In this document: positions 1-64,000 of the stretch, piece after piece
How the letters are laid out: the number at the start of each line of letters is the position of its first letter
Position numbering within the stretch: the first letter of the stretch is position 1
Assembly (NCBI GenBank): GCA_046155125.1
Contig: JBJXEC010000004.1
Coordinates: 457 to 64,456, forward strand
DNA length: 64,000 bases
Source: Sphingomonas sp.
GTDB taxonomy: Bacteria; Pseudomonadota; Alphaproteobacteria; Sphingomonadales; Sphingomonadaceae
Direction: 5' to 3'
The notes under the pieces: generated by a model
What the model was told of the DNA's origin: nothing
Seen by the model: only the letters and a program-made list of their open reading frames with translations
Database searches by the model: none
Translations under genes and position numbers: made by a program

Positions 1-176
1 GGCGCACCATAGACCTGCACCAGCTTCGAGCCGAGCACGAGCAGCAACGCCACGATGATCCGCGCCTTGAGCGCCGGCTCGCCCGCCGGCCACAGATAGG
101 GCAGGAACCGGCGCAGCATTGGCCATAAAGGGGGCTCGGTTCGTGTGATGTCGTCGCGCGCAGTGTCTGGTGGCAT
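1..176 (-). CDS. ABC transporter ATP-binding/permease, Atm1/ABCB7-like exporter (N-terminal end only; gene runs off the window)
   Basis: The reverse-strand frame is open to the window edge. It reads MPPDTARDDITRTEPPLWPMLRRFLPYLWPAGEPALKARIIVALLLVLGSKLVQVYGA. The RFLPYLWP segment followed by a first TM helix resembles bacterial Atm1-type half transporters. Start is ATG at 176 (alternatives 185 or 119). It is absent from the ORF track because it has no stop inside the window. Confidence 0.55.
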   Translation of the reverse strand, partial: MPPDTARDDITRTEPPLWPMLRRFLPYLWPAGEPALKARIIVALLLVLGSKLVQVYGA

Positions 177-367
177 GTGGGCCATGTAGGATGCCTGGCG
201 CCCAAGCGAAAGCGCTGCCGGTGGCACCCGGCCCCGGTTCGGCCATTTATCGTACAGGACAGGAGCCTTGCGATTGAACCACCAGGTCACTTGATTGCTG
301 TTTCGGGATGCAGCAGCGATGACGTTCAGCGTACGCAGGTGCCCAGTCGCGGCCGCCTGGTTTAGCC

Positions 368-595
368 CTAACCCTGTTGTCGTCTGGCTGCAGGCTGATC
401 GCCCGCCGCCGACCCTGCCATCAGCGGCAGCGACCAGCGAATTTGATCCCGAAGCAAGCCTTCCAGGTCCGTCGCACCAACATTATGCGCGGCTGCGCGT
501 TTGCGCAGCAGCCCAAGCAGCACGAGCGCGCGGTCGGCGCGGGCGTGGCGAGCGCGCCCCTGGGCTAGCGCGCGGGACAGGCGGAGGGAGAGCAT
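368..595 (-). CDS. hypothetical small protein (75 aa), no family recognised
   Basis: This is the only minus-strand ORF between crtB and the ABC exporter. Third codon positions are mostly G/C over the first two thirds (hand-read). Start is ATG at 595 (the ORF track uses TTG at 610). No motif was recognised. Confidence 0.25.
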   Translation of the reverse strand: MLSLRLSRALAQGRARHARADRALVLLGLLRKRAAAHNVGATDLEGLLRDQIRWSLPLMAGSAAGDQPAARRQQG

Positions 596-693
596 AGTCA
601 CGTTGGGCAAACTTTGCGTGAATATTGATCGGGCTTTATCGCCTAGCCGCGCTCATGTTGCTGAGACACCCACCAAGCGCGGTTAATGCGGCA

Positions 694-1653
694 CTATCTG
701 TGATGCGGCCGCCGCCACAAGCTTGGCGAGCGCTCGTGCGGTGGGAACAGCAAGTGGCGATTGGCCGCCTGTTGGCGCGCGACGACCATAAGCCGCAGCT
801 TCTGCCAGGTCGACGTAGTGACCCGCGCGTCGAGTGCTACTGCGCCGCGCCGCGCCACCTCCCTGCCAATCTCGCCATAAATAGCAGCCGCTGCAAGCAC
901 CGCCCATGCCGAGCGAAACGCAAGCGCGGGCGTTCCAAGGCGCGCGCTTGCCTCATAGGCGGCAGCGCGCTCGGCAAGCCGGGCGGTCAGCCGGGCGACA
1001 GCCACGCGGTGCTCAGGGGCGAGGAGCGTGGCTTCGGCAATGCCTTCCTCAGCCAGCCACTCGGCCGGCAGGTAACAGCGCCCGGCGCCCGCATCTTCGG
1101 CAACGTCGCGGGCGATATTGGCCAGCTGGAACGCAAGTCCCAGGTCACAGGCCCGGTCAAGCGTTGCTTCGTCCGCTGGCGCTACGCCCATCACCACCGC
1201 CATCATGCAGCCGACGACGCCGGCCACATGATAGCAATAGCGCAACAGGTCGGCCTCGGTTTGCGGGCGCCACCCGGCGGCATCGAGCGCGAACCCGGCG
1301 ATATGGTCGCGCACGAACTGATGCGGGAGGCCGGTTTCGGCAGCGACGATCCGCAACGCGTCAAATGGCGCCTTGTCGACGGTGTCGCCGCGCAGCGCCG
1401 CCTGCGTGTTTGCGGTGAGATCGGCCAGCCGCGCCTGCGGGTCGGCAACCGCTGTCATCCGCGCGCCAAGCTCCTGCCCGTCGGCAATGTCATCGCATGC
1501 ACGGCACCAGGCATATAGCAGCCACGCGCGTTCGCGGGTTTGGCGATCGAACAGGCGGCTGGCAGCCGCAAAGCTTTTTGACCCTTTTGCGATCGACGAC
1601 TGCGCAGCGGCAACAATTGCCGCGCGCTCGGCAGCCATATCAGGGGCGGTCAC
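694..1653 (-). CDS. crtB: phytoene synthase
   Basis: 319-aa ORF with the two Asp-rich isoprenoid synthase motifs (YAWCRACDDIADG and ANIARDVAEDAG). It is the last gene of the crt operon. GTG 1653 overlaps the LOG stop (GTGA); an alternative ATG lies at 1638. Confidence 0.9.
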   Translation of the reverse strand: MTAPDMAAERAAIVAAAQSSIAKGSKSFAAASRLFDRQTRERAWLLYAWCRACDDIADGQELGARMTAVADPQARLADLTANTQAALRGDTVDKAPFDALRIVAAETGLPHQFVRDHIAGFALDAAGWRPQTEADLLRYCYHVAGVVGCMMAVVMGVAPADEATLDRACDLGLAFQLANIARDVAEDAGAGRCYLPAEWLAEEGIAEATLLAPEHRVAVARLTARLAERAAAYEASARLGTPALAFRSAWAVLAAAAIYGEIGREVARRGAVALDARVTTSTWQKLRLMVVARQQAANRHLLFPPHERSPSLWRRPHHR

Positions 1654-2231
1654 AGGTCGGCGCTGCTCATTTTCGTGATCGACTGCGCCGGGACGTGCGC
1701 GGCCATCTTTGCCAGCAGTCCGTCAAGCGTGCCATCGGTAATCAACAACCCCTGGTGCTGCGGCCGGATGAAGCCGACTGCCCCCATCTTGGCGGCAAAG
1801 CCGATTAGCTCGTCATAAAAACCAGCGACGTTCAACAAGCCCACTGGCTTTGCATGATAGCCGATTTGCGCCCAGCTAAGCGCTTCCCACAATTCGTCCA
1901 TGGTGCCGGTGCCGCCGGGCAGCGTGACAAACCCGTCGGACAGGTCGGTGAACGCCTGTTTGCGCTCGTGCATCGTGCGGCAAATGTGCAGCTCGCTCAG
2001 CCCCTTATGGGCAACTTCAGCATCGACGAGCGCCTGCGGGATGATGCCGACAACCTTGCCGCCCGCCGCGAGCGCTGCATCAGCGACCGCGCCCATCAGC
2101 CCCAGCCTGCCACCGCCATAGACGACGCCAATGCCGCGGGCAGCGAGGTCGCGGCCTACGGTGCGCGCCGCCTCGATATAGACCGGGTCGGCGGGCGTCG
2201 CCGAACCGCAATAGATGGCAAGGCGCTTCAC
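1650..2231 (-). CDS. LOG family protein (TIGR00730-type nucleotide 5'-monophosphate nucleosidase / cytokinin riboside 5'-monophosphate phosphoribohydrolase-like)
   Basis: 193 aa with the LOG hallmark PGGxGTxxE present as PGGTGTMDE, plus GVVYGGGRLGLMG. The GTG start overlaps the crtI stop and its own stop overlaps the crtB start. Confidence 0.85.
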   Translation of the reverse strand: MKRLAIYCGSATPADPVYIEAARTVGRDLAARGIGVVYGGGRLGLMGAVADAALAAGGKVVGIIPQALVDAEVAHKGLSELHICRTMHERKQAFTDLSDGFVTLPGGTGTMDELWEALSWAQIGYHAKPVGLLNVAGFYDELIGFAAKMGAVGFIRPQHQGLLITDGTLDGLLAKMAAHVPAQSITKMSSADL

Positions 2232-3706
2232 CGCCGCGCGTCCAGCATCAGCCCGGCGGTTGCCTTTGCGCTGCCGACGACGCCGGGGATGCCAGCTCCC
2301 GGATGCGTCCCCGCGCCCACGAAATAGAGATTGGCGATATGGTCATCACGGTTGTGGACGCGGAAATACGCGCTTTGCAAAAGCGTTGGCGCCAGGCTGA
2401 AGGCGCTGCCGAGATGGGCGTTCAGGTCCTGCGCGAAATCGCTTGGTGCATAATGGAATTTGGTAACGATCCGCGCGTGGATATCCGGGATGAGCCGCTT
2501 GCCAATCTCGTCGAGGATGCGCTTTTCCAGAATTGGACCGATGTCGTTCCAGTCAACCGGAAACTTGGCCTGATGCGGCACCGGGGCCAGCGCATAAAAG
2601 GTTGAGTGCCCCTCAGGCGCCATCGACGGGTCGGTGACGGTTGGGTGGTGCAGATAAAGCGAGAAATCTTCGGGCAGCACGCCGTGATCGTAAATGTCGG
2701 CAAGCAGGCCCTGATAGCGCGGGCCGAACAAAATCATGTGGTGCGGAATGCCGGGCCAGGTGCCTTTCAGCCCGAAATGCACGACGAACAGCGAAGGGCT
2801 GTATGTCTTGCGCTCAAGCCGCGCCCGGGTACGCTGCGCGCTGCGCGACGTCTGGAGCAAATCGCGGTAGCTGTGCATGATGTCGGCATTGCTGGCGACG
2901 GCATCGGCCTTGATCTTGAGCCCGCTTTTGGTGGTGACGCCAGTCGCGAGATCGCCCAGCGTGTCGATGCTGGCCACCGCATCACCCAGGATGACCGTGC
3001 CGCCCAGCCGCTCGAAATGCGCGACCATGCCCGCGATGAGCTTGTTGGTGCCGCCGCGGGCAAACCACACGCCGCCGTCTTTTTCCAGCTTGTGGATAAG
3101 CGTGTAGATGGCGCTGGTTGTCATCGGGTTGCCGCCGACGAGCAGAGTATGGAAGGACAAAGCCTCGCGCAATTTGGGGTGCTTTACAAAGCTGGAGACG
3201 ATTGAATAGACGCTGCGCCACGCCTGATATTTCATAAGGCTGGGCGCGGCCTTGATCATGGAGGCAAAGTCGAGAAAGGCGACATGCCCGAGCTTTTCAT
3301 AGCCTTCCTTGAAGACGCCCGTCGAATAGTCGAGGAACCGGCGATAGCCATCGACATCGGCTGGATCGAGCTTGGCGATTTCGGCCAGCAACGCTGGATC
3401 ATCATTGGAATAGTCGAAATTGGTGCCGTCGGGCCAGTTCAGCCGGTAGAACGGCATCACCGGATCAAGCGTCACGTCCTCGTCCATGCTGTGGCCGGAA
3501 AGCGCCCAGAGCTCGCGCAGGCACGGCGGGTCGGTGATGACCGTCGGCCCGGCATCGAACACAAACCCGTCTTTCTCCCATACATAGGCCCGCCCGCCCG
3601 GCTTGTCGCGCGCCTCGACGATGGTGGTGCCGATGCCCGCCGATTGCAGCCTTATCGCAAGCGCCAGGCCGCCAAAGCCTGAACCGATGACGATCGCGTT
3701 GTTCAT
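2228..3706 (-). CDS. crtI: phytoene desaturase
   Basis: Track ORF 2228..3931 was trimmed to ATG 3706 (MNNAIVIGSGFGGLALAIRL, a GxGxxG FAD fold). The longer N-terminus would lie inside crtY. ATGA overlap with the crtY stop. The 492-aa length is typical of bacterial CrtI. Confidence 0.92.
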   Translation of the reverse strand: MNNAIVIGSGFGGLALAIRLQSAGIGTTIVEARDKPGGRAYVWEKDGFVFDAGPTVITDPPCLRELWALSGHSMDEDVTLDPVMPFYRLNWPDGTNFDYSNDDPALLAEIAKLDPADVDGYRRFLDYSTGVFKEGYEKLGHVAFLDFASMIKAAPSLMKYQAWRSVYSIVSSFVKHPKLREALSFHTLLVGGNPMTTSAIYTLIHKLEKDGGVWFARGGTNKLIAGMVAHFERLGGTVILGDAVASIDTLGDLATGVTTKSGLKIKADAVASNADIMHSYRDLLQTSRSAQRTRARLERKTYSPSLFVVHFGLKGTWPGIPHHMILFGPRYQGLLADIYDHGVLPEDFSLYLHHPTVTDPSMAPEGHSTFYALAPVPHQAKFPVDWNDIGPILEKRILDEIGKRLIPDIHARIVTKFHYAPSDFAQDLNAHLGSAFSLAPTLLQSAYFRVHNRDDHIANLYFVGAGTHPGAGIPGVVGSAKATAGLMLDARR

Positions 3707-4893
3707 CGCCGCCGCCCGATAATGGCATTTACCGCTGCGCTGATCTTGACGGGCGGTTTGCCGCTGAGGATGCGGGCCTTGTCGATCATGCTTGTCTGTC
3801 CTGCGTAAAAACGCCCGATGAGCGCCGGGTTCAGCCGGTAGAAATGCTCCAGGATGCGGTAGCGGTCTTCGGGCTCGCCGGCCCGGTACAACATTTTGTC
3901 GAGCAAGCGATAGAAGCCGCGGGCGCGCCATGTCGAGCGGGAAAAGCCGTGCAGCAAATCGTGGAGTGCTGCACCCGACAGGTCGGTCGCGCGCGACAGC
4001 AAGGCTGCGGTGCGCACCGCGTCAGGCAGGGAATAGCCCGTCGTCGGGTGGAACAGCCCGGCGCGCATGCCAGCCTTGGCGACCTTGTTGCCGCCGCTTT
4101 TCCAATATTCCTCGAAATCCCCGCCAAGCGCCACTGGCAGCGCACCGCTCTCTTCCCGCAGCATGGCGGTGGTTTGCCAGCCATGCGCCTCGGCGTAGCT
4201 ATCGATCCGCGCGACGATCGGGTCGATATTCTGCCCAGAGCCCGCCGTGGGCCGGCCAAGATCGGGCGTGTCGCTGTAATAGGTATCCTCGATGAACAGC
4301 CGCGTGGGGGAAAAGGGCAACACATAGACGAAGCGATAGCCATCTGCTTGTTCAACGGTTGCGTCCATCACGACCGGGCGCGCGAGATCATGTGGGGCGG
4401 CCAGTTCGAACTCGCGGCCGACAAATTTTTGCCACCCAAGGTCGAGCTTGGACAGATCACCTGATCCGCGCGCGTCGATCACGCCCTTGGCCTCGACCCG
4501 GTCGCCGTCGGCCAGCACCACGGCGGTTGCGCTCGCGCCCATCACCTTGCGCCCAAACATCAAGGCGCCTTGGGGCATGGCTGCCCGGACGACCTTGTCC
4601 AGCCGTTCGGATTCGATTGAATAATAGGGAGAATTCAGCGTGCGTTCGCGTGCCGGAAACTTGATGTCATAGGCGTCCCAGCCATGGGTTATCAGCGGCT
4701 CGACGATCCACCGGTCGGCTCGCGCGATGTCGCGGCTGAAGAATGACCACAGATGGTTGCCGCCAACGCTATGGCTCCCCTCAAGCACGCGAATGTCGAG
4801 GTCCGGGCGCTTGCGCCGCAGCGCCAAGGCAATAAGGCCGCCGGCAAGGCCCGCGCCAACAATCGCCAGATCGCACTTTGTTGTCGACGCCAT
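3703..4893 (-). CDS. crtY: lycopene beta-cyclase
   Basis: Track ORF was trimmed to ATG 4893 (MASTTKCDLAIVGAGLAGGLIALAL dinucleotide fold). It is 396 aa and sits first in the crtY-crtI-LOG-crtB operon. Confidence 0.88.
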   Translation of the reverse strand: MASTTKCDLAIVGAGLAGGLIALALRRKRPDLDIRVLEGSHSVGGNHLWSFFSRDIARADRWIVEPLITHGWDAYDIKFPARERTLNSPYYSIESERLDKVVRAAMPQGALMFGRKVMGASATAVVLADGDRVEAKGVIDARGSGDLSKLDLGWQKFVGREFELAAPHDLARPVVMDATVEQADGYRFVYVLPFSPTRLFIEDTYYSDTPDLGRPTAGSGQNIDPIVARIDSYAEAHGWQTTAMLREESGALPVALGGDFEEYWKSGGNKVAKAGMRAGLFHPTTGYSLPDAVRTAALLSRATDLSGAALHDLLHGFSRSTWRARGFYRLLDKMLYRAGEPEDRYRILEHFYRLNPALIGRFYAGQTSMIDKARILSGKPPVKISAAVNAIIGRRR

Positions 4894-5014
4894 GATGCCG
4901 ATTAGCCGATTTGCAGGGACGAATGAAGGGCTGGTTGCACAACAAATTGTTCCGGCCGGTCGGCTTGGTCCGTCAAGGCGGTTCCCCAGACACCTGCGAT
5001 GCGCTAGGCAGCGG

Positions 5015-5851
5015 ATGATGGTGGTGATCGCGTTATTCTGGTCGGCCTGTTGGTCAGCACTGGCGATGTCAGGCATTGTTGGCGTGCGCTATCTGGCGGT
5101 CAGCGGCATGTTTGCGTGGATGACGCGGCGTCTGCACCCGGGGCTCTACACAGGGCTTGACCGGCAAATCGCCCGCGAAATCCGCTGGAGCCTGATGAGC
5201 GCTGCGATTTACGGCGCCCCGGCAGGCGTCATCGCCTGGGGTTGGCAGAACCGGGGCTGGACCTTGATTTACAGCGATGTGGCGGATTATCCGGTCTGGT
5301 ATCTGCCGCTTTCGGTGCTGCTCTATTTGCTGGCGCACGACACCTGGTTCTACTGGACGCATCGCTGGATGCACCAGCCGATGCCATTTCGCGTGGCGCA
5401 TGCCGTTCACCACGCCAGCCGGCCGCCGACGGCCTGGGCAGCGATGGCGTTTCACCCGATCGAGGCGCTCACCGGGGCTGTGATAATTCCGCTACTGGTG
5501 TTCGCTATTCCGATCCATGCCGCTGCACTGTCCTTGGTGTTGGTGGTCATGACGGTTATGGGGGTGACTAATCACATGGGCTGGGAGATTTTCCCTAGGT
5601 TCATGTGGCGCGGACCATTAGGCAGGTGGCTGATTACCGCGAGCCATCATCAGCGGCATCATTCGGACTACAGGTGTAACTATGGGTTGTATTTCCGGTT
5701 CTGGGACCATCTTTGTGGCACTGACCACGGAATCGGCGGCTTTAACGCAGATCATGGCCGCCGGGTCAATACAGCGGTTCGCGCGCCGGCTGGGGGCCGC
5801 GTTCATCGTCGTGGGGATGCTGCCGGGCGCCGCGCCGACCAGCAGACTTGA
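5015..5851 (+). CDS. crtG: fatty-acid hydroxylase / sterol desaturase superfamily membrane protein, probable carotenoid 2,2'-beta-ionone ring hydroxylase
   Basis: It carries histidine boxes HDTWFYWTHRWMH, HAVHH and HHQRHH and several TM helices, and is divergent from crtY. CrtG enzymes belong to this superfamily. Start was set at ATG 5015 because the upstream part of the track ORF overlaps crtY (alternative 5066). Confidence 0.6.
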   Translation: MMVVIALFWSACWSALAMSGIVGVRYLAVSGMFAWMTRRLHPGLYTGLDRQIAREIRWSLMSAAIYGAPAGVIAWGWQNRGWTLIYSDVADYPVWYLPLSVLLYLLAHDTWFYWTHRWMHQPMPFRVAHAVHHASRPPTAWAAMAFHPIEALTGAVIIPLLVFAIPIHAAALSLVLVVMTVMGVTNHMGWEIFPRFMWRGPLGRWLITASHHQRHHSDYRCNYGLYFRFWDHLCGTDHGIGGFNADHGRRVNTAVRAPAGGRVHRRGDAAGRRADQQT

Positions 5852-6206
5852 GGTCAAGATCGATAATGTCCGTTCGGCCAAGGGCGTGCTCCGCTTGTGC
5901 CTGACCGCTGACCCGCAGAATTTTCCGGGCTGCGTCGATGATGCCCAGGCAGTGACGCGGAATGTGCCGGCCGGCCAGCATGAGGTCGAGTTTGCCGGCC
6001 TGCCGCTCGGAAACTATGCTGTTGCCGTCATTCATGACGAGAACACTAATGCCAAGCTCGATACCTTCATGGGCATTCCGCGTGAAGGCTTTGGTTTTTC
6101 CCGCAATCCCAAAATCGGCTTTGGGCCGCCGCGCTTCTCAGCAGCCGAATTTTCGGTTGCATGGTTGCCGGCGGCGCAATCGGTCAAGATGCGCTACCTG
6201 CTTTAA
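5754..6206 (+). CDS. DUF2141 domain-containing secreted protein
   Basis: It has a signal-like N-terminus (MAAGSIQRFARRLGAAFIVVGMLPGAA). The conserved block YAVAVIHDENTNAKLDTFMGIPREGFGFSRNP is typical of DUF2141. It overlaps the crtG-like 3' tail in another frame; the start is uncertain (5682/5754/5817). Confidence 0.65.
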   Translation: MAAGSIQRFARRLGAAFIVVGMLPGAAPTSRLEVKIDNVRSAKGVLRLCLTADPQNFPGCVDDAQAVTRNVPAGQHEVEFAGLPLGNYAVAVIHDENTNAKLDTFMGIPREGFGFSRNPKIGFGPPRFSAAEFSVAWLPAAQSVKMRYLL

Positions 6207-6262
6207 CGCGCTTTCGCTGTGGACCGATTACCGCGGTCGAGCGTTAGCTCTCCGGTACAGCA

Positions 6263-7153
6263 ATGAATGTGGAGGAGGTGCTCTTGCGGCTTCTGACAAT
6301 GACCATCTTGGCAATGGTGTGTGCCGCGACCGCCGGCGCCGGGCGTGCGCGGGCGCAGTCGCAGGCATCGTCGGAAATACCGCTGACCGACCCTGAACCG
6401 GGCGCCAGACGCGACACGGTAACGATTGGCGCCGGCATTGCCTTGTTGCCAAGCTATGAGGGGTCAAACGACTATGTGGTGATCCCCGCAGGTGCGCTGC
6501 GCGGCACGGTCTCGGGGTTCTCCTTCTCCAGCCGCGGCACTGAATTGTCGCTTGACCTGATCCGCGACACGGGATCGCTGGACTTTCAGGCGGGCCCCGT
6601 GGTTGCGGTGAACTTCAACCGTGTCGGGCGCATCGTCGACGATCGGGTTGAGGCGCTTGGCAGCCGCAAGGTGGCGCTAGAGCTCGGCGGCTATGTGGGG
6701 CTTGCCAAAACCGGCGTGGTGACAAGTGCCTATGACACGCTGGCGATCTCTGTGTCCTATCGCCGCGACGTGGCGGGCATTCATGGCAGCTACATTATCG
6801 AGCCGTCGATAAGCTATGGCACACCGCTGAGCCGCAAGAGCTTTGTCGGCATTGGTGCCTCGGCAACACTTGCAGGCGATGGCTATGCGCGCAGCTATTT
6901 CGCGGTCGACCCGGCAGGTTCGCTGCGCAGCCGGCTACCGACATTTGCAGCCCCCAGGGGTGGCTTCAAGGACTTCACCCTATCAGGTCTGGCCAGCTAT
7001 TCGCTGAGCGGTGATTTGCGGCGCGGGCCGGCGCTGTTCGCGCTCGGGTCGTACAGCCGTTTGCAGGGCGATTTTGCGCTCAGTCCTGTAACCAGCATTG
7101 CCGGCAGCAGGGCGCAGCTATTTGGCGCCATTGGTATCGGCTATACTTTTTGA
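6263..7153 (+). CDS. MipA/OmpV family outer membrane protein
   Basis: It has a signal peptide, an alternating beta-strand pattern and a C-terminal GIGYTF ending in Phe. Family call is by resemblance to MltA-interacting MipA proteins. GGAGGAGG at about 6269 suggests the true start may be TTG 6284. Confidence 0.75.
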   Translation: MNVEEVLLRLLTMTILAMVCAATAGAGRARAQSQASSEIPLTDPEPGARRDTVTIGAGIALLPSYEGSNDYVVIPAGALRGTVSGFSFSSRGTELSLDLIRDTGSLDFQAGPVVAVNFNRVGRIVDDRVEALGSRKVALELGGYVGLAKTGVVTSAYDTLAISVSYRRDVAGIHGSYIIEPSISYGTPLSRKSFVGIGASATLAGDGYARSYFAVDPAGSLRSRLPTFAAPRGGFKDFTLSGLASYSLSGDLRRGPALFALGSYSRLQGDFALSPVTSIAGSRAQLFGAIGIGYTF

Positions 7154-7217
7154 GACGCGGGCCCTAGCGTTACGCGACGCCCGCCGATCAACGCGGCGCG
7201 ATTTCTCAGGAGCGGAA

Positions 7218-7619
7218 ATGGTACGCTATCGGATTGAGACAGGCGTCTATTGGGTGGCAACGCTCATCATGTTTGCCATCATGTTGTTGGCGATAATCGG
7301 TTACCAGGCCAATTACGCTCGTTTTTCGACGTTCTTCGTGGCGTTCGGCTACCCGGTCTACATCATTTATCCGCTGGCGTATCTCAAACTGACCGCGCTG
7401 GTGGTGATAGCCACCAACTATTATGGCAATTTGAAAGACATCGCGTACGGCGCCTATTTCGTGAACATGGGCTTTGCGACCGCCGCGCATTTGGGCGCAG
7501 GCGACACTCCCGTGCACTGCTATGTCGGCTTCATCGCGATCATCGTCAGCTATGGGCTGAGCAACCGGGTCCGCGGTGAACCGAAGCGCGATGCGTTTCT
7601 GCTGCCCGCGCGGCGCTGA
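7218..7619 (+). CDS. DoxX-like family membrane protein
   Basis: Track ORF was trimmed to ATG 7218, preceded by AGGAGCGG. It is 133 aa with four hydrophobic helices and a LKDIAYGAYFVNMGFATAAH block typical of DoxX-like proteins. Confidence 0.6.
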   Translation: MVRYRIETGVYWVATLIMFAIMLLAIIGYQANYARFSTFFVAFGYPVYIIYPLAYLKLTALVVIATNYYGNLKDIAYGAYFVNMGFATAAHLGAGDTPVHCYVGFIAIIVSYGLSNRVRGEPKRDAFLLPARR

Positions 7620-7659
7620 ACGCTGGCTGGACGCCGGCGAAAACTAGGCGTATTCCAAG

Positions 7660-7752
7660 CGCCATCCCCGGGGAGCCGACAGGCTGAGAGGGGCGGTGCA
7701 AGCCCGCCCGACCCGCAGAACCTGATCCGGCTAGCACCGGCGGAGGGAGGGT
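7660..7752 (+). promoter_or_regulatory. TPP (THI-box) riboswitch upstream of thiC
   Basis: The sequence contains GGGAGCC..GCTGAGAGG..ACCCGCAGAACCTGATCCGGCTAGCACCGGCGGAGGGAGG. This matches the conserved CUGAGA and ACCUGAUCCGG..CCGGCG.AGGGA cores of the TPP aptamer, located 55 nt upstream of the thiC ATG. Confidence 0.9.
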
Positions 7753-7801
7753 CTGGCTTTCATCCCTGAAACCCAGCCTGGCTCTCCGTATTTTGGAGTG
7801 A

Positions 7802-9691
<1,890 letters not shown>

Positions 9692-9693
9692 CG

Positions 9694-10035
9694 ATGCGCG
9701 AGGGGGTCTTCAAGGCGACGATTGTCGTTGCCGCGTTCACTTTCCTCGCCATTTTCGTGCTGGTGGTCATTCCCCCGCTCATCGACCGCCCCGACGTGAC
9801 CGGCGCCTTCGCGGCCGGCTTCGTCAACCCTTATGCCAGCGGCTATTCTGCCGATACGCTCGCCTGCTGGGTAATTCTGTCAGCCTGGATTCTGTTCGAG
9901 CGCAGCCAGCACGGCATCCGCCATGGCTGGGTCTGCATTATGCTCGGCTTGGTGCCGGGCGTTGCGGTCGGCTTTGCGCTGTACCTGCTGATGCGGGCGC
10001 AGCGGGGGGTGGCGGGTTATGCACCGCTGCGCTGA
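9694..10035 (+). CDS. small integral membrane protein (DUF2834-like), function unknown
   Basis: 113 aa with three hydrophobic helices. The ATG lies 2 nt after the thiC stop, so it is probably co-transcribed under the riboswitch. Confidence 0.6.
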   Translation: MREGVFKATIVVAAFTFLAIFVLVVIPPLIDRPDVTGAFAAGFVNPYASGYSADTLACWVILSAWILFERSQHGIRHGWVCIMLGLVPGVAVGFALYLLMRAQRGVAGYAPLR

Positions 10036-10102
10036 ACGGCGTGCCCGCGCCGGGGTGCGTTGCGGCCGCGCGCCGCTCCGGCAATCAGTGAGACGTTGAG
10101 CA

Positions 10103-10498
10103 ATGGCGCATCTCGCTCACATCGCCGTAATTGTGCGCGATTATGACGAGGCGCTCGCCTTTTATGTTGGCAAGCTGGGATTTGCGCTGATCGAAGATGT
10201 CGCTGTCCCGGACCAGTCCAAGCGGTGGGTTACGATCCGACCGCCGGGCGCAGGTGAGGACGCGACCAGCCTGTTATTGGCGCGCGCCGTTGGGGCTGAA
10301 CAATCGGCGGCGATTGGCAACCAGTCAGGCGGCCGCGTCTTTTTATTGCTGCAAACCGAGGATTTTGCCCGAGACTATGCCGCATTCACGCGGTTGGGCG
10401 TGCACTTTCTGGAGGCGCCCAGGCACGAACCTTACGGCACCGTCGCGGTGTTCGAGGATCTTTACGGCAACCGCTGGGACCTGATCGAGCGCGCCTGA
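10103..10498 (+). CDS. VOC family protein (glyoxalase/bleomycin resistance/dioxygenase fold)
   Basis: 131 aa. The N-terminal HIAVIVRDYDEALAFYVGKLGF and C-terminal FEDLYGNRWDL patterns are typical of VOC proteins. Confidence 0.8.
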   Translation: MAHLAHIAVIVRDYDEALAFYVGKLGFALIEDVAVPDQSKRWVTIRPPGAGEDATSLLLARAVGAEQSAAIGNQSGGRVFLLLQTEDFARDYAAFTRLGVHFLEAPRHEPYGTVAVFEDLYGNRWDLIERA

Positions 10499-10515
10499 CG
10501 CTCGCTTGCTTCCCT

Positions 10516-11424
10516 TCAGCTGCGTGCGTCGCGGCGCCTGAACGCTGCCGGGCTCGTGCCGACGATCTCGCGGAACTTCTTTGAAAACTGCGCATGGGTG
10601 GCAAAGCCGCAATCATGGGCGATGGAAGCGACGGAATCGTTTGAGGCCAGCAGCATCTGCTGCGCGTGCACGATCCGCTGGGTAATGACATAGCCATAAG
10701 GCGGGTGGCCGGTCGACTCGCGAAAAGCGCGAACAAAGTGATAGCGGCTATAGCCTGCAACGCCGGCCAGATCGTCGAGCGAAATCGGTTCGGCCAGATG
10801 CGCGAGAATGTAATCGCGCACGCGCTTTACCGTGCTGGGGGCAAGGGTCAGCCGATCAGCCGACGGCACCTCGCCGTAATTGTTCGTCGCCGCAAGCCGC
10901 ACCAGCAGCGCGTCGAGATAATGGTCCGCCGCCAGCAACCGTGCGGCGTCATCCTGCTCGTCCTGCGCCAGCGCCAGCGCGAGCTGGGCGATGAGTGCGT
11001 CATATTGCCCAATGCGTTCGCCAAACCCGACAGCTTGCGGCGCGCGATCAAAAACCTGGCCGATCAGATTGGAGAAGCGTTCTGGCTTCACATAGATGTG
11101 CACAAAAGCAATCGGGCCTTCCGTCGACCATTCATAAGTCTGGCCGGCTTCCACCGTCGTGCAGGAATTGAGCGGAACGTTGACTGAGCGCAGCTCGTTA
11201 CCACGCCGCCGATGCACGCGCTTTGGCCCCCCCTGATGCAGCACGATGAGGTGATGGTCGAGCGGCGGCTGCACCATATGCGCTTCGCTGCCTGACCAGG
11301 CCTGGACAATCGCGCCCGGCAAATGCCGCAAGCCGCCCGCTCGGGCGCCTTTGGGGGTGGCCCATTCGCGCCATTGCAACGGGTTCACCCGCTCATCCCG
11401 CCGAGTGCCTGCACTATACCGCAT
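10516..11424 (-). CDS. AraC family transcriptional regulator (cupin-like N-domain)
   Basis: It has a C-terminal double HTH (YSRYHFVRAFRESTGHPPYGYV...IAHDCGFATHAQFSKKFREIVGTSPAAFRR). ATG 11424 is preceded by GGAGGA. Confidence 0.85.
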   Translation of the reverse strand: MRYSAGTRRDERVNPLQWREWATPKGARAGGLRHLPGAIVQAWSGSEAHMVQPPLDHHLIVLHQGGPKRVHRRRGNELRSVNVPLNSCTTVEAGQTYEWSTEGPIAFVHIYVKPERFSNLIGQVFDRAPQAVGFGERIGQYDALIAQLALALAQDEQDDAARLLAADHYLDALLVRLAATNNYGEVPSADRLTLAPSTVKRVRDYILAHLAEPISLDDLAGVAGYSRYHFVRAFRESTGHPPYGYVITQRIVHAQQMLLASNDSVASIAHDCGFATHAQFSKKFREIVGTSPAAFRRRDARS

Positions 11425-11570
11425 CCGTAATTCCTCCGCTGCGCCAGATACTGCGCTCCCCAAGCCGACGAAAGACTCCAGTATCGAGATAGTGGCACAG
11501 ATGCGCGCGATTGTCCCATATCAGTGCGAAAGTGCCGGGGTTTGCGGCGTAGTGCCGCGGTCTTGCGGGC

Positions 11571-11954
11571 CTATCGCGCTGGGGTGTGCTGAAGCTCGCT
11601 CAGCGCAATAACGAGCGCTGCATCATCTGATTCCGACACCGGAGCATGAAAAACCTTGCGCATCTTGTCGATCTCGGCCTGCCATTTAGCGCTGTCAAGC
11701 GGCGGCTGACTGGCCAGCATTTCGGCTGAATGGCAGCCGCTGCAATTCTGGGTGAGCAAATCGCCATTTGCGGTGGCCGGCAGGACCGGGCGCTCTTCGG
11801 GCAGGGTTAGCGCGGCGGATTTCAAGGTAAAATCGGCGGCGACGGCGGGCGGTTGCGCGTCATCAATGGCGTTGGGAGCCCGGCCGCTGCAGGCAGAAAG
11901 GGCCGCGAGCAGGCCGAGTGCGGCCGATGCGTAGCGAGTGATCCGGCGGTTCAT
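11571..11954 (-). CDS. monohaem cytochrome c, SorB-like partner of sulfite dehydrogenase
   Basis: Trimmed to ATG 11954 (MNRRITRYASAALGLLAALSAC signal/lipobox-like). It has a single CXXCH (CSGCH). ATGA overlap with the upstream molybdoenzyme stop. Confidence 0.7.
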   Translation of the reverse strand: MNRRITRYASAALGLLAALSACSGRAPNAIDDAQPPAVAADFTLKSAALTLPEERPVLPATANGDLLTQNCSGCHSAEMLASQPPLDSAKWQAEIDKMRKVFHAPVSESDDAALVIALSELQHTPAR

Positions 11955-13141
11955 GCGACCGTCACGCGCCGGGTTTCGATGGTATTGAGCATATAGCCGC
12001 TGGGGTTCCACACCGGTGTGGATGTCTGGGTTTGCCCGGTGGCGTTGGTGCAGCGCAGCCGCAGGGCATGGCTGCCGATCGCGGGCGTCAATCGCGCTGA
12101 CCATGCCCTTAGCGAATATGTTCCATGGTCGCGCCCCAGCGTCGCCGCTTGCCAGCTTTTGCCGTCGAGTGACAGCTCGACGCGGGCGATGGCGCTGGCG
12201 CCGCCCATGGCGATGCCGCGAAGGTCAATCGGCGCGCCACGTTGAACGGCAATGTCCCCGGCATGGCTGGTGAAGAAGCTGCGCGGGACCATGCGGCTGA
12301 TTGGCTCTGTTGGGAAATCCTTGGCGCCGGGGATGACGCTTGCCGTCGGCGTTGTCGGGATACGATAGGCCTTGGCCATCCAGAAATTATCATCCTCGCC
12401 GGTCAGCACCTCGATATGGCCGAGCGCCTTGATCCAGTAGGTCGAGTACCAGCCCGGCACCACCAGCCGCAGCGGAAAGCCGTTGAGCAGCGGCAGCGCC
12501 TTGCCGTTCATGGCAAAGGCGACCAGCACCTCGCCATCGAGCGCATGGTCGATATCGAGCGACTTGGCGAACCAGTCGGCGCCTTCGGGTGGCCGATCGA
12601 GCCCTGCAAACCGGACGCGCCTGGCGCCCGCCGACACACCGGCCACCGCCAGCACGTCTTTCAGGCGGACCCCGGTCCAGCGGGCATTGCCGATCGCGCC
12701 GTTCCCCCATTGCGCGCCGGGTACGCGCGGCGAAAACAGCGCGCGCGAATTGCCGGAACACTGGTTGACAGCGTTCACCTCAACGCGCGGCATCTGAAGA
12801 AGTTCGGCAAGCGACAGCGCGCGCGGCTGGCGCACCGCGCCATCGATCTTGAGCCGGAACCCCGCCGCATCCACTTCCAGCGGGATGTCCGAATAGTGCC
12901 ATCGCACGAAAAAGCGGTCATTGGGGGTGAACACGCTTTTGTCGAAAACGTCGAAGGGCGTCTCCAGCAGGGGCGCGCGCTGGCGCAGCACGAGCATCGT
13001 GTGTTTGTCGGCAAAGTCGGTGGTGATCGGGCGTGACGGGCCACTGCCTCTGATCGACGCCGTGCCGATTTGCGGCAGCAACGCGGCCGCGCCACTCAGT
13101 CCCAGGGCGCCAAGCGCTGCCCGGCGGCCAACCTCAACCAT
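11951..13141 (-). CDS. sulfite oxidase family molybdopterin oxidoreductase, SorA-like sulfite dehydrogenase
   Basis: Trimmed to ATG 13141, which gives a twin-arginine signal (MVEVGRRAALGALG). It has the Mo-ligand cysteine context NQCSGNSR, the LRLVVPGWYSTYWIK block, and a C-terminal extension of the length expected for a dimerisation domain. Confidence 0.8.
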   Translation of the reverse strand: MVEVGRRAALGALGLSGAAALLPQIGTASIRGSGPSRPITTDFADKHTMLVLRQRAPLLETPFDVFDKSVFTPNDRFFVRWHYSDIPLEVDAAGFRLKIDGAVRQPRALSLAELLQMPRVEVNAVNQCSGNSRALFSPRVPGAQWGNGAIGNARWTGVRLKDVLAVAGVSAGARRVRFAGLDRPPEGADWFAKSLDIDHALDGEVLVAFAMNGKALPLLNGFPLRLVVPGWYSTYWIKALGHIEVLTGEDDNFWMAKAYRIPTTPTASVIPGAKDFPTEPISRMVPRSFFTSHAGDIAVQRGAPIDLRGIAMGGASAIARVELSLDGKSWQAATLGRDHGTYSLRAWSARLTPAIGSHALRLRCTNATGQTQTSTPVWNPSGYMLNTIETRRVTVA

Positions 13142-13721
13142 GGATCGCGACCAACGGCGCAAACCGCGCGACTTGCTGCCCGACGAGCGCCAGCTGCTCG
13201 GCAACCAAGGGCTCGCTTGCGCCGCCTGCATCGTCAAACTTTGTAAGCTGGGTGTTGATGGCCGCCGCAAAGGGCGTTGGCCAGCCGCGCAGCGCATGGA
13301 CAATCGAACGCAGCGCCGCAATGGTGCTGCCAGTTGCCTGCCAGCCATAAGCGGTCGCGATCAGGCCGACGGGCATGTCGGCGAGATAGGGCCGGGCGTC
13401 GCCCGACGTTTCCTCAAGCAGATCAAGCGCGTTCTTCACCACGCCCGAAATGCTGCCATGATAGCCGGGCGACGCGATGATGAGCGCAGACGCTTCGCGC
13501 ACGGCGCCCACAAACGCGAGTTCCTCAGCCGTCCTGCTCGTGGCCTTTGGATCATAAAGCGGCAGCCGGGCCATGTCGGCACCGCCGAACATGCGGGTGC
13601 GGAACCCCTGGCGGCCGGCGCTTTCCAGCGCGATGTTGAGCGCGCGCTCAGTTGACGACACACCGCCGATGGTGCCCCCAATGCCGACGACGAGCGGGGC
13701 TTGGGCAACTGAGTCGGCCAT
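13134..13721 (-). CDS. NAD(P)H-dependent FMN reductase (SsuE/MsuE/SmoA-like)
   Basis: 195 aa with the IIASPGYHGSISGVVKNALD block typical of the FMN_red family. Its stop overlaps the sorA-like start by 8 nt. Confidence 0.8.
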   Translation of the reverse strand: MADSVAQAPLVVGIGGTIGGVSSTERALNIALESAGRQGFRTRMFGGADMARLPLYDPKATSRTAEELAFVGAVREASALIIASPGYHGSISGVVKNALDLLEETSGDARPYLADMPVGLIATAYGWQATGSTIAALRSIVHALRGWPTPFAAAINTQLTKFDDAGGASEPLVAEQLALVGQQVARFAPLVAIHG

Positions 13722-13736
13722 CAGCTTATGCCATCC

Positions 13737-14819
13737 TTATGCGAGCAGGCCGTGGTCGATCCGCGGCAGCACGTGGCGCGCCACCAGATCAGCTTCTGCG
13801 GCATGAGGATAGCCCGAGAGGATGAAGGCCTCAATGCCCATCGCGCGATAATCATTGAGCTTGGCGATCACCTGGTCGGGGTCACCCACAATTGCCGCTC
13901 CGCAGCCCGAGCGCGCGCGGCCGATGCCAGTCCACAAATTGGCCTCAGCATAGCCATCGTCGCCGGCATTTTCCCGAAGCGCGGCTTGTGCGGCGACTCC
14001 AGCCGAGGATGAATCGAGCGATTTCGCACGGATGGCGGCCCCTTGCGCGGCATCAAGCTTTGAGAGCAGCCGGTCAGCGGCGCTGCGCGCTTCGTCTTCG
14101 GTTTCGCGCACGATCATGTGGGCGCGGTAGCCAAAGCGCAGTGTGCGGCCGTGGCGCGCGGCGCGGGCGCGCATGTCAGCGATGATGTCAGCCACCGCCT
14201 CGCGCTTGTCGGGCCACATCAAATACACGTCGCAGCCCTTGGCGGCCGCTTCACGCGCATCCTCGCTGAGCCCACCGAAATAGAGTTGGGGTGCCTTGCC
14301 GGAGACGGTGCCGATGCGCGGCGGGTCGAGCTTCAGCGTCCAGAATTCGCCCTCATGGTCGAGCGGCTCGCCGTTCAGCAGCGTTTTCAGGATGTGCATC
14401 GCCTCCGTGGTGCGCGCATAGCGCGGCGCCGATGCAAGCGTTTCGCCCGGGAGGTCAGAGGAGATGATGTTCACCTTTAGCCGCCCGCCCAGCATCTGGT
14501 CGATCGTCGCAATCTGACGGGCAAGCTGCGGCGGCCAGCTTTCCCCCACGCGCACGGCCATCAGCAGGGCGAGGCGGCGCAGCAGCGGGGCGATACCGGC
14601 GGCAAACGCGGTGGTGTCCATGCCCAGCGCATAACCGGAAGGCAGCAAAATATTGTCGAACCCGCCGGTTTCGGCCTGCATCACGATGTCGCGGCAATGC
14701 GCCCAGCTTGATTTTAGCGCGGCGTCCGGCACGCCGAGAAACTCATAGTCATCGTCACACAGCGCAGAGAACCAGCTTATCTCGCAAGGGGGGAGCGGGT
14801 TGGGCGCCGCCGCGGTCAT
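13737..14819 (-). CDS. LLM-class FMNH2-dependent monooxygenase, alkanesulfonate monooxygenase (SsuD) family
   Basis: Trimmed to ATG 14819 (ATGA overlap with the AKR stop). It is colinear with remembered E. coli SsuD blocks: LYFGG, RFGYRAHMIVRETEDEA, NLWTGIG, VGDPDQV and SGYPH. Confidence 0.85.
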   Translation of the reverse strand: MTAAAPNPLPPCEISWFSALCDDDYEFLGVPDAALKSSWAHCRDIVMQAETGGFDNILLPSGYALGMDTTAFAAGIAPLLRRLALLMAVRVGESWPPQLARQIATIDQMLGGRLKVNIISSDLPGETLASAPRYARTTEAMHILKTLLNGEPLDHEGEFWTLKLDPPRIGTVSGKAPQLYFGGLSEDAREAAAKGCDVYLMWPDKREAVADIIADMRARAARHGRTLRFGYRAHMIVRETEDEARSAADRLLSKLDAAQGAAIRAKSLDSSSAGVAAQAALRENAGDDGYAEANLWTGIGRARSGCGAAIVGDPDQVIAKLNDYRAMGIEAFILSGYPHAAEADLVARHVLPRIDHGLLA

Positions 14820-15733
14820 GGCAGCGGTACGCCGCGCGCGGCGACCAGCACTTGATACCAGCGGGTCCGCGTCCAGCGCGCCTTGTAGACTTCGCCAATT
14901 TCGGCGACGCGGCTGAGATTTTGCGTGCCGACAATCGGGATGGCGCGCGCCGGGTGCGCCATGATCCAGCCATAGGCAGCGGCCGCCCGGCTGATCCCGG
15001 CCTCGTCCGCGACCACATCGAGCGCGGCAGCCACGGCGCGCGCGCGGCCATCTTCTGGCGCGCCAATCCGCCCGCCACCCAGCGGAGACCATGCCAGCAC
15101 GGCAATGTCGCGCTCCATCGCAAGGTCAAGCAAGCCATCTTCGACAGGTTCAATCGCAAGCGGCGAGAGTTCGGGCTGGATGCTGGCCAGCGGGATGGTC
15201 AGCAGCGCGCCCAGCGCGCGAGTTTGCGCGATGGAATAGTTGGAGATGCCCACCGCGCGCACCTTGCCCGACGTGACCATATTCTCCAGCGTGCGCGCAA
15301 CGTCGTGCGGGTGCGCGAGCACGTCCGGCCGGTGGATTTGGTAGAGATCAACCTGCTCGACTTGCAACCGCCGCAGCGACGAATCGAGCGCGTCCATCAA
15401 ATAGTCGCTGCTGGAGTCGTAGGGTACCGGCGGCGTGATGCCGCCCTTGGTCGCGAGCACCATGCGCCCGCGCAGCGCCGGCGCTTCGGCAAAGACGCGG
15501 CCCAGCAGGCGTTCGGCATCACCAAACCCGCCGGAGCCGTCAAAGCCATAGATATCAGCCGTGTCGAACAGCGTAACCCCGGCCTCGAACGCGGCTTCGA
15601 CCAGCGCGCGCCCTTCGGACACGGTGGCGTTGCTGAAACGCCACATGCCCCAGGCAATCGGGCTGACCATCAATCCACTCTTGCCGAGCGGGCGGGAATC
15701 GGGTGTAAGTATAATTTCAGACATCGTTGTCAT
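14816..15733 (-). CDS. aldo/keto reductase
   Basis: 305 aa with AKR blocks (GMWRF, LFDTADIYG, LDLYQIHRPD, GISNY). It is the first gene of the minus-strand operon. Confidence 0.88.
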   Translation of the reverse strand: MTTMSEIILTPDSRPLGKSGLMVSPIAWGMWRFSNATVSEGRALVEAAFEAGVTLFDTADIYGFDGSGGFGDAERLLGRVFAEAPALRGRMVLATKGGITPPVPYDSSSDYLMDALDSSLRRLQVEQVDLYQIHRPDVLAHPHDVARTLENMVTSGKVRAVGISNYSIAQTRALGALLTIPLASIQPELSPLAIEPVEDGLLDLAMERDIAVLAWSPLGGGRIGAPEDGRARAVAAALDVVADEAGISRAAAAYGWIMAHPARAIPIVGTQNLSRVAEIGEVYKARWTRTRWYQVLVAARGVPLP

Positions 15734-16860
15734 ACATAGAGGCGAGACGGTTGGGAGAGCAAGTCCGATATGGGCTGATCGGCACCGGAATGATGGGGGT
15801 CGAGCATATCAACAACCTGGCGATCACGCCGGGGGCCGTTGTTACTGCCATCGCCGACCCGGTCCCGGCCTCGGTCGAGTGGGCGTCCGCCGCGCTTGGC
15901 CCGCGCGCGCAAGGAGTTGCGACCTTCGACAGCGCCGCAGCACTGGCGGCGAGCGGCGCGTGCGACGCGGTGATCGTTGCGAGCCCCAATCACACCCATC
16001 GCGCGGTGCTGGCGCCGCTGTTCGACGCTGGCTTGCACATCCTTTGCGAAAAGCCGCTGGCTACCACGCTTGCCGATGCGCGGTGGATCGTCGACCGCGC
16101 GGAAGCGACCGACCGCGTGTTCTGGACAGCGATGGAATATCGCTACATGCCACCGGCGGCCGCCTTCATTGCCGACGTGCATGGCGGGCGCATCGGCCGG
16201 TTGCAAATGCTGTCGATCCGCGAGCACCGCTTTCCCTTCCTGGCCAAAGTCGGCGACTGGAACCGGTTTTCGCGCAACACTGGCGGCACGATGGTCGAGA
16301 AATGCTGCCATTTCTTCGACTTGATGCGCCTGATCGTCCAGTCGGCGCCGGTGCGCGTCTATTGCTCCGGCGCGATGGACGTGAACCATCTGGACGAGCT
16401 TTATGGCGGTGAAATACCTGACATTATCGACAACAGCTTTACCACCGTTGATTTTGCCAATGGCGTGCGCGCGATGCTCGATTTGTCGATGTTCGCAGAC
16501 GGCGCGGAAAATCAGGAAGAAATCACGGCGGTTGGCGACAAGGCCCGGCTCGATGTGCTCATACCCGAAGGCGCGCTGGTCTTCTCGCCGCGGGTTGGCT
16601 TTCGCGGCGAAAAAAAGGTCGAGCGCCGGGTGGTCGAGGTGGACCAGGCAGCGCTTAACGCCGGCAGCCACCACGGCTCGACCTTTTACGAGCACCAGAA
16701 ATTTATCGCGGCAGTGCGCGGCGTTGGACCAGTCGAGGTTACCGCGCGCGACGGATTGATGGCGGTTGCAATGGGCATGGCTGCTGAAATCAGCGCGCGC
16801 GAACACCGCGTGGTCGCCATGGAAGAATTGGGTTTGGGTAAGGAATTATTGTTGGCGTGA
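15727..16860 (+). CDS. Gfo/Idh/MocA family oxidoreductase
   Basis: It has an N-terminal Rossmann fold (YGLIGTGMMGVEHI) and the EKP motif (ILCEKPLATT). The true start may be TTG 15751, because ATG 15727 overlaps the divergent AKR start. Confidence 0.85.
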   Translation: MSYIEARRLGEQVRYGLIGTGMMGVEHINNLAITPGAVVTAIADPVPASVEWASAALGPRAQGVATFDSAAALAASGACDAVIVASPNHTHRAVLAPLFDAGLHILCEKPLATTLADARWIVDRAEATDRVFWTAMEYRYMPPAAAFIADVHGGRIGRLQMLSIREHRFPFLAKVGDWNRFSRNTGGTMVEKCCHFFDLMRLIVQSAPVRVYCSGAMDVNHLDELYGGEIPDIIDNSFTTVDFANGVRAMLDLSMFADGAENQEEITAVGDKARLDVLIPEGALVFSPRVGFRGEKKVERRVVEVDQAALNAGSHHGSTFYEHQKFIAAVRGVGPVEVTARDGLMAVAMGMAAEISAREHRVVAMEELGLGKELLLA

Positions 16861-16924
16861 ACGCGCAAAGGCGCGGCATGCCCCAAGAAACGGCATTATT
16901 TTAAGCAATCCGGGGAGGAATTTA

Positions 16925-19336
16925 ATGAACAAGGCACTATTGTTTGCAGGCGCTGCATGCTTTGCGATCGTGGCGGCCACGCCTGCCGTTGCGCAGACTG
17001 GCCCGGCCACAGCGCAGGACCAGGCGGCCGACGACAACGCACCACAGCCCGGCGACATCGTCGTCACTGCACAGAAACGCTCGGAGCGATTGCAGGATGT
17101 GCCGGTTGCGGTGTCGGTCATCGGTGGCGATGATCTGGCGTCGGTCGGCAAGGTCAGCCTTGAAGGCGCGCAATATCTGGTGCCGACGCTTAACTTCTTG
17201 AAATCGGGCACAACGCTCAACCAGTCACTGTTCCTGCGCGGGGTCGGCACGGCGACCTTCTCGATTGCCGGCGAGCCTTCGGTGTCGACGGTGGTTGATG
17301 GCGTTGTGTACAGTCGCTCGGGCGAGGCGTTCAGCGAACTTGTCGACATTGACCGCATCGAAGTGCTGCGCGGGCCGCAGGGCACGCTGTTCGGGAAAAA
17401 CGCGTCGGCGGGCGTTATCAACATCGTGTCGAAGCGGCCCACCAGCACCTTTGGCGGCTATTCCGAATTCGGTTATTTTAGCGACTCTGAGTATCGCGGG
17501 CGCGTGGCGCTCAACGTGCCGATCGGCGACAAGATTCGCAGCCGGGCGACGGGCTTTTTTGATACCTATGACGGCAATATCCGCAACGTTACCCGCAACC
17601 GGCAGGTAAACGGCTTCCTCCATTATGGCGGCCGGTTGCAGCTTGAGGCGGATGCAGCGCCCAATCTGAGCCTCGCCTTCATCGCTGATTATCATCACAA
17701 TGACGACGATTGCTGCGCCGAAGTGATTGCAACGCCGCCAATTGCAGGTGCAACCGGGCTGCCGACCACCAATTTGTCGTCCGCCGTGCTCCCCATTCCG
17801 CGCGGAGCAGATACGCGCGAAGTGGCGCAGAACCTCGTCACCGCGACCATCGAAACGGGTTATGGATTTTCGCTCCAGGCCGATTTGACGGTTGCCGAGC
17901 ACGTAATCACCTCGATCACCGCGTACCGTGTTTATGAAAATAACGAGATCCGGGATGGCGATTTCCTGCCGGCGGCGTTTGTCGGTTTCAACCAGCTTCA
18001 TGATTTTGGCCCGCAAACGGGCAATACCTTCACGCAGGAAGTGCGGCTGACCTCGCCGGGCAAGCAATTGTTCAACTATGTGCTGGGGGCCTTTTATTCG
18101 CGGGCGGTGTCGGAGCGCATTTTCAGCCGGTTCGTCACGCGCTGTGCGGCGGCGCCCGGGGCTGTGCTGTCGACGACTGCGCCCACGCCGTGCAGCAGTC
18201 CGCTTGCCGCCCCTATAACGCAGCCTTTTGGCACCGCCGATTTTGGCTCGACGTTCGACAATTTTTCGCTGTTCGGCCAGGGCACGCTGAATGCGACCAG
18301 CTTTTTGCGCTTTATCGGCGGCATTCGCTTTACGTCTGATAATCTTGACGTGTTTCATTCGCGCACCGCGAGAAACCTTGATGTGAACGCAGCCGGCGTG
18401 CCGGTTGGCACCGCGGGCATTAACCCTGCTTTTGATCAGGGCGTGTTCGATTCGCCCGGCGTAAACGGCGTGGTGACGGCGACGAACGGCATCCCCTTTA
18501 CCGCGCGCACCAGCGCCACCAATTTCTCCGGCAAGGGCGGCGTTCAGGTAGATGTGTCGCGCAACAACACCGCCTATTTCACCTATTCACGCGGGTATAA
18601 GGGCCCGGCGTTCAACGTGTTTTTCAACCTGTCGAAAAACGGCACCAACGCGATCGCGCCGGAAACGTCGAACGCGTACGAAGTCGGCCTGAAGAATACG
18701 CTTTTCGGTGGCCGTCTGGTGCTGAACATCGCGGCATTCCTGGCGCAATATCAAAATTTCCAGGCCAATAACCCGGATAATATCGCCGGCGTCGTCGTCA
18801 CGCGGTTTACTAATGCAGGCCGGGTGTCGACGCGCGGGGCCGAGCTCGATGCAAGCTTTCGCCCGGTTGCCGGGCTGAATTTTTCGGGCGGCGTTGCGTA
18901 CACCGATGCGCATGTTGACCAGTTCAATGCGCCCGCTGGCGCTACGCCTGCGCAGATCATCCCTTCGGGCACACCGCTTGGCTTTGCGCCAAAGTGGAAG
19001 GGCAATTTGTCCGCTGATTATCGGTGGCGCGGCAACGGCAATTTCGACGTGCTGCTGGGCGCGCAAGGCTCTTACCAAAGTTCGCAGCTTGCCGCTTTTT
19101 CGCCCGATCCGGTCATCCGGCGCCTTGGCACCATTGGCGCCTATGGCCTCATCAACCTGTCGGTCGCGATTGCCGACAAGGCGGATCATTACCGGCTGAC
19201 CTTCCAGGTGCGCAATTTGCTCGACCAGAGTTTTGCCGCCGCGATATCCAATGGCGGACCAGGCGGCGCTTATCGTTATCAAATTCCCCGTGACGCCGAT
19301 CGCTATTTCGGGGTGACTGGACGCGTGAATTTCTAA
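16925..19336 (+). CDS. TonB-dependent receptor
   Basis: Trimmed to ATG 16925 after GGGGAGGAA. It has a signal peptide ending AVAQ, a plug region (DIVVTAQKRSERLQDVPVAVSVI), a long beta-barrel, and a C-terminal VTGRVNF ending in Phe. Confidence 0.9.
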   Translation: MNKALLFAGAACFAIVAATPAVAQTGPATAQDQAADDNAPQPGDIVVTAQKRSERLQDVPVAVSVIGGDDLASVGKVSLEGAQYLVPTLNFLKSGTTLNQSLFLRGVGTATFSIAGEPSVSTVVDGVVYSRSGEAFSELVDIDRIEVLRGPQGTLFGKNASAGVINIVSKRPTSTFGGYSEFGYFSDSEYRGRVALNVPIGDKIRSRATGFFDTYDGNIRNVTRNRQVNGFLHYGGRLQLEADAAPNLSLAFIADYHHNDDDCCAEVIATPPIAGATGLPTTNLSSAVLPIPRGADTREVAQNLVTATIETGYGFSLQADLTVAEHVITSITAYRVYENNEIRDGDFLPAAFVGFNQLHDFGPQTGNTFTQEVRLTSPGKQLFNYVLGAFYSRAVSERIFSRFVTRCAAAPGAVLSTTAPTPCSSPLAAPITQPFGTADFGSTFDNFSLFGQGTLNATSFLRFIGGIRFTSDNLDVFHSRTARNLDVNAAGVPVGTAGINPAFDQGVFDSPGVNGVVTATNGIPFTARTSATNFSGKGGVQVDVSRNNTAYFTYSRGYKGPAFNVFFNLSKNGTNAIAPETSNAYEVGLKNTLFGGRLVLNIAAFLAQYQNFQANNPDNIAGVVVTRFTNAGRVSTRGAELDASFRPVAGLNFSGGVAYTDAHVDQFNAPAGATPAQIIPSGTPLGFAPKWKGNLSADYRWRGNGNFDVLLGAQGSYQSSQLAAFSPDPVIRRLGTIGAYGLINLSVAIADKADHYRLTFQVRNLLDQSFAAAISNGGPGGAYRYQIPRDADRYFGVTGRVNF

Positions 19337-19357
19337 CCGGGAGGCGGTGCAGGATAC

Positions 19358-19395
19358 GCCCGGCCAGGGAGCACTCCTCGGCCGGGCTTTCTTTG
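19358..19395 (+). terminator. rho-independent terminator between convergent TonB receptor and MFS genes
   Basis: The perfect 8-bp GC stem GCCCGGCC (19358-19365) pairs with GGCCGGGC (19380-19387). It is followed by TTTCTTTG. Confidence 0.6.
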
Positions 19396-20640
19396 TCAGT
19401 GCGCCATCGCCAGACCATCCCCGCGATCAGCCTCGTCAACGGGGATGATGCGCGGAATGAGCATTTGGACGAGGCAGAGCGCCAGCAGGTACGAGCCCGA
19501 GCAGATGGCGAGCAACGGCCCATAGCCCCAGCCGTGCGACAGCGAATAGGCCGCAAGCTGGATTAGCACGATCGACCACATATTTCCGCAAAACGCCGCG
19601 ATGCCGATGGCCGAGCCCACCGATCGCGCCGGGAAAATGTCGGTCGCAAGACCAAACAGGTTGGTCGAAAAGCCCTGATGCGCAAACAGGCCAAGCCCCA
19701 GCAACAGCGCCGCACTCCAGGCATCATTTACGAACAGCACGCCGATGACAGGGAAGATCATCAGCGCATAAAGCAGCAGCGTGCTCTTGCGCGCGCGATC
19801 AACGCTCCAGCCCATCGCCATCAGCCGCGTCGGCAGCCAGCCGCCGCTCAACGCGCCAAGCGCTGCCAGCAGATAGACCAGCGCGACCGGCAGCCCGAGC
19901 TTGCCCTGTGGCAGGCCAAACAGCCGGTGAAACAGATCAGGCAACCATGACAGCATGAAAAACCACACCTGATCGCTCAACACCTTGGCGATGGCGAGTG
20001 CGGCAAGCTTGCGGTCGCGCAGCAGCGATGCCCATTTTACGGGGGCAGGCGCGGCGCCGTCTTCGGCCACCGGCCGCACCTTGATGGCAAACCACACGGC
20101 AACCCAAATAAGCCCGAGGCCGCCTGCAACCAGAAAAGCAGTCCGCCATCCAAACGCGACCGCAAGCGCGGGGATGGCAAGCGGCGTTACCACCGCGCCG
20201 ACGTTGGGCGCGGTATTGCCGATGCCGAGCGCGACCGAACGTTCCTTTTGGGTAAAATAGGTGGCGGCGGACTTGACCGCGGCGGGCGTGCCAATGGATT
20301 CGGCAGCGCCAAGCACGATCCGGGCGATGATGAAACCGGCAACGCCTGCGGCAAACGCATGCGCCATGCCGGCCAGGCTCCAGACCGCAACGCCAATCGC
20401 AAAGCCAAGCCTCAGGCCGACCCGGTCGATGAACCAGCCAGTTCCCAAAAACGCCACCGCGGCCGAAAACTGGAAGGCCGACACCATATTGGCATAGTCC
20501 TGATCCGACCAGCGAAACTCCGCCTCCAGCGAAGGCTTCAGCAGCGCCAATATCTGGCGATCAACATAGTTGAGCATGATGGCGAAAAACACCATCGCCA
20601 CGATCACCCAGCGCGCCGCCCCGCCCCGCCCTGCCATCAT
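19396..20640 (-). CDS. MFS transporter, anion:cation symporter (ExuT/hexuronate-like) type
   Basis: 414 aa with about 12 TM helices. The N-terminal LNYVDRQILALLKP motif is typical of ACS-family MFS permeases. Confidence 0.8.
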   Translation of the reverse strand: MMAGRGGAARWVIVAMVFFAIMLNYVDRQILALLKPSLEAEFRWSDQDYANMVSAFQFSAAVAFLGTGWFIDRVGLRLGFAIGVAVWSLAGMAHAFAAGVAGFIIARIVLGAAESIGTPAAVKSAATYFTQKERSVALGIGNTAPNVGAVVTPLAIPALAVAFGWRTAFLVAGGLGLIWVAVWFAIKVRPVAEDGAAPAPVKWASLLRDRKLAALAIAKVLSDQVWFFMLSWLPDLFHRLFGLPQGKLGLPVALVYLLAALGALSGGWLPTRLMAMGWSVDRARKSTLLLYALMIFPVIGVLFVNDAWSAALLLGLGLFAHQGFSTNLFGLATDIFPARSVGSAIGIAAFCGNMWSIVLIQLAAYSLSHGWGYGPLLAICSGSYLLALCLVQMLIPRIIPVDEADRGDGLAMAH

Positions 20641-20745
20641 CCAAGCCCTCCCGCCTTATTGCCTTGCCGATAACGTTGTCATACCCGCAACGCTTGGGCT
20701 AGTCATTTGCGCTTGGCGTGGATGGCGGCGTAATCAAGGGGCGGC

Positions 20746-21804
20746 ATGGCGCACAGGCAAGCACAACCGGCGCAACGCCCCTTGCCGATGGCCGCCGACC
20801 TGTATGGCGATATCGAGCCCAGCCCCAAGGCGCGCTGGCAGGATTATCTGCCGGGGCTGATCGTGGTGGGGGCCGGAACGCTCTCCGCCGGGTTCATCTC
20901 CGACCATTATGGGGCGCCGCTTACCTTAATGGCCTTGTTGATAGGGCTGGCGCTTAATTTTTTGAGTGCGGACGCGCGGCTGGCGCCGGGGCTTGCCTTT
21001 GCCTCGCGCTCGCTGTTGCGCTGGGGGATTGTGCTGGTGGGCGTGCGCGTCACCTTTGGGCAGATTGCAGCGCTTGGGCCGGTCGCGTTGCTGGCGGTGC
21101 TGGTGATCGTCGCACTGGTGATTGGTGCGGGGGTGTTGGCGGCGCGTGGGCTGGGGTTTGACAGCGCGTTTGGGGTGCTGGCGGGCGGGGCCGTGGCGAT
21201 TTGCGGGGCATCGGCCGCGCTCGCGCTTGCCACAACGCTTGGGGAGAAGCGCGCCGGGCAAGGGCAGCTGACGCTGGTGCTCGTCGGGATTTCGGCGATG
21301 AGTGCGCTCGCGCTCGTGTTCTACCCGTTGATTGCGCACGCGTTTTACTTGAGTGACCTGAAGGCGGGGTTCATGCTGGGCGCGTCGATCCATGATGTCG
21401 CGCAGACGCTGGGTGCGGGCTATGCCTATTCACGCGGGGCGGGGGAGATTGCCGCCATCGTGAAGCTTACGCGGGTCGCGCTGCTCGCGCCGGTGCTTGC
21501 GCTCGTTGCCATCGCCTATCCTGTCGAGGGCGCGCGGAAAAATGGGCCAGCGGTGCCGTGGTTCGTGGTTGGCTTTTTTGTCATGGCGGGGGTAAATTCG
21601 CTTGGCGTTGTCCCCGTCGGCGTTGCCGCTGGCGCTGAGCGGGTTGCTGCAGCGATGCTTGCCTGCGCCGTAACGGCCACCGCGATCCGATCGCCCATGC
21701 GGCAGTTGATGGAAGGCGGGCCGCGCCCGCTGCTGGTCATTGTCGCCGCTACCCTTGTCGCGCTCGGGCTCGCGCTTGGCGCGACACTCCTCCTGATCGG
21801 CTGA
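20746..21804 (+). CDS. YeiH/UPF0324 family membrane protein (family annotated as putative sulfate exporter)
   Basis: 352 aa, highly hydrophobic with a repeated-helix architecture. Blocks such as GASIHDVAQ and KLTRVALLAP are typical of the YeiH family. Confidence 0.75.
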   Translation: MAHRQAQPAQRPLPMAADLYGDIEPSPKARWQDYLPGLIVVGAGTLSAGFISDHYGAPLTLMALLIGLALNFLSADARLAPGLAFASRSLLRWGIVLVGVRVTFGQIAALGPVALLAVLVIVALVIGAGVLAARGLGFDSAFGVLAGGAVAICGASAALALATTLGEKRAGQGQLTLVLVGISAMSALALVFYPLIAHAFYLSDLKAGFMLGASIHDVAQTLGAGYAYSRGAGEIAAIVKLTRVALLAPVLALVAIAYPVEGARKNGPAVPWFVVGFFVMAGVNSLGVVPVGVAAGAERVAAAMLACAVTATAIRSPMRQLMEGGPRPLLVIVAATLVALGLALGATLLLIG

Positions 21805-21811
21805 TATGGGT

Positions 21812-22861
21812 TCAGTCCGTCCGCGCGGGCCCGGTTGAATCGCGCACCACCAGCGTGAATGGAATTTCGCGCTGCGCCGGGTTGTCGCTCAACAGCAGGT
21901 CAGCCGCCTGATGCGCCAGTTCGCGAATCGGCTGACGGATCGTGGTCAGCGGCGGCCACACATAACCGGCCAGTGCGGTATCATCGAAGCCTGCAACCGA
22001 CAGCGCACCCGGCACTGCAACCCCGCGCCGGTGCGCCACGCTCAAAACGCCCGCTGCCATGTCATCGCTTGAAGCAAAAATCGCGGTCGGTGGCGATTGC
22101 AGCGCCAGCAGCGCTTCGGCTTCGGCAGCGCCTGATGCAAAGTCGTACTGGCCGTGCCGCACCAGCTCGGGATCAACCGCAATGCCTGCGGCCGCCATCG
22201 CCAGACGAAAGCCTGCCTCGCGCTGTGCGCTGGTTGCATAGCCCGATTGCCCCGTGATGAAGCCGATCCGCCGGTGGCCAAGGTCAACCAGATGTCGCGT
22301 CATGGTGGCAGCGGCGGCGCGGTTGTCGATATAGGTGGCCGGCGCCAGACCGGGATCGCTGCCCGGCGACACGCGGACGAACGCCACCCCGTGCCGTTCG
22401 AGCAGCGCCAGCACCGCGGGATGGTCGCTTGCCGGCGGGGTCAGGATCAGTCCATCGATATGGGTCGCCTCGATGAGGCTTTCGATATCGGCGATCAGCT
22501 TGGTAGAGCTCCGGTCGTAGGGCTGCGCGATCATCCGAACTCCGTCCGCCTCGCAGCGGTCGCGGATGCCGGATTGCATCTCATAAACATAATAGGGGCT
22601 CGGATTGTCGCAAATGAGCGCAATCTGAAAGGATCGCCTTCCGGCAAGCGCCCGCGCTGCGCTGCTCGGACGAAAGTTTAGCCGCGCGACAATGGCGGCG
22701 ACCCGAGCGCGGGTTTCGGCCCCGACATAGCGTTCATTGTTCAGCACCCGCGACACCGTCTTGATCGAGACGCCCGCCTCGCGTGACACGTCTTTTATGG
22801 TCACGCGCGGCGCCCCGGGTTCTCGCATCGCATGGTTGGGCGTGACTGCAGGGTCGTTCAC
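21812..22861 (-). CDS. LacI family transcriptional regulator
   Basis: It has an N-terminal HTH (VTIKDVSREAGVSIKTVSRVLNN) and a periplasmic-binding-protein-like effector domain. Confidence 0.88.
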   Translation of the reverse strand: MNDPAVTPNHAMREPGAPRVTIKDVSREAGVSIKTVSRVLNNERYVGAETRARVAAIVARLNFRPSSAARALAGRRSFQIALICDNPSPYYVYEMQSGIRDRCEADGVRMIAQPYDRSSTKLIADIESLIEATHIDGLILTPPASDHPAVLALLERHGVAFVRVSPGSDPGLAPATYIDNRAAAATMTRHLVDLGHRRIGFITGQSGYATSAQREAGFRLAMAAAGIAVDPELVRHGQYDFASGAAEAEALLALQSPPTAIFASSDDMAAGVLSVAHRRGVAVPGALSVAGFDDTALAGYVWPPLTTIRQPIRELAHQAADLLLSDNPAQREIPFTLVVRDSTGPARTD

Positions 22862-23000
22862 ACAAGCGTTTTGCCCCAGCCCTTGCGCTGAGTCGATGCG
22901 TTGTTTAGCGCTGGCCTTGCGGTCACCGTCTTACTAATATAATACAGTGAGAGCGGCTTGGTGCTTGCCGCAACGTAACAAAAGGCGGCAGATAGCGACG

Positions 23001-25217
23001 ATGCGTTACAGCCCGTTTGATTCTGGCCCGCCCGGCCGTGAGCGTCGCCCCTGGCGGGGCGATAACGCGCCGCTGGAACTGACGGGTGGCATGCCGCCAC
23101 CCGATTCGGCATTTGGCGGACCCAGTGCCCTCGATGACGATTTGGATGAACGGCCGTGGGACGATCAGCCTTGGGTTGAAGGTCAAGCAGAGGCGCCACC
23201 GCGTCGCCGGTTTCGCTGGTTTCGCTGGGCGGTTCGCGGGGTGGCGGCCCTGTTCTTGTTGTTCATGCTGCTTGTCGGTTGGCTGGCGTTGACCGCGCCG
23301 CTGTCCAAATCACTGGAGCCGCCGACGCCGCCCCAGATCACGTTGCTGGCGGCTGACGGCACGCCCATTGCGCGGCGCGGCGCGATTATCGGCAAACCAG
23401 TCGATGCGGCGTCGCTTCCACCCCATGTGCCGCAGGCGTTTCTGGCGATTGAGGACCGGCGCTTCTTTAGCCATTGGGGGGTTGATCCCTGGGGCATTGC
23501 GCGTGCGATGGCGCACAATATTGCTGCCGGGCGGATGCGCGAGGGCGGCAGCACGATCACGCAACAGCTCGCCAAAAACGCTTTTCTTGATTCGGACCGT
23601 ACCGCCGGGCGCAAGCTGCGCGAGGCGATGATCGCGTTCTGGCTTGAGGCGTGGCTGACGAAGAACGACATCCTGTCGCGCTATCTGTCGAACGTGTATT
23701 TCGGCGACAATGTCTATGGGCTGAGCGCCGCCGCAAAGCATTATTTCAGCACGACGCCGGCCCGGCTCACCGTCTCCCAGGCGGCAATGCTGGCGGGGTT
23801 GGTGAAGGCGCCGTCGCGGCTTGCCCCCACCGGCAATTTGAAGGGCGCGCGCGACCGGCAAAAGCTGGTGGTCGGCGCAATGGCCGAGGCCGGCTTCTTG
23901 TCCACGGCCCAAGCGGCGGATGCCGGGCCGGCAAGGCTCAAGACGGACAGTGCCTCGACGCTTCCCGACGGCACCTATTTTGCTGATTGGGTGCTGCCTG
24001 CCGCGCGCGACCAGGCCGGCGCCATCAATGCCGCGTCGCGGGTTTCCACCACGCTCGACGCGCGCCTCCAGCGTGCAGCGGAGCGCGCGGTCAGGCAAGC
24101 TGGCCTCAAAAAGGCGCAAGTCGCGATTGTCGCGATGCGACCCGACGGGCGGGTGGTCGCCATGGTCGGCGGCAAATCCTATGCCGACAGCCCGTTCAAC
24201 CGGGCGACCCAAGCGCGACGCCAGCCGGGCTCCGCCTTCAAGCTGTTTGTGTATCTTGCCGCGCTTCGCAGCGGCCTGACCCCGGACTCGATGGTGGAGG
24301 ATGCGCCAGTCACCATTGGCCAATGGAGCCCCAGGAACAGCGACGGGCGCTATCGCGGGCAAATCACCCTGCGCGAGGCGTTTGCGCGCTCAAGCAACGT
24401 GGCGGCTGCGCGGCTGACACAGCAGGTCGGCGTCGCTGCCGTCATCAGGGCGGCCCGCGACCTTGGCATATCGACACCGCTGCCAAGTGAGGCGACGATT
24501 GCGCTTGGTACCGCGAATGTGTCGCTGCTGGAACTCACGGGCGCCTATGCAGCGGTTGCGGCCAACGCCTACCCGGTGCAGGCGCGCGGGCTTGAGGCGG
24601 CTGAAGACCGTGGCTGGTTTTCCGTGCTGACCGGCCGGTCCTCGTCGCTTGGCAGCAGGGTGCACGATGACATGCTCGATTTACTCGCAAGCTCCATCGA
24701 TTCGGGCACTGGCCGCCAGGCAGCGCTGTCGATCCGCAGCTATGGCAAGACCGGCACCAGCCAGGACAATCGCGACGCCTTGTTCATGGGCTTCGCCAAT
24801 GATCTGGTGGTGGGCGTCTGGGTTGGCAATGACGATAACTCGCCCAATCCAGGGTTGTCGGGCGGCGGCATTCCGGCGCGGATCTGGCGCAATTTCATGC
24901 AGAACGCGCTGGGGGTGGCGCCCGCGGTACGCGCGACCCCGGCATCCGATTCTGGCGCCGATGCCGAAGCCGATCCCGACGCGCTGACCGGCCCCGATAG
25001 CGGCCCGATTGACACGCCGATCAAGGGCATTGAGGGGTCGTTTAGCGGCTTTGGTCTCAATCTTGAGCTGGGTCGTGACGGGACGATCAATGTCAACCGG
25101 GCGCCGCCTCCGCCGCCCGGCGCACCGCGCGGTGAGGACAAGCCGCGGCTGTTGCTCCGCCCGGTCGGCCCCTTGCCGGACGAAGGCGCCCCCAAAACGC
25201 CCAAACCTGCGCAATAA
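23001..25217 (+). CDS. class A penicillin-binding protein (transglycosylase/transpeptidase, PBP1A family)
   Basis: It has the GT51 motif EDRRFFSHWGVD and the transpeptidase motifs SAFK (SxxK), SPRN (SxN) and KTGT. The start is uncertain (22947 or ATG 23001). Confidence 0.88.
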   Translation: MRYSPFDSGPPGRERRPWRGDNAPLELTGGMPPPDSAFGGPSALDDDLDERPWDDQPWVEGQAEAPPRRRFRWFRWAVRGVAALFLLFMLLVGWLALTAPLSKSLEPPTPPQITLLAADGTPIARRGAIIGKPVDAASLPPHVPQAFLAIEDRRFFSHWGVDPWGIARAMAHNIAAGRMREGGSTITQQLAKNAFLDSDRTAGRKLREAMIAFWLEAWLTKNDILSRYLSNVYFGDNVYGLSAAAKHYFSTTPARLTVSQAAMLAGLVKAPSRLAPTGNLKGARDRQKLVVGAMAEAGFLSTAQAADAGPARLKTDSASTLPDGTYFADWVLPAARDQAGAINAASRVSTTLDARLQRAAERAVRQAGLKKAQVAIVAMRPDGRVVAMVGGKSYADSPFNRATQARRQPGSAFKLFVYLAALRSGLTPDSMVEDAPVTIGQWSPRNSDGRYRGQITLREAFARSSNVAAARLTQQVGVAAVIRAARDLGISTPLPSEATIALGTANVSLLELTGAYAAVAANAYPVQARGLEAAEDRGWFSVLTGRSSSLGSRVHDDMLDLLASSIDSGTGRQAALSIRSYGKTGTSQDNRDALFMGFANDLVVGVWVGNDDNSPNPGLSGGGIPARIWRNFMQNALGVAPAVRATPASDSGADAEADPDALTGPDSGPIDTPIKGIEGSFSGFGLNLELGRDGTINVNRAPPPPPGAPRGEDKPRLLLRPVGPLPDEGAPKTPKPAQ

Positions 25218-25265
25218 TCGACCGCGGCAGTTGACGCACGCCGGACGGGCTCGCTACGCCCGGCT

Positions 25266-26267
25266 GTGCGCTTTTTCTCTGACAATGCCGCTCCTGCCTG
25301 CCCGCAAGTTCTGCGCGCGCTTGGCGAGGCGAACGTGCTCGACACCGCCTATGATGGTGATGCCTGGAGCAAGCAGCTTCGCGCGCGCGCCTCGGCCCTG
25401 TTCGAAACCGATGTCGAGGCCTTGTGGGTGCCCTCTGGCACAGCCGCCAATTGCCTGGCGCTGGCCGCGCTGTGCCCGCCGCACGGCGCCATCATCTGCC
25501 ACCATGACGCGCATATCCAGAATGATGAGTGCGGCGCGCCGGAATTTTATACCCACGGCGCCAAGCTGTTGCTCGCTGACGGCTTGGGGGCAAAACTGAC
25601 GCCGGCGTCGCTGCGCGCCGTGCTCGAGGCGACGCGCAACGATGTACACCAAGTCCAGCCGCATGCAGTCTCCATCACGAACGCGACCGAATATGGGCTA
25701 GTCTATACGCCAGCAGAAGTAGGCGCGATTGCCGAGCTTGCCCGGTCGCGCGGGTTGCGGCTGCACATGGACGGCGCGCGCTTTGCCAACGCGGTTGCAC
25801 ATCTTGGGTGTTCGCCCGCTGACCTAACATGGCGCGCGGGCATTGATGCGCTCAGTTTCGGTTTTATCAAAAACGGCGGGATGACGGCGGAGCTGCTGGT
25901 ATTCTTCAAGCCCGATCTGGCCGCCGCCACGCTGTATCGTCGCAAGCGCGCTGGGTTGCTGCTGTCTAAAGGGCGCTATCTTGCCGCCCAGATCCTGGCG
26001 ATGCTCAATGATGACGTGTGGCTGGTCAACGCGCGCAGTGCCAATGCGGGTGCTGCGATGCTGGGGGCAAGCGCGGGCGCGCGGCTGATCCACCCGGTCG
26101 AGGCCAACGAAGTGTTTCTCCGGCTTACGCCTGCTGAGGCCGCCAGCCTGCGGGCGCGCGGCTTTGACTTTTACGACTGGGGGCCGGGCGAGGCGCGGCT
26201 GGTCGTTTCGTGGCACCAGCGTGAGGCCGATATCCAGCCGCTGGCCGACGCGATCGCAACGTTGTGA
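25266..26267 (+). CDS. ltaE: low-specificity L-threonine aldolase
   Basis: 333 aa with a beta-eliminating lyase/threonine aldolase pattern (FFSDN, VPSGTAANCLAL, HMDGARFANA). The start is GTG. Confidence 0.8.
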   Translation: MRFFSDNAAPACPQVLRALGEANVLDTAYDGDAWSKQLRARASALFETDVEALWVPSGTAANCLALAALCPPHGAIICHHDAHIQNDECGAPEFYTHGAKLLLADGLGAKLTPASLRAVLEATRNDVHQVQPHAVSITNATEYGLVYTPAEVGAIAELARSRGLRLHMDGARFANAVAHLGCSPADLTWRAGIDALSFGFIKNGGMTAELLVFFKPDLAAATLYRRKRAGLLLSKGRYLAAQILAMLNDDVWLVNARSANAGAAMLGASAGARLIHPVEANEVFLRLTPAEAASLRARGFDFYDWGPGEARLVVSWHQREADIQPLADAIATL

Positions 26268-26328
26268 CGGGCGGCGCGCTGGTCTCGGAGCGCGGGCCAG
26301 GCTGCCTCAGCCCCAAGCGTTGCGCATC

Positions 26329-27261
26329 ATGAGCGCCAGTTTGGCGCCTGAGGTTGGCGCGCAGCCGCCAAGCCGGACATGGATATTTGTTGCCTTTGTG
26401 CTGGTGACGCTCATCTGGGGGTCGACTTGGATCGTCATCCGCGATCAGCTCGGCCCGGTGTCGCCGAGCTGGTCCGTTACCTACCGGTTTCTGATTGCCG
26501 GGGTGACGATGCTGGCGGTCGCGGCGGTGCGGCGCGAGCGGCTGGTGCTTGACCGCACTGGCTGGGTGTTTGTCGGGGCCATGGGGCTGTTCCAGTTCTG
26601 TCTCAATTTCAATTTCGTTTACGAAGCTGAGACGTTCATCACATCAGGTCTGGTCGCGGCGGTGTTTGCCTTGCTGCTGATCCCGAACGCGGTGCTTGGG
26701 CGGCTTTTTCTCGGCCAGTCGCTCAGCCGTGCCGCCATTATTGGCTCCGTCATCGCGATGGTTGGCGTAGCGATGCTGCTGGCAGCGCAAATTCGCGCCG
26801 ACCCCAACAGCGCGGTGAACACCCTTGTCGGTGTCGGTACGACATTGCTTGGCGTCGTGTCGGCATCATGCGCCAACATCTTGCAGGGGACGCAAACGGC
26901 CAAGCGTTATCCGATGATCCCAACGCTTGGGGTCGCCATGCTGGTCGGCGCTGTGCTGGACGCGGCGCTTGCGTGGTCGGTTGCAGGGCCGCCAGTGGTG
27001 GAATGGCGCCTGGGGTATCTGGCCGGCACGCTATATCTCGGCGTGATCGCCTCGGCGCTGGCTTTTACCCTTTATTTCAGTATCATCCGCGTGATTGGCG
27101 CCGCCCGTGCGGCGTATACCAGTATCCTGGTGCCGATTATCGCGATGGTTATTTCCACGCTGGTTGAGGGGTATCAATGGCGGCCAATCGGCGCCGCAGG
27201 GGCGGTCGTCGCGCTGGTCGGGCTCGTGGTTGCCGTCAGCGCGCGCAAGCCTGCCCGGTAA
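26329..27261 (+). CDS. EamA/DMT family transporter
   Basis: Trimmed to ATG 26329. It has ten hydrophobic helices in two EamA-like repeats (LIWGSTW...). Confidence 0.8.
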   Translation: MSASLAPEVGAQPPSRTWIFVAFVLVTLIWGSTWIVIRDQLGPVSPSWSVTYRFLIAGVTMLAVAAVRRERLVLDRTGWVFVGAMGLFQFCLNFNFVYEAETFITSGLVAAVFALLLIPNAVLGRLFLGQSLSRAAIIGSVIAMVGVAMLLAAQIRADPNSAVNTLVGVGTTLLGVVSASCANILQGTQTAKRYPMIPTLGVAMLVGAVLDAALAWSVAGPPVVEWRLGYLAGTLYLGVIASALAFTLYFSIIRVIGAARAAYTSILVPIIAMVISTLVEGYQWRPIGAAGAVVALVGLVVAVSARKPAR

Positions 27262-28052
27262 TCTGGATAAGTCGGCGCCCAGCCCAGCACGCGCTTCGCC
27301 TTGCTGTTCGCGACGCGGCGGTTTTCGGCGTAAAATCCGCGAGCCATGGCGGACAGGCCGGCCTCGTCCATGGTCATTAGCGGCGGTGGCGGCAGGCCCA
27401 GCAGGCCGCAAGCAAAGTCGATGACTTCGTTCTGGCTGCACGGCAGGTCGTCAGCCAGATTGAATGCGCCCGGCGGCGCCCCAAACCCCGCAATAACCCC
27501 CGCCACAATATCGTCGACATGAATGCGGCTGAAAACCTGATTGGCCAGCTCAATCCGGTGCGCGCGACCCTGGGCAACGCGGTCCAGCGCTGAACGCCCC
27601 GGGCCATAGATGCCCGGCAGCCGGAATACGCGCGCCCCCCGCGCCAACCATTCGGCATCCGCCTGCGCCCTGGCGCTGCGCCGGCACGCGCCAGTCAGCG
27701 CCGATTCGTCGACCCAGGCGCCACCAGTGTCGCCATAAACACCGGTTGATGACAAATAGCCTGTCCATCCGCCATATTGCCGCAGTACCTCTCCATACGC
27801 GGTGAGCACCGGGTCTGTGCCATCGACGGGCGGCGTTGAGACGAGCATGTGCGTCGCCCCGTCGAGCGCTGCCAACACCGCGGCTTTGTCATAAAAGGCA
27901 AGCGTGCCCGCCGCGCCGGATCGGCTAGTGCCAGTGACTCGCCAGCCCCGCCGCGCCAGCCGTTCGGCCAGTCTGGACGCCGTATAGCCTAGACCGAACA
28001 CGAATAGGCTGCCCGGGTCCCCGGCAGCGATTGGCACTGATCGTGGCAGCAT
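27174..28052 (-). CDS. SDR family NAD(P)-dependent oxidoreductase (epimerase/dehydratase-like)
   Basis: It has a Rossmann N-terminus (LFVFGLGYTASRLAERL). The start is uncertain (28052 or 28085). Its 3' end overlaps the convergent EamA gene by 88 nt. Confidence 0.65.
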   Translation of the reverse strand: MLPRSVPIAAGDPGSLFVFGLGYTASRLAERLARRGWRVTGTSRSGAAGTLAFYDKAAVLAALDGATHMLVSTPPVDGTDPVLTAYGEVLRQYGGWTGYLSSTGVYGDTGGAWVDESALTGACRRSARAQADAEWLARGARVFRLPGIYGPGRSALDRVAQGRAHRIELANQVFSRIHVDDIVAGVIAGFGAPPGAFNLADDLPCSQNEVIDFACGLLGLPPPPLMTMDEAGLSAMARGFYAENRRVANSKAKRVLGWAPTYPDYRAGLRALTATTSPTSATTAPAAPIGRH

Positions 28053-28174
28053 GCCGCTCCTGCTTCCTGAAGCTGTCGGAAACACTTAGCGTATCGGGCG
28101 TTTTGCCGTAATACCATGCCAAGATTTCATCCCGCCGCGGCCTTGTTGTCGCGCCAGAATATCGAGCTGTTTGA

Positions 28175-30775
28175 ATGCTAGACATCACTGCCGCCCCAGC
28201 CCAGCCCGCCGTTACGCGCCGCGATGCCTATCGCCCGCCCGACTGGATGGTGCCGGACATCACGCTTGATTTCGATCTGGATGCAGCGCGCACACGCGTG
28301 TGCGCAGCGCTGTCGGTCGTGCGCCATGGGGACGCTTCGGGCCCGTTGCGGCTTGATGGCGACGGCCTTACGCCGCTCAGTGTCAAGGTTGACGGGGTGG
28401 TCGTGAATGACTGGCAGCTTGACGGCGGCGACCTGATCGTGCCGTTGAGCGGAGGCGCGCATCTGGTTGAAACCGAAGTGGAGATTGCGCCCGATCGCAA
28501 CACGCAGTTAATGGGGCTGTATGCTTCCGGCGGTTTGCTGTGCACACAGTGCGAGGCCGAGGGGTTTCGGCGGATCACCTTTTTCCCCGATCGCCCCGAC
28601 GTGCTGTCGCGCTATACCGTGCGGATAACGGCAGACGCCGTGCGGTACCCGGTGCTCCTGGCCAATGGTGACCCGGTGGCGAGCGGCGCGCTGGCAGGCG
28701 GCCGCCACTGGGCGGAATGGCGCGATCCCTTTCCCAAGCCCTGCTATCTGTTCGCGCTGGTTGCCGGAGACCTGCAGGCCAATCGCGGCACCTTCAAAAC
28801 GATGAGCGGACGCGACGTTGCGCTCGCCATCTGGGTGCGCGCGGCGGATTTGCCCAAGACCGATCATGCGCTAGCCTCGCTCAAAACCGCCATGGCCTGG
28901 GACGAGCAGGTTTATGGCCGCGAATATGATCTTGATGTGTTCAACATCGTTGCGGTCGACGATTTCAATTTTGGCGCGATGGAGAATAAGGGCCTAAATA
29001 TCTTCAACTCGCGCTATGTTCTCGCCAATCCGGATACTGCGACCGATTATGATTTCGACGCGGTGTCTGCGGTCGTTGCGCATGAATATTTTCACAACTG
29101 GTCGGGCAACCGGGTGACCTGCCGTGACTGGTTCCAGCTGTCGCTCAAGGAAGGCTTCACCGTTTTTCGCGACCAGAGTTTTTCTGCCGATCAAGGCTCG
29201 GCGGCGGTCAAGCGGATCGAGGATGTGCGCGGGCTGCGCGCGGCGCAATTTCCCGAAGATGCCGGGCCGCTTGCCCATCCGGTGCGCCCGGAAAGCTATA
29301 TCGAGATATCCAACTTCTATACCGCGACCATTTATAACAAGGGCGCCGAAGTGATCCGCATGATGGCGACGATGCTGGGCGCCGAGCGCTTCCGGCGCGG
29401 CACCGACCTGTATTTTGACCGGTTCGACGGGACGGCGGCCACCTGCGAGGATTTCGTTGCGTGCTTGGAAGAAGGTGGCGGCGCCGATTTCGGGCAATTT
29501 CGCCTGTGGTACAGCCAGGCGGGGACGCCGCGTGTGACGGCCACGATCAGCCATGATTCCGGTGGCGCAACCGCAACGTTGCGGCTCTCGCAGTCCCTCG
29601 TGCCAACCCCGGAACAGCGCGACAAAGCGCCGATGCTGGTGCCGCTGAAGGTCAAGCTGTTTGGCGCGACAAGCGGCGCTGCGATGACCGCAGAGCAGCT
29701 AGTCTTGCTGAGCGAGTCGTCCCAGACCATCACTTTTGACAGTGTGGGCGAGCCGCCGCTTCTGTCCATCAACCGCAGCTTTTCGGCCCCTGTTATCATC
29801 GAGGCAAACCGCACCGCGTCGGATCTGGCGATGCTGTCCGCGCATGACGATGACCCCTTTGCCCGCTATGAGGCGATGCAGCAACTGATGCTCGATACCC
29901 TGCTGGAAGCGGTGGGGAATGGCCAGGCCGATCACCGGCCCGTCATCAACGCGGTTGCCGAGACGCTTGGCAACGAGGCGCTGGACCCCGCCTTTGTGGC
30001 AGAAGCCGTGCTGCTCCCGTCGGAGAGCTTCATTGGCGATCAGTTGCCGGTCGTCGACCCCGAGGCTATTCATGCCGCTCGCGAAGCGCTTCGGCGTGAT
30101 CTTGGAAGGTCGCTGGACGCACAGTGGCGGCGAGCCTATGCCGCGGCGCGTGCCGCCGGGCCGTTCGAATATTCGCCTGTTGCCAAGGGATTGCGCCGGC
30201 TGAAAACCGTGTCGCTGGGCTATATCGCCGCAAGTGGCGCCGGCGATGCCGCAGCGCTCGCCTTTGCCCAGTTCGAACAGGCCGACAATATGACTGACCG
30301 GCAAGGCGCAATGACGACCCTCGTCAACAGCAATTCCGACAAACGGGTGGCCGCGCTCGACATTTTCTACAACCGCTATTCCGATAATCCGCTGGTGCTC
30401 GACAAATGGTTTTCGACGCAAGCACTGTCGAGCCGGTCGGACACGCTCGCGCAAGTGATCGAGCTGTCGCGGCACCGCGATTTCACGCTCGCCAACCCCA
30501 ATCGCGCCCGCGCGCTGGTGGGGGCGTTCAGCGTTAACCAGCGCGCGTTCCATCTCGGTGATGGCGATGGGTACCGGTTCGTGGCGGATCAATTAATCGC
30601 GCTGGACAAGCTCAACCCGCAAACCGCTGCCAAGTTGGTGCCGCCGCTTGGGCGCTGGAAGCGATTCGGGCCAGACCACGCCGCGTTGATGAAGCTGGAG
30701 CTCGAGCGCATTCTGGCAACGCCCGGCCTTTCGCGCGACATGTTTGAGCAGGCGTCGAAAAGCCTGGAGGACTAA
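28175..30775 (+). CDS. pepN: aminopeptidase N
   Basis: 866 aa with the GAMEN exopeptidase motif and the HEYFHNWSGN zinc site (HEXXH). Confidence 0.95.
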   Translation: MLDITAAPAQPAVTRRDAYRPPDWMVPDITLDFDLDAARTRVCAALSVVRHGDASGPLRLDGDGLTPLSVKVDGVVVNDWQLDGGDLIVPLSGGAHLVETEVEIAPDRNTQLMGLYASGGLLCTQCEAEGFRRITFFPDRPDVLSRYTVRITADAVRYPVLLANGDPVASGALAGGRHWAEWRDPFPKPCYLFALVAGDLQANRGTFKTMSGRDVALAIWVRAADLPKTDHALASLKTAMAWDEQVYGREYDLDVFNIVAVDDFNFGAMENKGLNIFNSRYVLANPDTATDYDFDAVSAVVAHEYFHNWSGNRVTCRDWFQLSLKEGFTVFRDQSFSADQGSAAVKRIEDVRGLRAAQFPEDAGPLAHPVRPESYIEISNFYTATIYNKGAEVIRMMATMLGAERFRRGTDLYFDRFDGTAATCEDFVACLEEGGGADFGQFRLWYSQAGTPRVTATISHDSGGATATLRLSQSLVPTPEQRDKAPMLVPLKVKLFGATSGAAMTAEQLVLLSESSQTITFDSVGEPPLLSINRSFSAPVIIEANRTASDLAMLSAHDDDPFARYEAMQQLMLDTLLEAVGNGQADHRPVINAVAETLGNEALDPAFVAEAVLLPSESFIGDQLPVVDPEAIHAAREALRRDLGRSLDAQWRRAYAAARAAGPFEYSPVAKGLRRLKTVSLGYIAASGAGDAAALAFAQFEQADNMTDRQGAMTTLVNSNSDKRVAALDIFYNRYSDNPLVLDKWFSTQALSSRSDTLAQVIELSRHRDFTLANPNRARALVGAFSVNQRAFHLGDGDGYRFVADQLIALDKLNPQTAAKLVPPLGRWKRFGPDHAALMKLELERILATPGLSRDMFEQASKSLED

Positions 30776-30882
30776 TGGCGGCGCTGGCTGTTGGTTTCGA
30801 GTTCCGGGGTGGTGCCGCGAGCGCAAGCGAGCCTGGTTGATCGGTGCTCGCAAGACCCGGTTGGCAGGTTTAGAAGCGGCTG

Positions 30883-32136
30883 ATGGCGTTCCCTATTGAC
30901 CATGTCCGCGGATCCTTTCCGGCGTTGTCGGTGGCACATGGCGGCAACCCGCGCGTGTACCTTGACGCGCCCGGCGGTACCCAGGCATGCGCGCAGAGCA
31001 TTGCGGCAATGGCTGCGCATCTGTCTGGCGGGACGGCCAATTCGGGGGGCGTTTTTGAAACATCGGTTGCGACTGACGCGCTGAGCGCGGCCGCGCACGC
31101 GGCAATTGCCGATCTGCTGGGCGGCGCGCCTGACGAAATCGCGTTCGGGCCCAACATGACGAGCCTGACACTTGCCGTGTCGCGCTCCCTCGCGCGCAGT
31201 TGGGCAGCCGGCGACGAGATCATCCTGACCCGGCTTGACCATGATGCCAATGTGGCGCCCTGGCTGATGGCGGCCGAGGACAAGGGTGTTACCGTGCGCT
31301 GGATCGGCTTTGATGCCGATACGGGTCGGCTGGACATGGCGGCGATACCGGGCCTGTTGAACCGCCGAACGCGGCTGGTGGCGGTCGGGGCTGCGAGCAA
31401 TGCGCTTGGCACCATCAATGATATACCGGCGATCAGCAGCATGGTGCGGGCCGGGTCCGACGCGCTATTTTACGTCGATGGTGTTCAGTCGGTGCCGCAC
31501 CTGCCAACCGACGTGCGCGCGCTTGGCTGTGATTTTCTGGTCTGTTCGCCGTACAAGTTTTTTGGCCCTCATATTGGCGCGCTGTGGGGAAAACGCGCGG
31601 TGTTGGAGCACCTCACTGCCTACAAGGTGCGCCCGGCAGCGACGGCACCGGGTGCAGTCCGGTTTGAGACGGGCACGCCATCGTTCGAGGCGCAGGCGGG
31701 TGTCGCCGGGATGATCGCCTATCTGGAAGGCCTTGACGTTGCGGCCGGAGGCGACCCGGCAGGTACCCGGCGCGACCGGCTGGTGTCGGCGATGGAGCAG
31801 TGCGCGGCGTATGAGGCCGGGCTGGGGGAGCGATTGCTTGCCGGGTTGCTGGCGCTCAACAGCGTCCGGCTTTACGGCCCCGCTTCCATGGATGGCCGGG
31901 TGCCGACATTTGCGTTCACCGTTGCTAGCATGAGTCCGCAGGCTGTGGTCGAACGCCTGGCGGCGCAAGGCATTTTTGCCTGGTCAGGGCATTTTTATGC
32001 GGTGGAGACCGTCGCCGCGCTTGGACTGGAGAGTGCAGGCGGCCTGATCCGGGTGGGGCTGTGTCATTATAACACCGCCTGCGAGGTTGACAGGGTGCTG
32101 CGTGCGCTTGGCGCGATGCTGGACGATGGCGGCTAG
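30883..32136 (+). CDS. cysteine desulfurase-like protein (class V aminotransferase fold)
   Basis: 417 aa with a PLP-fold pattern (FLVCSPYKFFGPH with the lysine). Its length and order are as in SufS/CsdA-like proteins. Confidence 0.75.
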   Translation: MAFPIDHVRGSFPALSVAHGGNPRVYLDAPGGTQACAQSIAAMAAHLSGGTANSGGVFETSVATDALSAAAHAAIADLLGGAPDEIAFGPNMTSLTLAVSRSLARSWAAGDEIILTRLDHDANVAPWLMAAEDKGVTVRWIGFDADTGRLDMAAIPGLLNRRTRLVAVGAASNALGTINDIPAISSMVRAGSDALFYVDGVQSVPHLPTDVRALGCDFLVCSPYKFFGPHIGALWGKRAVLEHLTAYKVRPAATAPGAVRFETGTPSFEAQAGVAGMIAYLEGLDVAAGGDPAGTRRDRLVSAMEQCAAYEAGLGERLLAGLLALNSVRLYGPASMDGRVPTFAFTVASMSPQAVVERLAAQGIFAWSGHFYAVETVAALGLESAGGLIRVGLCHYNTACEVDRVLRALGAMLDDGG

Positions 32137-32208
32137 CGCGCCCGCTGCTCTCGCCTCCCCATGCGCGCGCCTATCCTGATTACTTGCTCCCGGGGGGGGC
32201 AACGTCCT

Positions 32209-32979
32209 ATGACCGTCACAATGGGGGCATTCGAAACCACGCCGACGCGCGTTCACCTGAGCCGGGAATCGGGTGCGCTGGGACGTCGCACGCAGCAAAT
32301 TGTGACGGCAATGGGGGAAGCCATCGTTTCCGGCCACTATCCAAGCGACGTGATCCTGCCTGTTGAAGCGGTACTGGCGGATCAGTTCGGCGCGAGCCGC
32401 CCGATCCTGCGTGAGGCCGTAAAGGTGTTGAGCGCGAAGGGGTTGGTGACCAGCCGCCCGCGCCGCGGCACTTCTGTCACGCCGCCATCGCAGTGGAACC
32501 TGTTCGATCCTGACGTGCTGGAGTGGATATTGAACGGGGCGTTTTCGCTGCCCTTGCTGGTCGAATTCACCCATGTTCGGCTCGGGTTGGAGCCTGAGGC
32601 CGCCCGGCTTGCCGCGACGCGGGGAGATGGACCCGATATCGCCGCCATCGAGCGCGGCTATGCGCGGATGGAGGCGGCGCGCGACGGTGCGGATGATGCG
32701 CTGGAGGCCGACATCGCTTTCCACCTGGCCATTCTCGATGCCAGCGGCAATCGCTTCCTGGCGCGGCTCAAGCCGTTTGTGGCGGCCGCGTTGCATTTCT
32801 CGATCCGCTATACTGACAATATAGCGCGCGACGAGGACGCAAAGCTTGTGATCCATCGAAACGTGTATGAGGCCATTGCCCGTGGCGACCCGGTGGCGGC
32901 CGCTGGTGCTGCCAGAACGCTGCTTGAGGATGCCCGGGCGCTGATGGACGCAGGCCACCCGATACCCGCCGCAGATTGA
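32209..32979 (+). CDS. FadR/GntR family transcriptional regulator
   Basis: It has a winged HTH (LADQFGASRPILREAVKVLSAKGLV) and an FCD-type C-terminal domain. Trimmed to ATG 32209. Confidence 0.85.
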   Translation: MTVTMGAFETTPTRVHLSRESGALGRRTQQIVTAMGEAIVSGHYPSDVILPVEAVLADQFGASRPILREAVKVLSAKGLVTSRPRRGTSVTPPSQWNLFDPDVLEWILNGAFSLPLLVEFTHVRLGLEPEAARLAATRGDGPDIAAIERGYARMEAARDGADDALEADIAFHLAILDASGNRFLARLKPFVAAALHFSIRYTDNIARDEDAKLVIHRNVYEAIARGDPVAAAGAARTLLEDARALMDAGHPIPAAD

Positions 32980-32983
32980 CCAG

Positions 32984-34930
32984 TCAGCGTGTCGCGGCGC
33001 CGCGGTTGGCGATAAGATCGTCGACGACGGCAGGGTCCGCCAATGTGCTCGTGTCCCCCAGCGATGACAGGTCCCCTTCCGCAATTTTGCGCAGGATGCG
33101 CCGCATGATCTTGCCCGAGCGCGTTTTGGGAAGCGCTGGCGTGAACTGGATTACATCGGGCGTCGCAATCGGCCCGATTTCGGTGCGCACCCACTTGACG
33201 AGCGTGTCGCGCAACGCATCGCTTGGCACGCTTTCGCTGTTGAGCGTCACATAGGCGTAAATGCCCTGACCCTTGATATCATGCGCAAAGCCAACGACGG
33301 CGGCTTCGGCCACATCCTTGTGGAGCACTAGCGCTGATTCGACTTCGGCCGTTCCCAACCGGTGGCCCGATACGTTGATGACATCATCGACCCGGCCAGT
33401 GATCCAGTAATAGCCGTCCGCGTCCCGCCGGCCCCCGTCGCCTGTGAAATAATAACCGGGATAGGCGCTGAAATAGGTCTGGAAAAAGCGCGCATGGTCG
33501 CCCCAAACGGTGCGCATTTGCCCCGGCCAGCTCCGCGCGATGACGAGATTGCCTTCAGCTGCGCCCTCCAGCACCTTGCCCTCGGCATTAACCAGCAGCG
33601 GCTCGACACCAAAAAAGGGCAGGGTCGCGCTGCCGGGTTTCAGCGCGGTTGCGCCGGGCAGCGGGGTTATCATGTGGCCGCCGGTTTCGGTCTGCCACCA
33701 GGTGTCGACGATCGGGCAGCGCCCCTCGCCGACGACATCATGATACCAGCGCCACGCCTCGGGGTTGATGGGCTCGCCCACCGTGCCGAGCAGGCGCAGG
33801 CTCTTGCGGCTGGTGCCGGTTACCCAGGCATCGCCTTCGCGCATCAACGCGCGAAGGGCCGTGGGTGCTGTGTAAAGCTGGTTCACGCCGTGGCGGTCGA
33901 CCACGTCCCAAATTCGGGCAGGGGTCGGCCAGTTGGGGACGCCTTCGAACATCAGTGTTGTCGCGCCGTTTGCGAGTGGACCGTACACGACATAACTGTG
34001 CCCGGTGACCCAGCCAATATCGGCCGCGCACCAATATACATCGCCCTCACGACAATCGAACACCAGATCATGCGTCAGGCTCGCCCACAGCAAATAGCCG
34101 CCCGATGTGTGGAGAACCCCCTTGGGCTTGCCCGTCGATCCGCTGGTATACAGAATGAACAACGGGTCTTCCGCGTTCATCGGTTCGGCTGGGCAATCGG
34201 CGGCGGCGGCGGCCGTCAGGTCGTGGAGCCAATGATCGCGGCCAGCCTGCATGGTGACATCGCCGCCAGTCGCACGCACCACGATCACGGTCTCTAAGCA
34301 CGGCGCAAGGGTAATAGCAGCATCGACATTGGCTTTGAGCGGCACTTGCTTGCCGCCGCGGCGCCCCTCGTCAGCGGTGATGACAACGCGGCTGTCGCAA
34401 TCAGTGATGCGGCCAGCAAGCGCGTCGGGCGAGAAGCCGCCAAACACCACTGAATGGATTGCCCCCAGCCGGGCGCAGGCGAGCATCGCCATCGCAGCCT
34501 CCGGAATCATCGGCATGTACAGGGTTACGCGGTCACCCTTCCTGACGCCGACCGCCTTCAGCGCGTTGGCGATGCGGCAGACGGATGCGTGGAGTTCGGT
34601 ATAGCTGATGTGGCGGGGCAGCGCTGCCGGGTCATCGGGCTCCCACACAATCGCGGTCTGCGCGCCGCGGGATGCAAGGTGCCGGTCCAGGCAATTGGCG
34701 GCGACGTTCAACGACCCGTCAGCAAACCAGCGCACGCCGAAATCGGCCTCGTCAAAGCAGCTTTCGTCGGCCACCGTTGGCGCCTTCGCCCAGTCGAGCC
34801 GCGCGGCTGCTTCGAACCAGAAGCCGTTTGGATCGCGTAGCGAACGCGCATAGTCAGTCGCATAGCGATCGGCGTTGACCCGCGCTTGCGCGGCCCATTG
34901 CGGGGGGATGGGATAGACATTGTCAGCCAT
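32984..34930 (-). CDS. acs: acetyl-CoA synthetase
   Basis: 648 aa with the AMP-binding motif [11 protein letters not shown], conserved Acs N-terminus and C-terminus, and SGKIMRR. Confidence 0.97.
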
Positions 34931-36990
34931 CAGCGTGGTCCTTGGCTAAAGCGCAGCCCCAACCATAGCCTGCGCGGCGTCCCCAAATCCAGCGAGCCGC
35001 CGACATTGCGGGTGACAACGCGTTCATCGAACAGATTTTCCGCGCGCGCGACAAGACGCAGCTGGCGATTAAGCGAGACGCCTGCCAGCCCATCGACCGT
35101 CAAGGCAGGCGGCAAACTGTCAAGTTGCAGGTCATCCTCAAATTGCTGGCCAGTGTAGCGGACCGTCACTTGTGTCGTCACGCCGCGCGGCGCGGCATAG
35201 CCCAGAGTGGCGCTCACTGAGTGTCGGGGGGTTTGCGCCGGGCGCAGGCCGTTAAGCCCTGCACCCGCGCCCGCATCGTCAACCCGCGCGTCGGTATAGG
35301 CATAGGATGCGTCGAGCGACACCGCACCATGCTTGGCATGGCCCGAAAGCTCAATCCCGAGCGCGTTGATAGCCCCCAGATTGCGCCGCTCGCGAAGATT
35401 GGCGCCAATCGTCACATTGGCGATGGCGCCGGCCAGGCGGTTGTAAAAGGCCGTAGCGCTCAGCGAGAATTGCGAACCCGCCATGAGCTCCAGCCCGATT
35501 TCAGCGCCGCGCAGCCGTTCTGGCGCGAGCGCTGCGTTCGCGCGAGTTGTGATCGGAAAAACGACAAACGAGCGGTACAGCTCATTGAGCGTCGGCAGGC
35601 GAAAGCCGGAATAGGCGGCGCCCCGGATCGCGACGCCGGGCAGCGCCCGCGCCAAAAACCCCAGCCGCCCGGTCGCCTCGGTGCCGCGCCGCTCGGCAGA
35701 GCGCGCACGGGCGGTGGGGGCGCCGGTTGCCGATGCCTCGTTGAAGAAACCGTTCGCAATCACCCAGCGATCCAGCCGCACGCCGCCCGTCACGACCAGG
35801 CTCCGGAATTGCCAATCATCCTCGACAAAGCCGCCAATCGTCGCCATGTCGCCGCCCGCGGATCGTCTTGCCGTGGCCGCGCCGGTTTGAGCACTGAGTG
35901 CCTCCTCGTCAGCTCGCCCATCGGTTCGGCGGATATCGACGCCAAGCCTTAGCGTATGCCGGCCACCCAAAGGGGGCCGCAGCTCGACCTTGCCGCCAAG
36001 CCCGGTTGCCGGGGTGCGCCGCTGGTTGAGAGTGGGGCGAAAGCTCGTGGCGCTGACGACGACATTGCTGAAGTTGCGCGCCTGGACATAGCCAATCGCC
36101 TCCACCTGCCAGGTGCCGTGATGGATCAGCCGCAGGCTGGCGTCTGCACCCTCCGTCGCGCTGTCGGCGCCCGCGAACCGCAAGGTGCGGCGATCGTCGA
36201 ACAGGGTCGCTCGAAAATGAAGCTCGGTCGCCGCGTTGACGGGCGCCACCCCGCGCAGCCCGACCGACCAGCCGCGGTATCGCGCCCGGGCGGTCGCTGT
36301 CGTCCGCTGGCCGGCCGGCGTTGTGAAGAAGCCGTCGCCCCGCTCGACCCTGCCCGACAGCGTCGCGAACCCGGCGCCGAGCGCGGGCGATACCGCAGCG
36401 CTTGCTTCCACGGCATTGTCGCTGCCGTAAAAGACTGTTGCGGAAACTGGCCGCAAATCAGCCCGGGTCGCGCTTGCCAGCTCGACGACGCCAGCCACTG
36501 CCCCTGCGCCAAACGCGCCGGTCCCCGCGCCCCGCGTGATCCGCGCGCCCGCAAATGTGCTTGCGTCCAGCGCGTTGAACGGGATGTGGCCGAAAAACGG
36601 GTCCGCAATCGGCACACCATCAAGCAACACCAGCGCTCTGCTCGCCGCGTTGCCGCCAAGCGCGCGCAGCGTCACCCCCTGGGCCGACGGATTGGCGGAC
36701 CGGCTATCCGAGCGGCGGAATTGCTGCACACCGGCCACGTCCCGCAGCGCGTTCTCGATACGGCCGGAGGCATCGCTGGCGAGCTGGTCGCGGCTGAGGG
36801 TGATAGTGCCATAAGCCGGGGCGCCAGGTGGCAACGGCAGGCCGCGCCCGGTAACGACGATGTCCGCAGGCGGCGGTGCCGGCGGCCGCGTTTGCGCGCG
36901 CGTCGCGCCGGGCGTCATCACAAGCATGGCCAAAGCGGCTGTGCGCCCGCAAGCGGCGGGACAGGGCAAGCGGAAGTGGCGCCGGTTCAT
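34930..36990 (-). CDS. TonB-dependent receptor
   Basis: 686 aa with a signal peptide, a plug ([26 protein letters not shown]) and a beta-barrel. Its stop shares one nucleotide with the acs ATG (TGATG). Confidence 0.85.
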
Positions 36991-37122
36991 CGCTCAGGTC
37001 ATTGACGACGACGCGCTCCGCATCAACCAAATTGCGCGCCGCGCCGGGCGCGCCTTGACAAGGATTCGGCAGTCACTCATGGCTGCGCTGACCTATCCAG
37101 GCTGGCGACATTGCGGGGCGAC

Positions 37123-37896
37123 ATGTCGGTTCAAGCAGTAATATTGGCAGGGGGCCTCGGTAGCAGGCTCGGCGAAGAAACAACTATCCGGCCAAAGCCG
37201 ATGGTTGAGATAGGCGGCATGCCGATTATTTGGCATATCATGAAAATCTATTCATTCTATGGCGTGAATGAATTCATCGTTTGCCTTGGCTATAAAGGCT
37301 ATATGATAAAGGAATATTTCGCCAATTACTTTCTGCATACGTCCGATGTAACCATCGACTTGAAAGAACAGTCGCTCGACGTTCATCAGAATTGGGGCGA
37401 GCCGTGGCGGATTACCCTGGTTGATACAGGGGCCGACACCATGACTGGCGGTCGGCTGAAGCGGGTGCAGCGCTATCTGCGGCCCGACCAGCCGTTTTGC
37501 CTGACCTATGGCGACGGCCTTTCGGACATAAACATTCGCAAGTTACTTGAATTTCACGCAATTCACGGCCGCAGGGCAACCATCACGGCAGTTGCGCCAC
37601 CTGGACGTTTTGGGGCGCTCGAGATGGAGGGCAACATCGTCCGAGCGTTTCGCGAGAAGCCGGCGGGTGATGGCGGCCTCATCAATGGCGGCTTTTTCGT
37701 TCTGCACCCGAGCGTTATTGACCTCATTGAGGGCCCACACACCGTCTGGGAGCAGGGCCCGCTCGAAAAGCTTGCCCATGCAAGCGACTTGGCGGCGTTC
37801 CGCCATGATGGCTTCTGGCAGCCGATGGATACGCTGCGCGATAAGCTGCACCTCGAGCAATTGTGGCAGGACGGCGCGCCCTGGAAGCGCTGGTGA
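37123..37896 (+). CDS. rfbF: glucose-1-phosphate cytidylyltransferase
   Basis: Strongly conserved RfbF/DdhA sequence (VILAGGLGSRLGEETTIRPKPMVEIGGMPIIWHIMKIY). ATG 37123 (the track begins at TTG 37111). Confidence 0.93.
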   Translation: MSVQAVILAGGLGSRLGEETTIRPKPMVEIGGMPIIWHIMKIYSFYGVNEFIVCLGYKGYMIKEYFANYFLHTSDVTIDLKEQSLDVHQNWGEPWRITLVDTGADTMTGGRLKRVQRYLRPDQPFCLTYGDGLSDINIRKLLEFHAIHGRRATITAVAPPGRFGALEMEGNIVRAFREKPAGDGGLINGGFFVLHPSVIDLIEGPHTVWEQGPLEKLAHASDLAAFRHDGFWQPMDTLRDKLHLEQLWQDGAPWKRW

Positions 37897-38975
37897 TGGC
37901 GAGCCCCTGGCCTGGTCGGCGCGTGTTCCTGACGGGGCATACCGGGTTCAAGGGCAGCTGGCTGGCGCTGTGGCTCGCTGATCTGGGCGCGGAAGTGACG
38001 GGCTATGCGCTGGCGCCGCCGACCTCGCCTAGTCTTTATGAGCAGGCTGGCGTCGCGGGGGTCCTGGCACGCGACGTGCGTGGCAATGTCTGTGATTTGG
38101 CGGCCCTTGAGGCAGCGATCGCTGATGCCCGGCCGGATATTGTGTTTCACCTCGCCGCACAGCCGCTGGTGCGCGCCTCTTATGACGACCCGGTGGAAAC
38201 CTATGCCACCAACGTGATGGGCACAGTCCATCTGCTCGAGGCATGCAGGCGCGTGCCCGGCATTAGCGGCGTTGTGTGTGTCACGTCGGACAAATGTTAT
38301 GAAAACCGTGAATGGATCTGGCCGTACCGCGAGAATGATCCGATGGGCGGGCATGATCCGTACAGCAGCTCGAAAGGCGCTGCTGAGCTGGTGATTTCGG
38401 CCTATCGTCGTTCATTCTTTTCTGGCGATGACGCGCCGGGCGTTGCCTCAGTGCGTGCCGGCAATGTGATTGGTGGGGGTGATTGGGCAGCGGACCGGCT
38501 GGTGCCCGATATCGTCCGGGCGCTTGCCGGCGGCAACCGGCCACGCATTCGCGCGCCCGATTCCGTGCGCCCGTGGCAGCATGTGCTGGAGGCGCTGAGC
38601 GGCTATCTGATGATCGCCGAGCGGCTGCTCGAAGGCGACAAAAATGCCGCAATCGCCTGGAATTTTGGCCCGGCAGAGGGCGATACCCGGCCGGTTCGCT
38701 GGATTGTTGACGCGATGTTAACCATCTGGGGTGCTGAAGGGTGGGATCAGCCAGAAGGGGTGCAGCCACACGAAGCGGCGATGCTCCTGCTGGATAGCGC
38801 GCGTGCCCGGTCGCAGCTTGGCTGGCGTCCGGCGCTCGGCTTGGGGGATGCGTTGGCGATGGTGGTTGAATGGCACAAATCGGTGGCAGGCGGCGGCGAT
38901 GCCCGCGACCTTTGCGCCCGGCAATTGAGCGCGTATCGCGCGCGGCGCGCAGCGATTGAGGGAACACGCACATGA
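37896..38975 (+). CDS. rfbG: CDP-glucose 4,6-dehydratase
   Basis: It has the Rossmann motif [14 protein letters not shown] and the catalytic YSSSK (YxxxK). The start shares one nucleotide with the rfbF stop (TGATG). Confidence 0.92.
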
Positions 38976-40357
38976 GCACGGCACCCAAGTTCGACGCGCT
39001 CGATTTCAACGGCGCGATTGCTTCAGGCGATGAAGCGTCGGCCCGCGCGACCATCCTCGATATGGTTGCGGACTATGCCCGCGCCTTCCATTCGCCAAAG
39101 CCGTTTGTACCCGGTCAAAGCGCGGTGCCGGTGTCTGGCAAGGTTTATGGCGCGCCGGAAATGCAGTCGCTGGTGGATTCGGCGCTCGATTTCTGGCTCA
39201 CCACCGGCCGCTTCAACGACGCTTTCGAGGCGCGGCTGGCCGAGCGGCTGGGCGTGCGGCACGCGCTCTCCGTCAATTCGGGGTCATCGGCAAACCTGCT
39301 CGCGCTGTCGTCGCTGACGTCGCATTATCTGCGCGGCGATGCCCTGAAAGCGGGCGATGAGGTGATTACGGTTGCAACCGGCTTTCCAACGACGGTCAAC
39401 CCCTCGCTGCAATATGGCCTGGTGCCGGTGTTCGTCGATGTCGACATTCCAACGTACAACATAATGCCGGAGATGATCGAGGCGGCAGTGTCGCCCAAGA
39501 CCCGCGCCATCATGATCGCCCACACGCTTGGCAACCCGTTTGACCTTGCCGAAGTGATGCGCGTTGCCGAAAAGTATAATCTTTGGGTCGTTGAGGATTG
39601 TTGCGATGCGCTGGGCGCGACCTATGCTGGCCAGGGCGTTGGCACCTTTGGCCATATCGGCACGCTGAGCTTTTACCCCGCGCATCATATTACCATGGGC
39701 GAGGGCGGTGCGGTGTTTACCGACAAGCCGCGGCTGAAGCGCGTTATCGAATCGATGCGCGACTGGGGCCGGGATTGCTGGTGCGCGCCGGGCAAAGACA
39801 ATACGTGCGGCAAGCGCTTTGCCCGCAAGCTCGGCGACCTGCCGATGGGTTATGACCATAAATATACCTATAGTCATGCCGGGTATAACCTGAAGATCAC
39901 TGATATGCAGGCCGCGGTTGGCCTGTCGCAAATGGACCGGCTGGATGATTTCATCGCCGCGCGCCGGGCGAATTTTGCCTTGCTGACGGAATTGCTTCGC
40001 CCGCTTGAAGAGGTGTTCATTCTGCCGGAAGCGACGGCCAACAGCGACCCTTCATGGTTTGGCTATCCGATTACGGTGCGGCAGGGGGCGCGGTTCACCC
40101 GCGATGCTCTCGTCCAGCATCTCGATGCGCATCGGATTGGCACGCGGCTGTTGTTTGGCGGCAATTTAATCCGCCAGCCTTACATGCGGGGCCGCGAGTA
40201 CCGCGTGGTGGGCGATTTGGCCAATGCCAACATCGTCACCGACAATACATTCTGGATCGGCCTTTTCCCGGGCCTCACTCAAGATCATATTGGTTATGCG
40301 ACCGCGCAAATTAAGGACTTTGTTAACCATCAAGGGCATATCACTGGCATCACCTAA
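38972..40357 (+). CDS. rfbH: CDP-6-deoxy-D-xylo-4-hexulose-3-dehydrase (E1; RfbH/DdhC), DegT/DnrJ/EryC1 family
   Basis: 461 aa. The active-site position carries His instead of Lys ([12 protein letters not shown]). A four-Cys spacing C-X57-C-X1-C-X7-C runs from EDCC to [16 protein letters not shown] overlap with rfbG. Confidence 0.88.
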
Positions 40358-40386
40358 TCGGCGGGAAGACACGGGGGATCGCCACG

Positions 40387-41193
40387 GTGAATAGCTACGA
40401 AAAGCGGATGTGCGACATTTTGCGCGAAGGCGCCGACATTGGCGGCTTTCTGGCCGTTAAGGCGGAGTTCGAAGCAGAGGGGACGCGCACCGACGAGCTG
40501 CTCCGCTTGCTGGAAATTGCCCGGCGTGCCGGCGTCAACGTTGGTGTGAAGATTGGCGGGTGCGAAGCGATCCGCGATCTCATCGAATGCCGGCAATTTG
40601 GCGTGGATTACGTCATCGCACCCATGGTTGAGACGCCCTATGCGCTCTCCAAATTTGTGGCTGCGCGTGACAAGGTCTTCACACAGGAGGAGCGCGCCGA
40701 TATCGGCTTTCTGTTCAATGTCGAGACGATCACGACCTTCAACAACTTGGTGGCGATGGGCGAAATCGCTGGCCGCGACAAAGTTGGCATGGTGTTCGGC
40801 CGCGTTGACTTTGCCGGATCGCTGGCGCTGGACCGTCGGGCGGTGAACACGCCCGAGACGACCGATGCCGTGGTGCGCGTCGCAGAAGTGGCAGCCGAGC
40901 ATGATGTCGATCTGGTCGTAGGCGGTGGCGTCAGCCCCGAAGCGGTCGACTCGCTGGTGCGGGTGCGCAAAACGAAGCTGACGCGCTTTGAAACCCGCAA
41001 GATCATTTTTGATGCCGCTTGCCTGGAAGACGGCCGGGTGATGGCGGGGCTTGCCCTCGCGATCGAGTTCGAGCTGCTGTGGCTCAAGAACAAGCGCGAC
41101 TATTATCAGACGATCGGCAGCGAAGACGATGCCCGGATCATGATGATGGAAGCCCGTCAGCGTATCAAGGCTCCGTTGCGCGGTATCGCCTGA
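40387..41193 (+). CDS. HpcH/HpaI aldolase / citrate-lyase-beta-like TIM-barrel protein (family call tentative)
   Basis: 268 aa. It has a KIGG...DYVIAPMVETPYA block reminiscent of PEP/pyruvate-binding TIM barrels. The start is GTG 40387 or ATG 40408. Confidence 0.55.
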   Translation: MNSYEKRMCDILREGADIGGFLAVKAEFEAEGTRTDELLRLLEIARRAGVNVGVKIGGCEAIRDLIECRQFGVDYVIAPMVETPYALSKFVAARDKVFTQEERADIGFLFNVETITTFNNLVAMGEIAGRDKVGMVFGRVDFAGSLALDRRAVNTPETTDAVVRVAEVAAEHDVDLVVGGGVSPEAVDSLVRVRKTKLTRFETRKIIFDAACLEDGRVMAGLALAIEFELLWLKNKRDYYQTIGSEDDARIMMMEARQRIKAPLRGIA

Positions 41194-41235
41194 CCTGATT
41201 TTTCCCCAAAGCGACGGGAGGGGCGATTGGCCCGA

Positions 41236-43092
41236 ATGCGCGTTGCCGATGTGATCGCCCAAACGCTGGTTGCCGGCGGCGTGACCGATATGTTCATGCT
41301 GACCGGCGGCGGCGCCATGCACCTGAACGATGCGTTCGGGCGGGTGGAGGGTCTGAAGCGGCACTTCAACCACCATGAACAGGCCAGTGCGATTGCGGCG
41401 GAGAGCTATGCCCGGCTGTCGGGGCGGATGGCGGCGGTAAACGTCACGACCGGACCCGGCGGCGTCAACGCACTGAACGGCGTGTACGGCGCCTATGTCG
41501 ACTCCATTCCAATGATTATCGTGTCTGGCCAGGTTAAGCGGGAGACTTTCGCGCCCAATTTCGCGCTCGCATTGCGGCAGCTTGGCGACCAGGAAGTCGA
41601 TATTGTGGGCATGGTGCGCGGCATCACCAAATATGCGGTGGTGCTCGACCGGCCTGAGGATGTGCTCAGGATCGTTGGCAAGGCGCTGTGGCTTGCGCGG
41701 CGCGGGCGCGCCGGGCCGGTGTGGATTGACGTGCCGATTGACGTGCAGGGCGCGGTTGTCGAGGTTGAAGCGCTCGACGCATTCGATCCGTCGAGCCTTA
41801 GCCGTGATGGCGAGGCGGCCAATACTGCGGCCGAGGAAGCGGCGCTTGTCGGCGCGGCGCTGGGCGCTGAAGTTGCAGCAATGCTTGGCGAGTTCTGCGC
41901 AGCTGAGCGGCCACTGGTGCTGGTCGGGTCCGGTATCAGGCTGTCGGACACGCACGCGCAGTTCCTGGATTTCATCGAGCGGGTTGGCGCGCCCGTTGTG
42001 ACCGGCTGGAACGCACATGATGCCCTACCTAACGCGCACCCGCTTTATGCCGGACGCCCCGGCACCGTCGGTGATCGCGCCGGGAATTTCGCGGTGCAGT
42101 CCGCCGATTATCTGCTGGTGCTCGGCTCGCGGCTTAACATCCGCCAGATCAGCTATAACTGGAGGTCGTTTGCGTCGGGCGCGCGGATCGCGATGGTGGA
42201 CATTGACCGCGCCGAGCTCGCAAAGCCGACGCTTGCGCTGCACCGGCCGATCCATGCCGATCTTCGCGATTTCTTCGCCGCCGCCGCAGCGATTCCGCTG
42301 GCGGTTGGGCAGGAAAGCGCCCGCGCCGCCTTTGTCGCGCGCTGCCGCGACCGAAGCGAGCAGTTCCCGGTCGTGCTCGATGACTATTGGGCAACGCCCG
42401 CGCCGGTAAATCCCTATTGCTTCACGCAGGCGCTGTTCGATGCGCTGGAGGTGGGCGATGTGGTGGTGTGTGGCGACGGCACGGCTTGCGTAACCACTTT
42501 CCAGGCGGCCAATCTGAAGCCCGGCCAGCGACTTTACACCAATTCGGGCTGTGCCTCGATGGGGTATGATCTGCCTGCCGCCATTGGTGCGGTTCATGCA
42601 GGCGTTGCGCGGCGGATCATTTGTCTTGCCGGCGATGGCAGCATCATGATGAACCTGCAGGAATTGCAGACGATTGCTGGCGAGCGGCTGCCGATCAAGA
42701 TTTTTGTGCTCAACAATGATGGCTATCACTCGATCCGTCAGACGCAGCAGAATTATTTCGCCGATAACATTGTGGGTTGCGGGCCCGATAGCGGGCTGAG
42801 CTTTCCCGATTTCGTCAAAGTCGCCGCCGCCTTCGGCCTGGCGACAAGCCGTGTCGATACCCATGCCGCGCTCGCCGGCGCGATTGGCGCAGCGATCGCC
42901 GGCGACGGCCCGTCGCTATGCGAAGTCATTATCGACAAGGAGCAAGGCTTTGCGCCCAAGCTCGCCTCGCGGCGGCTCGATGATGGCACGATGGTGTCGC
43001 CCGCGCTGCACGACATGGCCCCGTTCCTGCCGCGCGATGTGCTTGCGGCGGCGCTCGACCGGGAACCCGACAAAAACGCCGAGGCAGCATGA
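41236..43092 (+). CDS. thiamine-diphosphate-dependent enzyme, acetolactate-synthase-like three-domain type (YerE-like candidate)
   Basis: 618 aa. The N-terminal Pyr domain reads MLTGGGAMHLNDAF...HHEQASAIAAESYAR. The ThDP-binding motif is GDGSIMMNLQELQTIAGERLPIKIFVLNNDGY (GDG-X-NN). Confidence 0.85.
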   Translation: MRVADVIAQTLVAGGVTDMFMLTGGGAMHLNDAFGRVEGLKRHFNHHEQASAIAAESYARLSGRMAAVNVTTGPGGVNALNGVYGAYVDSIPMIIVSGQVKRETFAPNFALALRQLGDQEVDIVGMVRGITKYAVVLDRPEDVLRIVGKALWLARRGRAGPVWIDVPIDVQGAVVEVEALDAFDPSSLSRDGEAANTAAEEAALVGAALGAEVAAMLGEFCAAERPLVLVGSGIRLSDTHAQFLDFIERVGAPVVTGWNAHDALPNAHPLYAGRPGTVGDRAGNFAVQSADYLLVLGSRLNIRQISYNWRSFASGARIAMVDIDRAELAKPTLALHRPIHADLRDFFAAAAAIPLAVGQESARAAFVARCRDRSEQFPVVLDDYWATPAPVNPYCFTQALFDALEVGDVVVCGDGTACVTTFQAANLKPGQRLYTNSGCASMGYDLPAAIGAVHAGVARRIICLAGDGSIMMNLQELQTIAGERLPIKIFVLNNDGYHSIRQTQQNYFADNIVGCGPDSGLSFPDFVKVAAAFGLATSRVDTHAALAGAIGAAIAGDGPSLCEVIIDKEQGFAPKLASRRLDDGTMVSPALHDMAPFLPRDVLAAALDREPDKNAEAA

Positions 43093-43751
43093 CGCTCGCG
43101 GCGATTTTCGACCTCGATGGTACGCTGGTTGACAGTGCGGCAATCTGTGCCGCGATCCTGAATGCGATGCTCACCGAGCGTGGCGCGCCTGCGGTGCTTG
43201 CCCGGGCCGAGGTTGTGCCGCAGCTGAGCGCGGGCGGGCCGCAAATGGTGGCGGCCTTGCTGGGCGTGTATTGCGGCGATCCGGCACGCGATATCGCGGC
43301 GTTTCGCGCGCGCTATGCGGCAATGCAAACCCCGGCTGACAGCCTGTATCCTGAGGTTCGCTCCGGGCTCAATGTGTTGCACCGGCGCGGGGTGCGGCTG
43401 GGGATTTGTTCCAACAAACCGCAGAATTTGTGCGAAAAGGTGCTGGGTGATCTCGAATTGGCGTCGCTGTTTGTAACAATCGTTGGCGGGCGACCTGCGT
43501 TGCCGCCCAAGCCCGCGCCAGATTTGCTGTTCCAGGCCATGCGGCAAATGGGTGCCGCGCCAGCATCGACGCGGTTTGTCGGTGATAGCGCGCTTGATGG
43601 TGCGTGCGCGCGTGCGGCCGGAGTTACGTTTCTGGGCGTTGCCTATGGGTATGACGCGCTCGACACGCCCGAGTGCCATGCGCGCTTTGGCGATGTAGTC
43701 GATGCGCTGCTGCAAGGCGCCGGCGCGCCGGCCGGAGCGGTTGCCGCATGA
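43089..43751 (+). CDS. HAD family hydrolase (phosphoglycolate-phosphatase-like)
   Basis: It has HAD motif I (IFDLDGTLVDS), then SNK, then a C-terminal GDS..D. ATGA overlaps on both sides. Confidence 0.85.
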   Translation: MTLAAIFDLDGTLVDSAAICAAILNAMLTERGAPAVLARAEVVPQLSAGGPQMVAALLGVYCGDPARDIAAFRARYAAMQTPADSLYPEVRSGLNVLHRRGVRLGICSNKPQNLCEKVLGDLELASLFVTIVGGRPALPPKPAPDLLFQAMRQMGAAPASTRFVGDSALDGACARAAGVTFLGVAYGYDALDTPECHARFGDVVDALLQGAGAPAGAVAA

Positions 43752-44722
43752 CTGTACCGACCCTTCCCGCACACGTCGCCCAAGCGCTGGCGCGGGCGGG
43801 CAAGCGCGTTATCCTTACTGGTGCGAGCGGCTGGCTCGGGCTGGCGACGCTGGAGCTGCTTGAAGGCGTGTTTGGCGCTGCCTTGGCGAGCCGCGTGGTG
43901 TGTTTCGGCGGATCGGCACGCACGCTTGGGCTGCGGTCTGGCACCCGGATCAATCAGTACCCGCTCGACTCAATCGCAGCGCTTGAGCCGATGCCCTCAA
44001 TGGTGCTGCACTTCGCCGCCTTGACGCGCGACCGCGCCGAGGTGATGGCAGAAGCCGACTATCGCGCCTCTGCTCTCGGCATCCGTACCACCGTGCTGGC
44101 AGCGCTTGGCCGGTGCGGCGCGGACGCGGTGTTCCTGGCCTCGTCCGGCGCGGCGGCCCGCGTGGAGGACGCAGCGGCGCCGGCAGCACTTCGTTGCTAT
44201 GGCGACGTCAAGCGCGACGACGAACAGGCGCTTGCCGACTGGGCCGAGGCGACCGGCAATAGCGCGGTGATCGCGCGGATCTTCAATGTGTCGGGCCCCT
44301 ATATCAACAAGACCGGGCATTATGCGCTGTCCACCTTCATTTCGGCAGCACTGGCCGGGCAGCCAATCCGGATAAACGCCGGCCACCGCGTCGAGCGCGG
44401 TTATGTCGCGATCCGCGAATTGATGGCGGTGGTGCTGGCCGAGCTTATCGACAGTACCAGCATGTGCCGCTTCGACGCTGGCGGTGATCCTGTCGAGCTT
44501 GGCACGCTTGCCCAATTGGTCAGCGACGTGCTGGGTCCCGTGCCCATTGTCCGCGCGGCAGCGGCTGACGCGCCGGTTGATCGATATGTCGGCAATGCCA
44601 CTGTGTACCAGACATTGCTCGCCAAGCACCGGATTGCGCCGGTGCCGCTCGCGACTCAAATCGTCGAAACCGCCGACTGGCTCGCCATTGGCGGCACGTC
44701 GGCCGACCGGTGCGCTGCGTGA
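43748..44722 (+). CDS. NAD-dependent epimerase/dehydratase family (extended SDR) protein
   Basis: Trimmed to ATG 43748. It has the Rossmann motif VILTGASGWLGLATLELL and the catalytic YGDVK (YxxxK). Confidence 0.75.
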   Translation: MTVPTLPAHVAQALARAGKRVILTGASGWLGLATLELLEGVFGAALASRVVCFGGSARTLGLRSGTRINQYPLDSIAALEPMPSMVLHFAALTRDRAEVMAEADYRASALGIRTTVLAALGRCGADAVFLASSGAAARVEDAAAPAALRCYGDVKRDDEQALADWAEATGNSAVIARIFNVSGPYINKTGHYALSTFISAALAGQPIRINAGHRVERGYVAIRELMAVVLAELIDSTSMCRFDAGGDPVELGTLAQLVSDVLGPVPIVRAAAADAPVDRYVGNATVYQTLLAKHRIAPVPLATQIVETADWLAIGGTSADRCAA

Positions 44723-44739
44723 CGGTGCCCGGCAGTATC

Positions 44740-45351
44740 ATGGCGTCGCTCATCGCCATCCCCGGCATCCGCGATTGGCGGCTGCGCTGGGCGCTTGTGG
44801 GCATGGCGCTGTTCGTCTGCGGCCTGCTAACATTGTACCCGACCCAATACCGCGCGTCGGCGCTGCTCGCGCCCGCATCGCTTGCCGATATCGGGCTTGG
44901 CGGCACGCTTGGCCAGCCGCTCGCCGTCACCAGCATTTTCGGGGTAAAGGCGCCGGCTGAAGTCGGGCTGGCGATCGCGCGGAGTGCGCCGGTCCGTGCC
45001 CGGGCCGCACGGTTGCTGTGCATTGCGCCCGCCCGCCAGGAGGCAAATGTCATCGTGCGCAGCGCGCGGGGGGGGCTGGTGCTGGTGGAAGCGCGCGATG
45101 CCAGCGCCAACAACGCGCTCGCGCTGGTGGCGTCGCACGTCGCGGCGATGCGGGTGGAACTTGCCGCGCTGTCGCTGCGGGAACGGAGCCGTGCGCGGGC
45201 GTCGTGGCTGCTCATTGACCCGCCCCATGTCGATGTCGGCCGGCCGATCAACTCGCGGCCGCTTGCCGTTGGCGCGCTGATCCTGCTGCTCGCGACCGTC
45301 ATGGAAGTGTATCGCAGGCGGCCGCCGCTGGGTGTCAGGACGGCGCGATGA
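44740..45351 (+). CDS. small bitopic membrane protein, Wzz/PCP-like (tentative)
   Basis: An N-terminal TM is followed by YPTQYRASALL (Wzz-like P-x-Y-x-A). A soluble middle part and a C-terminal TM with a proline-rich tail follow. At about 200 aa it is much shorter than canonical PCPs. The stop overlaps the GT2 start. Confidence 0.4.
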   Translation: MASLIAIPGIRDWRLRWALVGMALFVCGLLTLYPTQYRASALLAPASLADIGLGGTLGQPLAVTSIFGVKAPAEVGLAIARSAPVRARAARLLCIAPARQEANVIVRSARGGLVLVEARDASANNALALVASHVAAMRVELAALSLRERSRARASWLLIDPPHVDVGRPINSRPLAVGALILLLATVMEVYRRRPPLGVRTAR

Positions 45352-46280
45352 CCATCAGCGACGGGCCGGAAATCTCGGTCGTCATTCCGTGCCGCAACGA
45401 AGCGGCAAATGTTGTTGCGATGGCCGCCGCCGTCACAGCAGCGCTGGATGCGGTTAGTGCGACATTCGAGCTCATCTTCATCGACAATGCGTCAACCGAC
45501 ACCACCGCCGCGCTGGTGCGCAATCTGTGCGCCGCTGACCCGCGGATAAAGCTCATCATCAATGCCCGCAATTTCGGCCAGATGCGCTCGCCCACCTATG
45601 GCATTTTCCAGGCGCGTGGCCGGGCGGTGATCGGCATGTGCTGCGACTTTCAGGATCCGCCGGATTTGCTTGGACGCTTTGTCGAGCGGTGGCGCAGCGG
45701 CACTGACATCGTGCTCGGGGTCCGTGAGAGCGAGCGCTCCGGCTGGCGGCTTAAAACAGCGCGCAACCTTGCTTATGGTTTTGCCCTGCGGTTCGGTGAT
45801 TACCCGGTCGTGCGCGATGCGACGGGCTTTGGTTTATATGATGCAAAAGTGGTGCGCGCGATCGCTGCACTCAATGAGCCCGAGCCGTTCTTTCGCGGTA
45901 TGCTCGCCGAAACCGGGTTCAGCATTGCGACCATTCATTACGCACGGCCCGCGCGCGCGGGCGGCAAGTCGAACAATGGCTTCTTCGCGCTGCTCGATTT
46001 TGCGCTGTCCAGCCTGGCCAGCACTTCCAAGAAGCTGATCCGGGTGCCCTTCTATCTTGGGGTAATGGGCATCGCTGCGTCGCTCATGATGCTGCCCGTC
46101 TTGGCGCTCGCGGCACTGGGTGGTGGTGCCTGGCTTGGCTGGCTTGCGGCGAGCGCTGTCGAGCTGCAACTGGGGCTGTTGTTTCTGTTCCTCGGGATCA
46201 TCGGCGATCAGGTTCGGCTGGTATCGGAGCGAACGCGCGGCACGCCGTTGGTCATCGAACGCGAACGGGTTAATTTCTGA
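45348..46280 (+). CDS. family 2 glycosyltransferase, GtrB/ArnC-like polyprenyl-phosphate glycosyltransferase
   Basis: It has VVIPCRNEA, FIDNASTD and CCDFQDPP motifs plus two C-terminal TM helices, as in GtrB-type enzymes. Confidence 0.85.
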   Translation: MTISDGPEISVVIPCRNEAANVVAMAAAVTAALDAVSATFELIFIDNASTDTTAALVRNLCAADPRIKLIINARNFGQMRSPTYGIFQARGRAVIGMCCDFQDPPDLLGRFVERWRSGTDIVLGVRESERSGWRLKTARNLAYGFALRFGDYPVVRDATGFGLYDAKVVRAIAALNEPEPFFRGMLAETGFSIATIHYARPARAGGKSNNGFFALLDFALSSLASTSKKLIRVPFYLGVMGIAASLMMLPVLALAALGGGAWLGWLAASAVELQLGLLFLFLGIIGDQVRLVSERTRGTPLVIERERVNF

Positions 46281-46678
46281 TGGCGCGGCACCAGTTTATC
46301 GCAGCGCCGCCTGTGGCGACATCGCTTGCGCAATTGTTGCGCTATTATCAGGTGGGCTTGGTCAATACTGGCTTTGGCTTTGCCTGTTATGCGGGGCTGG
46401 TGGCGCTTGGTCTCAACATCTTTGCGGCACAACTCGTCGCTTACGTGGCTGGCGCAAGCTTTAACTACATCACCTATCGACGCTTCGTTTTTGTCGGCGC
46501 AGCGCCTGCGGGCCGGCGGTTTGCGGCATCCTATCTTGTGCATTATCTGCTGAGCGCTGCCATCCTGGCCGGGCTGGTTCGCCTTATCCCATCGCCCTAT
46601 CTCGCTGGCCTGGTCACGGTGCTGGTCGCGTCGCTGGTCAATTATGTCGCGCTCAAGCGCCTGGTGTTTGCCCGGTGA
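46280..46678 (+). CDS. GtrA family membrane protein (putative lipid-linked sugar translocase)
   Basis: 132 aa with four TM helices. It has a GtrA-like pattern (YYQVGLVNTGFGFACY, FNYITYRRFVF, VNYVALKRLVF). Confidence 0.8.
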   Translation: MARHQFIAAPPVATSLAQLLRYYQVGLVNTGFGFACYAGLVALGLNIFAAQLVAYVAGASFNYITYRRFVFVGAAPAGRRFAASYLVHYLLSAAILAGLVRLIPSPYLAGLVTVLVASLVNYVALKRLVFAR

Positions 46679-47967
46679 TGCCGCCGCGATCGCCCGCCAC
46701 GCGCAATTTGTGGCTTGAGCGCTGGCTTGGCCGAATGATTCTGGCGGCGCTGGCCTGGGTGCTGTTGACGGGCGTCTATGCACATCATTTGCCGCCACCG
46801 ATGTACTATTTTTCCGGCGACCGGATGATGGACTGGTTCAACACCGCATTTTGGGCGCGGGATGCCGGCATGTATGACAATTGGGGGAGCATTTATCCGC
46901 CATTGTCGTTCCTGCTGCTCCGGCTACTGGGCGATACCGGCTGCTATCCGGCATTCGACGGCGTGGCCGCGCGAGCGTGCGATACGGCAGGGATGTTGGC
47001 GATTCACGCACTATACGTGCTGGACGTGGTCCTTATCGCCCGGGCTTTCCTGAAGATCGACCGTGCAACCGCTGTGCCGCGCGCTATCGCGCTATCGGCA
47101 GGCTTGCCGCTCGTTTACGCGCTCGACCGGGGCAATCTGATGCTCGCCTGCGTGCCGTGTGTGGTGCTCGGCGTTGGCCCGCTATGCCGGGCCAGCTGGG
47201 CGCGAGCCGCGTGGGTCGGTGCTGCACTGAACTTCAAAGTATATTTGCTGGGCGCGGTGGTCGCGCAGATCGCTGGCGGCAAATGGCGGCGGGTGGAGCG
47301 CGCGCTGATCGCGGCAGTTGGCGTGTATCTTGTGAGCTTTGCGCTGCTCGGCCTGGGCACGCCTGGCGAGATCGCGCAGGATCTGATCGCGTTTGGCAGC
47401 GGTGATGCCCCGCGACTGATCGATCTTTGGTATCCCTCAAGCTTTGTGCCGCTGCGCTCACTGCTCATCGCGGACAATCCGCAGCTGCTGGCGCTGCTCG
47501 GACCAGACGTTGGCGGCGCGCTGATCGTTGGGCTTCCCTGGGCGGTTCATGCCGTGCAACTGTGCATCGTGGCAGCGCTGGCGGCTGCCTGGATCCGGCC
47601 GGGCGCGGTGCCGACCTATCGGCTGGCCGGGCTGGGCGCAGCGCTTGCGCTAATCAGCGTCGAGGCAGGCGGCTATGCGCAGTGGTTTGTGCTGTTTTTC
47701 GTGATGATCGAGCGCTGGGAAGCGGGCTTTGGCGCGAAATGGGCGATTTTGACGTGTTACGCCCTGTGCATGCCCCTTGACATCGTGTTGGCAGCGGCCC
47801 CGCAAGGCGCTGGCTTCCCGCCGCTCACTCTCGGTCATTTTCTGCGCCCTGCGATGCTGGCGTCGATTCCGCTGGCGCTGTCGCTGGAAACGTTGGCCCG
47901 GGCTTGGCGTACCCTGCGCGCGGGCCGTGCTGTGGCAAATTCGACTATGGACCCGCTCGCTGTCTGA
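46675..47967 (+). CDS. polytopic membrane protein, GT-C fold glycosyltransferase candidate (DUF2029/GT87-like)
   Basis: 430 aa with more than 10 TM helices. The first loop carries acidic residues (SGDRMMDWF) and an IYPPLSF motif. It sits in the position of GtrC in Gtr clusters. Confidence 0.55.
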   Translation: MMPPRSPATRNLWLERWLGRMILAALAWVLLTGVYAHHLPPPMYYFSGDRMMDWFNTAFWARDAGMYDNWGSIYPPLSFLLLRLLGDTGCYPAFDGVAARACDTAGMLAIHALYVLDVVLIARAFLKIDRATAVPRAIALSAGLPLVYALDRGNLMLACVPCVVLGVGPLCRASWARAAWVGAALNFKVYLLGAVVAQIAGGKWRRVERALIAAVGVYLVSFALLGLGTPGEIAQDLIAFGSGDAPRLIDLWYPSSFVPLRSLLIADNPQLLALLGPDVGGALIVGLPWAVHAVQLCIVAALAAAWIRPGAVPTYRLAGLGAALALISVEAGGYAQWFVLFFVMIERWEAGFGAKWAILTCYALCMPLDIVLAAAPQGAGFPPLTLGHFLRPAMLASIPLALSLETLARAWRTLRAGRAVANSTMDPLAV

Positions 47968-47977
47968 GCCGCTGGTA

Positions 47978-48421
47978 TCAGGCCAGCACGAGCAGGAGCG
48001 GCAATGCGCTGCCAGCCGCCAGGAGCACCAGCGACAGCGTGCGCATCCGTGCATTGTTGAGCGCCACGACCAGGCCAATCAGCGTGGACAGCATCAGCCC
48101 AATTGACATCAATCCGACAAACGCCTTGAGCGCCAGGGGATAGGCCCGCGCGGGAGGCGCGCCCGCCTTTTTAGCGAGCCCTTCGTCCGGCGGCGTGGCG
48201 CGCTGCGGCGTGGCGAGCTTCGGGCGCGGCATCGCTTGCTTCTTGTGCAGGCTTGCGATCACGCTGATCCACCGGGGCGGCGGGGACGCGCCTGCGCGCC
48301 GTTCATGAAAATCGAACGTCTGAAGAGCGCCACTGAACGCAAAAAACAGAATGGCTGGCGCAAACAGCACGCCCAGATAATGATGATAGACGCGCAGTCG
48401 GCGCATCATGCTGGCTTTCAT
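47978..48421 (-). CDS. PepSY-associated TM helix-like small membrane protein
   Basis: Trimmed to ATG 48421. It has RVYHHYLGVLFAPAILFFAFSGALQTF, typical of PepSY_TM regions, and a second C-terminal TM. It lies downstream of motB on the same strand. Confidence 0.45.
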   Translation of the reverse strand: MKASMMRRLRVYHHYLGVLFAPAILFFAFSGALQTFDFHERRAGASPPPRWISVIASLHKKQAMPRPKLATPQRATPPDEGLAKKAGAPPARAYPLALKAFVGLMSIGLMLSTLIGLVVALNNARMRTLSLVLLAAGSALPLLLVLA

Positions 48422-48487
48422 CGGTTTCGTCCTCCGCGGATGCCTCAGCGCTGTTTGGTAACCGGGCGGCGGCCACGGCGCCACGGA

Positions 48488-49387
48488 TTATTCGCCGAAC
48501 GCGCCCTTGCGATACAGCATGGTGATCGCGACGCGGCGGTTGCGCGGATCGGCGGCATTATCGGAAATAAATGGCTCGCGGTCGGCGACGCCTTCGATCC
48601 GCTCGAACCTTGCATCTTCCAGACCACCCGCTGCCAGCCGTCGGCGCGTGGCTTCGGCCCGGCTGCTAGAGAGCAGCCAGTTGTTCATCCCAGCAGGGTT
48701 CTGGAACGCGAGACTGTCCGTATGCCCGCGGATCATGATGGTGTTGCCAAGCGGCTTGATCGACTGGGCAATAAGGCCAATCAACTTGTCCGCTTCGGGT
48801 TCGAAACTCGTCGTGCCCAGCGCAAACATCGAATAATCGGCATTGTCGACCAAGTCGATCCGCAACCCTTCACGCGTTGGTACGAAGCGGACATGCGTCG
48901 CCAGTTTCGACAGCTTGGCGTTTTGCGCGACTTCCTGCTTTATCTGGCGCTGGATTTTCTCGAAATTGCTGCGATCCTCGGCAGCGAGTTGGTTCTTGAG
49001 CGAACCCTTCTCGCCGGTCCCCACGTTGGCGCCTCCAGTTGCGCCGACGGGGACAGTGAGCGCTCGCGTACCGGTTTGTGCCGCCTTGTGCGGGTAGTTA
49101 TCCAGATCGGTAATCGACTCGCCGCCAAACGGCCCATTGGAGCCCGCGCTTGCGGCGCGCGTCGTGATGAGGCTGGGGGCGAAATAGTCGGCGAGCGCCT
49201 TGCGCTGTTTCTCGTTGGTCGCGCCAAGCAGCCACATCAGGAGGAAAAACGCCATCATGGCCGTTACGAAATCGGCATAAGCGACCTTCCAGGCGCCGCC
49301 ATGGTGGCCGCCATGCCCTTCGATATAAATCTTCTTGACGATGATTTTCGGCGGCTGATTGTTGCCGTGCGGCGCGCGACCCGCCAC
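48488..49387 (-). CDS. motB: flagellar motor stator protein MotB
   Basis: It has WKVAYADFVTAMMAFFLLMWLL with the conserved Asp, and a C-terminal OmpA-like domain (IRGHTD...NWLLSSSRA...NRRV). The GTG start follows directly after the motA TAA. Confidence 0.9.
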   Translation of the reverse strand: MAGRAPHGNNQPPKIIVKKIYIEGHGGHHGGAWKVAYADFVTAMMAFFLLMWLLGATNEKQRKALADYFAPSLITTRAASAGSNGPFGGESITDLDNYPHKAAQTGTRALTVPVGATGGANVGTGEKGSLKNQLAAEDRSNFEKIQRQIKQEVAQNAKLSKLATHVRFVPTREGLRIDLVDNADYSMFALGTTSFEPEADKLIGLIAQSIKPLGNTIMIRGHTDSLAFQNPAGMNNWLLSSSRAEATRRRLAAGGLEDARFERIEGVADREPFISDNAADPRNRRVAITMLYRKGAFGE

Positions 49388-50251
49388 TTACCTGCCCCGC
49401 AACCCGTCGAACACCTCGGCAAAGCCGGGCTGATTGTTGTGGGCAATCCCCGAGCGTGCTGCTTCGATGACGAGCGGCTGCGGGTGCCCGTGGAGCGAGG
49501 CGATGATGATTTGCTTGACGGTGTGGTAGATCGCGGCATCGGCATCGATGATTTGCTGGAGCCGCGTGGCGAGCGGCGCGACGATGCCATAGGCCAGCAA
49601 CACGCCCATGAACGTGCCGACCAGTGCCGAACCGATCAGCGCCCCCAGAATCGCTGGTGGCTTGTCGATCGACCCCATCGTCTTCACGACGCCAAGAACG
49701 GCTGCAACAATGCCAAGTGCAGGCAGCGCGTCGGCCAGCGTCTGGAAGGTTGTTTGCGGACCCTGCACTTCATGATGATGCGTCTTGATGGTGTTGTCCA
49801 TCACCTCTTCTACCGCGTGCACATCGAGCGTGCCCGACGAGACGACGACCAGCCGCAGCGTGTCGGCGATCAGTGAAATCAGTGCGTGATCGGCAAGCAG
49901 CCGGGGATATTCGGTGAAGATGGCGCTCGATTTCGGATCTTCGACATGCGGCTCAAGCGCGATCGGCCCTTCGGTGCGCAGCATCTTCATCAGTTTGGAC
50001 ACCAGGAAGATGGTGTCGAGATAATCCTGCTTCTTGTATTTGGGGCCTTTCAGCACCTTCATCAGGCCGCCGCCCATCGCCTTTAATTCCTTGCCGGAAT
50101 TGCCGATGATGAGCGAGCCGGCAGCCGCGCCGCCGATGATGAGCATTTCGTGCGGGATGGCCTCCATCACGGGCTCCAGGGCCCCGCCGGTAAGCGCAAA
50201 ACCGCCGAAAACCATGACGATCAGGACAACAAGGCCGATCACTGGAAACAT
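49388..50251 (-). CDS. motA: flagellar motor stator protein MotA
   Basis: 287 aa with four TM helices and the conserved ALPALGIVAAVLGVV...GALIGSALVGTFMGVLLAYG channel region. Confidence 0.92.
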   Translation of the reverse strand: MFPVIGLVVLIVMVFGGFALTGGALEPVMEAIPHEMLIIGGAAAGSLIIGNSGKELKAMGGGLMKVLKGPKYKKQDYLDTIFLVSKLMKMLRTEGPIALEPHVEDPKSSAIFTEYPRLLADHALISLIADTLRLVVVSSGTLDVHAVEEVMDNTIKTHHHEVQGPQTTFQTLADALPALGIVAAVLGVVKTMGSIDKPPAILGALIGSALVGTFMGVLLAYGIVAPLATRLQQIIDADAAIYHTVKQIIIASLHGHPQPLVIEAARSGIAHNNQPGFAEVFDGLRGR

Positions 50252-50358
50252 GCTGGTGGTCTTCCCCCATCGAAATCAGTCGGCCGTCCTTAAGGATAAC
50301 GACCAGTTGACGAACTTATTCAGCTGATATTGCCGCCAACCCGTTACCAATTCGCCAA

Positions 50359-51270
50359 TCAGCGAATATAATCGAACAGCGACAGCTGGCTCAGCCGAGT
50401 GAAGCTCGCTTGCGTGGCCTGCAAAATGGTCGATGCCTTTTGCAAATTGGCGATGGCCGCTGTCAGGTCGGTATCTTCAAGGCCAGATCGGTCCGCCTCG
50501 CGGGCAATGCCCGTGTCCTGAAGGCGGTTGGTTTCCAGGTCGAGCCGCGCGCCGCGCGCGCCGACGGAGCCGCGCAGGCCGTTGATCTGATCAAGCCCCG
50601 ACTTCAACCCGTCGATGGTCGCGCCCGCTGCGGCATTTACATTGGTGTTGGTGTCAAACGCGTCGGCAAGGTTGCTGATCGCGGCGAACAGGGTGGTTGC
50701 CCCGCCCGCCCCGGTTATTCCGCCAAACACACGCTCGGCGGTTTCGGTTGGCTGGATGTGTCCGGCATCGCCAATCGGGATTGAGGCTGGCGTTCCAGTA
50801 CCGGTGAAGCTCACGGCACCAGCGGCGTCGACGGTGACGGCCGTATCGCCGGTTGCGGCGCCAAACAGCGGACCACCGCGAGCGTCCTTGCTGTTGGCGA
50901 TGGTGACGAGATCGTCGACGATGCTGCGCAGTTGGCTTGCGACCACTTTGCGGTCCGCGGCGGACAATGTTCCGTTATTGGCCTGGATCGCCAGTTCCTG
51001 CGCGCGCTGAATTTGCGTCGCGACATCGCCGAGCGCGGAGTCAGTCTGCGACAACAGCGTTTGGGCAAGCGATATGTTGGCGGTCGTGTTCGTGTCGTTG
51101 GCGGTCGCGACCGCAAGGCGTTGCAGGCGCTGATAGGCAACCGGATTGTCCGACGGCCCGGCAAATTTTTGACCGGTCGATATCTGTGTTTGCAGGGTTT
51201 GTGTTTGTGTGGCGAGCGTGTTGATGCGGCCCGCGGTGCGATCATAGAACAGGCTGTTGCTGATGGTCAT
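50359..51270 (-). CDS. flgL: flagellar hook-associated protein 3
   Basis: It has flagellin-like N- and C-termini (MTISNSLFYDR..., ...LSQLSLFDYIR) and sits after flgK. Confidence 0.88.
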   Translation of the reverse strand: MTISNSLFYDRTAGRINTLATQTQTLQTQISTGQKFAGPSDNPVAYQRLQRLAVATANDTNTTANISLAQTLLSQTDSALGDVATQIQRAQELAIQANNGTLSAADRKVVASQLRSIVDDLVTIANSKDARGGPLFGAATGDTAVTVDAAGAVSFTGTGTPASIPIGDAGHIQPTETAERVFGGITGAGGATTLFAAISNLADAFDTNTNVNAAAGATIDGLKSGLDQINGLRGSVGARGARLDLETNRLQDTGIAREADRSGLEDTDLTAAIANLQKASTILQATQASFTRLSQLSLFDYIR

Positions 51271-51279
51271 GCGGTGGCC

Positions 51280-52620
51280 CTATCGGATGTCGAGAATGGT
51301 CTGCAGCGTTTCGCGCGCGACCTGAATGACGCGGCTGGACGCTTGATACGCTTGCTGGAAGCGCAGCAGGTCGACTGCTTCATTGTCGAGGTTGACGCCC
51401 GATATCGCGTCGCGGGCCGTGATGGCGCCGTCGCGAATCGCGGTTTGCGCGGTCGAAATCGTCTTTCGGGAGGCCAGCGCGGCTGCGTTGTCGGCCGTGA
51501 TCGCGGTTACCTGGCCTTCAAAGTCGGCGGACGTGCGCACCGCTGCCAGTGCCTGTAGGTTGCTGTTGTCACGCGGACCACCGCCGATGCCTGCCGCCGC
51601 AATACCGCGCGGGTCGGCGAGCGACAGGGTGAACTCGGTCGGTACGGTGGCCGAGGAGAACAGCGGCGCGCCGGGCGTACCATCAAGCGCGCGCCCCTGG
51701 CCCTGCACGGTGTTCACGGCATCGACAAAATCGGTTGCGATCTGATCGAGCGACTGAAGCGCGTTCGCGACGCGCTGTGCGCTTTCGACAATCCCTGCAA
51801 GCGCGCCTCCAGCGGGAGAGAAGCTGGAGGCTGTCTGGTTGCGGTACACGCCAAATGAAACCGCGCCTGTCGTCCCGCGAACGTAGGTGACCTGGCTGAC
51901 ATTTTGCCCGTCCACCAGAAGCGGCCCGTTGCTGCCGCCAAGTTTCACGGTCGCGCGCCCCGCCAAATCGGTGGTAACGCCAATGTCGCTGAGCGCGCTC
52001 AATTGTTCGAGCAGCTGGTCGCGCTGGTCAAGCAGCTGCGCTTGAGAGGCGCTGCCAGGCGATGTGCCGCCCAGCCCGTAATTCACCTTGGCAAGCGCGG
52101 TGCCGAGCGTTTGCAGCTTTGCGACCGCATCATCGGCGATGGCGTCGATGTTGACGTTGACCTGGTCGAGCGCCCGGCCAGTGCCGGCAAACGCGTTTGC
52201 CACGCCGGTTGCGTGCTCAAGAAAGGCCGCGCGCGGCGCCGAGGCTGTGGGATCGGCGGCGATCGTGTTGGCGGCGTTGAAGAAACTGGTGAGCTGGCTC
52301 GACAACTGGTTGCCGGTCAACGCTGTTTCGATCTGGCCGAGCACGGCAACACTGGTGTCGGTGCGGGCAAGATCGGCGCCCGCCGCGCGGACATCGGCCG
52401 TGCGCAAATCGTCGGACTGGCGGTTGATCGACTTGACGACAACGCCATTGCCATCGAGCGCGCGTGCGCTGCGCCCGCTGACTGAGGTGACCTCTGACAA
52501 GTTGGTCGTGCGGCGCGTATAGCCAGCGGACGAGGCGTTTGCGATATTGTCCGACGTGGTGGTCAGCGCGGTCTGGAACGCGCGCACACCGCTTGCGCCG
52601 ATAGAGAGAATATCGCTCAT
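51280..52620 (-). CDS. flgK: flagellar hook-associated protein 1
   Basis: It has the N-terminal MSDILSIGASGVRAFQTALTTTSDNIANA and the C-terminal NLDNEAVDLLRFQQAYQASSRVIQ. Confidence 0.9.
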   Translation of the reverse strand: MSDILSIGASGVRAFQTALTTTSDNIANASSAGYTRRTTNLSEVTSVSGRSARALDGNGVVVKSINRQSDDLRTADVRAAGADLARTDTSVAVLGQIETALTGNQLSSQLTSFFNAANTIAADPTASAPRAAFLEHATGVANAFAGTGRALDQVNVNIDAIADDAVAKLQTLGTALAKVNYGLGGTSPGSASQAQLLDQRDQLLEQLSALSDIGVTTDLAGRATVKLGGSNGPLLVDGQNVSQVTYVRGTTGAVSFGVYRNQTASSFSPAGGALAGIVESAQRVANALQSLDQIATDFVDAVNTVQGQGRALDGTPGAPLFSSATVPTEFTLSLADPRGIAAAGIGGGPRDNSNLQALAAVRTSADFEGQVTAITADNAAALASRKTISTAQTAIRDGAITARDAISGVNLDNEAVDLLRFQQAYQASSRVIQVARETLQTILDIR

Positions 52621-52979
52621 GGCGCGGCCTCCGGCTCAGCGCCGCCTGGTACGGACGCCCCACCAAGCTCGGGCTGCGTTTTGGACAGGAAATCGACCAT
52701 CGCCTTGCCGATGCCCAGCGGATGGTGCTCGGCCATGATCTGTGCCGTTTTCTGGTCCTGCATCTCGCGGAACGTGTCGGTCGCCTGACTGGAGAAAATG
52801 TCGTCGGCCAAATGCACGCTGCGCATCGACTTCAGCATCATATGCGTAAACACTGCCTCAAACTTGGTGCCGGCCGCCTCCAGATTGGCACGCGTCGACA
52901 GCCGGCTCGTGTCTTTAGACACATTGGCCGCATCGAGCGTACCAGCAGGAAGGCCAGTGGTTGGGCCGCCCGGTGTCAT
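52617..52979 (-). CDS. flgJ: rod-binding protein (single-domain FlgJ, no muramidase domain)
   Basis: 120 aa. It has the rod-binding block FEAVFTHMMLKSMR...DTFREMQDQKTAQIMA. ATGA overlaps with flgI and flgK. Confidence 0.8.
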   Translation of the reverse strand: MTPGGPTTGLPAGTLDAANVSKDTSRLSTRANLEAAGTKFEAVFTHMMLKSMRSVHLADDIFSSQATDTFREMQDQKTAQIMAEHHPLGIGKAMVDFLSKTQPELGGASVPGGAEPEAAP

Positions 52980-54070
52980 AGGATGATCAGGTCCGCTTTC
53001 AGCGCGCCAGCCTCTTTCAGCGCTTCAAGGATCGCGACGAGATCAGCAGGCGATGCGCCAATCGCGTTCATGGCCTTCACCACATCGGCAAGTTTGGGGC
53101 CGGGCTCAAGCAGGAAGATGGGCTTGATTTCCTCGGTAATGCCAACGCCGCTCTTTTGCTCAAGCGCGGTTTGCCCCTGGCTTAGCGGCTGGGGCTGGCT
53201 TACTTTTTGCGACTCGTCGACGCGCACGGTGAGCTTGCCTTGTGTCACGGCCGCCGTGCCCAGCCGAACGGCCGAGTTGATGACGACGGTGCCCGTGCGC
53301 GCGTTAACCACGACGCGCGCCGAAGGTTCGGCCGATGTTACAGTCAAATTCTCGATCTGGCTCATCAGCGTAGCGCGGCCATCCGCGCCCTCGGGCGCTG
53401 ACACCGCGATCGAGACGCCGTCAACTGCCTGAGCGCGCCCTGGCCCCAGCCGGGCGTTGATCGCAGCGGCAATATTTTGTGCGGTGGTAAAATCAGCGCG
53501 GGCAAGGTTGAAGGTCAACAGCGGCGTGTTCGCAAAGCCGGTATCGACCGCGCGTTCCACCGTCGCGCCTTCCGGGATGCGTCCGGCAGACGGCACGTTG
53601 ACGACGATCTTGGAGCCGTCGGCGCCTTCCGCGCCAAGCCCGCCCACCGCGAGCGACCCTTGCGCCATTGCATACACCTCGCCGTCGGCGCCGATCAGTG
53701 GCGTCAGAATGAGGCTGCCGCCGCGCAGCGACTTGGCCTTGCCCAGCGTCGACACGGTAACGTCAATGCGCTGACCGGGCTTTGCAAAGGGCGGCAGCTC
53801 CGCCGTGATGAGCACGGCTGCCGAGTTCTTCAAGCTGGGGTTAATGCCAGCTGGCAATTGCAGCCCAAAACGCGAGGTGATGCTGCGCAGGGACTGAATG
53901 GTGTATTCAAGGTTGTCGTCACCCGTGCCCGGCAACCCCACCACGACGCCATAGCCTGTCAATTGGTTGGTCCGGATGCCCTGAAAGGTGCCAAGATCCT
54001 TCACCCGGTCTGCAAGCGCAGGGCTCGCGACCAGGCAGGTCATCAATAGCGCAAGGAAATAGCGAAGCAT
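52976..54070 (-). CDS. flgI: flagellar P-ring protein
   Basis: Conserved FlgI sequence (RVKDLGTFQGIRTNQLTGYGVVVGLPGTGD). ATG 54070 gives a signal peptide; the track start is TTG 54085. Confidence 0.93.
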   Translation of the reverse strand: MLRYFLALLMTCLVASPALADRVKDLGTFQGIRTNQLTGYGVVVGLPGTGDDNLEYTIQSLRSITSRFGLQLPAGINPSLKNSAAVLITAELPPFAKPGQRIDVTVSTLGKAKSLRGGSLILTPLIGADGEVYAMAQGSLAVGGLGAEGADGSKIVVNVPSAGRIPEGATVERAVDTGFANTPLLTFNLARADFTTAQNIAAAINARLGPGRAQAVDGVSIAVSAPEGADGRATLMSQIENLTVTSAEPSARVVVNARTGTVVINSAVRLGTAAVTQGKLTVRVDESQKVSQPQPLSQGQTALEQKSGVGITEEIKPIFLLEPGPKLADVVKAMNAIGASPADLVAILEALKEAGALKADLIIL

Positions 54071-54081
54071 CTTGTGTCCGA

Positions 54082-54765
54082 TCAAAACGGGCTGATTACG
54101 GAGAAGAACCGGCTGAACCAGCCTTGGCGACTGGCGCGCGCCACATCACCCTTGCCGGTATAGGCAATCTGGGCGTCGGCAACGCGGGTGGAGGGCACGC
54201 GATTGTCTGCGTCGACATCGGCCATGCGGACAATGCCTTTGATCTGTACAAACTCGTCGCCGCGGTTGAGCGTCACACGCTTGCCGCCCTGTACCAGCAT
54301 GGTGCCATTGGGGTAAACCTGTGCCACTGTGACGCTGACTTCGCCCGACAGGCTGTTCGACTGATCGGCCGACCCTGACCCGGTAAACCCGCGCACGCCG
54401 CTTGCAGTGGCCGCGTTGGGGTTGAACGAAAGCGGGCCGGACGAAGGCGGCGTGATGCCGAGATTGCCCTTGCTATCAAGTTTTGAATTAGCCGATTTGG
54501 TTGCAAGGGTGCGCTCGGTCAATATGATGGTGAGCGGGTCGCCAACGCGACGCGCGCGCCAGCCTTCGTACAGCGGCGCATAGCCGTTCGATGCCTGATA
54601 GATGGAGCCATTGGCCACTGGCGGCGGCGGCGGTGGTGGCGGCAGCGTTACGGTATAGTCGGTTGGCGGCTTTTTCTTGCCGAAAAGGCCGGCATGTGCT
54701 GCGGGCGGCGCCCAAGCGAGGACACCGGCCGCTGCTAGTGCAACCACCGACGCAACGCGCCTCAT
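54082..54765 (-). CDS. flgH: flagellar L-ring protein
   Basis: Conserved FlgH blocks (GSIYQ, RARRVGDPLTIIL, LSGEVSVTVAQVYPNGTMLVQGGK, ADVDADNRVPSTRVADAQI). The preferred start is ATG 54765 (the track uses 54795). Confidence 0.9.
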   Translation of the reverse strand: MRRVASVVALAAAGVLAWAPPAAHAGLFGKKKPPTDYTVTLPPPPPPPPVANGSIYQASNGYAPLYEGWRARRVGDPLTIILTERTLATKSANSKLDSKGNLGITPPSSGPLSFNPNAATASGVRGFTGSGSADQSNSLSGEVSVTVAQVYPNGTMLVQGGKRVTLNRGDEFVQIKGIVRMADVDADNRVPSTRVADAQIAYTGKGDVARASRQGWFSRFFSVISPF

Positions 54766-54775
54766 GACCGGCCGA

Positions 54776-55564
54776 TCAGATGTTCTGGTTGGCATATTGC
54801 AGCATTTCGTCGGTTGCCTTGATCATTTTCGAATTAACCTCATAGGCTCGCTGGGTCTCGATCATGTTGACCAGTTCTTCGACCACGTTGACGTTGGAGC
54901 CTTCAAGCATGCCCTGGCGCACATTGCCGCGCCCGTCCTGGCCCGGAATGCCCAGATTGGCGGCGCCGCTGGCGGCGGTTTCCGTCAGATAATTGTCGCC
55001 AGTCGATTGCAGGCCAGCGCTGTTGGGGAACGCCGCCACCTGAATCTGGCCAAGCTGGCTTGGCTCGGTTTGCCCAGCAATCGTTGCTGAAACCGTGCCG
55101 TCCGTGCCGACGGTGATCGAGGTCGCGCCTTCGGGAATGGTCACGCCAGGCTGCACTTGATAGCCCTCCGACGTCACCAAAAGCCCTTGGGCAGAGCGCG
55201 AAAAATTGCCGGCGCGGGTATAGGCAAGCTGGCCACTCGGCAGCGTCACCTGAAAATAACCATCGCCATCAAGGGCGAGATCAAGCGAGTTGCCGGTGGT
55301 CGACAGGGTCCCTTGCGTGTCGATCCGCTCGGTGCCCTGAATGCGCACGCCAGTGCCCAGGTTCAGCCCGGTTGCGTAGTTCGACTGCGACGTGCTTGGA
55401 GCGCCGGGCGCGGTAACCGTTTGATAGGCAAGCGTTTCAAACGACGCCCGGTCGCGCTTGTACCCCGTAGTGTTCACGTTTGCGAGGTTGTTTGAGATAA
55501 CCCGCATGCGCATGTCCTGCGCGTCTAGCCCGGTGCGTGCGATATGTAATGCAGCACTACTCAT
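54776..55564 (-). CDS. flgG: flagellar distal rod protein
   Basis: 262 aa with highly conserved FlgG termini (ALHIARTGLDAQ...NNLANVNTTGYK; VNVVEELVNMIETQRAYE). Confidence 0.95.
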   Translation of the reverse strand: MSSAALHIARTGLDAQDMRMRVISNNLANVNTTGYKRDRASFETLAYQTVTAPGAPSTSQSNYATGLNLGTGVRIQGTERIDTQGTLSTTGNSLDLALDGDGYFQVTLPSGQLAYTRAGNFSRSAQGLLVTSEGYQVQPGVTIPEGATSITVGTDGTVSATIAGQTEPSQLGQIQVAAFPNSAGLQSTGDNYLTETAASGAANLGIPGQDGRGNVRQGMLEGSNVNVVEELVNMIETQRAYEVNSKMIKATDEMLQYANQNI

Positions 55565-55576
55565 CTCTCAGCCCCC

Positions 55577-56323
55577 TCAAGCCGGCAGACGCAGCAGCGT
55601 CGCGGCATTTTCATCGAGTTCCTTGGCCGATTTGATCAAATTGGCCTGGACCTCGTAGCTGCGCTGGTTCGAAATCAAATCGACCAGCGCTTCGGATAGA
55701 TTGACGTTCGAGCCTTCCAGCGCGCCCACTTCCAGCTTGGCCGCAAGATCGGCCGGCAGCGCACCGCCGTCCCGGACGTGGTAGAGATTGTCGAGGCCCT
55801 TCACCGCGTCCGATCCTTGCGGATTGGCAAGTTTCAGCTTGTCGAGCACCTGTGACGGTGCACCGGGCTGCGCGTTAAGTGGCAAGAACGATATTGTACC
55901 GTCCGGCCCGATCGTTACCTTTTGCGCGGGCGGCACGGTGATCGGGCCCCCCGACCCGATCACCGGGAAACCGTCGCCGGTTTCCAGCACGCCAGTCGAC
56001 GCGACCTGTAAGTCGCCCCGCCGGGTATACCCTTCGGTTCCGTCTTTTGCCTGTACCGTGATGAACGAATTGCCGGTGACCGCAATATCGAGCGCGCGAC
56101 CCGTCTGGAAGATTGCGCCCGCGCGCCGGTCAGAATCCGCTACTTGCTCGGACGCAGGCTGGCGCGAGGCGAGCCCGGGGCCGTTGACGACCAGCTGATC
56201 GAACGACACGCGGTCGGCCCGAAAGCCAATTGTCGACGCGTTGGCGATGTTGTTCGCAATCGCTGCTTGCGCCGCCAGATGCCCTTTCAGGCCCGACGCT
56301 GCCGTGTAGATCAACTTGTCCAT
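55577..56323 (-). CDS. flgF: flagellar proximal rod protein
   Basis: It has rod-protein N- and C-terminal motifs (MDKLIYTAASG...NNIANASTIGFR; LISNQRSYE) and sits between flgE and flgG. Confidence 0.9.
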   Translation of the reverse strand: MDKLIYTAASGLKGHLAAQAAIANNIANASTIGFRADRVSFDQLVVNGPGLASRQPASEQVADSDRRAGAIFQTGRALDIAVTGNSFITVQAKDGTEGYTRRGDLQVASTGVLETGDGFPVIGSGGPITVPPAQKVTIGPDGTISFLPLNAQPGAPSQVLDKLKLANPQGSDAVKGLDNLYHVRDGGALPADLAAKLEVGALEGSNVNLSEALVDLISNQRSYEVQANLIKSAKELDENAATLLRLPA

Positions 56324-56348
56324 TCAACGATTCCTGCGGCCTAGATGG

Positions 56349-57611
56349 TTACTGAATGTTGAAGATGGTCTGCGAAATCTGGCTTGCGGTATCCAAAGCC
56401 CGGGCGTTCGCCTGAAAATTGCGCTGCGCCGCGATGAGGCTGACCAGTTCTTCGGTAATGTCGACATTCGACCGCTCGATGGCGCCCGGCAACAATCCGC
56501 CGAGACCATCTGCATTGGCGCTACCCAGCAATGGGGTGCCGGACAGCCCGGTCGCTTGCCAGTTGCTGTTGCCAATCTGACGCAGACCGGCGGGATTGGC
56601 AAAATTTGCCAGCACCACTTGGCCCAGCGTCTGGGTGTCGCCGTTGGAGAAGCTTGCGCGCACCAGCCCTTCCGGATCGATGGTCACGCCCTGCAACTGG
56701 CCAACGGCATTGCCGTCCTGGCTGGTCGCCAGCACGTTGAAGGCACCTGCGTTCTGCGTCGTTGCCGTGCCGAAATCGAGCGCGAATTGCTGTTGAACCG
56801 CGCTGCCGAGCGGGGTGAACGCGTCGAAGCTGGTCGGGCCGGCCGGCGTGGTGAGCGCGCCGGTGCCGTCAAACGTTGCCGCGACGGCCGCGTTGCCTCC
56901 GGCCGTCAGCGCAGTGTCGCCAACAAAATTGAACACCGACCAGTTGCTGCTCGCGCCTGCCGCGCCCACCGTATCACGGCGGAAATAGCTCGTCAGCGTT
57001 TGCGGATTGCCTTCTGAATCATAAATGGTCGTTTGGGTCGACGCGTTGTAGCTGGCGGGGTCAAACCGGTCGAAGGTGGCATTTGCCGGCAGCGCGGCGC
57101 CGGCTGGCAGGTTAACCGATTTGGTAACAACGCTGGTTGCCGTCGGCGTGCCGCTGGTCGCGGGCAGGCGCAGGCTAACCGCGCCCGACAGGGCCGTGCG
57201 AACGATTGCGCCGCTGCCATCGGCTGGATAGCCCTGGAGCTGCCCGCCTTGCCCATCGACGATGAACCGGTCCGCATCGACCAGAAACGCACCATTGCGG
57301 GTGAAGTTGACGCCGGCTGCCCCCGGATTGGGCTTGACCGCGAAAAAGCCGTCGCCCGAAATCGCGACGTCGAGCGCCGAGCCCGACTGGACAATGTTGC
57401 CCTGGCTAAATTGCTGCCGATTGCCCTTTACCGTCACGCCCGAGCCGATTTGCGACCTGGGGCTCTGCTGCGCGCTTGACGAAATCACATCGGCGAATTC
57501 GCTGCGGCTCTTCTTGAAACCATTGGTCGAGACGTTCGCCAAATTGTGCGAAATCACCGAAAGGTCGGTCTGGGCTGCCTGAAGGCCGCTGAGGGATGTG
57601 TAAAAGCTCAT
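56349..57611 (-). CDS. flgE: flagellar hook protein
   Basis: Trimmed to ATG 57611, preceded by AAGGAG. It has MSFYTSLSGLQAAQTDLSVISHNLANVSTNGFK and a C-terminal VDITEELVSLIAAQRNFQAN. Confidence 0.92.
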   Translation of the reverse strand: MSFYTSLSGLQAAQTDLSVISHNLANVSTNGFKKSRSEFADVISSSAQQSPRSQIGSGVTVKGNRQQFSQGNIVQSGSALDVAISGDGFFAVKPNPGAAGVNFTRNGAFLVDADRFIVDGQGGQLQGYPADGSGAIVRTALSGAVSLRLPATSGTPTATSVVTKSVNLPAGAALPANATFDRFDPASYNASTQTTIYDSEGNPQTLTSYFRRDTVGAAGASSNWSVFNFVGDTALTAGGNAAVAATFDGTGALTTPAGPTSFDAFTPLGSAVQQQFALDFGTATTQNAGAFNVLATSQDGNAVGQLQGVTIDPEGLVRASFSNGDTQTLGQVVLANFANPAGLRQIGNSNWQATGLSGTPLLGSANADGLGGLLPGAIERSNVDITEELVSLIAAQRNFQANARALDTASQISQTIFNIQ

Positions 57612-57650
57612 TACTTTATCTCCTTTGGGGGGTTGTTCTGATGTCTTCAA

Positions 57651-58334
57651 TTAACCGATCTGGCGAACTTGACTTATCGGGATTTGCCCGATGCCTGGCA
57701 GGGTCAGCGCTGGTGCGCCGCCGCTTGGCGCTGACACCGAGGTGACCGGCGACCAGACGAGCGTGGTGCTCGGCACGCTGCCGCCGGCTTTGCTTGCCGA
57801 CGCGACGACGCGGAATGGGCCCGGCCCGGCGGGTGTGCCGGTGTCCGTTACGCCGTCCCAGTCAAAGCTCACTGTGCCCTTGTTTTGGGGGCCGAGCGTC
57901 AGCGAGCGAAGAATCTGGCCATTTGGCCCCTGGATGGAGACGTTCACATTGCTCGCGTCGTCCGTCAGTTCAACCGCGCCGGCCAGGCCGCCGCTCGCCC
58001 GCGGGAAGGCGGTGTCGCCCGGCACCAGCACGGTCTTGCCGACATAGCTGAGCGCATCGCTGGTCGTGGTGCCGGAAAGCTTGTCTTGAATGGCTTTCAG
58101 CGTGGTGTTGATTTCGCTGATGCCTGCAACGCTTGAGAATTGCGCGAGCTGGGTCAATTGCTGGGTTGCGTCGACCGGGCTGGTCGGATCCTGGTTGCGC
58201 AATTGCGCGGTCAGCAGCTTCAAAAAGTCGTTCTGGGTCAGCGTATCGGCCTGTGCTGCGCTGCGCACCACGGTGCGCGCGGTGGTGCGGTTGATGCCGA
58301 GATTTGCGAGCGTAGTGTCGAAAGAACTTGCCAT
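57651..58334 (-). CDS. flgD: flagellar hook capping/assembly protein
   Basis: It has the FlgD N-domain (FLKLLTAQLRNQDPTSP) and a FlgD Ig-like C-terminal part. Confidence 0.88.
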   Translation of the reverse strand: MASSFDTTLANLGINRTTARTVVRSAAQADTLTQNDFLKLLTAQLRNQDPTSPVDATQQLTQLAQFSSVAGISEINTTLKAIQDKLSGTTTSDALSYVGKTVLVPGDTAFPRASGGLAGAVELTDDASNVNVSIQGPNGQILRSLTLGPQNKGTVSFDWDGVTDTGTPAGPGPFRVVASASKAGGSVPSTTLVWSPVTSVSAPSGGAPALTLPGIGQIPISQVRQIG

Positions 58335-58337
58335 CTG

Positions 58338-58754
58338 TTATTGTCCCAGTTTGAGCGTATCGAGGATGAGGGATTTAGCTGTCTGCATGACTTCGACATT
58401 GTTCTGGAAGCTACGGGCGGTTTCCATCATGTCGACCAGCTCGCGGGTCTCATCGACAGCGGCTTCGTAGACATTGCCATCTTTGTCAGCGAGGGCGTTG
58501 GTAGGGTCATAAGTCTTGGTCGGAGCGCCCCCGGCTGTCACAATGCTTTCAACACTTACCGACGATAACCCTGTTGCATTGTCGAACTCGGTACGAAACA
58601 CTGGTTTTTTGGTGCGATAGGCGGTTTCGGCGCTGCCAGAGACGACGCCGGCATTGGCAAGGTTGCTCGCGGTCGTGTTCATGCGCACGAGCTGCGCGCT
58701 CATGGCGCGCCCGGCGACCTGGAAAATGTTGAGCGGTCGATCAACCATGTTCAT
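58338..58754 (-). CDS. flgC: flagellar basal-body rod protein
   Basis: 138 aa with AGRAMSAQLVRMNTTASNLANA and a C-terminal ELVDMMETARSFQNN. Confidence 0.93.
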   Translation of the reverse strand: MNMVDRPLNIFQVAGRAMSAQLVRMNTTASNLANAGVVSGSAETAYRTKKPVFRTEFDNATGLSSVSVESIVTAGGAPTKTYDPTNALADKDGNVYEAAVDETRELVDMMETARSFQNNVEVMQTAKSLILDTLKLGQ

Positions 58755-59104
58755 TCGCCCCTAAGCGCGCGGTTGATCTGGTTGATCCGGCCGTTGAGGA
58801 ACGACAGCGTCGTCTGATAGGCGACCGCGTTTTCGGCAAAGGCGGTTTGTTCGGTGGCAAGTTCGACCGTGTTGCCGTCGAGCGATGGTTGAAGCGGCAC
58901 CCGGAACAGCGTGGCGCGGCTGAACGCGTCGTTCGTCAGGCCTTGTGGCGCGTTGGCGGCGTTCAGCGCCGCGCGAAAATCGATGTCCTTGGCCTTGAAG
59001 CCAGGGGTGGAGGCGTTGGCGATGTTCGACGCCAACAGCCCGAGGCGCCGCTGACGCACTTCAAGCGCCGCGCCATGCACCCCGAAAAGACTATTGTCTG
59101 CCAC
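58751..59104 (-). CDS. flgB: flagellar basal-body rod protein
   Basis: 117 aa with RRLGLLASNIANASTPGFK. The start is GTG 59104. It is the first gene of the flgB-L operon. Confidence 0.9.
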   Translation of the reverse strand: MADNSLFGVHGAALEVRQRRLGLLASNIANASTPGFKAKDIDFRAALNAANAPQGLTNDAFSRATLFRVPLQPSLDGNTVELATEQTAFAENAVAYQTTLSFLNGRINQINRALRGE

Positions 59105-59140
59105 TTTGGCCGTCTCCGCATCTGTGATACGGCCGTGACA

Positions 59141-59156
59141 AGCAATGGCCGTGCCA
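59141..59156 (-). promoter_or_regulatory. candidate sigma-54 (-24/-12) promoter of the flgB operon
   Basis: The minus strand reads TGGCACGGCCATTGCT, matching TGGCAC-N5-TTGC. It lies about 37 nt upstream of the flgB GTG. Confidence 0.5.
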
Positions 59157-59328
59157 GTTTTGCCACAGGGTCAACCGAACAGGCGGTGAGGGCGTTGCGG
59201 CAAGCCACGCGGCAAACGCTTGCCGGTATGCGGCAAGCGGCCGCCGGGGCTGTTTGGTTTTCTGCAGTACGTTCAGCCAACGATCGGCGCACCGGCAAAA
59301 CTGGCCCGGCTCTTGCTGCGTGCGCGCC

Positions 59329-60000
59329 ATGATGACAGCAACCAACGCCGCGCTTGCCATTGGACCGTTTCTTGATCCTTTCGCGATCGCCATCGTTGCG
59401 GGCGGCACGGTGCTGGCGTGTGCGCTGCGCACCGAGGCACGCGACTTTCTTCGGGCGTGCATTGCTCCGGTGCAACTGGCCCGTCGCAGTTTTTGTGCCG
59501 ACCCGCTGATCGCGCAGATTGCAGCGCTTGGCCGCATCGCGCACCGGCACGGCGTGCTCGCGCTTGACAAGTCAGTGATCGCGGACCCCGACATCGCCGC
59601 CGCAATCGCCGCGATTGTGGATGGCCAGCCAGCGCCAGTGGTCGAGGCGCTCGTGGAGCACCGGCGCCGCGCGCGGGTCGAGCGACATCTGGCCGCTGTC
59701 GATATGTGGGCGGGCATGGCGGAGGTAGCACCAGCCATGGGCATGGTCGGCACGCTCGTCGGCCTCGTAAAGATGTTTGTGTCGATGACCGACCCGTCCG
59801 CGATCGGGGCCGCCATGGCCGTCGCGCTGCTCGCGACGCTCTACGGCGCGCTGCTGGCGAACTTTGTTGCGCTGCCAATTGCGACGCGGTTGCGCCGGCG
59901 AGCGCGGCTCGAGGCATTTGAGCGCGGGCGGCTGGTGGCGCCGCTGGTGGCGCTGGCGACGCGTGAGGCGCCCCGTCGCCGCGAGGCGGTGGCGGCATGA
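59329..60000 (+). CDS. MotA/TolQ/ExbB proton-channel family protein (second, atypical stator A subunit)
   Basis: 224 aa. Its channel region reads APAMGMVGTLVGLVKMF...GAAMAVALLATLYGALLANFVALPIA. It has only one N-terminal TM (FLDPFAIAIVAGGTVLACAL), which corresponds to TM2 of MotA/PomA. Confidence 0.7.
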   Translation: MMTATNAALAIGPFLDPFAIAIVAGGTVLACALRTEARDFLRACIAPVQLARRSFCADPLIAQIAALGRIAHRHGVLALDKSVIADPDIAAAIAAIVDGQPAPVVEALVEHRRRARVERHLAAVDMWAGMAEVAPAMGMVGTLVGLVKMFVSMTDPSAIGAAMAVALLATLYGALLANFVALPIATRLRRRARLEAFERGRLVAPLVALATREAPRRREAVAA

Positions 60001-60539
60001 TCGACGATTTATTTCCTGAAGCGGCGCCCGGGCGCCCGATCTGGCTGATCACGCTGGCTGATCTTGCCCTGCTGCTTGTCGGGTTTTTTGTGCTCGTTCA
60101 GGCGACTCAGAATCTTGACCGCAAGGCGCTTGCCAAGGGGCTGCGGGATGGCTTTGGCGCCGCGGCGATGGAAGGTCGTGCTCCGGCGGTGGCGGCCATG
60201 CCCGTTGGCGCAAGCTCGGTTGCGGGCTTTGCGGCTGGCGCAAGTAGCTTGCCCGCGCGCCCTGACGCGCTGGTGGCGTGGGCACGCGATGCCCTGCGCG
60301 ACAAGCGGGTGACGCTGACAATCACTGGCTCGGTCGACGGGTCCAGCGGCGATGTCGATCCCGTAACCGGCAGCGCAACGCTGCTCGCGATAGATCGCGC
60401 GCGCGCCGTTGCAGCGGCGCTGGCAACGGCGCGCGGGGTGCCCGGCAACCGGATGGCGATTACCAGCGGCACCGATCCGGTGCGCCGTGGTCACCGTGAC
60501 GTGACTGTTACCCTAGCTTTCAGCGGCGCGCGGCAATGA
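59997..60539 (+). CDS. MotB-like protein (second stator B subunit, short OmpA-like C-terminus)
   Basis: ATGA overlap with the upstream gene. Its single TM (WLITLADLALLLVGFFVLV) carries the conserved Asp. The C-terminal LAIDRARAVAAAL..GVPGNRM block is OmpA-like. Confidence 0.6.
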   Translation: MIDDLFPEAAPGRPIWLITLADLALLLVGFFVLVQATQNLDRKALAKGLRDGFGAAAMEGRAPAVAAMPVGASSVAGFAAGASSLPARPDALVAWARDALRDKRVTLTITGSVDGSSGDVDPVTGSATLLAIDRARAVAAALATARGVPGNRMAITSGTDPVRRGHRDVTVTLAFSGARQ

Positions 60540-60598
60540 ATTGCCGCCCCCAAACCCGCAGTGGCCGCCTGAGCTGCCACAGTTCAAAGGAGAATACC

Positions 60599-61156
60599 AT
60601 GCTGCGCCCCCTGATAGTTTCGGCCCTGAGCCTGGCGATAATGGTGCCGCCATCGGCGGCCGCGCAGTCCGGTTATGCCGCAAGGTTTCAGGACACAACA
60701 GCGCTTGACCGGGCGGTGCTGGCGTTTGCCGGCCGCCCGATTGGGGTTGAGGGCGGCGCCCGCACCAACGTCGACGACCGGCTGAAACTTGCTGCTTGCC
60801 CGACGCTTGCCCTGTCGTGGCGCACCGAGGCGCACGACGCCGTAATGGTGACGTGTACTGGCCCGGAATGGCGCATTTATGTGCCAATGATAATGCCTGC
60901 GGCACTCGCTGCGCCGACACCGCCCCTGATCGCCGCCGCACCGCCCGCGCCAAAGCCCGTAATCGTCATCAAACGCGGCGATCCTGTGACGATCGAGGCA
61001 TCAGCGCCCGGCTTTTCGGTGACGCGTGACGGCGTCGCGATGACGGACGCGCCGGTTGGCGGCCGGTTCCTGGTCGACGTCAATGGCGCGAAGAAGCCAG
61101 TGCAGGCCGTGGCCGTCAGCTCAGGTATTGCGACATTACCCGGCTGGGGGGAATAA
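60599..61156 (+). CDS. flgA: flagellar basal-body P-ring formation chaperone
   Basis: ATG 60599 follows AAAGGAG. It has a signal peptide (MLRPLIVSALSLAIMVPPSAAA) and a C-terminal SAF-like block (IKRGDPVTI...GGRFLV). Confidence 0.8.
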   Translation: MLRPLIVSALSLAIMVPPSAAAQSGYAARFQDTTALDRAVLAFAGRPIGVEGGARTNVDDRLKLAACPTLALSWRTEAHDAVMVTCTGPEWRIYVPMIMPAALAAPTPPLIAAAPPAPKPVIVIKRGDPVTIEASAPGFSVTRDGVAMTDAPVGGRFLVDVNGAKKPVQAVAVSSGIATLPGWGE

Positions 61157-61163
61157 TTTTTTC

Positions 61164-61190
61164 TAAAGCTTTTCGCCGCGCCGCCGTTTC
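61164..61190 (+). promoter_or_regulatory. candidate sigma-28 (FliA) promoter of flgM-flgN
   Basis: TAAAGCTT-N11-GCCGTTTC compared with the enterobacterial consensus TAAAGTTT-N11-GCCGATAA. It lies 34 nt upstream of the flgM ATG. Confidence 0.5.
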
Positions 61191-61223
61191 TAGCATTGTA
61201 GGCTAGAATTCGAAGGTGGAGAC

Positions 61224-61523
61224 ATGGTGGATCCCGTCGGTGCAAAGCCCATAGTGCCAGCAGTGCGGCCGCTTGCGGTCGCCGACACGCAGGCGACTGT
61301 GGCGACACCACGTGCAGCCCCCGTCGCGCAGACGGAGAGCAACCCTGCGTCTTCCCTCGGCGCAGTGGTGCAAAGCCTTGCCGCCGCCCCTCCGGTAGAT
61401 CTGGAGCGCGTGTCGCGCATTCGCCGGGCGATCGAGACCAATCAATATCCCATCATCGCCGAGACGATTGCCGACCGGCTGATCGCGCTCCGGCTGAATT
61501 GGAGACCGCATGAACAGGCGTGA
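61224..61523 (+). CDS. flgM: anti-sigma-28 factor
   Basis: 99 aa with a disordered N-terminus. The C-terminal FlgM block is VDLERVSRIRRAIETNQYPIIAETIADRLI. Confidence 0.85.
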   Translation: MVDPVGAKPIVPAVRPLAVADTQATVATPRAAPVAQTESNPASSLGAVVQSLAAAPPVDLERVSRIRRAIETNQYPIIAETIADRLIALRLNWRPHEQA

Positions 61524-61827
61524 AGCGCTCATCCTCGTAATCGATGCACTCCATGCAGAAATTGCCGCGCTGAAGTCCAATGATGTCGCCGGGCTGGAGC
61601 GCGCAACCGCCGCCAAGCTGATACATATCGAAGCGCTGGCGGGCCTGGGCGGCGGCGCGGCGCCCGGCGAACTCCGCGCGCTGGCTGAAGAAGCGCAGAC
61701 GCTGAACGAAACCGCGCGCATTTATGTGAACCTGATGGCCGCCAATGTTCGTCGCCGCTTGCAGCAGCTGACGGGCGACGGCGCTGCGGCCTATCGCCCC
61801 GGCCGCGCCATCGCGGCTTATTGCTGA
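61510..61827 (+). CDS. flgN: FlgN family flagellar export chaperone
   Basis: 105 aa, helical, with a LHAEIAALKSNDVAGLERATAAKL pattern. It sits after flgM and overlaps it by 14 nt. Confidence 0.65.
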   Translation: MNRREALILVIDALHAEIAALKSNDVAGLERATAAKLIHIEALAGLGGGAAPGELRALAEEAQTLNETARIYVNLMAANVRRRLQQLTGDGAAAYRPGRAIAAYC

Positions 61828-61874
61828 CCTTGCACATGCCGCTCTGAGGGCGGCTCCCGCGAATATGGTTAATT

Positions 61875-61890
61875 TGGCATGATCTTTGCT
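61875..61890 (+). promoter_or_regulatory. candidate sigma-54 (-24/-12) promoter of the SLT-flhA unit
   Basis: TGGCATGATCTTTGCT matches TGGCAC-N5-TTGC. It lies about 38 nt upstream of ATG 61928. Confidence 0.5.
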
Positions 61891-61927
61891 GATCGTGCTC
61901 CTGAACAGGGAGCGCCAGCCAGGACCA

Positions 61928-62845
61928 ATGACCGTAACTCCAATCGCACCCACGGCAAACACCGTTGAATCGGCCATTGCTTTTGCCAGCCGGAAAACCG
62001 GCATCGACTTTGATTATTTGCTCGGGCAGGCGCAAGTTGAAAGCGGCCTGAACGCATCTGCCAAGGCCGGCACGTCCAGCGCTTCTGGCCTGTACCAGTT
62101 CATCGACCAAAGCTGGCTTTCCGTCGTCAAAAAGCATGGTGCCGAGCACGGCCTTGGCTGGGCGGCAGCGGCGATTGAACCCGGCGTCGGCGGCCGCTTG
62201 TCGGTCAGCGACCCGGCGACCCGCCAGTCGATCCTTGCGCTGCGTAACAATCCGTCCGTTGCCTCGCTGATGGCCGCCGAGCATGCCGCCGACAACAAGT
62301 CGTCGCTTGAGGGCGCGCTTGGCCGCGCGGCGACGGGTACTGACCTGTACATGGCGCATTTCCTGGGGCTGGGTGGCGCGCAGAATTTTCTGCAGACGCT
62401 GTCGACGAACCCGGACAAGGTCGGGGCCGCGCTGTTTCCAGCGGCAGCGCGCGCCAATCGCAACGTGTTCTATGCGTCGAATGGCCAGCCGCGCACGGTT
62501 TCCGAGATTTACCAGCGTTTTTCGGCCAAGCTCGATTCCGGCGCAGCCGCAGGCGGGGCGACCGGCATTGCGTCTGACGCGTTGCGCGGCAATTCCGGGC
62601 GGCAAGACCTTGCCGGGACCGAGATCATTCCCGGCAATGGCGAGGGGCTTGGCGCTGCCACGCGCTGGGCCAGGGCAGCGCTCAACGGGCTTGGCGCAGA
62701 GCAAGGCACGCTCGATCAGTTGAACGGCGGGCTGGCGTCGCTCAACCGCTTTGGTGCGGCTGGCGCGCGGGCCGAGCAATTGTTGCGGCCAACGCCAGAC
62801 ACGGCGCGGATCGCCTACCTCATGCTCGCAAGCCTGGGCGGTTAA
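61928..62845 (+). CDS. lytic transglycosylase (SLT) domain protein, flagellum-associated candidate
   Basis: It has an SLT catalytic region (LLGQAQVESGLNASAKAGTSSASGLYQFIDQSW, with the Glu-Ser and GLYQ motifs). Trimmed to ATG 61928. It lies immediately upstream of flhA. Confidence 0.72.
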   Translation: MTVTPIAPTANTVESAIAFASRKTGIDFDYLLGQAQVESGLNASAKAGTSSASGLYQFIDQSWLSVVKKHGAEHGLGWAAAAIEPGVGGRLSVSDPATRQSILALRNNPSVASLMAAEHAADNKSSLEGALGRAATGTDLYMAHFLGLGGAQNFLQTLSTNPDKVGAALFPAAARANRNVFYASNGQPRTVSEIYQRFSAKLDSGAAAGGATGIASDALRGNSGRQDLAGTEIIPGNGEGLGAATRWARAALNGLGAEQGTLDQLNGGLASLNRFGAAGARAEQLLRPTPDTARIAYLMLASLGG

Positions 62846-62848
62846 TCG

Positions 62849-64000
62849 ATGGCCGCTTTGCCTGTGCCAAAGTTGACCGCGGCCGCGCTTGCCCGGGGTG
62901 GTGCGCTGCCTGTCGCGATCCTGCTGCTTGTGCTGTTGATGGTGGTGCCGATCCCGGCGGCCATGCTCGACATTTTCTTCATCATGAACATCACCATCAG
63001 CCTGGCCGTGCTGATGGTGGCGCTAAACGCGCAAAAACCGCTCGATTTCTCGGCGTTTCCAAGCGTGCTTCTGTTCGCGACGTTGTTCCGGCTGTCACTG
63101 AACGTCGCGTCGACGCGCGTCGTGTTGGTGCACGGGCATGAGGGCGAGGGTGCTGCAGGCCATGTCATTGAGGCGTTCGGCACCTTCCTGATCGGCGGCG
63201 ACTATGTCGTTGGCCTGTTCGTGTTCGCCATCCTCGTCATCATCAACATGATCGTGGTGACCAAGGGCGCCGGCCGTGTGTCCGAAGTCTCGGCGCGGTT
63301 CACGCTCGATGCGTTGCCGGGCAAGCAAATCGCCATCGACGCCGATTTGAACGCAGGCCTCATCACGGCCGAAGAAGCCAAGGCGCGCCGTATTGAGGTG
63401 TCGACGGAAGCCGATTTCTACGGCTCGATGGACGGTTCGTCCAAATTCGTGAAGGGCGATGCCGTTGCCGGCCTGCTGATCCTTGCCGCCAACATCGTCG
63501 GCGGCCTCATTCTCGGGCCTGTGAGCCACGGCCTTAGCCTGGCCGATGCGGCGCACACTTATGTGCTGCTGGCGATTGGTGACGCGCTTGTCGCGCAGGT
63601 GCCATCGCTGATGCTGTCAATTGCAGCGGCGACCATCGTGACGCGCGTAACCTCGGCCCATGATCTTGCCGGGCAGATCGGCAGCCAGTTCGGCTCGGCC
63701 AAGACCTGGACGCCGGTTGCCGCCATCCTCGCGCTGCTCGGCGTCATGCCCGGCATGCCGCATTTCATCATTCTGCCCGCCGCAGCCCTTGCCGGCTATA
63801 TGGCGTGGCGCATGCGCCAGTTCGCGCTGCGCCCCGTGATCGAGGACAAGCCCGCCGAGGCGCCTGCTGATCCTTCACAGATCAATTGGGAAGATGTCGC
63901 CGACACCATTCAGGTCAATCTCGACATTGGCTATGGCCTTGTCCCGCTGGTCGATGAAAAGCGCGGTGCGCCGCTGATGGGCCGCATTACCGGCGTTCGT
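62849..64000 (+). CDS. flhA: flagellar type III export apparatus protein FlhA (N-terminal 384 codons; continues past the window)
   Basis: Hand translation from ATG 62849 gives MAALPVPKL...FPSVLLFATLFRLSLNVASTRVVL...VVTKGAGRVSEVSARFTLDALPGKQIAIDADLNAG, which are canonical FlhA blocks. It is absent from the ORF track because there is no stop in the window. Confidence 0.95.
   Translation, partial: MAALPVPKLTAAALARGGALPVAILLLVLLMVVPIPAAMLDIFFIMNITISLAVLMVALNAQKPLDFSAFPSVLLFATLFRLSLNVASTRVVLVHGHEGEGAAGHVIEAFGTFLIGGDYVVGLFVFAILVIINMIVVTKGAGRVSEVSARFTLDALPGKQIAIDADLNAGLITAEEAKARRIEVSTEADFYGSMDGSSKFVKGDAVAGLLILAANIVGGLILGPVSHGLSLADAAHTYVLLAIGDALVAQVPSLMLSIAAATIVTRVTSAHDLAGQIGSQFGSAKTWTPVAAILALLGVMPGMPHFIILPAAALAGYMAWRMRQFALRPVIEDKPAEAPADPSQINWEDVADTIQVNLDIGYGLVPLVDEKRGAPLMGRITGVR

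Follow-up and report, generated by a model that had tools for sequence, protein, structure and literature searches.

The chemistry of the sulfoquinovose (SQ) monooxygenase pathway (sulfo-SMO) is established for Agrobacterium tumefaciens and Novosphingobium aromaticivorans (PMC8795539; PMC9594981). In A. tumefaciens C58, smoABCDEFGHI encodes an SQ monooxygenase, an aldo-keto reductase (AKR) type 6-oxo-glucose reductase and a PF01613 flavin reductase, along with the GH31 enzyme SmoI and the ABC system SmoEFGH, while the sulfite is excreted and slowly autooxidizes (PMC8795539). The sulfo-ASMO system of the sphingomonad N. aromaticivorans DSM 12444 likewise pairs an SsuD-like SQ monooxygenase (SquD) with an AKR 6-dehydroglucose reductase (SquF); as outlined in a review, its cluster was found via a GH31 YihQ gene and has no linked flavin reductase, although many clusters of this type carry an SsuE-type one (PMC9594981). 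Passages on DSM 12444 in reviews make no mention of a linked sulfite dehydrogenase. Sulfo-ASMO in Novosphingobium has been characterized with recombinant enzymes, and labelled SQ is assimilated (PMC9594981; PMC13372026). Other sulfo-SMO clusters contain the GH188 enzyme SqgA in place of GH31 (PMC10755693); Fig. 5c of that study takes in Sphingomonas sp. Leaf17, and neither a sulfite dehydrogenase in its pathway gene table nor PF00174 in its supplements was found. By description, an analogous link to a sulfite dehydrogenase, here of the two-component type, exists in the sulfo-SDO cluster of the gammaproteobacterium Alteromonas macleodii ATCC 27126, a sulfolytic SQ cluster that further encodes a TonB-dependent receptor and a predicted sulfate transporter (PMC12780224). 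There, the C–S bond is cleaved by the Fe/alpha-ketoglutarate dioxygenase SqoD rather than by a flavin monooxygenase, and the glycosidase is SqgH.

We analyzed a window of 64,000 nucleotides from Sphingomonas sp., in which five minus-strand genes likely form the catabolic arm of a sphingomonad-type sulfo-SMO (sulfo-ASMO) cluster spanning about 11571-22861 (Table 1). The locus has in common with A. tumefaciens the logic of the pathway (glycoside to SQ, SQ to 6-oxo-glucose and sulfite, 6-oxo-glucose to glucose) and the encoding of a flavin reductase alongside the monooxygenase and AKR. It differs in the reductase family (PF03358 rather than PF01613), in the glycosidase (GH188 SqgA rather than GH31 SmoI), in uptake (TonB-dependent receptor and MFS transporter rather than SmoEFGH), in a LacI-type regulator and in the addition of a periplasmic SorAB and a YeiH-family transporter. 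The core pathway is of an already described kind (Agrobacterium, Novosphingobium; sphingomonads, PMC9594981), and the locus departs only modestly from a known system; its less usual part is the coupling of a SorAB-type sulfite dehydrogenase and a PF03358 reductase downstream of smoC. The initial annotation had singled out this coupling as unusual, which holds for sulfo-SMO clusters insofar as we found no published description of SorAB coupled to them, but not more broadly, given the analogous arrangement published for Alteromonas sulfo-SDO (PMC12780224).

Table 1 Features of the SQ cluster and its surroundings, in window coordinates
Feature	Position	Strand	Basis
AraC-family regulator downstream of sorB	10516..11463	-	HTH_18 + HTH_AraC domains
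sorB-like c-type cytochrome subunit, 127 aa, predicted lipoprotein	11571..11954	-	NCBIfam SorB, 2BLF_B
sorA-like molybdopterin sulfite dehydrogenase catalytic subunit, 396 aa, predicted Tat-exported	11951..13141	-	NCBIfam SorA, 2BLF_A
NAD(P)H-dependent FMN reductase, 195 aa, putative FMNH2 supplier to the monooxygenase	13134..13721	-	PF03358
smoC/squD-like FMNH2-dependent SQ monooxygenase (predicted), 360 aa	13737..14819	-	PF00296, SmoC similarity, site residues
smoB/squF-like AKR, 305 aa, first gene of the operon, putative 6-oxo-glucose (6-dehydroglucose) reductase	14816..15733	-	PF00248, SmoB similarity
Candidate operator GACATCGTTGTCAT, overlapping the smoB start codon at the head-to-head smoB/sqgA junction	15720..15733		Conserved match
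sqgA, GH188 NAD+-dependent sulfoquinovosidase, divergent from the operon	15751..16860	+	PF01408 + PF02894, SqgA similarity
TonB-dependent outer-membrane receptor, putative uptake of SQ or sulfoquinovosyl glycerol (SQGro)	16925..19336	+	Plug + beta-barrel domains
MFS transporter, anion:cation symporter type, putative inner-membrane SQ/SQGro importer	19396..20640	-	PF07690
Candidate operator, second copy GATAACGTTGTCAT, MFS/YeiH divergent intergenic region	20669..20682		Match to first site
YeiH/PSE-family membrane protein, putative sulfite (or sulfate) exporter	20746..21804	+	PF03601, E 1e-52
LacI-family regulator, probable cluster repressor	21812..22861	-	LacI HTH + periplasmic-binding-like domains

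Direct reading of the minus strand from 15733 to 11571 confirmed the tight packing of the five genes and all four junctions described in the initial annotation. The TGA stop of the AKR gene (14818-14816) overlaps the ATG of the monooxygenase gene (14819-14817) in an ATGA at 14819-14816; the monooxygenase gene ends in TAA, followed by a 15-nt spacer (13736-13722) that contains AAGGA; the reductase gene overlaps the sorA-like gene, with its ATG at 13141, by 8 nt (13141-13134); and an ATGA at 11954-11951 joins sorA to the start of sorB. The boundaries, overlaps and protein sizes of the reductase, SorA and SorB (195, 396 and 127 aa) were reproduced by a separate gene call made on a public contig whose SorA is identical. 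Family assignments were upheld throughout (PF00248, PF00296, PF03358, PF00174 plus PF03404, and the NCBIfam SorB model). Consensus scans of the block revealed no terminator-like site and a single weak promoter-like match (13579-13551, inside the reductase gene), a count below chance expectation, and provide no usable promoter or terminator evidence.

The monooxygenase is closest to SmoC, with phmmer E values against PDB sequences of 7e-115 for SmoC (7OLF) and 3e-113 for RoSmoC (7OH2), compared with 4e-65 for MsuD and 4e-61 for SsuD. Identity to the two SmoC proteins is 54% and 53%, and plasmid-borne Novosphingobium homologs are ~72% identical. Bit scores (SmoC 387, MsuD 224, SsuD 211, SfnG 91) group it with SmoC and not with non-sulfonate LLM enzymes, as the initial annotation had anticipated. 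In an active-site comparison, also proposed there, RoSmoC Tyr136, Ser189, Trp206, Arg236, His238, Tyr341 and His343, the FMN and sulfonate-site residues, are all retained, but those of the sulfonate site are common to SmoC, SsuD and MsuD and do not discriminate between them. Overall similarity and genomic context point to a predicted SQ specificity, and with fair confidence the substrate can be named as SQ or its glycosides and not generic alkanesulfonates.

The AKR (PF00248, E 6e-53) has as its best solved relative A. tumefaciens SmoB (7BBZ/7BBY; E 1e-43, 36% identity), followed by YdhF-type enzymes (1e-36), and retains the catalytic Asp/Tyr/Lys/His and Arg152. Compared with SmoB, it is missing the loop with the glucose-binding Lys120, and Gly stands at the position of Phe241. 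The third gene does encode a flavin reductase, as had been claimed, but of a different family from Agrobacterium SmoA. By profile similarity it is a remote member of PF03358 (E 3e-20), in the SsuE-like superfamily, and not orthologous to SmoA (PF01613); it scores weakly against the SsuE and MsuE equivalogs (about 31 bits), and its match to E. coli SsuE is local (31%). Its adjacency to the monooxygenase gene suggests a putative partnership.

The proposal that this desulfonation set (SmoC/SmoB-type enzymes plus flavin reductase) is joined to a SorAB-type periplasmic sulfite dehydrogenase was borne out by the last two genes. SorA scored 486.7 bits against the NCBIfam SorA model (cut-off 600), 185 against SorT and 146 against SoxC, and SorB scored 64 bits against its own model (cut-off 93), so that both lie below the equivalog cut-offs. 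Against the Starkeya novella heterodimer-type pair, SorA matched 2BLF_A with 53% identity (E 1e-108) and SorB matched 2BLF_B with an E value of 1.5e-11. Supporting the claimed Tat export of the molybdoenzyme, SorA has an N-terminal twin-arginine motif, GRRAAL, kept in 14 of 14 homologs from related loci, and it retains the catalytic residues Arg55, His57, Cys104 (Mo ligand), Arg109 and Tyr236. As in S. novella, a Tat-exported Mo subunit is paired with a small mono-haem cytochrome c (CxxCH; here CSGCH, with a conserved Met within KMRKV), but here within an organosulfonate catabolic operon. SorB also differs in having a lipobox (LLAALSAC at the N terminus) and a linker of ~25 residues, which predict tethering to the membrane instead of a soluble protein; its homologs have either a lipobox or an N-terminal hydrophobic helix of uncleaved appearance.

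The initial annotation had described the operon as a self-contained module, which it is not: a GH188 sulfoquinovosidase, a TonB-dependent receptor, an MFS transporter, a YeiH-family protein and a LacI regulator adjoin it. Its observation that a GH31 enzyme and an ABC importer are missing from the window was correct (all main ORFs scanned), but the neighbor set of SqgA, receptor and MFS transporter is conserved, and these functions are therefore replaced by other proteins rather than lost. SqgA is 53% identical to ArSqgA (8QC3, 4e-110) and also matched FlSqgA (8QC2, 2e-110), both PDB entries being confirmed as SqgA in PMC10755693. It retains all eight SQ contacts of ArSqgA (Lys107, Tyr136, Arg166, Leu170, Lys172, Glu189, His193 and His321), of which Arg166, Leu170 and Lys172 form the sulfonate triad. 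Its longest ORF begins at TTG 15727, while an alignment of 38 loci suggests the conserved TTG 15751 as start codon. The best NCBIfam model for the MFS transporter is TIGR00893 (D-galactonate transporter subfamily), and a YeiH protein is required for resistance to sulfite stress in Salmonella (PMC12880088).

We compared the locus with 80 species-representative related loci, of which 71 extended 3.5 kb or more downstream of the SmoC homolog and were assessable for the extension, and 44 were fully flanked. The neighbor set was conserved in dozens of species: SmoB was found in 76 of the 80 loci, adjoining the SmoC homolog, MFS in 57, the TonB-dependent receptor in 54, SqgA in 48, LacI in 46 and YeiH in 37 (38 receptor, 39 MFS, 27 YeiH and 33 LacI among the 44 full loci). 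SorA-SorB lay directly 3' of the SmoC homolog on the same strand in 12 of 71 loci, with the reductase in between in 10 of the 12, and because of this recurrence the gene order is no chance juxtaposition. The reductase directly followed the SmoC homolog in 19 of 71 loci (split as 10 + 7 + 1 + 1), including 10 in which SorAB came directly next, one in which it is encoded at another place in the locus and one in which it is absent. Neither was present in 50 of 71 loci, and the extension is therefore dispensable. Overall, a minority of clusters that do not otherwise differ carry reductase-sorA-sorB as an accessory extension.

Based on these homologies, SQ would be released in the cytoplasm by NAD+-dependent SqgA and cleaved at its C–S bond by the SmoC-like monooxygenase, using O2 and FMNH2 from the adjacent PF03358 reductase, to yield 6-oxo-glucose and sulfite. 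The SmoB-like AKR would reduce 6-oxo-glucose to glucose, while sulfite would leave the cytoplasm, probably via the YeiH-family protein. In the periplasm, SorA would oxidize it to sulfate and pass electrons through SorB to the respiratory chain.

Several features are shared with sulfur scavenging of the SsuD/SsuE type, which would respond to sulfate starvation by desulfonating assorted aliphatic sulfonates, with the AKR detoxifying the aldehydes and SorAB clearing surplus sulfite. As in E. coli ssuEADCB, a two-component FMNH2 monooxygenase is encoded with an NAD(P)H:FMN reductase, and the Pfam families of the two systems agree. Among NCBIfam models, the monooxygenase scores best against the SsuD equivalog (E 4e-74), and the sulfonate-site residues fit either enzyme. 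However, the SsuD score is less than half of the equivalog cut-off (249.6 versus 518 bits), identity to E. coli SsuD is 36% versus 54% to SmoC, and ssuABC genes were not found in the window. The setting also appears catabolic: the divergent neighboring gene encodes a sulfoquinovosidase with all of its SQ-binding residues intact, the conserved regulator is of the LacI type typical of sugar catabolism, and a scavenger would assimilate sulfite, not oxidize it in the periplasm. Taken together, we consider scavenging quite improbable. Still more doubtful is another 6-sulfo sugar or related glycoside as substrate, such as sulfofucose or a different sulfonated hexose. The AKR's missing Lys120 loop would be compatible with this, as would the identities of only 36-54% to characterized enzymes, but the SqgA residues contacting the SQ hydroxyls (C1 to C4) and sulfonate are all conserved, and the ~72% identical Novosphingobium homologs of the monooxygenase come from a genus with a characterized sulfo-ASMO and assimilation of labelled SQ.

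It is also unlikely, though less so than either of these, that sorAB merely adjoins the smo genes as a separate unit for lithotrophy or general sulfite detoxification, with its own internal promoter and control by sulfite or thiosulfate. The module is missing from most related smo clusters, sits elsewhere in the neighborhood in two loci (L054 and L061) and follows smoC without the reductase in two more. Between-locus identities of SorA (55-68%) are far below those of SmoC (79-92%), consistent with a separate evolutionary history, and the one weak promoter-like match, inside the reductase gene, would fit an internal promoter. Against such independence, matches of this kind were fewer than expected by chance, sorA overlaps both the reductase stop and sorB, and 12 species repeat this gene order on one strand. 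Neither sox genes nor a sulfite-responsive regulator were found nearby, and the cluster's YeiH gene was present in 10 of 10 full loci with SorAB (Fisher one-sided p = 0.003, uncorrected for phylogeny).

Finally, we looked at regulation of the cluster. The AraC-family regulator downstream of sorB probably lies outside the system: just one of the 80 related loci, and none of the 44 full ones, showed a homolog. The LacI-family repressor would probably act on both divergent promoter regions through a common operator-like site. The two candidate operators have the exact 11-mer CGTTGTCATAC in common, and the site had three matches in the 64 kb (two mismatches or fewer) versus 0.3 expected by chance. 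The copy at the smoB start was present at the same position in 40 related loci, and the copy upstream of the MFS gene was conserved in 17.

The five minus-strand genes and their neighbors beyond 15733 probably form a cluster that takes sulfoquinovose (SQ) glycosides through a SmoC/SmoB route, and the sulfite may then be oxidized by SorAB. Direct reading of the strand over 11400-15900 bore out the five-gene block and the junctions given in the initial annotation, and the families of all five proteins were confirmed by Pfam and NCBIfam. The boundaries of the reductase, sorA and sorB are identical in the gene calls of a public 3.9-kb contig encoding an identical SorA protein. A consensus scan revealed no terminator-like site inside the block, promoter and terminator consensus scans of 10400-23000 returned nothing above chance, and no terminator 3′ of sorB emerged from an inverted-repeat search covering the junctions. 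Overlapping or 15-nt junctions, the lack of a terminator-like site within the block and a conserved gene order lend indirect support to a single predicted transcription unit from smoB to sorB.

Features of the window, with the number of the 80 closest related loci in which tblastn found a homologue
Feature	Position	Strand	Loci of 80	Remarks
Carotenoid group	694-5851			phytoene synthase, LOG/lysine-decarboxylase-like, phytoene desaturase-type amine oxidase, lycopene cyclase, fatty-acid-hydroxylase-family (CrtZ-like)
TPP riboswitch (RF00059)	7659-7765	+		61 bits; upstream of thiC
thiC	7808-9691			
sorB-like gene	11954..11571	-	14	ATGA at 11954-11951 joins sorA; 4-nt overlap
SorB N-terminus	11874-11954			lipobox LLAALSAC
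sorA-like gene	13141..11951	-	14	8-nt overlap with reductase
FMN reductase	13721..13134	-	21	
Monooxygenase/reductase spacer	13736-13722			15 nt, AAGGA inside
smoC-like LLM monooxygenase	14819..13737	-		ATGA at 14819-14816 joins AKR
smoB-like aldo-keto reductase (AKR)	15733..14816	-	76	
Pseudo-palindrome GACATCGTTGTCAT	15720-15733			overlaps smoB ATG
sqgA	15727-16860	+	48	longest ORF; likely start TTG 15751; divergent from operon
TonB-dependent receptor	16925-19336		54	follows sqgA
MFS transporter	19396-20640		57	D-galactonate/anion type
Second pseudo-palindrome GATAACGTTGTCAT	20669-20682			MFS/YeiH divergent intergenic region
YeiH-family membrane protein	20746-21804		37	PF03601
LacI-family regulator	21812-22861		46	
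Sugar-nucleotide/O-antigen-like genes	37111-47967			nucleotidyltransferase, 4,6-dehydratase/epimerase, DegT aminotransferase, TPP-dependent enzyme, HAD hydrolase, epimerase, GT2 glycosyltransferase
ORFs without Pfam match	44710-45351, 46675-47967, 48236-49876			
Flagellar block	49388-58334	-		motA, flagellin, flgK, flgI, flgH, flgG, flgF, flgE, flgD

The monooxygenase is predicted to be of the SmoC/SquD type, closer to SmoC than to SsuD, MsuD or SfnG. In phmmer searches of the PDB, its best solved relatives were the two characterized sulfoquinovose monooxygenases, SmoC of A. tumefaciens (7OLF, 387 bits) and of R. oryzae (7OH2, 382 bits; both E ~1e-114), followed at lower scores by MsuD (224 bits), SsuD (211) and SfnG (91). 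Identity reached 54% and 53% to the two SmoC proteins versus 36% to E. coli SsuD, and the score against the NCBIfam SsuD equivalog was less than half of the cut-off. Alignment revealed that the FMN-phosphate gate of RoSmoC (Tyr136, Ser189) and its sulfonate site (Trp206, Arg236, His238, Tyr341, His343) are identical in all seven residues, but these are also common to MsuD and SsuD and are therefore necessary rather than discriminating, and no proof of SQ specificity. The scores side with SmoC and not with non-sulfonate LLM enzymes, in keeping with the desulfonating role assigned by the initial annotation. The genomic association agrees, with a SmoB-like AKR translationally coupled upstream of the monooxygenase and SqgA divergent, an arrangement conserved across related loci.

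The AKR has the 6-oxo-glucose reductase SmoB as its best solved relative (E 1e-43, 152 bits, 36% identity), although the margin over the next-best match, a YdhF-type enzyme (E 1e-36, 128 bits), is modest. On alignment to 7BBY/7BBZ, the likeness to SmoB holds for the catalytic tetrad Asp71, Tyr76, Lys104 and His151 and for the glucose-contacting Arg152, all of which are conserved, but breaks down at the 9-residue loop carrying the glucose-binding Lys120, which is missing, and at the adenine-stacking Phe241, which aligns with a Gly. The flavin reductase, a remote member of PF03358 (FMN_red) in Pfam, does not have the Flavin_Reduct PF01613 fold of Agrobacterium SmoA. It falls short of the NCBIfam equivalogs for both SsuE (31.6 bits versus a cut-off of 164) and MsuE (30.9 versus 212.5), and matches E. 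coli SsuE only locally (31%). Despite the different family, it may share the function of SmoA; SsuE-type reductases and non-ABC transporters have already been noted in such clusters.

The initial annotation pictured these genes as a self-contained module in a window lacking a GH31 sulfoquinovosidase and an ABC importer. We found neither anywhere else in the window, but the corresponding functions are covered next door by non-orthologous replacements. The absences are thus real but explained. Both the substitution of GH188 for GH31 (PMC10755693) and the use of non-ABC transporters (PMC8795539) are documented in clusters of the SQ monooxygenase (sulfo-SMO) pathway. Matches of the divergent SqgA to FlSqgA and ArSqgA, both NAD+-dependent sulfoquinovosidases, reach E ~1e-110 (ArSqgA 8QC3: 4e-110, 53% identity), with the PDB codes confirmed as SqgA in PMC10755693. 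In alignment to 8QC3, all of the SQ contacts of ArSqgA (Lys107, Tyr136, Glu189, His193, His321) and its sulfonate triad (Arg166, Leu170, Lys172) are conserved. Beyond sqgA lie the TonB-dependent receptor, the MFS transporter, the YeiH-family protein and the LacI-family regulator. Salmonella needs YeiH to resist sulfite stress, and orthologues of YeiH bear the annotation of putative sulfate exporters (PMC12880088).

The SorA-like protein shares 53% identity with SorA of S. novella (E 1e-108), and alignment, with numbering checked against the 2BLF chain, revealed conservation of Arg55, His57, Cys104, Arg109 and Tyr236. Among these, Cys104 is the Mo ligand of the S. novella enzyme, and Arg55, His57 and Tyr236 belong to its active site. 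The NCBIfam SorA equivalog scored 486.7 bits, which is below its cut-off of 600 but far above the scores for SorT (185) and SoxC (146). By motif, the protein carries a twin-arginine leader, MVEVGRRAALGALGLSGAAALL, and the RR motif recurs in 14 of 14 SorA homologues from related loci. Its partner matches 2BLF_B (E 1.5e-11) with a single CxxCH heme motif, CSGCH, and a Met-ligand region in which KMRKVFHAPV aligns with KMIKVYHAPV of 2BLF_B, at 64 bits against an NCBIfam SorB cut-off of 93. Given its lipobox, and either a lipobox or a hydrophobic anchor at the N-terminus, and then a linker, in homologues from several related loci (L002, L003, L005, L016, L041 and others), the cytochrome c subunit appears to be membrane-tethered, whereas S. 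novella SorB is soluble.

To place the cluster among its relatives, one genome per species was scanned, yielding at least 578 monooxygenase relatives, of which the best 80 (77-92% identity) were analyzed. These 80 closest loci are mostly from Sphingomonas, with others from Caulobacter, Phenylobacterium, Sphingopyxis and a few Acidobacteria; the closest is a Sphingomonas MAG with 92% SmoC identity. The homologue counts (Table) therefore define a core of LacI-YeiH-MFS-TonB-dependent receptor-SqgA / SmoB-SmoC. Arrangement could be assessed in the 71 loci with at least 3.5 kb downstream of SmoC: 10 carry the reductase and then SorA-SorB, two carry SorA-SorB without the reductase, two have SorAB at another place in the locus (in one of these the reductase follows SmoC), seven have the reductase only and 50 have neither. 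The reductase-SorAB segment is thus a recurrent accessory extension of the core cluster. Among 44 loci with full flanks, YeiH was present in 10 of 10 that carry SorAB versus 17 of 34 that do not (Fisher one-sided p = 0.003, uncorrected for shared ancestry), which is in line with a requirement to bring sulfite from the cytoplasm to an enzyme in the periplasm.

The head-to-head arrangement of smoB and sqgA (15720-15753), whose longest ORFs share 7 nt, is conserved in ~37 related species. Aligning 38 loci points to the conserved TTG, preceded by AGAGG, as the sqgA start, leaving ~17 nt between the likely start codons, so both promoters must lie inside the neighboring coding regions. A TATAAT at 15710-15715 was dropped as the sqgA -10 box, being unconserved in the same alignment. 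Both divergent promoter regions contain a 14-nt pseudo-palindrome (consensus GAyAwCGTTGTCAT), for which the 64 kb hold three sites with at most two mismatches versus 0.3 expected by chance. Among related loci, 40 have it at the start of smoB and 17 have it 5′ of the MFS gene, positions that account for 57 of its 81 hits in 1.38 Mb of these loci; for the smoB copy, coding constraint is a partial confounder. The element looks like a candidate operator of the clustered LacI regulator that would tie the operon to the uptake genes. An AraC gene downstream of sorB was rejected as the cluster regulator, having a homologue in just 1 of the 80 loci.

A generic Ssu-type scavenging system would offer another account of the operon, but is disfavored by the score hierarchy favoring SmoC, the absence of ssuABC, the setting of sugar catabolism and the oxidation of sulfite in the periplasm. 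A sulfosugar other than SQ is also an unlikely substrate, as the SQ-binding site of SqgA is intact. An independent sorAB unit gains some support from the module being patchily distributed and from SorA diverging faster, but it too is disfavored, by the 8-nt and 4-nt overlaps and the recurring gene order. That sorAB is truly co-transcribed with smoBC and acts on SQ-derived sulfite seems to us slightly better than an even bet.

From gene content, homology, residue conservation and synteny we infer the whole of the following flux. SQ glycosides would be taken up by way of the TonB-dependent receptor and the MFS transporter, and SqgA would free SQ, which SmoC and the reductase would convert to 6-oxo-glucose and sulfite. 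The AKR would turn 6-oxo-glucose into glucose, and the sulfite would be exported, probably by YeiH, and oxidized to sulfate by SorA, with electrons passing through the tethered SorB to the respiratory chain. The chances are evenly balanced for a fuller version, in which a subset of Sphingomonas takes SQ to glucose and sulfate from one operon, tethered periplasmic SorAB uses YeiH-exported sulfite as an auxiliary respiratory electron donor instead of toxic waste, and one LacI-type repressor switches the regulon from an operator overlapping the smoB start.

The sulfo-SMO/ASMO pathway is well founded in A. tumefaciens (PMC8795539) and, as summarized in PMC9594981, in N. aromaticivorans; sulfo-SMO clusters containing GH188, including one from a Sphingomonas, are shown in PMC10755693. 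It has long been known that sulfite dehydrogenases can serve the degradation of organosulfonates (Denger et al. 2008, cited in PMC9594981). We found no description of SorAB linked to sulfo-SMO in the open-access literature, including reviews from 2022-2026, and no sulfite dehydrogenase in published gene tables of the pathway; the described sulfo-SMO organisms excrete sulfite. Joining SorAB to a sulfo-SMO operon extends a known pathway incrementally and introduces no new principle. If SorAB is co-expressed, direct release of sulfate would be expected from these sphingomonads of soil and freshwater, each SQ would yield them two additional electrons, and the budgeting of SQ-derived sulfur would change. 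Public labels for homologous clusters, including those in RefSeq, are generic ("LLM class flavin-dependent oxidoreductase", "aldo/keto reductase", "Gfo/Idh/MocA oxidoreductase"), so there is some annotation value in the genomic signature of smoBC, sqgA, TonB-dependent receptor, MFS transporter and yeiH, optionally with the reductase and sorAB. The recurrent YeiH gene also provides a natural setting for testing the sulfite-export role proposed for this poorly characterized family.

On a Sphingomonas paeninsulae megaplasmid (L082, 11526-16495), a second LLM oxidoreductase lies ~1.4 kb beyond smoBC, followed by a TauD/TfdA dioxygenase that has an MFS transporter and TonB-dependent receptors of its own, and this stretch may be a further sulfonate-utilization island. 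On a plasmid of Rhizobium sp. WSM4643 (L083, 7781-10047), a SmoC homologue 77% identical to that of the window adjoins genes for a LacI regulator and a sugar ABC transporter. No AKR is annotated next to it, although the PLSDB gene table is incomplete and an AKR could be missing there; the sphingomonad enzyme is nearer to this sub-clade than to A. tumefaciens SmoC. The rest of the window contains carotenoid, thiamine, cell-wall, O-antigen-like and flagellar genes, with the carotenoid group consistent with a pigmented sphingomonad.

Follow-up and report, generated by a model that had tools for sequence, protein, structure and literature searches.

The window, a 64-kb stretch of Sphingomonas sp. 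DNA, carries eleven intact open reading frames (ORFs) on the + strand at positions 37123-47967, running from RfbF through to a GT-C glycosyltransferase. The ORF listing reproduced the eleven genes, seven overlapping junctions and small gaps of the original prediction: rfbF/rfbG and GT2/GtrA overlap by 1 nt, and rfbG/rfbH, ThDP/HAD, HAD/SDR, PCP-like/GT2 and GtrA/GT-C overlap by 4 nt. The remaining intergenic gaps measure 29 nt and 33-42 nt, none being longer than 42 nt, and an eighth overlap of 4 nt between SDR and PCP-like is present if the latter starts at GTG 44719, the start called on an independent assembly. The gene spacing points to a single transcription unit, and the start/stop overlaps suggest translational coupling; a pattern scan, which is weak evidence either way, revealed internal terminators not above the level of shuffled sequence. 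The same gene order is present on an independent Logan contig (L001; 99.8% identity over 38148-46392), so that a binning artefact can be dismissed.

Compared with their homologues, all eleven ORFs are full length, with an internal deletion in the PCP-like gene treated below, and GC3 is coding-like across the whole operon. The nine genes also found in L009, the nearest genome, gave dN/dS values of 0.03-0.39, implying that these ORFs are real genes, and in eight of the nine dN/dS was 0.03-0.21 at a dS of ~0.7-1.0. Every gene common to the operon and L009 is under purifying selection. All family assignments were reproduced with HMMs, and the proposed sphingomonad host was supported by an identical protein annotated from a Sphingomonas sp. 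MAG. The comparison set comprised about 47 species, nearly all Sphingomonadales, with 39 loci having at least 9 kb upstream of the GT-C gene (well-covered loci).

The first three genes encode the glucose-1-phosphate cytidylyltransferase RfbF (rfbF/ddhA, 37123-37896, 257 aa), the CDP-glucose 4,6-dehydratase RfbG (rfbG/ddhB, 37896-38975, 359 aa) and the E1-type CDP-4-keto-6-deoxyglucose 3-dehydrase RfbH (rfbH/ddhC, 38972-40357, 461 aa). Each exceeded the cutoff of its NCBIfam equivalog, with 433.6 bits for RfbF (TIGR02623, cutoff 300; Pfam NTP_transferase also matching), 474 bits for RfbG (TIGR02622, cutoff 278) and 725 bits for RfbH (NF011936, cutoff 423). The dN/dS of rfbF versus L009 was 0.05. 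RfbH has a His at what we take, from the DegT family motif, to be the place of the aminotransferase Lys, and its translation contains the C-W-C-x7-C motif expected of a [2Fe-2S] site. Based on equivalog-level homology, the three enzymes would convert glucose-1-phosphate to CDP-4-keto-3,6-dideoxy-D-glucose. The C-3 deoxygenation is not secured, because a gene for the E3 reductase partner of RfbH was found neither in the operon nor anywhere in the 64-kb window; this reductase would have to come from a gene elsewhere.

The original prediction missed the identity of the fourth gene (HpcH-like, 40387-41193, 268 aa). It encodes a divergent HpcH/HpaI-fold pyruvate aldolase-like protein of a family of >6700 members, matching Pfam HpcH_HpaI at 26 bits (cutoff 25) and showing the lowest dN/dS of the operon versus L009 (0.03). 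Sequence and profile searches returned no PDB match. At the level of the predicted structure, the aldolase fold was confirmed by a confident AF2 model (pLDDT 91.6) and by Foldseek, with the HpcH/HpaI aldolases 3QZ6 and 4B5W as best matches (TM 0.56-0.60), followed by SbnG, malyl-CoA lyase and a pyruvate kinase barrel. By analogy with the caryophyllose cluster, where its position matches that of the aldolase/citrate-lyase-family gene MMAR_2331, the protein is proposed to supply the 2-oxo acid from which the branch is donated.

The ThDP enzyme (41236-43092, 618 aa, or 621 aa from TTG 41227) is a YerE/JanthE-type carboligase. It matches all three TPP_enzyme Pfam domains and falls under every acetolactate synthase cutoff in NCBIfam. 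Its best PDB match, at 393 bits and E 2e-116, is 8RPH, which is JanthE (PMC12188165), versus 239 bits for acetolactate synthase and 224 bits for PpYerE (5AHK). Residues 2-607 align with 8-600 of 8RPH, C-terminal extension included, and this end-to-end alignment supports the predicted role of the enzyme in branching a CDP-4-keto-3,6-dideoxyhexose. The HAD-IA phosphatase (HAD, 43089-43751, 220 aa; Pfam HAD_2, 99 bits) is phosphoglycolate-phosphatase-like but stays under that NCBIfam cutoff. The extended SDR (43748-44722, 324 aa; Pfam Epimerase, 56 bits) is proposed as a putative YerF/ErwF-like reductase of the branch carbonyl.

In the published scheme, an aldolase, a ThDP enzyme and a reductase act on CDP-4-keto-3,6-dideoxyglucose (Steitz et al. 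2022, PMC9306805). Following its erwiniose/caryophyllose version, the HpcH-fold aldolase would join pyruvate and an aldehyde to a hydroxylated 2-oxo acid, probably assisted by the HAD phosphatase, since the precursor would be phosphorylated; HAD may dephosphorylate this branch precursor or an intermediate. The ThDP enzyme would then decarboxylate the 2-oxo acid and attach the acyl unit at C-4 of the sugar, and the SDR would reduce the side-chain carbonyl. Given that HpcH-fold aldolase, ThDP enzyme and SDR occur together, the sugar half is an instance of the published acyl-branched sugar scheme and not a new pathway (PMC9306805).

Described clusters of this type comprise those for yersiniose (YerE/YerF), erwiniose (ErwE/F/I/J), caryophyllose (MMAR_2331-2333), gastriose and the O-antigen sugar of Rhodopseudomonas palustris CGA009 (PMC9306805). 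As in these, the CDP-4-keto-3,6-dideoxyglucose genes of the window adjoin an aldolase, a YerE-type carboligase and an NAD(P)H reductase; the aldolase shares the aldolase/citrate-lyase family with MMAR_2331, and JanthE, which is YerE-like, is the closest match of the ThDP enzyme. In contrast, a phosphatase is usual in the clusters studied here: a close HAD homologue is present in 29 of the 39 well-covered loci, and a 234-aa protein with a DxDG motif (HAD-like, unrelated to the HAD gene) in 10, mostly those without the close homologue. A further difference is a NeuB-like synthase in 13/39 relatives, replacing the aldolase or present besides it. The hosts here are Sphingomonadales, which are known to be devoid of LPS. 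Transfer differs, too. For the described clusters, the proposed route is a conventional glycosyltransferase that hands the sugar on to M. marinum lipooligosaccharide or P. atrosepticum LPS (PMC9306805), whereas the only cytoplasmic transferase of the window operon is a GtrB-type GT2, followed by GtrA and GT-C.

GT2 (45348-46280, 310 aa), a GtrB-type polyprenyl-phosphate glycosyltransferase, matches Pfam Glycos_transf_2 at 78 bits and has hydrophobic segments between residues 230 and 285, which were read as two TM helices. All seven of its seven PDB matches at E ≤ 1e-5 are polyprenyl-phosphate sugar synthases (GtrB, ArnC, DPMS), the best being Synechocystis GtrB (5EKP; E 4e-35, full length), and in NCBIfam, PgfS and ArnC match it best. 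The GtrA-family small membrane protein (GtrA, 46280-46678, 132 aa; Pfam GtrA_DPMS_TM, 56.6 bits, cutoff 26.1) is a candidate flippase of the lipid-linked sugar; its dN/dS was 0.21 versus L009.

GT-C (46675-47967, 430 aa) belongs to a small family distantly related to GT87/PimE, for which a word-based search found 11 relatives; 720 at E ≤ 1e-3 came out of a full profile scan covering 1.84 billion representatives. Its assignment as PimE-like rests on a sub-threshold match to Pfam GT87 (19 bits, E 1.2e-3, cutoff 25), the sole Pfam match, and on a moderate TM-score: with the AF2 model (pLDDT 71, pTM 0.77), the best Foldseek match was PimE (9DM5; E 1e-3, TM 0.49/0.54), ArnT being weak. D53, Y74, N154 and K188 are invariant in 45 diverse members. 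Like PimE, a mycobacterial polyprenyl-phosphate-mannose-dependent GT-C of family GT87, the window protein is compact, without a large periplasmic domain, and carries an invariant Asp (D53) in the first periplasmic loop, at a place presumably comparable to that of the essential Asp58 of PimE; the loop carrying D53 was modelled poorly. It differs from PimE in the sub-cutoff Pfam score, an identity of ~14%, TM-scores of ~0.5, and in taxa, donor sugar and gene context.

HMM, PDB and fold matches, thus, support the predicted Gtr-type architecture. Going by architecture and synteny, GT2 would load the CDP-activated sugar onto undecaprenyl phosphate, GtrA would flip the lipid-linked sugar, and the PimE-like GT-C would pass it, on the periplasmic face, to an acceptor. 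Among the polyprenyl-phosphate sugar synthases, the donor is a UDP-sugar for ArnC and GDP-mannose for DPM1. Three-component periplasmic systems include GtrA/GtrB/GtrC of Salmonella/Shigella, ArnC/ArnT, CsbB/GtcA/YfhO and Citrobacter ORF12-15, which founded GT136 (Kelly et al. 2024, PMC11127046). They share with the window the co-encoded polyprenyl-phosphate sugar synthase, small flippase candidate and GT-C, and the GtrB architecture of GT2. They differ in that the presumed donor here comes from a CDP-sugar pathway and not from a UDP-sugar or PRPP, that the GT-C is PimE/GT87-like and not GtrC, ArnT or GT136, and that the module of the relatives lies inside an OPX/PCP-3 export cluster. As this cluster is devoid of backbone-synthesis genes, the module of the relatives may build a glycan and not just decorate one. 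Characterised GtrB-type enzymes are described as UDP-sugar users (PMC11127046), and a CDP-sugar as donor for such an enzyme would be without precedent. In the literature searched, whose coverage is incomplete, no described system was found to feed a CDP-sugar into a Gtr-type module. The claim that no system of this composition is known is uncontradicted in this literature.

The predicted gene set recurs across Sphingomonadales, with ThDP, GtrA and PCP-like found in 39/39 well-covered loci and GT2 and SDR in 38/39. An aldolase, NeuB or 234-aa protein is present in all 39, as are sugar half and transfer half together. All-against-all clustering of the flanks revealed no other conserved Leloir glycosyltransferase, ABC-2 transporter, Wzx, Wzy or initiating phosphoglycosyltransferase. 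Because no other conserved glycosyltransferase lies upstream of GT-C, and GT2 is thereby the sole cytoplasmic one of the conserved set, the CDP-sugar would be linked to GT2.

It is, alternatively, conceivable, albeit unlikely, that two independent modules share the transcript, with the CDP-sugar used by a Leloir glycosyltransferase elsewhere and GT2/GtrA/GT-C moving an ordinary sugar, such as the glucose of UDP-glucose in classical Gtr systems. The UDP-sugar use of described GtrB-type enzymes and the closeness of GT2 to Synechocystis GtrB fit this reading, and so do relatives in which parts have uncoupled: in L009 and L060, GT2 and SDR are deleted over the whole junction while the sugar genes, GtrA and GT-C are retained, and in L059, GT2 is deleted at that position. 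Since GT2-less relatives keep GtrA and GT-C, GT-C can evidently work with a lipid-linked donor from another enzyme, and the one-to-one coupling of the CDP-sugar to the window GT2 is weakened. Set against this, ThDP, GtrA and GT-C are kept together across genera down to GT-C identities of ~37%, and the distant arrangements L056 and L061 retain the association; the clusters lack another conserved glycosyltransferase for the CDP-sugar, and start/stop overlaps span the module boundary. In the divergent L056, DprE1/DprE2-like genes adjoin the same GT2, GtrA and GT-C; enzymes of the DprE1/DprE2 type act on polyprenyl-phosphate sugars.

Between SDR and GT2 lies the PCP-like gene (44719 (GTG) or 44740, to 45351; 210 aa), encoding a truncated KpsE-like (PCP-3-like) inner-membrane protein with TM helices at 22-40 and 177-195. 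In tblastn, it aligned with residues 4-170 and 317-359 of ~360-aa homologues; by this alignment, the gene has an internal deletion of the ~146 central residues, the predicted periplasmic coiled-coil region. The window protein itself gave no Pfam or NCBIfam family match, TIGR01010 (BexC/CtrB/KpsE) reaching E 2e-8, far under its cutoff. The profile of the full-length homologues matched KpsE of group 2 capsule export (8TSH_E, positions 130-344) with E 4.5e-10, versus 0.006 for Wzc, and these homologues adjoin a Poly_export/SLBB protein of ~650 aa, as KpsE (PCP-3) pairs with KpsD (OPX). In contrast to the capsule system, the KpsM/KpsT ABC transporter is not conserved in the clusters, and the window has no OPX gene and a PCP-like protein devoid of the region of KpsE similarity.

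A Wza/KpsD-like exporter together with the full-length KpsE-like protein is found in 38/39 well-covered loci, a second, PMT_2-type GT-C downstream in 26/38 relatives (about two thirds), and many copies also carry a secreted protein of ~560 residues, which we guess to be a beta-helix. The 64-kb window contains none of exporter, second GT-C and 560-residue protein. Together with the PCP-like deletion, this makes the window copy a reduced derivative of the usual cluster. With Wza, PMT_2 and the PCP core lost, the system may be decaying, and the window may hold the remnant of an exported-polysaccharide cluster without a finished product. The further loss of GT2 and SDR in sister genomes, the absence of the E3 reductase and the dN/dS of 0.39 for the PCP remnant, the highest of the operon, would agree with this. 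We nevertheless regard it as quite unlikely in view of the eleven intact, full-length ORFs, their coding-like GC3 and the low dN/dS in eight of the nine L009-shared genes. Moreover, in the reduced forms of L009, L059 and L060, GtrA and GT-C are under purifying selection, with dN/dS of 0.16-0.18 in a comparison of two genomes sharing the further-reduced form (0.16 for GtrA, GT2 being absent from both), which speaks for long-term function once the genes had been lost.

A convergent gene lies 10 nt from the end of the operon, with motB, motA and flgL through flgD after it. The flagellar abutment of the original prediction is, thus, real; it is confined to a sublineage, occurring in the window, L009, L059 and probably L060 and in none of ~49 other loci, and carries no functional weight. 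Glycosylation of flagellar proteins, or of other secreted ones, by the module is very improbable, even though PMT_2-type enzymes, frequent in the relatives, include protein O-mannosyltransferases and an ABC/HlyD pair for type I secretion is present in seven loci. The window has no PMT_2 gene, the OPX/PCP pair of the relatives points to a polysaccharide, and the known cases of flagellin glycosylation are cytoplasmic and independent of GT-C enzymes.

We consider it fairly probable that the operon makes an acyl-branched 3,6-dideoxyhexose and, with polyprenyl phosphate as carrier, delivers it across the inner membrane. For the ancestral product, an exported polymer is more likely than decoration of a glycosphingolipid or a protein. 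In the window, the most likely role of the module is to add the sugar, as a single unit or a short chain, to an acceptor retained in the envelope, the leading guess, by analogy with PimE, being a glycosphingolipid or other glycolipid. Relatives with the KpsE-like/KpsD-like pair, and often a second GT-C, probably export a surface glycan that is rich in the branched sugar or consists only of it.

The eleven plus-strand reading frames predicted between positions 37123 and 47967 of the window were recovered in the ORF listing, as were the seven overlapping junctions of the original prediction, at which adjacent genes share 1 or 4 nt. The junction between the SDR gene and the gene of the PCP-like protein becomes an eighth overlap if the GTG at 44719, which is the start called on an independent assembly, is used; the non-overlapping junctions of the operon have gaps of 29 nt and 33–42 nt. 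Pattern scans of the operon for promoters and terminators were uninformative, with no more hits than chance would give, and no regulatory RNA was found at the operon in an Rfam scan. Elsewhere in the window, a TPP riboswitch (7659–7765, +), matching Rfam RF00059 with 61 bits and thereby passing the gathering score, is found immediately 5′ of thiC (7808–9691, +). It reflects ordinary thiamine regulation and is some 30 kb from where the operon encodes its ThDP-dependent enzyme. The operon is flanked upstream by a minus-strand gene for a TonB-dependent receptor and downstream by a convergent gene for a small membrane protein, followed by motB, motA and flgL through flgD. The small membrane protein (168 aa; 47978–48484, −) converges on the operon end at a distance of 10 nt, has weak similarity to PepSY_TM and is fast-evolving, with dN/dS values of 0.32–0.35 against the nearest genome, L009, and L059, a contig of the same sublineage.

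The first three genes of the operon were assigned with high scores. RfbF (37123–37896, +) is a glucose-1-phosphate cytidylyltransferase (TIGR02623, 433.6 bits, cutoff 300.25) and RfbG (37896–38975, +) a CDP-glucose 4,6-dehydratase (TIGR02622, 474.4 bits, cutoff 278.45), both according to NCBIfam equivalog models. RfbH (38972–40357, +) matched the E1 3-dehydrase family RfbH/DdhC/AscC (NF011936) with 724.9 bits at a cutoff of 423. Its translation contains SFYPAHH, with a histidine presumably at the position of the catalytic lysine of aminotransferases, and C-x-C-x7-C, which we take to be the Fe-S motif of E1 enzymes; both would fit an E1 dehydrase. For the reductase partner E3 (RfbI/DdhD/AscD, composed of Fer2, FAD_binding_6 and NAD_binding_1), a tblastn search with the homologue of locus L005 at E ≤ 1e-3 revealed no candidate in the 64-kb window. 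An E3 gene adjoins the cluster in six relatives (L005, L015, L018, L020, L044 and L055), and the E3 serving RfbH of the window may be encoded elsewhere in the genome.

The ThDP enzyme (41236–43092, +, with an alternative TTG start at 41227) matched the three TPP domains of Pfam and scored below every acetolactate synthase cutoff of NCBIfam. Its best PDB match, aligned end to end with 393 bits, was 8RPH, which is JanthE, a ketone-accepting YerE-like carboligase (PMC12188165); acetolactate synthase and PpYerE followed with 239 and 224 bits, respectively. Assignment as an acetolactate synthase was rejected on both counts, and the enzyme falls into the YerE/JanthE group of carboligases. The preceding gene (40387–41193, +) encodes a 268-aa HpcH-like protein, which exceeded the Pfam HpcH_HpaI cutoff of 25 barely, with 26 bits. 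Since searches of the PDB by sequence and by profile yielded no match for this protein, a fold search was needed; its AF2 model (pLDDT 91.6) retrieved HpcH/HpaI pyruvate aldolases as the top Foldseek matches, ahead of other barrels that bind pyruvate or PEP. Judged by fold and family, the protein is thus a candidate pyruvate aldolase that could supply a functionalised 2-oxo acid. The ThDP gene is followed by a HAD phosphatase gene (43089–43751, +) and a gene for an extended SDR (43748–44722, +), the latter being a candidate for a YerF/ErwF-like reductase role.

The trio of aldolase, YerE-type ThDP enzyme and reductase matches the scheme for acyl-branched sugars published by Steitz et al. in 2022 (PMC9306805). 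In that scheme, an aldolase provides a hydroxylated 2-oxo acid, which a YerE-type enzyme joins, with decarboxylation, to CDP-4-keto-3,6-dideoxy-D-glucose, and a reductase finishes the branch. The caryophyllose cluster discussed there contains an aldolase, MMAR_2331, of the same aldolase/citrate-lyase family as the 268-aa protein of the window (PMC9306805). Because of this match, the sugar half of the operon is regarded as a further example of an already known pathway type.

In the transfer half, the best PDB match of the GT2 (45348–46280, +) was Synechocystis GtrB (5EKP, E 4e-35, residues 8–303), and the PDB relatives at E ≤ 1e-5 were exclusively polyprenyl-phosphate sugar synthases, with GtrB first, then ArnC and DPMS. 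Hydrophobic segments near the C-terminus (residues 230–285) were read as two TM helices, giving the GtrB-type layout of a cytoplasmic GT-A domain followed by a C-terminal membrane anchor. GtrA (46280–46678, +), a small polytopic membrane protein, matched PF04138 with 56.6 bits at a cutoff of 26.1. The last gene of the operon (46675–47967, +) encodes a protein identical to ACKVOB_00400 of NCBI, annotated as a hypothetical protein [Sphingomonas sp.] from a MAG. This protein reached 19 bits with Pfam GT87, below the cutoff of 25. Its AF2 model (pLDDT 71, pTM 0.77) was closest to PimE, a mycobacterial GT87 enzyme, in Foldseek (TM 0.49–0.54), followed by PIG-U and ArnT. The model supports a GT-C fold; membership in a named CAZy family is not supported. 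Across 45 diverse family members, D53, Y74, N154 and K188 are invariant, and the invariant Asp follows TM1. The family is small, since 720 of the 1.84 billion representative clusters reach E ≤ 1e-3, and the clusters of its distant representatives consist of metagenomic proteins only. A word-index-based homologue search with the 45-sequence profile returned 12 proteins and added no taxonomy.

To follow the cluster across species, one genome per species was scanned for the GT-C, and the loci were then compared, with metagenomic loci added, using a tblastn panel. The GT-C was found in 47 species, nearly all of them Sphingomonadales (genera including Sphingomonas, Novosphingobium, Sphingobium, Erythrobacter, Sandarakinorhabdus, Stakelama and Sphingomicrobium) and a few of them Caulobacter MAGs. 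The recurring gene order begins with RfbH, then an aldolase, a NeuB-like synthase or a 234-aa HAD-like protein, the ThDP enzyme, optionally HAD, the SDR and Wza, a Wza/KpsD-like outer membrane exporter (OPX) of the Poly_export/SLBB type. It continues with the PCP-like protein, GT2, GtrA and GT-C, optionally a secreted protein of about 560 aa and a methyltransferase, and ends with a second GT-C of the PMT_2 type. That the full set co-occurs across Sphingomonadales was borne out in the 39 loci whose sequence extends 9 kb or more upstream of the GT-C: the ThDP enzyme, GtrA, the PCP-like protein and one of the three alternatives at the aldolase position were present in all 39, and GT2, SDR and Wza in 38 each. 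Of the 38 loci that extend 5 kb or more downstream, 26 carry PMT_2. A close HAD homologue occurs in 29 of the 39 loci; the 234-aa protein, which carries a DxDG motif and is unrelated to that homologue, was found in 10, mostly those lacking a close HAD homologue.

At the position of the HpcH-like aldolase, 13/39 loci encode a NeuB/PseI-like synthase (for instance L002:1648-2766), which would be predicted to condense PEP with an aldose. Its placement there implies branches of differing length, possibly including long polyhydroxylated ones. The gene of the 560-aa secreted protein, as seen in L024 (11353–13050) and with homologues in at least 11 loci, sits between those of the two GT-C enzymes. 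The protein carries a Tat-like signal (GRRAFL) and conserved Cys residues, lacks TM helices and is Gly/Ala-rich; its profile found no match in PDB, Pfam or NCBIfam. Judging from composition and signal, it could be a periplasmic β-helix enzyme that trims or modifies a glycan. Immediately 3′ of the cluster, seven loci additionally carry a type I secretion pair composed of an ABC exporter (616 aa) and an HlyD-family protein (451 aa), as in L030 (13403–16605).

Two more distant arrangements keep both halves together. In the metagenomic locus L056 (10001–20798), an aldolase–ThDP–HAD set faces a divergently oriented group of genes on the opposite strand, which comprises adh_short and FAD_binding_4 genes (DprE2/DprE1-like), a 372-aa protein, GtrA, a GT-C homologue (31% identity), GT2 and a PCP homologue. 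The adjacency of the DprE-like pair to the latter genes suggests that a lipid-linked branched sugar might be epimerised on its carrier. Locus L061 combines a NeuB-like gene, SDR, GtrA, GT2 and a distant GT-C. It is chiefly because of this synteny, including L056 and L061, that a branched CDP-sugar is proposed as the substrate of the lipid-carrier module; the gene context points to a CDP-sugar as the GT2 donor. The main rival to this proposal treats the two halves as functionally independent, with an ordinary UDP-sugar as the GT2 donor, in line with the description of characterised GtrB-type enzymes as UDP-sugar users (PMC11127046).

The window copy is, by its gene content, a reduced version of the full cluster. 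Its 210-aa PCP-like membrane protein (44719–45351, +) aligned in tblastn to residues 4–170 and 317–359 of homologues of about 360 aa; both TM helices are kept and about 146 central residues are missing, so that the two helices no longer enclose a periplasmic coiled-coil domain as in a PCP. The profile of the full-length homologues matched KpsE (8TSH_E, E 4.5e-10) over positions 130–344, mostly the stretch deleted in the window. Wza, the PMT_2 gene and the 560-aa protein were each absent from the 64 kb of the window according to tblastn. An assembly artefact as the cause of the missing Wza was ruled out by the Logan contig L001, which stems from another assembly, is 99.8% identical across 38148–46392 and has the same gene order. 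Further reduction was seen in the nearest relatives when their deletion regions were compared with window positions 43748–46280. In L009 (8951–10001) and in L060, a contig of the same sublineage (148–1201), HAD leads directly into the short PCP gene and then GtrA, leaving these loci without SDR and GT2; L059 (1–680) shows the same PCP-to-GtrA junction, with GT2 missing.

Such losses might mean that the window copy is simply decaying, an explanation against which the substitution patterns speak. Between the window and L009 (dS 0.7–1.0), dN/dS was 0.03–0.11 for the sugar genes, 0.17–0.21 for HAD, GtrA and GT-C, and 0.39 for the PCP remnant. Between L009 and L059, which both lack GT2, GtrA and GT-C gave values of 0.16–0.18 at dS 0.48 and 0.69. 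We conclude from this purifying selection that the reduced forms are kept by selection and that the GT-C can work without a GT2 encoded in cis, which in turn tempers a model linking CDP-sugar, GT2 and GT-C.

The flagellar locus abutting the cluster, pointed out in the original prediction, is indeed present in the window and its three nearest relatives and fails as a functional clue. Among the compared loci, tblastn placed homologues of MotA, MotB, FlgL and FlgK next to the cluster in the window and L009 only. L059 neighbours the same flagellar genes, and in blastn the end of L060 overlies the start of the motB region, where the contig stops early. Because the adjacency is limited to this sublineage, it was given no functional weight, and flagellar glycosylation was rejected.

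The best-supported mechanism would comprise three stages. A CDP-4-C-(hydroxyalkyl)-3,6-dideoxyhexose would be made first, a stage resting on strong homology and the published scheme (PMC9306805). The GtrB-type GT2 would then load the sugar onto undecaprenyl phosphate, GtrA would flip it, and the PimE-like GT-C would transfer it in the periplasm; these two stages rest on architecture and synteny. For full clusters, an exported surface glycan is the probable product; for the window, modification of an envelope-retained acceptor is more likely, the acceptor itself being a guess.

In the full-length relatives, the GtrB-type enzyme is the sole Leloir glycosyltransferase, accompanied by two GT-C enzymes, a KpsE-like PCP and a KpsD-like OPX. 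All-versus-all clustering of the flanking ORFs revealed no further conserved family, and among the conserved genes there was no other Leloir glycosyltransferase, ABC-2 transporter, Wzx, Wzy or initiating phosphoglycosyltransferase. This gene content, in which a conserved synthase is likewise missing, suggested a wider reading that we hold to be rather unlikely when taken as a whole. It would have the full clusters represent a fourth type of surface polysaccharide route in Gram-negatives, with periplasmic polymerisation by GT-C enzymes leading to a PCP/OPX exporter. The GtrB-type enzyme would load the lipid donor from the CDP-sugar, and the GT-C enzymes would polymerise polyprenyl-phosphate monosaccharides, by analogy with mycobacterial arabinan and mannan, into a caryophyllan-like homopolymer whose unit is an acyl-branched dideoxyhexose. 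Homopolymers of this class of sugar are the products of the Rhodopseudomonas palustris CGA009 and Burkholderia caryophylli clusters. Within the same conjecture, the window would hold a stripped-down descendant, now modifying an envelope lipid of an LPS-less bacterium.

The original prediction, which knew of no described system of this composition, was not contradicted as to the combination; the sugar half follows the known scheme (PMC9306805). In the literature, of which coverage was incomplete, nothing was found that links sphingomonads to acyl-branched or dideoxy sugars or ties a CDP-sugar pathway to a Gtr-type module, nor anything relevant on GT87/DUF2029 in these genera. Two known ideas, an acyl-branched CDP-sugar and a Gtr-type module, meet here in a combination that we could not find described. 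Several strains that carry the cluster are in culture, among them Sphingomonas pokkalii L3B27, Sandarakinorhabdus limnophila DSM 17366, Novosphingobium sediminis NBRC 106119 and Erythrobacter litoralis SNB-035, so that the prediction is testable at once. The value of the window copy lies more in being a natural experiment in module loss than in serving as the best model.

If true, this would make it the first case of a Gtr-type (GtrB/GtrA/GT-C) system supplied by a CDP-sugar, and that sugar, a 4-C-acyl-branched 3,6-dideoxyhexose, belongs to one of the rarest sugar classes. The full cluster, with a possible GT-C-based polymer assembly in the periplasm and an OPX/PCP exporter, would add a new route of bacterial polysaccharide assembly. 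For sphingomonads, which lack LPS, the cluster points to an uncharacterised surface glycan or glycolipid modification.

Follow-up and report, generated by a model that had tools for sequence, protein, structure and literature searches.

A predicted E1-type (RfbH) dehydrase without its E3 reductase in a Sphingomonas operon

In the ascarylose pathway of Yersinia, the dehydrase E1 is a PMP enzyme with a [2Fe-2S] cluster, and C-3 deoxygenation depends on the flavin/[2Fe-2S] reductase E3 (also known as DdhD, AscD or RfbI). Agnihotri et al. reportedly identified Cys193, Cys251, Cys253 and Cys261 of E1 as the ligands of this cluster in 2004. For this close CDP-type E1 the literature cited here names E3 alone as the electron donor, and a review credits the enzyme with four cysteines without giving more detail (PMC8987622). 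In the case of SpnQ, the TDP-4-keto-2,6-dideoxyglucose 3-dehydrase of spinosyn biosynthesis, pairs of ferredoxin and ferredoxin reductase or of flavodoxin and flavodoxin reductase replace E3 (PMC8987622). Clusters for long acyl-branched 3,6-dideoxyhexoses combine the genes for CDP-4-keto-3,6-dideoxyglucose with those for an aldolase, a YerE-like ThDP enzyme and an NAD(P)H reductase (PMC9306805).

An intact E1-type dehydrase in a putative branched-sugar operon

The window, that is, the whole stretch of 64,000 nucleotides of Sphingomonas sp. analysed here, contains an rfbH reading frame that is open throughout and encodes 461 amino acids (Table 1). Its product scored 724.9 bits against the RfbH equivalog model (cut-off 423), covering model positions 6–438 of 440, and aligned with Yersinia E1 (PDB 3bcx) without a gap across residues 24–451 (E = 1.3e-190); the bit scores were 637 to E1 and 179 to ColD. 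The column of E1 His220 shows AHH in 3bcx and AKH in the H220K mutant 3bb8, and His238 of the window protein, in the stretch from residue 235 ([12 protein letters not shown]), aligns there, bearing out the preliminary description, which had read a His for Lys at the PLP-lysine position. The cysteine spacing that it had counted by hand, C-X57-C-X1-C-X7-C, was reproduced exactly by computation: the protein has only five cysteines (210, 211, 269, 271 and 279), and the last four of these show this spacing and align with E1 Cys193, Cys251, Cys253 and Cys261 at a constant offset of 18. The alignment to Yersinia E1, which had been proposed as a check, places these cysteines at the cluster positions of E1. 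None of the 81 RfbH proteins compared (the 80 closest homologues and the window protein) departs from the His or from any of the four Cys, and the sphingomonad orthologues, which are 78–81% identical to the window RfbH, keep all the catalytic residues. Directly upstream lie rfbF and rfbG, with overlapping junctions, which is the genomic coupling expected of an E1-type gene; the rfbH start codon overlaps the rfbG stop codon as ATGA, pointing to translational coupling. Judged by its sequence, the gene product is a genuine, intact E1-type (RfbH) dehydrase of predicted function.

Table 1. Features of the operon and of its rfbH gene, in window coordinates
Feature	Position	Strand	Basis
rfbF/ddhA, glucose-1-phosphate cytidylyltransferase	37111..37896	+	TIGR02623 equivalog, 433.6 bits, cut-off 300
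rfbG/ddhB, CDP-glucose 4,6-dehydratase	37863..38975	+	TIGR02622 equivalog, 474.2 bits, cut-off 278
rfbH/ddhC (E1), predicted PMP- and [2Fe-2S]-type CDP-4-keto-6-deoxy-D-glucose 3-dehydrase	38972..40357	+	NF011936, PDB 3bcx
Putative [2Fe-2S] ligand span	39602..39808	+	spacing and alignment to E1
Putative ligand codon, Cys211	39602..39604	+	
His238 codon (E1 His220, replaces aminotransferase Schiff-base Lys)	39683..39685	+	alignment to 3bcx, 3bb8
Putative ligand codon, Cys269	39776..39778	+	
Putative ligand codon, Cys271	39782..39784	+	
Putative ligand codon, Cys279	39806..39808	+	
Weak HpcH/HpaI-type aldolase-like protein	40387..41193	+	PF03328, 26 bits, cut-off 25
YerE-like ThDP enzyme, acetolactate-synthase fold	41227..43092	+	TPP_enzyme_N, M and C domains
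HAD-family phosphatase	43089..43751	+	PF13419, 99 bits; phosphoglycolate-phosphatase model under its cut-off
Extended SDR, YerF-like side-chain ketoreductase candidate	43673..44722	+	PF01370, 55.9 bits
213-aa protein, no family match	44710..45351	+	Pfam and NCBIfam both negative
GT2 glycosyltransferase, polyprenyl-phosphate type	45348..46280	+	PF00535, 78.5 bits
GtrA-like small membrane protein	46280..46678	+	PF04138, 56.6 bits
Candidate lipid-carrier-dependent (GT-C-type) glycosyltransferase	46675..47967	+	weak PF09594 GT87, 19 bits, below cut-off

By analogy with the described clusters (PMC9306805), the aldolase-like protein encoded downstream of rfbH is likely to make the side chain's 2-keto acid, and the YerE-like ThDP enzyme would be the branching carboligase, which requires a 4-keto sugar as acceptor. 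Homologues of the ThDP enzyme occur in 45 of the 81 rfbH loci. The real start of the SDR gene may be later than position 43673. PgfS and ArnC models match the GT2 protein weakly, both under their cut-offs, and in Sphingomonas antarctica CIP111604T, whose operon is of the same type, a GT-C-type gene, 42% identical, likewise follows GT2 and GtrA genes. From this gene content we infer an operon for the biosynthesis of a branched 3,6-dideoxy sugar.

E3 is absent from the operon, the contig and the genome searches

The preliminary description had reported no reductase ORF between 37.1 and 48.0 kb, and domain scans confirm this: the operon's eleven ORFs (37111 to 47967), all compared with Pfam and the first ten also with NCBIfam, contain no Fer2, FAD_binding_6 or NAD_binding_1 domain. 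Genome-wide scans for the same three domains gave zero matches on the contig that carries the window, and no ddhD-like gene was found there. As a positive control we used Aeromonas lusitana, in which a gene with all three domains lies directly upstream of ddhABC. The search of the host genome for a DdhD/AscD homologue, suggested earlier as a further check, returned none by phmmer, a 10-E3 HMM, a six-frame protein search or PF00970; the HMM reached 444 bits in the control genome. The host assembly consists of 233 contigs and is 94% complete, at which a small gene could be missing. Its sole NAD_binding_1 (PF00175) match was rejected as E3, being a CYP102-like P450–reductase fusion, as were its five Fer2 matches, of which three are CoxS-type subunits and two are adrenodoxin-type ferredoxins; no flavin reductase is fused to any of them. 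In three rfbH-bearing sphingomonad genomes that are 99–100% complete, no E3 was found (best E3-profile scores 0, 35 and 61 bits), and an E3-profile search of the Sphingomonas antarctica genome was likewise negative. The reductase half of a two-component E1/E3 (ddhC plus ddhD) system is missing from the operon, the contig and the genome searches alike.

Most related rfbH loci lack E3

We surveyed the 80 closest rfbH loci together with their genomes, the window bringing the number of loci to 81. E3 is linked to rfbH in 11 of the 80; in another 15 the sole E3-like reductase is an orphan encoded elsewhere in the genome, in 23 the only reductases of E3 architecture are generic ones with weaker scores (for example, BenC), and in 31 (32 with the window) there is no E3-type reductase at all. 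In lacking E3 the window operon is not peculiar but resembles the majority of these 80 loci. Among loci with E3 within 10 kb of rfbH, those inspected have it directly upstream of rfbF; the corresponding region of the window is intergenic and faces a TonB-dependent receptor gene. Members of the sphingomonad RfbH clade (12 members, support 1.0) have either no E3-profile match or weaker generic ones of at most 201 bits, the highest of which is BenC of Sphingobium chungbukense DJ77. The reductases of 170–200 bits in some sphingomonads were rejected as E3, the one inspected being BenC, which adjoins BenA.

The invariance of the four Cys and the His across all 81 proteins indicates that the cluster is still under selection where E3 is missing. 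All-against-all clustering of the ORFs up to 9 kb from rfbH in the 81 loci revealed no alternative redox family in the E3-less loci, and no gene family other than rfbH common to all of them; the ferredoxin motif C-x2-C-x2-C-x3-C-P was absent from all surveyed loci and from the window. Trp270, which lies between two adjacent Cys ligands, is found in 83% of the E3-less half of the tree, and the E3-linked proteins have Tyr throughout (100%). As a signature of E3 independence, Trp270 was rejected: Tyr also occurs where E3 is missing, in Pseudomonas and in two complete sphingomonads, so the Trp/Tyr difference tracks phylogeny and not the presence of E3.

The same tailoring genes can also accompany E3. 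Sphingomonas fuzhouensis SGZ-02 shares the tailoring set of the window operon (identities: aldolase 64%, ThDP enzyme 72%, HAD 51%, SDR 50%, GT2 62% and GtrA 51%), and there the genes are divergent from an E3–rfbF–rfbG–rfbH (ddhDABC) set that includes the reductase missing from the window (E3 at L038:7137-8090); its RfbH shares only 64.5% identity with that of the window and falls in the opposite half of the tree. This arrangement suggests that both modules, with and without E3, supply one and the same pathway. A pathway that stops or takes a different branch, as proposed earlier, is therefore unlikely, given these shared tailoring genes and the four cysteines that E3-less homologues retain. 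We found no chemical observation of the product sugar in any sphingomonad in the literature.

Proposed route and electron supply

We favour, with moderate confidence, the reading that the window RfbH is a functional E1 orthologue reduced by non-dedicated cellular carriers instead of E3. By homology, RfbF and RfbG would make CDP-4-keto-6-deoxyglucose, which would form a PMP–sugar Schiff base on E1; His238 would then take up a proton, leading to expulsion of the 3-OH. The resulting glucoseen–PMP adduct would be reduced in two one-electron steps by way of the cluster that Cys211, Cys269, Cys271 and Cys279 hold, yielding CDP-4-keto-3,6-dideoxyglucose. This 4-keto sugar would serve as the acceptor for the block of aldolase, YerE-like ThDP enzyme and SDR, which would build a long branch at C-4, and export of the sugar, bound to a lipid carrier, would fall to the GT2, GtrA and GT-C triad.

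The electrons would reach the E1 cluster from general ferredoxin and ferredoxin-reductase proteins or from flavodoxins. Because E3 is absent from the genome and from most relatives, E1 most likely draws on housekeeping ferredoxin systems; the lack of a conserved redox gene in the E3-less loci, which is negative evidence, fits such a donor. Candidates are one putidaredoxin-reductase-type NAD(P)H-ferredoxin reductase (L091:532-1764), the two adrenodoxin-type [2Fe-2S] ferredoxins (L002:1474-1806 and L003:1450-1767) and a flavodoxin-like match on contig C164. Ferredoxin and flavodoxin carriers of this kind are present in almost every bacterium and are unspecific as support. The genome thus resembles the SpnQ situation, with general ferredoxin and flavodoxin systems but no dedicated reductase. 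The preliminary description had also suggested that an unlinked reductase serves E1; this may hold for a protein that is not an E3 homologue, but not for a DdhD/AscD homologue, of which none was found in the genome or the three relatives.

Alternative explanations

A dedicated donor without homology to E3 would be either an unrecognised protein encoded elsewhere in the genome or the YerE-like ThDP enzyme of this very operon, whose flavin could relay electrons released in 2-keto-acid decarboxylation to the cluster of E1. The title of Chen et al. 1998, as cited in PMC9306805, describes YerE as a ThDP-dependent flavoprotein. Among loci with full flanks, the ThDP gene is present in 22 of 32 that lack E3, as against 3 of 9 with linked E3; it is missing, however, from five such loci whose genomes have no E3-like reductase, and S. 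fuzhouensis carries E3 and the ThDP enzyme together. The flavin of acetolactate-synthase-type enzymes is, moreover, usually not redox-active. We rejected the idea that the ThDP flavoenzyme supplies the electrons universally, since its gene is enriched in E3-less loci but not present in all of them, and, with no family beyond rfbH common to all of these loci, a dedicated donor of either sort is unlikely, if still to be taken seriously. A broader version, which we consider decidedly unlikely, sees Yersinia and Salmonella, with their E1/E3 pair, as the exception and has many CDP-type E1s use a specific donor distinct from the housekeeping carriers. It would cover alphaproteobacteria, Chloroflexi, Deinococcota, cyanobacteria and others, and the donor may be one particular adrenodoxin-type ferredoxin or, through its flavin, the YerE-like ThDP enzyme encoded alongside.

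RfbH might instead need no external electrons, acting either like ColD, with enamine hydrolysis and regeneration of PMP by transamination, or as a 4-aminotransferase, in a pathway unlike that of Yersinia. ColD does carry out 3-deoxygenation without E3, and SpnQ deprived of a reductase has aminotransferase activity (PMC8987622). However, ColD has no Fe-S cluster, and no transaminase activity was seen for E1 under conditions resembling those of SpnQ (PMC8987622). The four ligand cysteines invariant here, the far higher score of the window protein to E1 than to ColD and the need of the downstream ThDP enzyme for a 4-keto acceptor rather than a 4-amino sugar (PMC9306805) all make an electron-free reaction improbable. 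The fragmented, incomplete assembly leaves some room for a true E3 in its unassembled 6%, but this is very improbable, as none was found in the three near-complete relatives or in S. antarctica, the 12 members of the sphingomonad clade offer nothing above generic matches, and the usual site upstream of rfbF is intergenic in the window. The absence of E3, taken alone, would also suit a non-functional rfbH relic, with the ThDP enzyme branching CDP-4-keto-6-deoxyglucose directly. That is hardly credible for a gene whose frame is intact and coupled to rfbG, whose sphingomonad orthologues are so similar and keep every catalytic residue, and which is present in every related operon.

Discussion

The textbook route to 3,6-dideoxyhexoses treats E3 as the obligate partner of E1. 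The rfbH survey shows otherwise: close CDP-type E1 orthologues retain the iron–sulfur ligands in many lineages without any E3, and the same branched-sugar tailoring genes occur with entry modules of both kinds, with and without E3. In annotation, a missing ddhD should not be taken as a broken pathway, and in the enzymatic synthesis of CDP-4-keto-3,6-dideoxyglucose or branched sugars general reductases may suffice.

The window RfbH is closest to Y. pseudotuberculosis E1 (AscC/DdhC/RfbH), with which it shares fold, length, the His220 position, the cysteine motif and the upstream rfbF and rfbG. It differs in having Lys at the position of E1 Cys257, which lies outside the C-X57-C-X1-C-X7-C motif, and Trp where E1 has Tyr between adjacent ligands, and above all in that no homologue of the reductase that accompanies the Yersinia enzyme was found in the operon, contig or genome searches. 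ColD (GDP-4-keto-6-deoxymannose 3-dehydratase, PDB 2gms) has in common with it the aminotransferase-derived fold and the His for Lys; it has no Fe-S cluster and requires no reductase, however, and its alignment to the window RfbH, which has all four Cys and so departs from the redox-neutral ColD type, is gapped in the cysteine region. In operon logic the locus matches the erwiniose, caryophyllose (MMAR_2331/2332), gastriose and Rhodopseudomonas palustris CGA009 clusters (PMC9306805), but it adds a HAD phosphatase and the GT2, GtrA and GT-C export triad; it lacks E3, on which PMC9306805 is silent for those clusters. The branched 3,6-dideoxy sugars of Mycobacterium marinum and R. palustris CGA009 have been established by chemical means. 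With SpnQ, as described in PMC8987622, it shares the His, the [2Fe-2S] motif and the absence of a dedicated E3. SpnQ is a more distant homologue than Yersinia E1, and its substrate, in actinomycete secondary metabolism, is a TDP-2,6-dideoxy sugar, whereas the window encodes a close CDP-type RfbH coupled to a cytidylyltransferase. Because SpnQ is a published precedent (PMC8987622), the window operon does not represent a new kind of system.

RfbH carries the catalytic residues of E1

The rfbH reading frame encodes 461 amino acids, and its ATG shares an ATGA overlap with the stop codon of the upstream gene. Against the NCBIfam RfbH equivalog, whose cut-off is 423, the protein scores 724.9 bits; against Pfam DegT_DnrJ_EryC1 it scores 331.7 bits. 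Its top solved-structure match is Yersinia pseudotuberculosis E1 (3bcx; E 1.3e-190), with residues 24–451 aligning to chain residues 6–433 without gaps. In this alignment, His238 occupies the column that distinguishes wild-type E1 (AHH) from its H220K mutant (3bb8; AKH), and thus corresponds to E1 His220, confirming the His-for-Lys replacement proposed in the preliminary description. The protein contains only five cysteines (210, 211, 269, 271 and 279). The C-X57-C-X1-C-X7-C spacing, previously counted by hand, is exact for Cys211, 269, 271 and 279, the counterparts (constant offset 18) of E1 Cys193, 251, 253 and 261, which Agnihotri et al. 2004 reportedly identified as the cluster ligands. 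Neither the catalytic His nor any of the four ligand cysteines varies among the 81 RfbH sequences compared (the window plus the 80 nearest rfbH loci in public genomes). E1 and SpnQ are both described as having four cysteines in a [2Fe-2S] motif, with a catalytic His replacing Lys (PMC8987622). Judged from its sequence, which has every defining feature tested, the window protein belongs to the RfbH/E1 family.

The operon resembles those for acyl-branched sugars

rfbH sits in an operon of 11 genes, flanked by unrelated genes on the 5′ side (aminopeptidase N, class-V aminotransferase, GntR regulator, acetyl-CoA synthetase and TonB-dependent receptor) and on the 3′ side (motA and motB). The longest SDR reading frame and the HAD gene share 79 nt (43673–43751); the real SDR start is probably a later codon close to the HAD stop. 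In long acyl-branched sugars (erwiniose, caryophyllose and gastriose), the hydroxylated 2-keto acid comes from an aldolase, a YerE-like ThDP enzyme couples the 2-keto acid onto CDP-4-keto-3,6-dideoxyglucose, and an NAD(P)H reductase completes the branch (PMC9306805). The gene combination of the window operon agrees with this scheme, and E1 would therefore be required to provide the 3-deoxy-4-keto acceptor. Related sphingomonad operons differ in the gene that follows rfbH: the window and Sphingomonas antarctica have a weak HpcH/HpaI-like aldolase, and Sphingobium chungbukense and genome G217 have a PEP-condensing enzyme of the NeuB family that carries a SAF domain. This alternation suggests the same sugar core with differing side chains.

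Genes of the window operon, with identities to their counterparts in the Sphingomonas fuzhouensis SGZ-02 locus (L038), and features at other loci
Feature	Position	Strand	Evidence	Identity, L038 versus window
RfbF	37111-37896	+	equivalog, 433.6 bits	
RfbG	37863-38975	+	equivalog, 474.2 bits	
RfbH	38972-40357	+	equivalog and 3bcx alignment	64.5%
Weak HpcH/HpaI-type aldolase-like protein	40387-41193	+	Pfam, near cut-off	64%
Acetolactate-synthase-fold ThDP enzyme	41227-43092	+	three TPP domains	72%
HAD phosphatase	43089-43751	+	Pfam	51%
Extended SDR	43673-44722	+	Pfam	50%
213-aa protein	44710-45351	+	no family match (Pfam/NCBIfam)	
GT2	45348-46280	+	Pfam	62%
GtrA	46280-46678	+	Pfam	51%
GT87-like protein (putative membrane glycosyltransferase)	46675-47967	+	Pfam, below cut-off	
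S. fuzhouensis SGZ-02 locus	L038:964-11278			
NeuB-family enzymes (S. chungbukense, G217)	L010:11359-12471, L093:11481-12587		with SAF domain	
CYP102-like P450 fusion, window's genome, contig C150	L087:135-4255		P450, flavodoxin, FAD and NAD domains	
Orphan Fer2-FNR reductase, Janthinobacterium sp. CG3	L088:6024-7073	-		

The window's genome yields no E3 reductase

As a positive-control E3 we used the 324-aa protein of Aeromonas lusitana encoded directly 5′ of ddhA-ddhB-ddhC, which has the Fer2, FAD_binding_6 and NAD_binding_1 domains that make up the E3 architecture. Searching the window's genome (2.67 Mb, 233 contigs, 94% complete, 2% contaminated) with this protein by phmmer gave no match even at E 10, and neither a six-frame protein search for E3 nor PF00970 matched. 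A hidden Markov model of ten E3s, which scored 444 bits in the control genome, had a sole match of 11 bits, to a ferredoxin domain. PF00175 matched once, within a CYP102-like P450–flavodoxin–FAD–NAD fusion, and PF00111 five times, in three CoxS-type small subunits and two adrenodoxin-type ferredoxins (about 105–110 aa), the gene for one of which comes after a cysteine-desulfurase-like gene. No PF00175, PF00111 or E3-model match lies on the window's contig. The absence of an E3 gene from the operon, as first described, therefore stands, and the unlinked DdhD/AscD homologue for which the remaining genome was searched was not found by any of the four E3-directed approaches. The window RfbH is not in a two-component E1/E3 system. 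The self-sufficient P450 fusion (1064 aa) holds the genome's only NAD_binding_1 domain and its gene directly follows one that scores well as an HpcH/HpaI aldolase or citrate-lyase-like enzyme.

Linked E3s fall in one half of the RfbH tree

Could E3 lie on a missing contig? rfbH is uncommon in the order, occurring in 4 of 151 sampled genomes including the window's. The other three are 99–100% complete (1, 2 and 8 contigs), and their best E3-profile matches (61 bits, 35 bits and none) are all partial. The S. antarctica genome, with an RfbH 81% identical to the window's and the same operon layout, has no E3-profile match. That complete relatives with rfbH also lack E3 disfavours the missing-contig explanation. 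Genome G138, from the window's genus, has an RfbH that shares only 56.5% identity with the window's; together with the rarity of rfbH, this suggests separate acquisition.

We scored E3 within 10 kb and genome-wide in the 80 closest loci and the window. E3 was linked in 11 of the 81 (directly 5′ of rfbF in loci inspected); 15 had only an unlinked, orphan E3-like reductase (288–365 bits), 23 only generic reductases (100–265 bits) and 32 nothing at E 1e-30. The one generic match inspected comes from Sphingobium chungbukense DJ77 and is BenC, adjoining BenA. Because the orphan-type reductase also occurs alongside a linked E3 in several genomes, it probably represents a separate Fer2-FNR paralogue and not a displaced E3. 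Janthinobacterium sp. CG3 and 14 other genomes have such a reductase unlinked to rfbH, the Janthinobacterium copy adjoining an MFS transporter. The class with nothing includes the isolates Caulobacter sp. Root1455, Methylobacterium symbioticum, Ciceribacter sichuanensis and Microcoleus sp. B6-A1; many others are metagenome bins, for which single absences are weaker evidence.

In a maximum-likelihood tree of the 81 proteins, one half, mostly gamma- and betaproteobacteria, contains every linked E3 and all but one of the 15 orphan-type cases. The second half (41 sequences from alphaproteobacteria, Chloroflexi, Deinococcota, cyanobacteria, Actinomycetota and Acidobacteriota) has no linked E3 and only the remaining orphan-type case. 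Support for the split is modest (0.81), and that for the window's sphingomonad clade is 1.0. The absence of E3 is neither an assembly artefact nor peculiar to this locus: E1 without E3 was read correctly and is real, but ordinary. Residues dividing the halves are Trp/Tyr at Trp270 (39779–39781), Val/Cys at 316 (39917–39919) and Phe/Gly at 74, which track phylogeny and not E3 presence; Trp versus Tyr between the two adjacent Cys ligands failed as a marker of E3 independence.

The same tailoring set occurs behind an E3-containing module

S. fuzhouensis SGZ-02 shares its tailoring set with the window (50–72% identity), but has it divergent from an E3-rfbF-rfbG-rfbH module, and its RfbH is placed in the E3-containing half of the tree. 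The two loci appear to differ by a natural exchange of the entry module. Tailoring enzymes so alike most likely share a substrate; if so, the E3-less rfbFGH of the window should yield the same CDP-4-keto-3,6-dideoxyglucose, which argues against the earlier suggestion of a halted or differently branching pathway. Besides the restriction of E3 linkage within the RfbH tree, the locus thus adds a clean comparison with an E3-containing version of the same pathway.

Electron supply to E1

A ColD-like or aminotransferase route, which would bypass the problem of a donor, is disfavoured: the four cysteines are invariant in RfbH homologues, the ColD match is far weaker than that of E1, and the ThDP enzyme requires a keto acceptor. 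A dedicated donor non-homologous to E3 is a less likely alternative. One candidate would be the flavin bound by the ThDP enzyme of the operon: among loci with full flanks, the ThDP gene is enriched in those lacking E3 (22 of 32, versus 3 of 9 with linked E3). However, this gene is not universal in E3-less loci, and clustering of reading frames within 9 kb of rfbH gave no other family common to them.

Because the ligand cysteines are strictly conserved without E3, we infer that the E1 cluster would carry two one-electron reductions of the PMP-glucoseen intermediate, with electrons coming, by analogy, from non-dedicated carriers. Candidates in the window's genome are one putidaredoxin-reductase-type ferredoxin reductase (410 aa; Pyr_redox_2 and Reductase_C), the two adrenodoxin-type ferredoxins, a flavodoxin-like match and the P450–reductase fusion. 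For SpnQ, an E1-type enzyme with the same His and Fe-S motif, ferredoxin/ferredoxin-reductase or flavodoxin/flavodoxin-reductase pairs replace E3 (PMC8987622), and the window RfbH probably obtains its electrons in a similar way.
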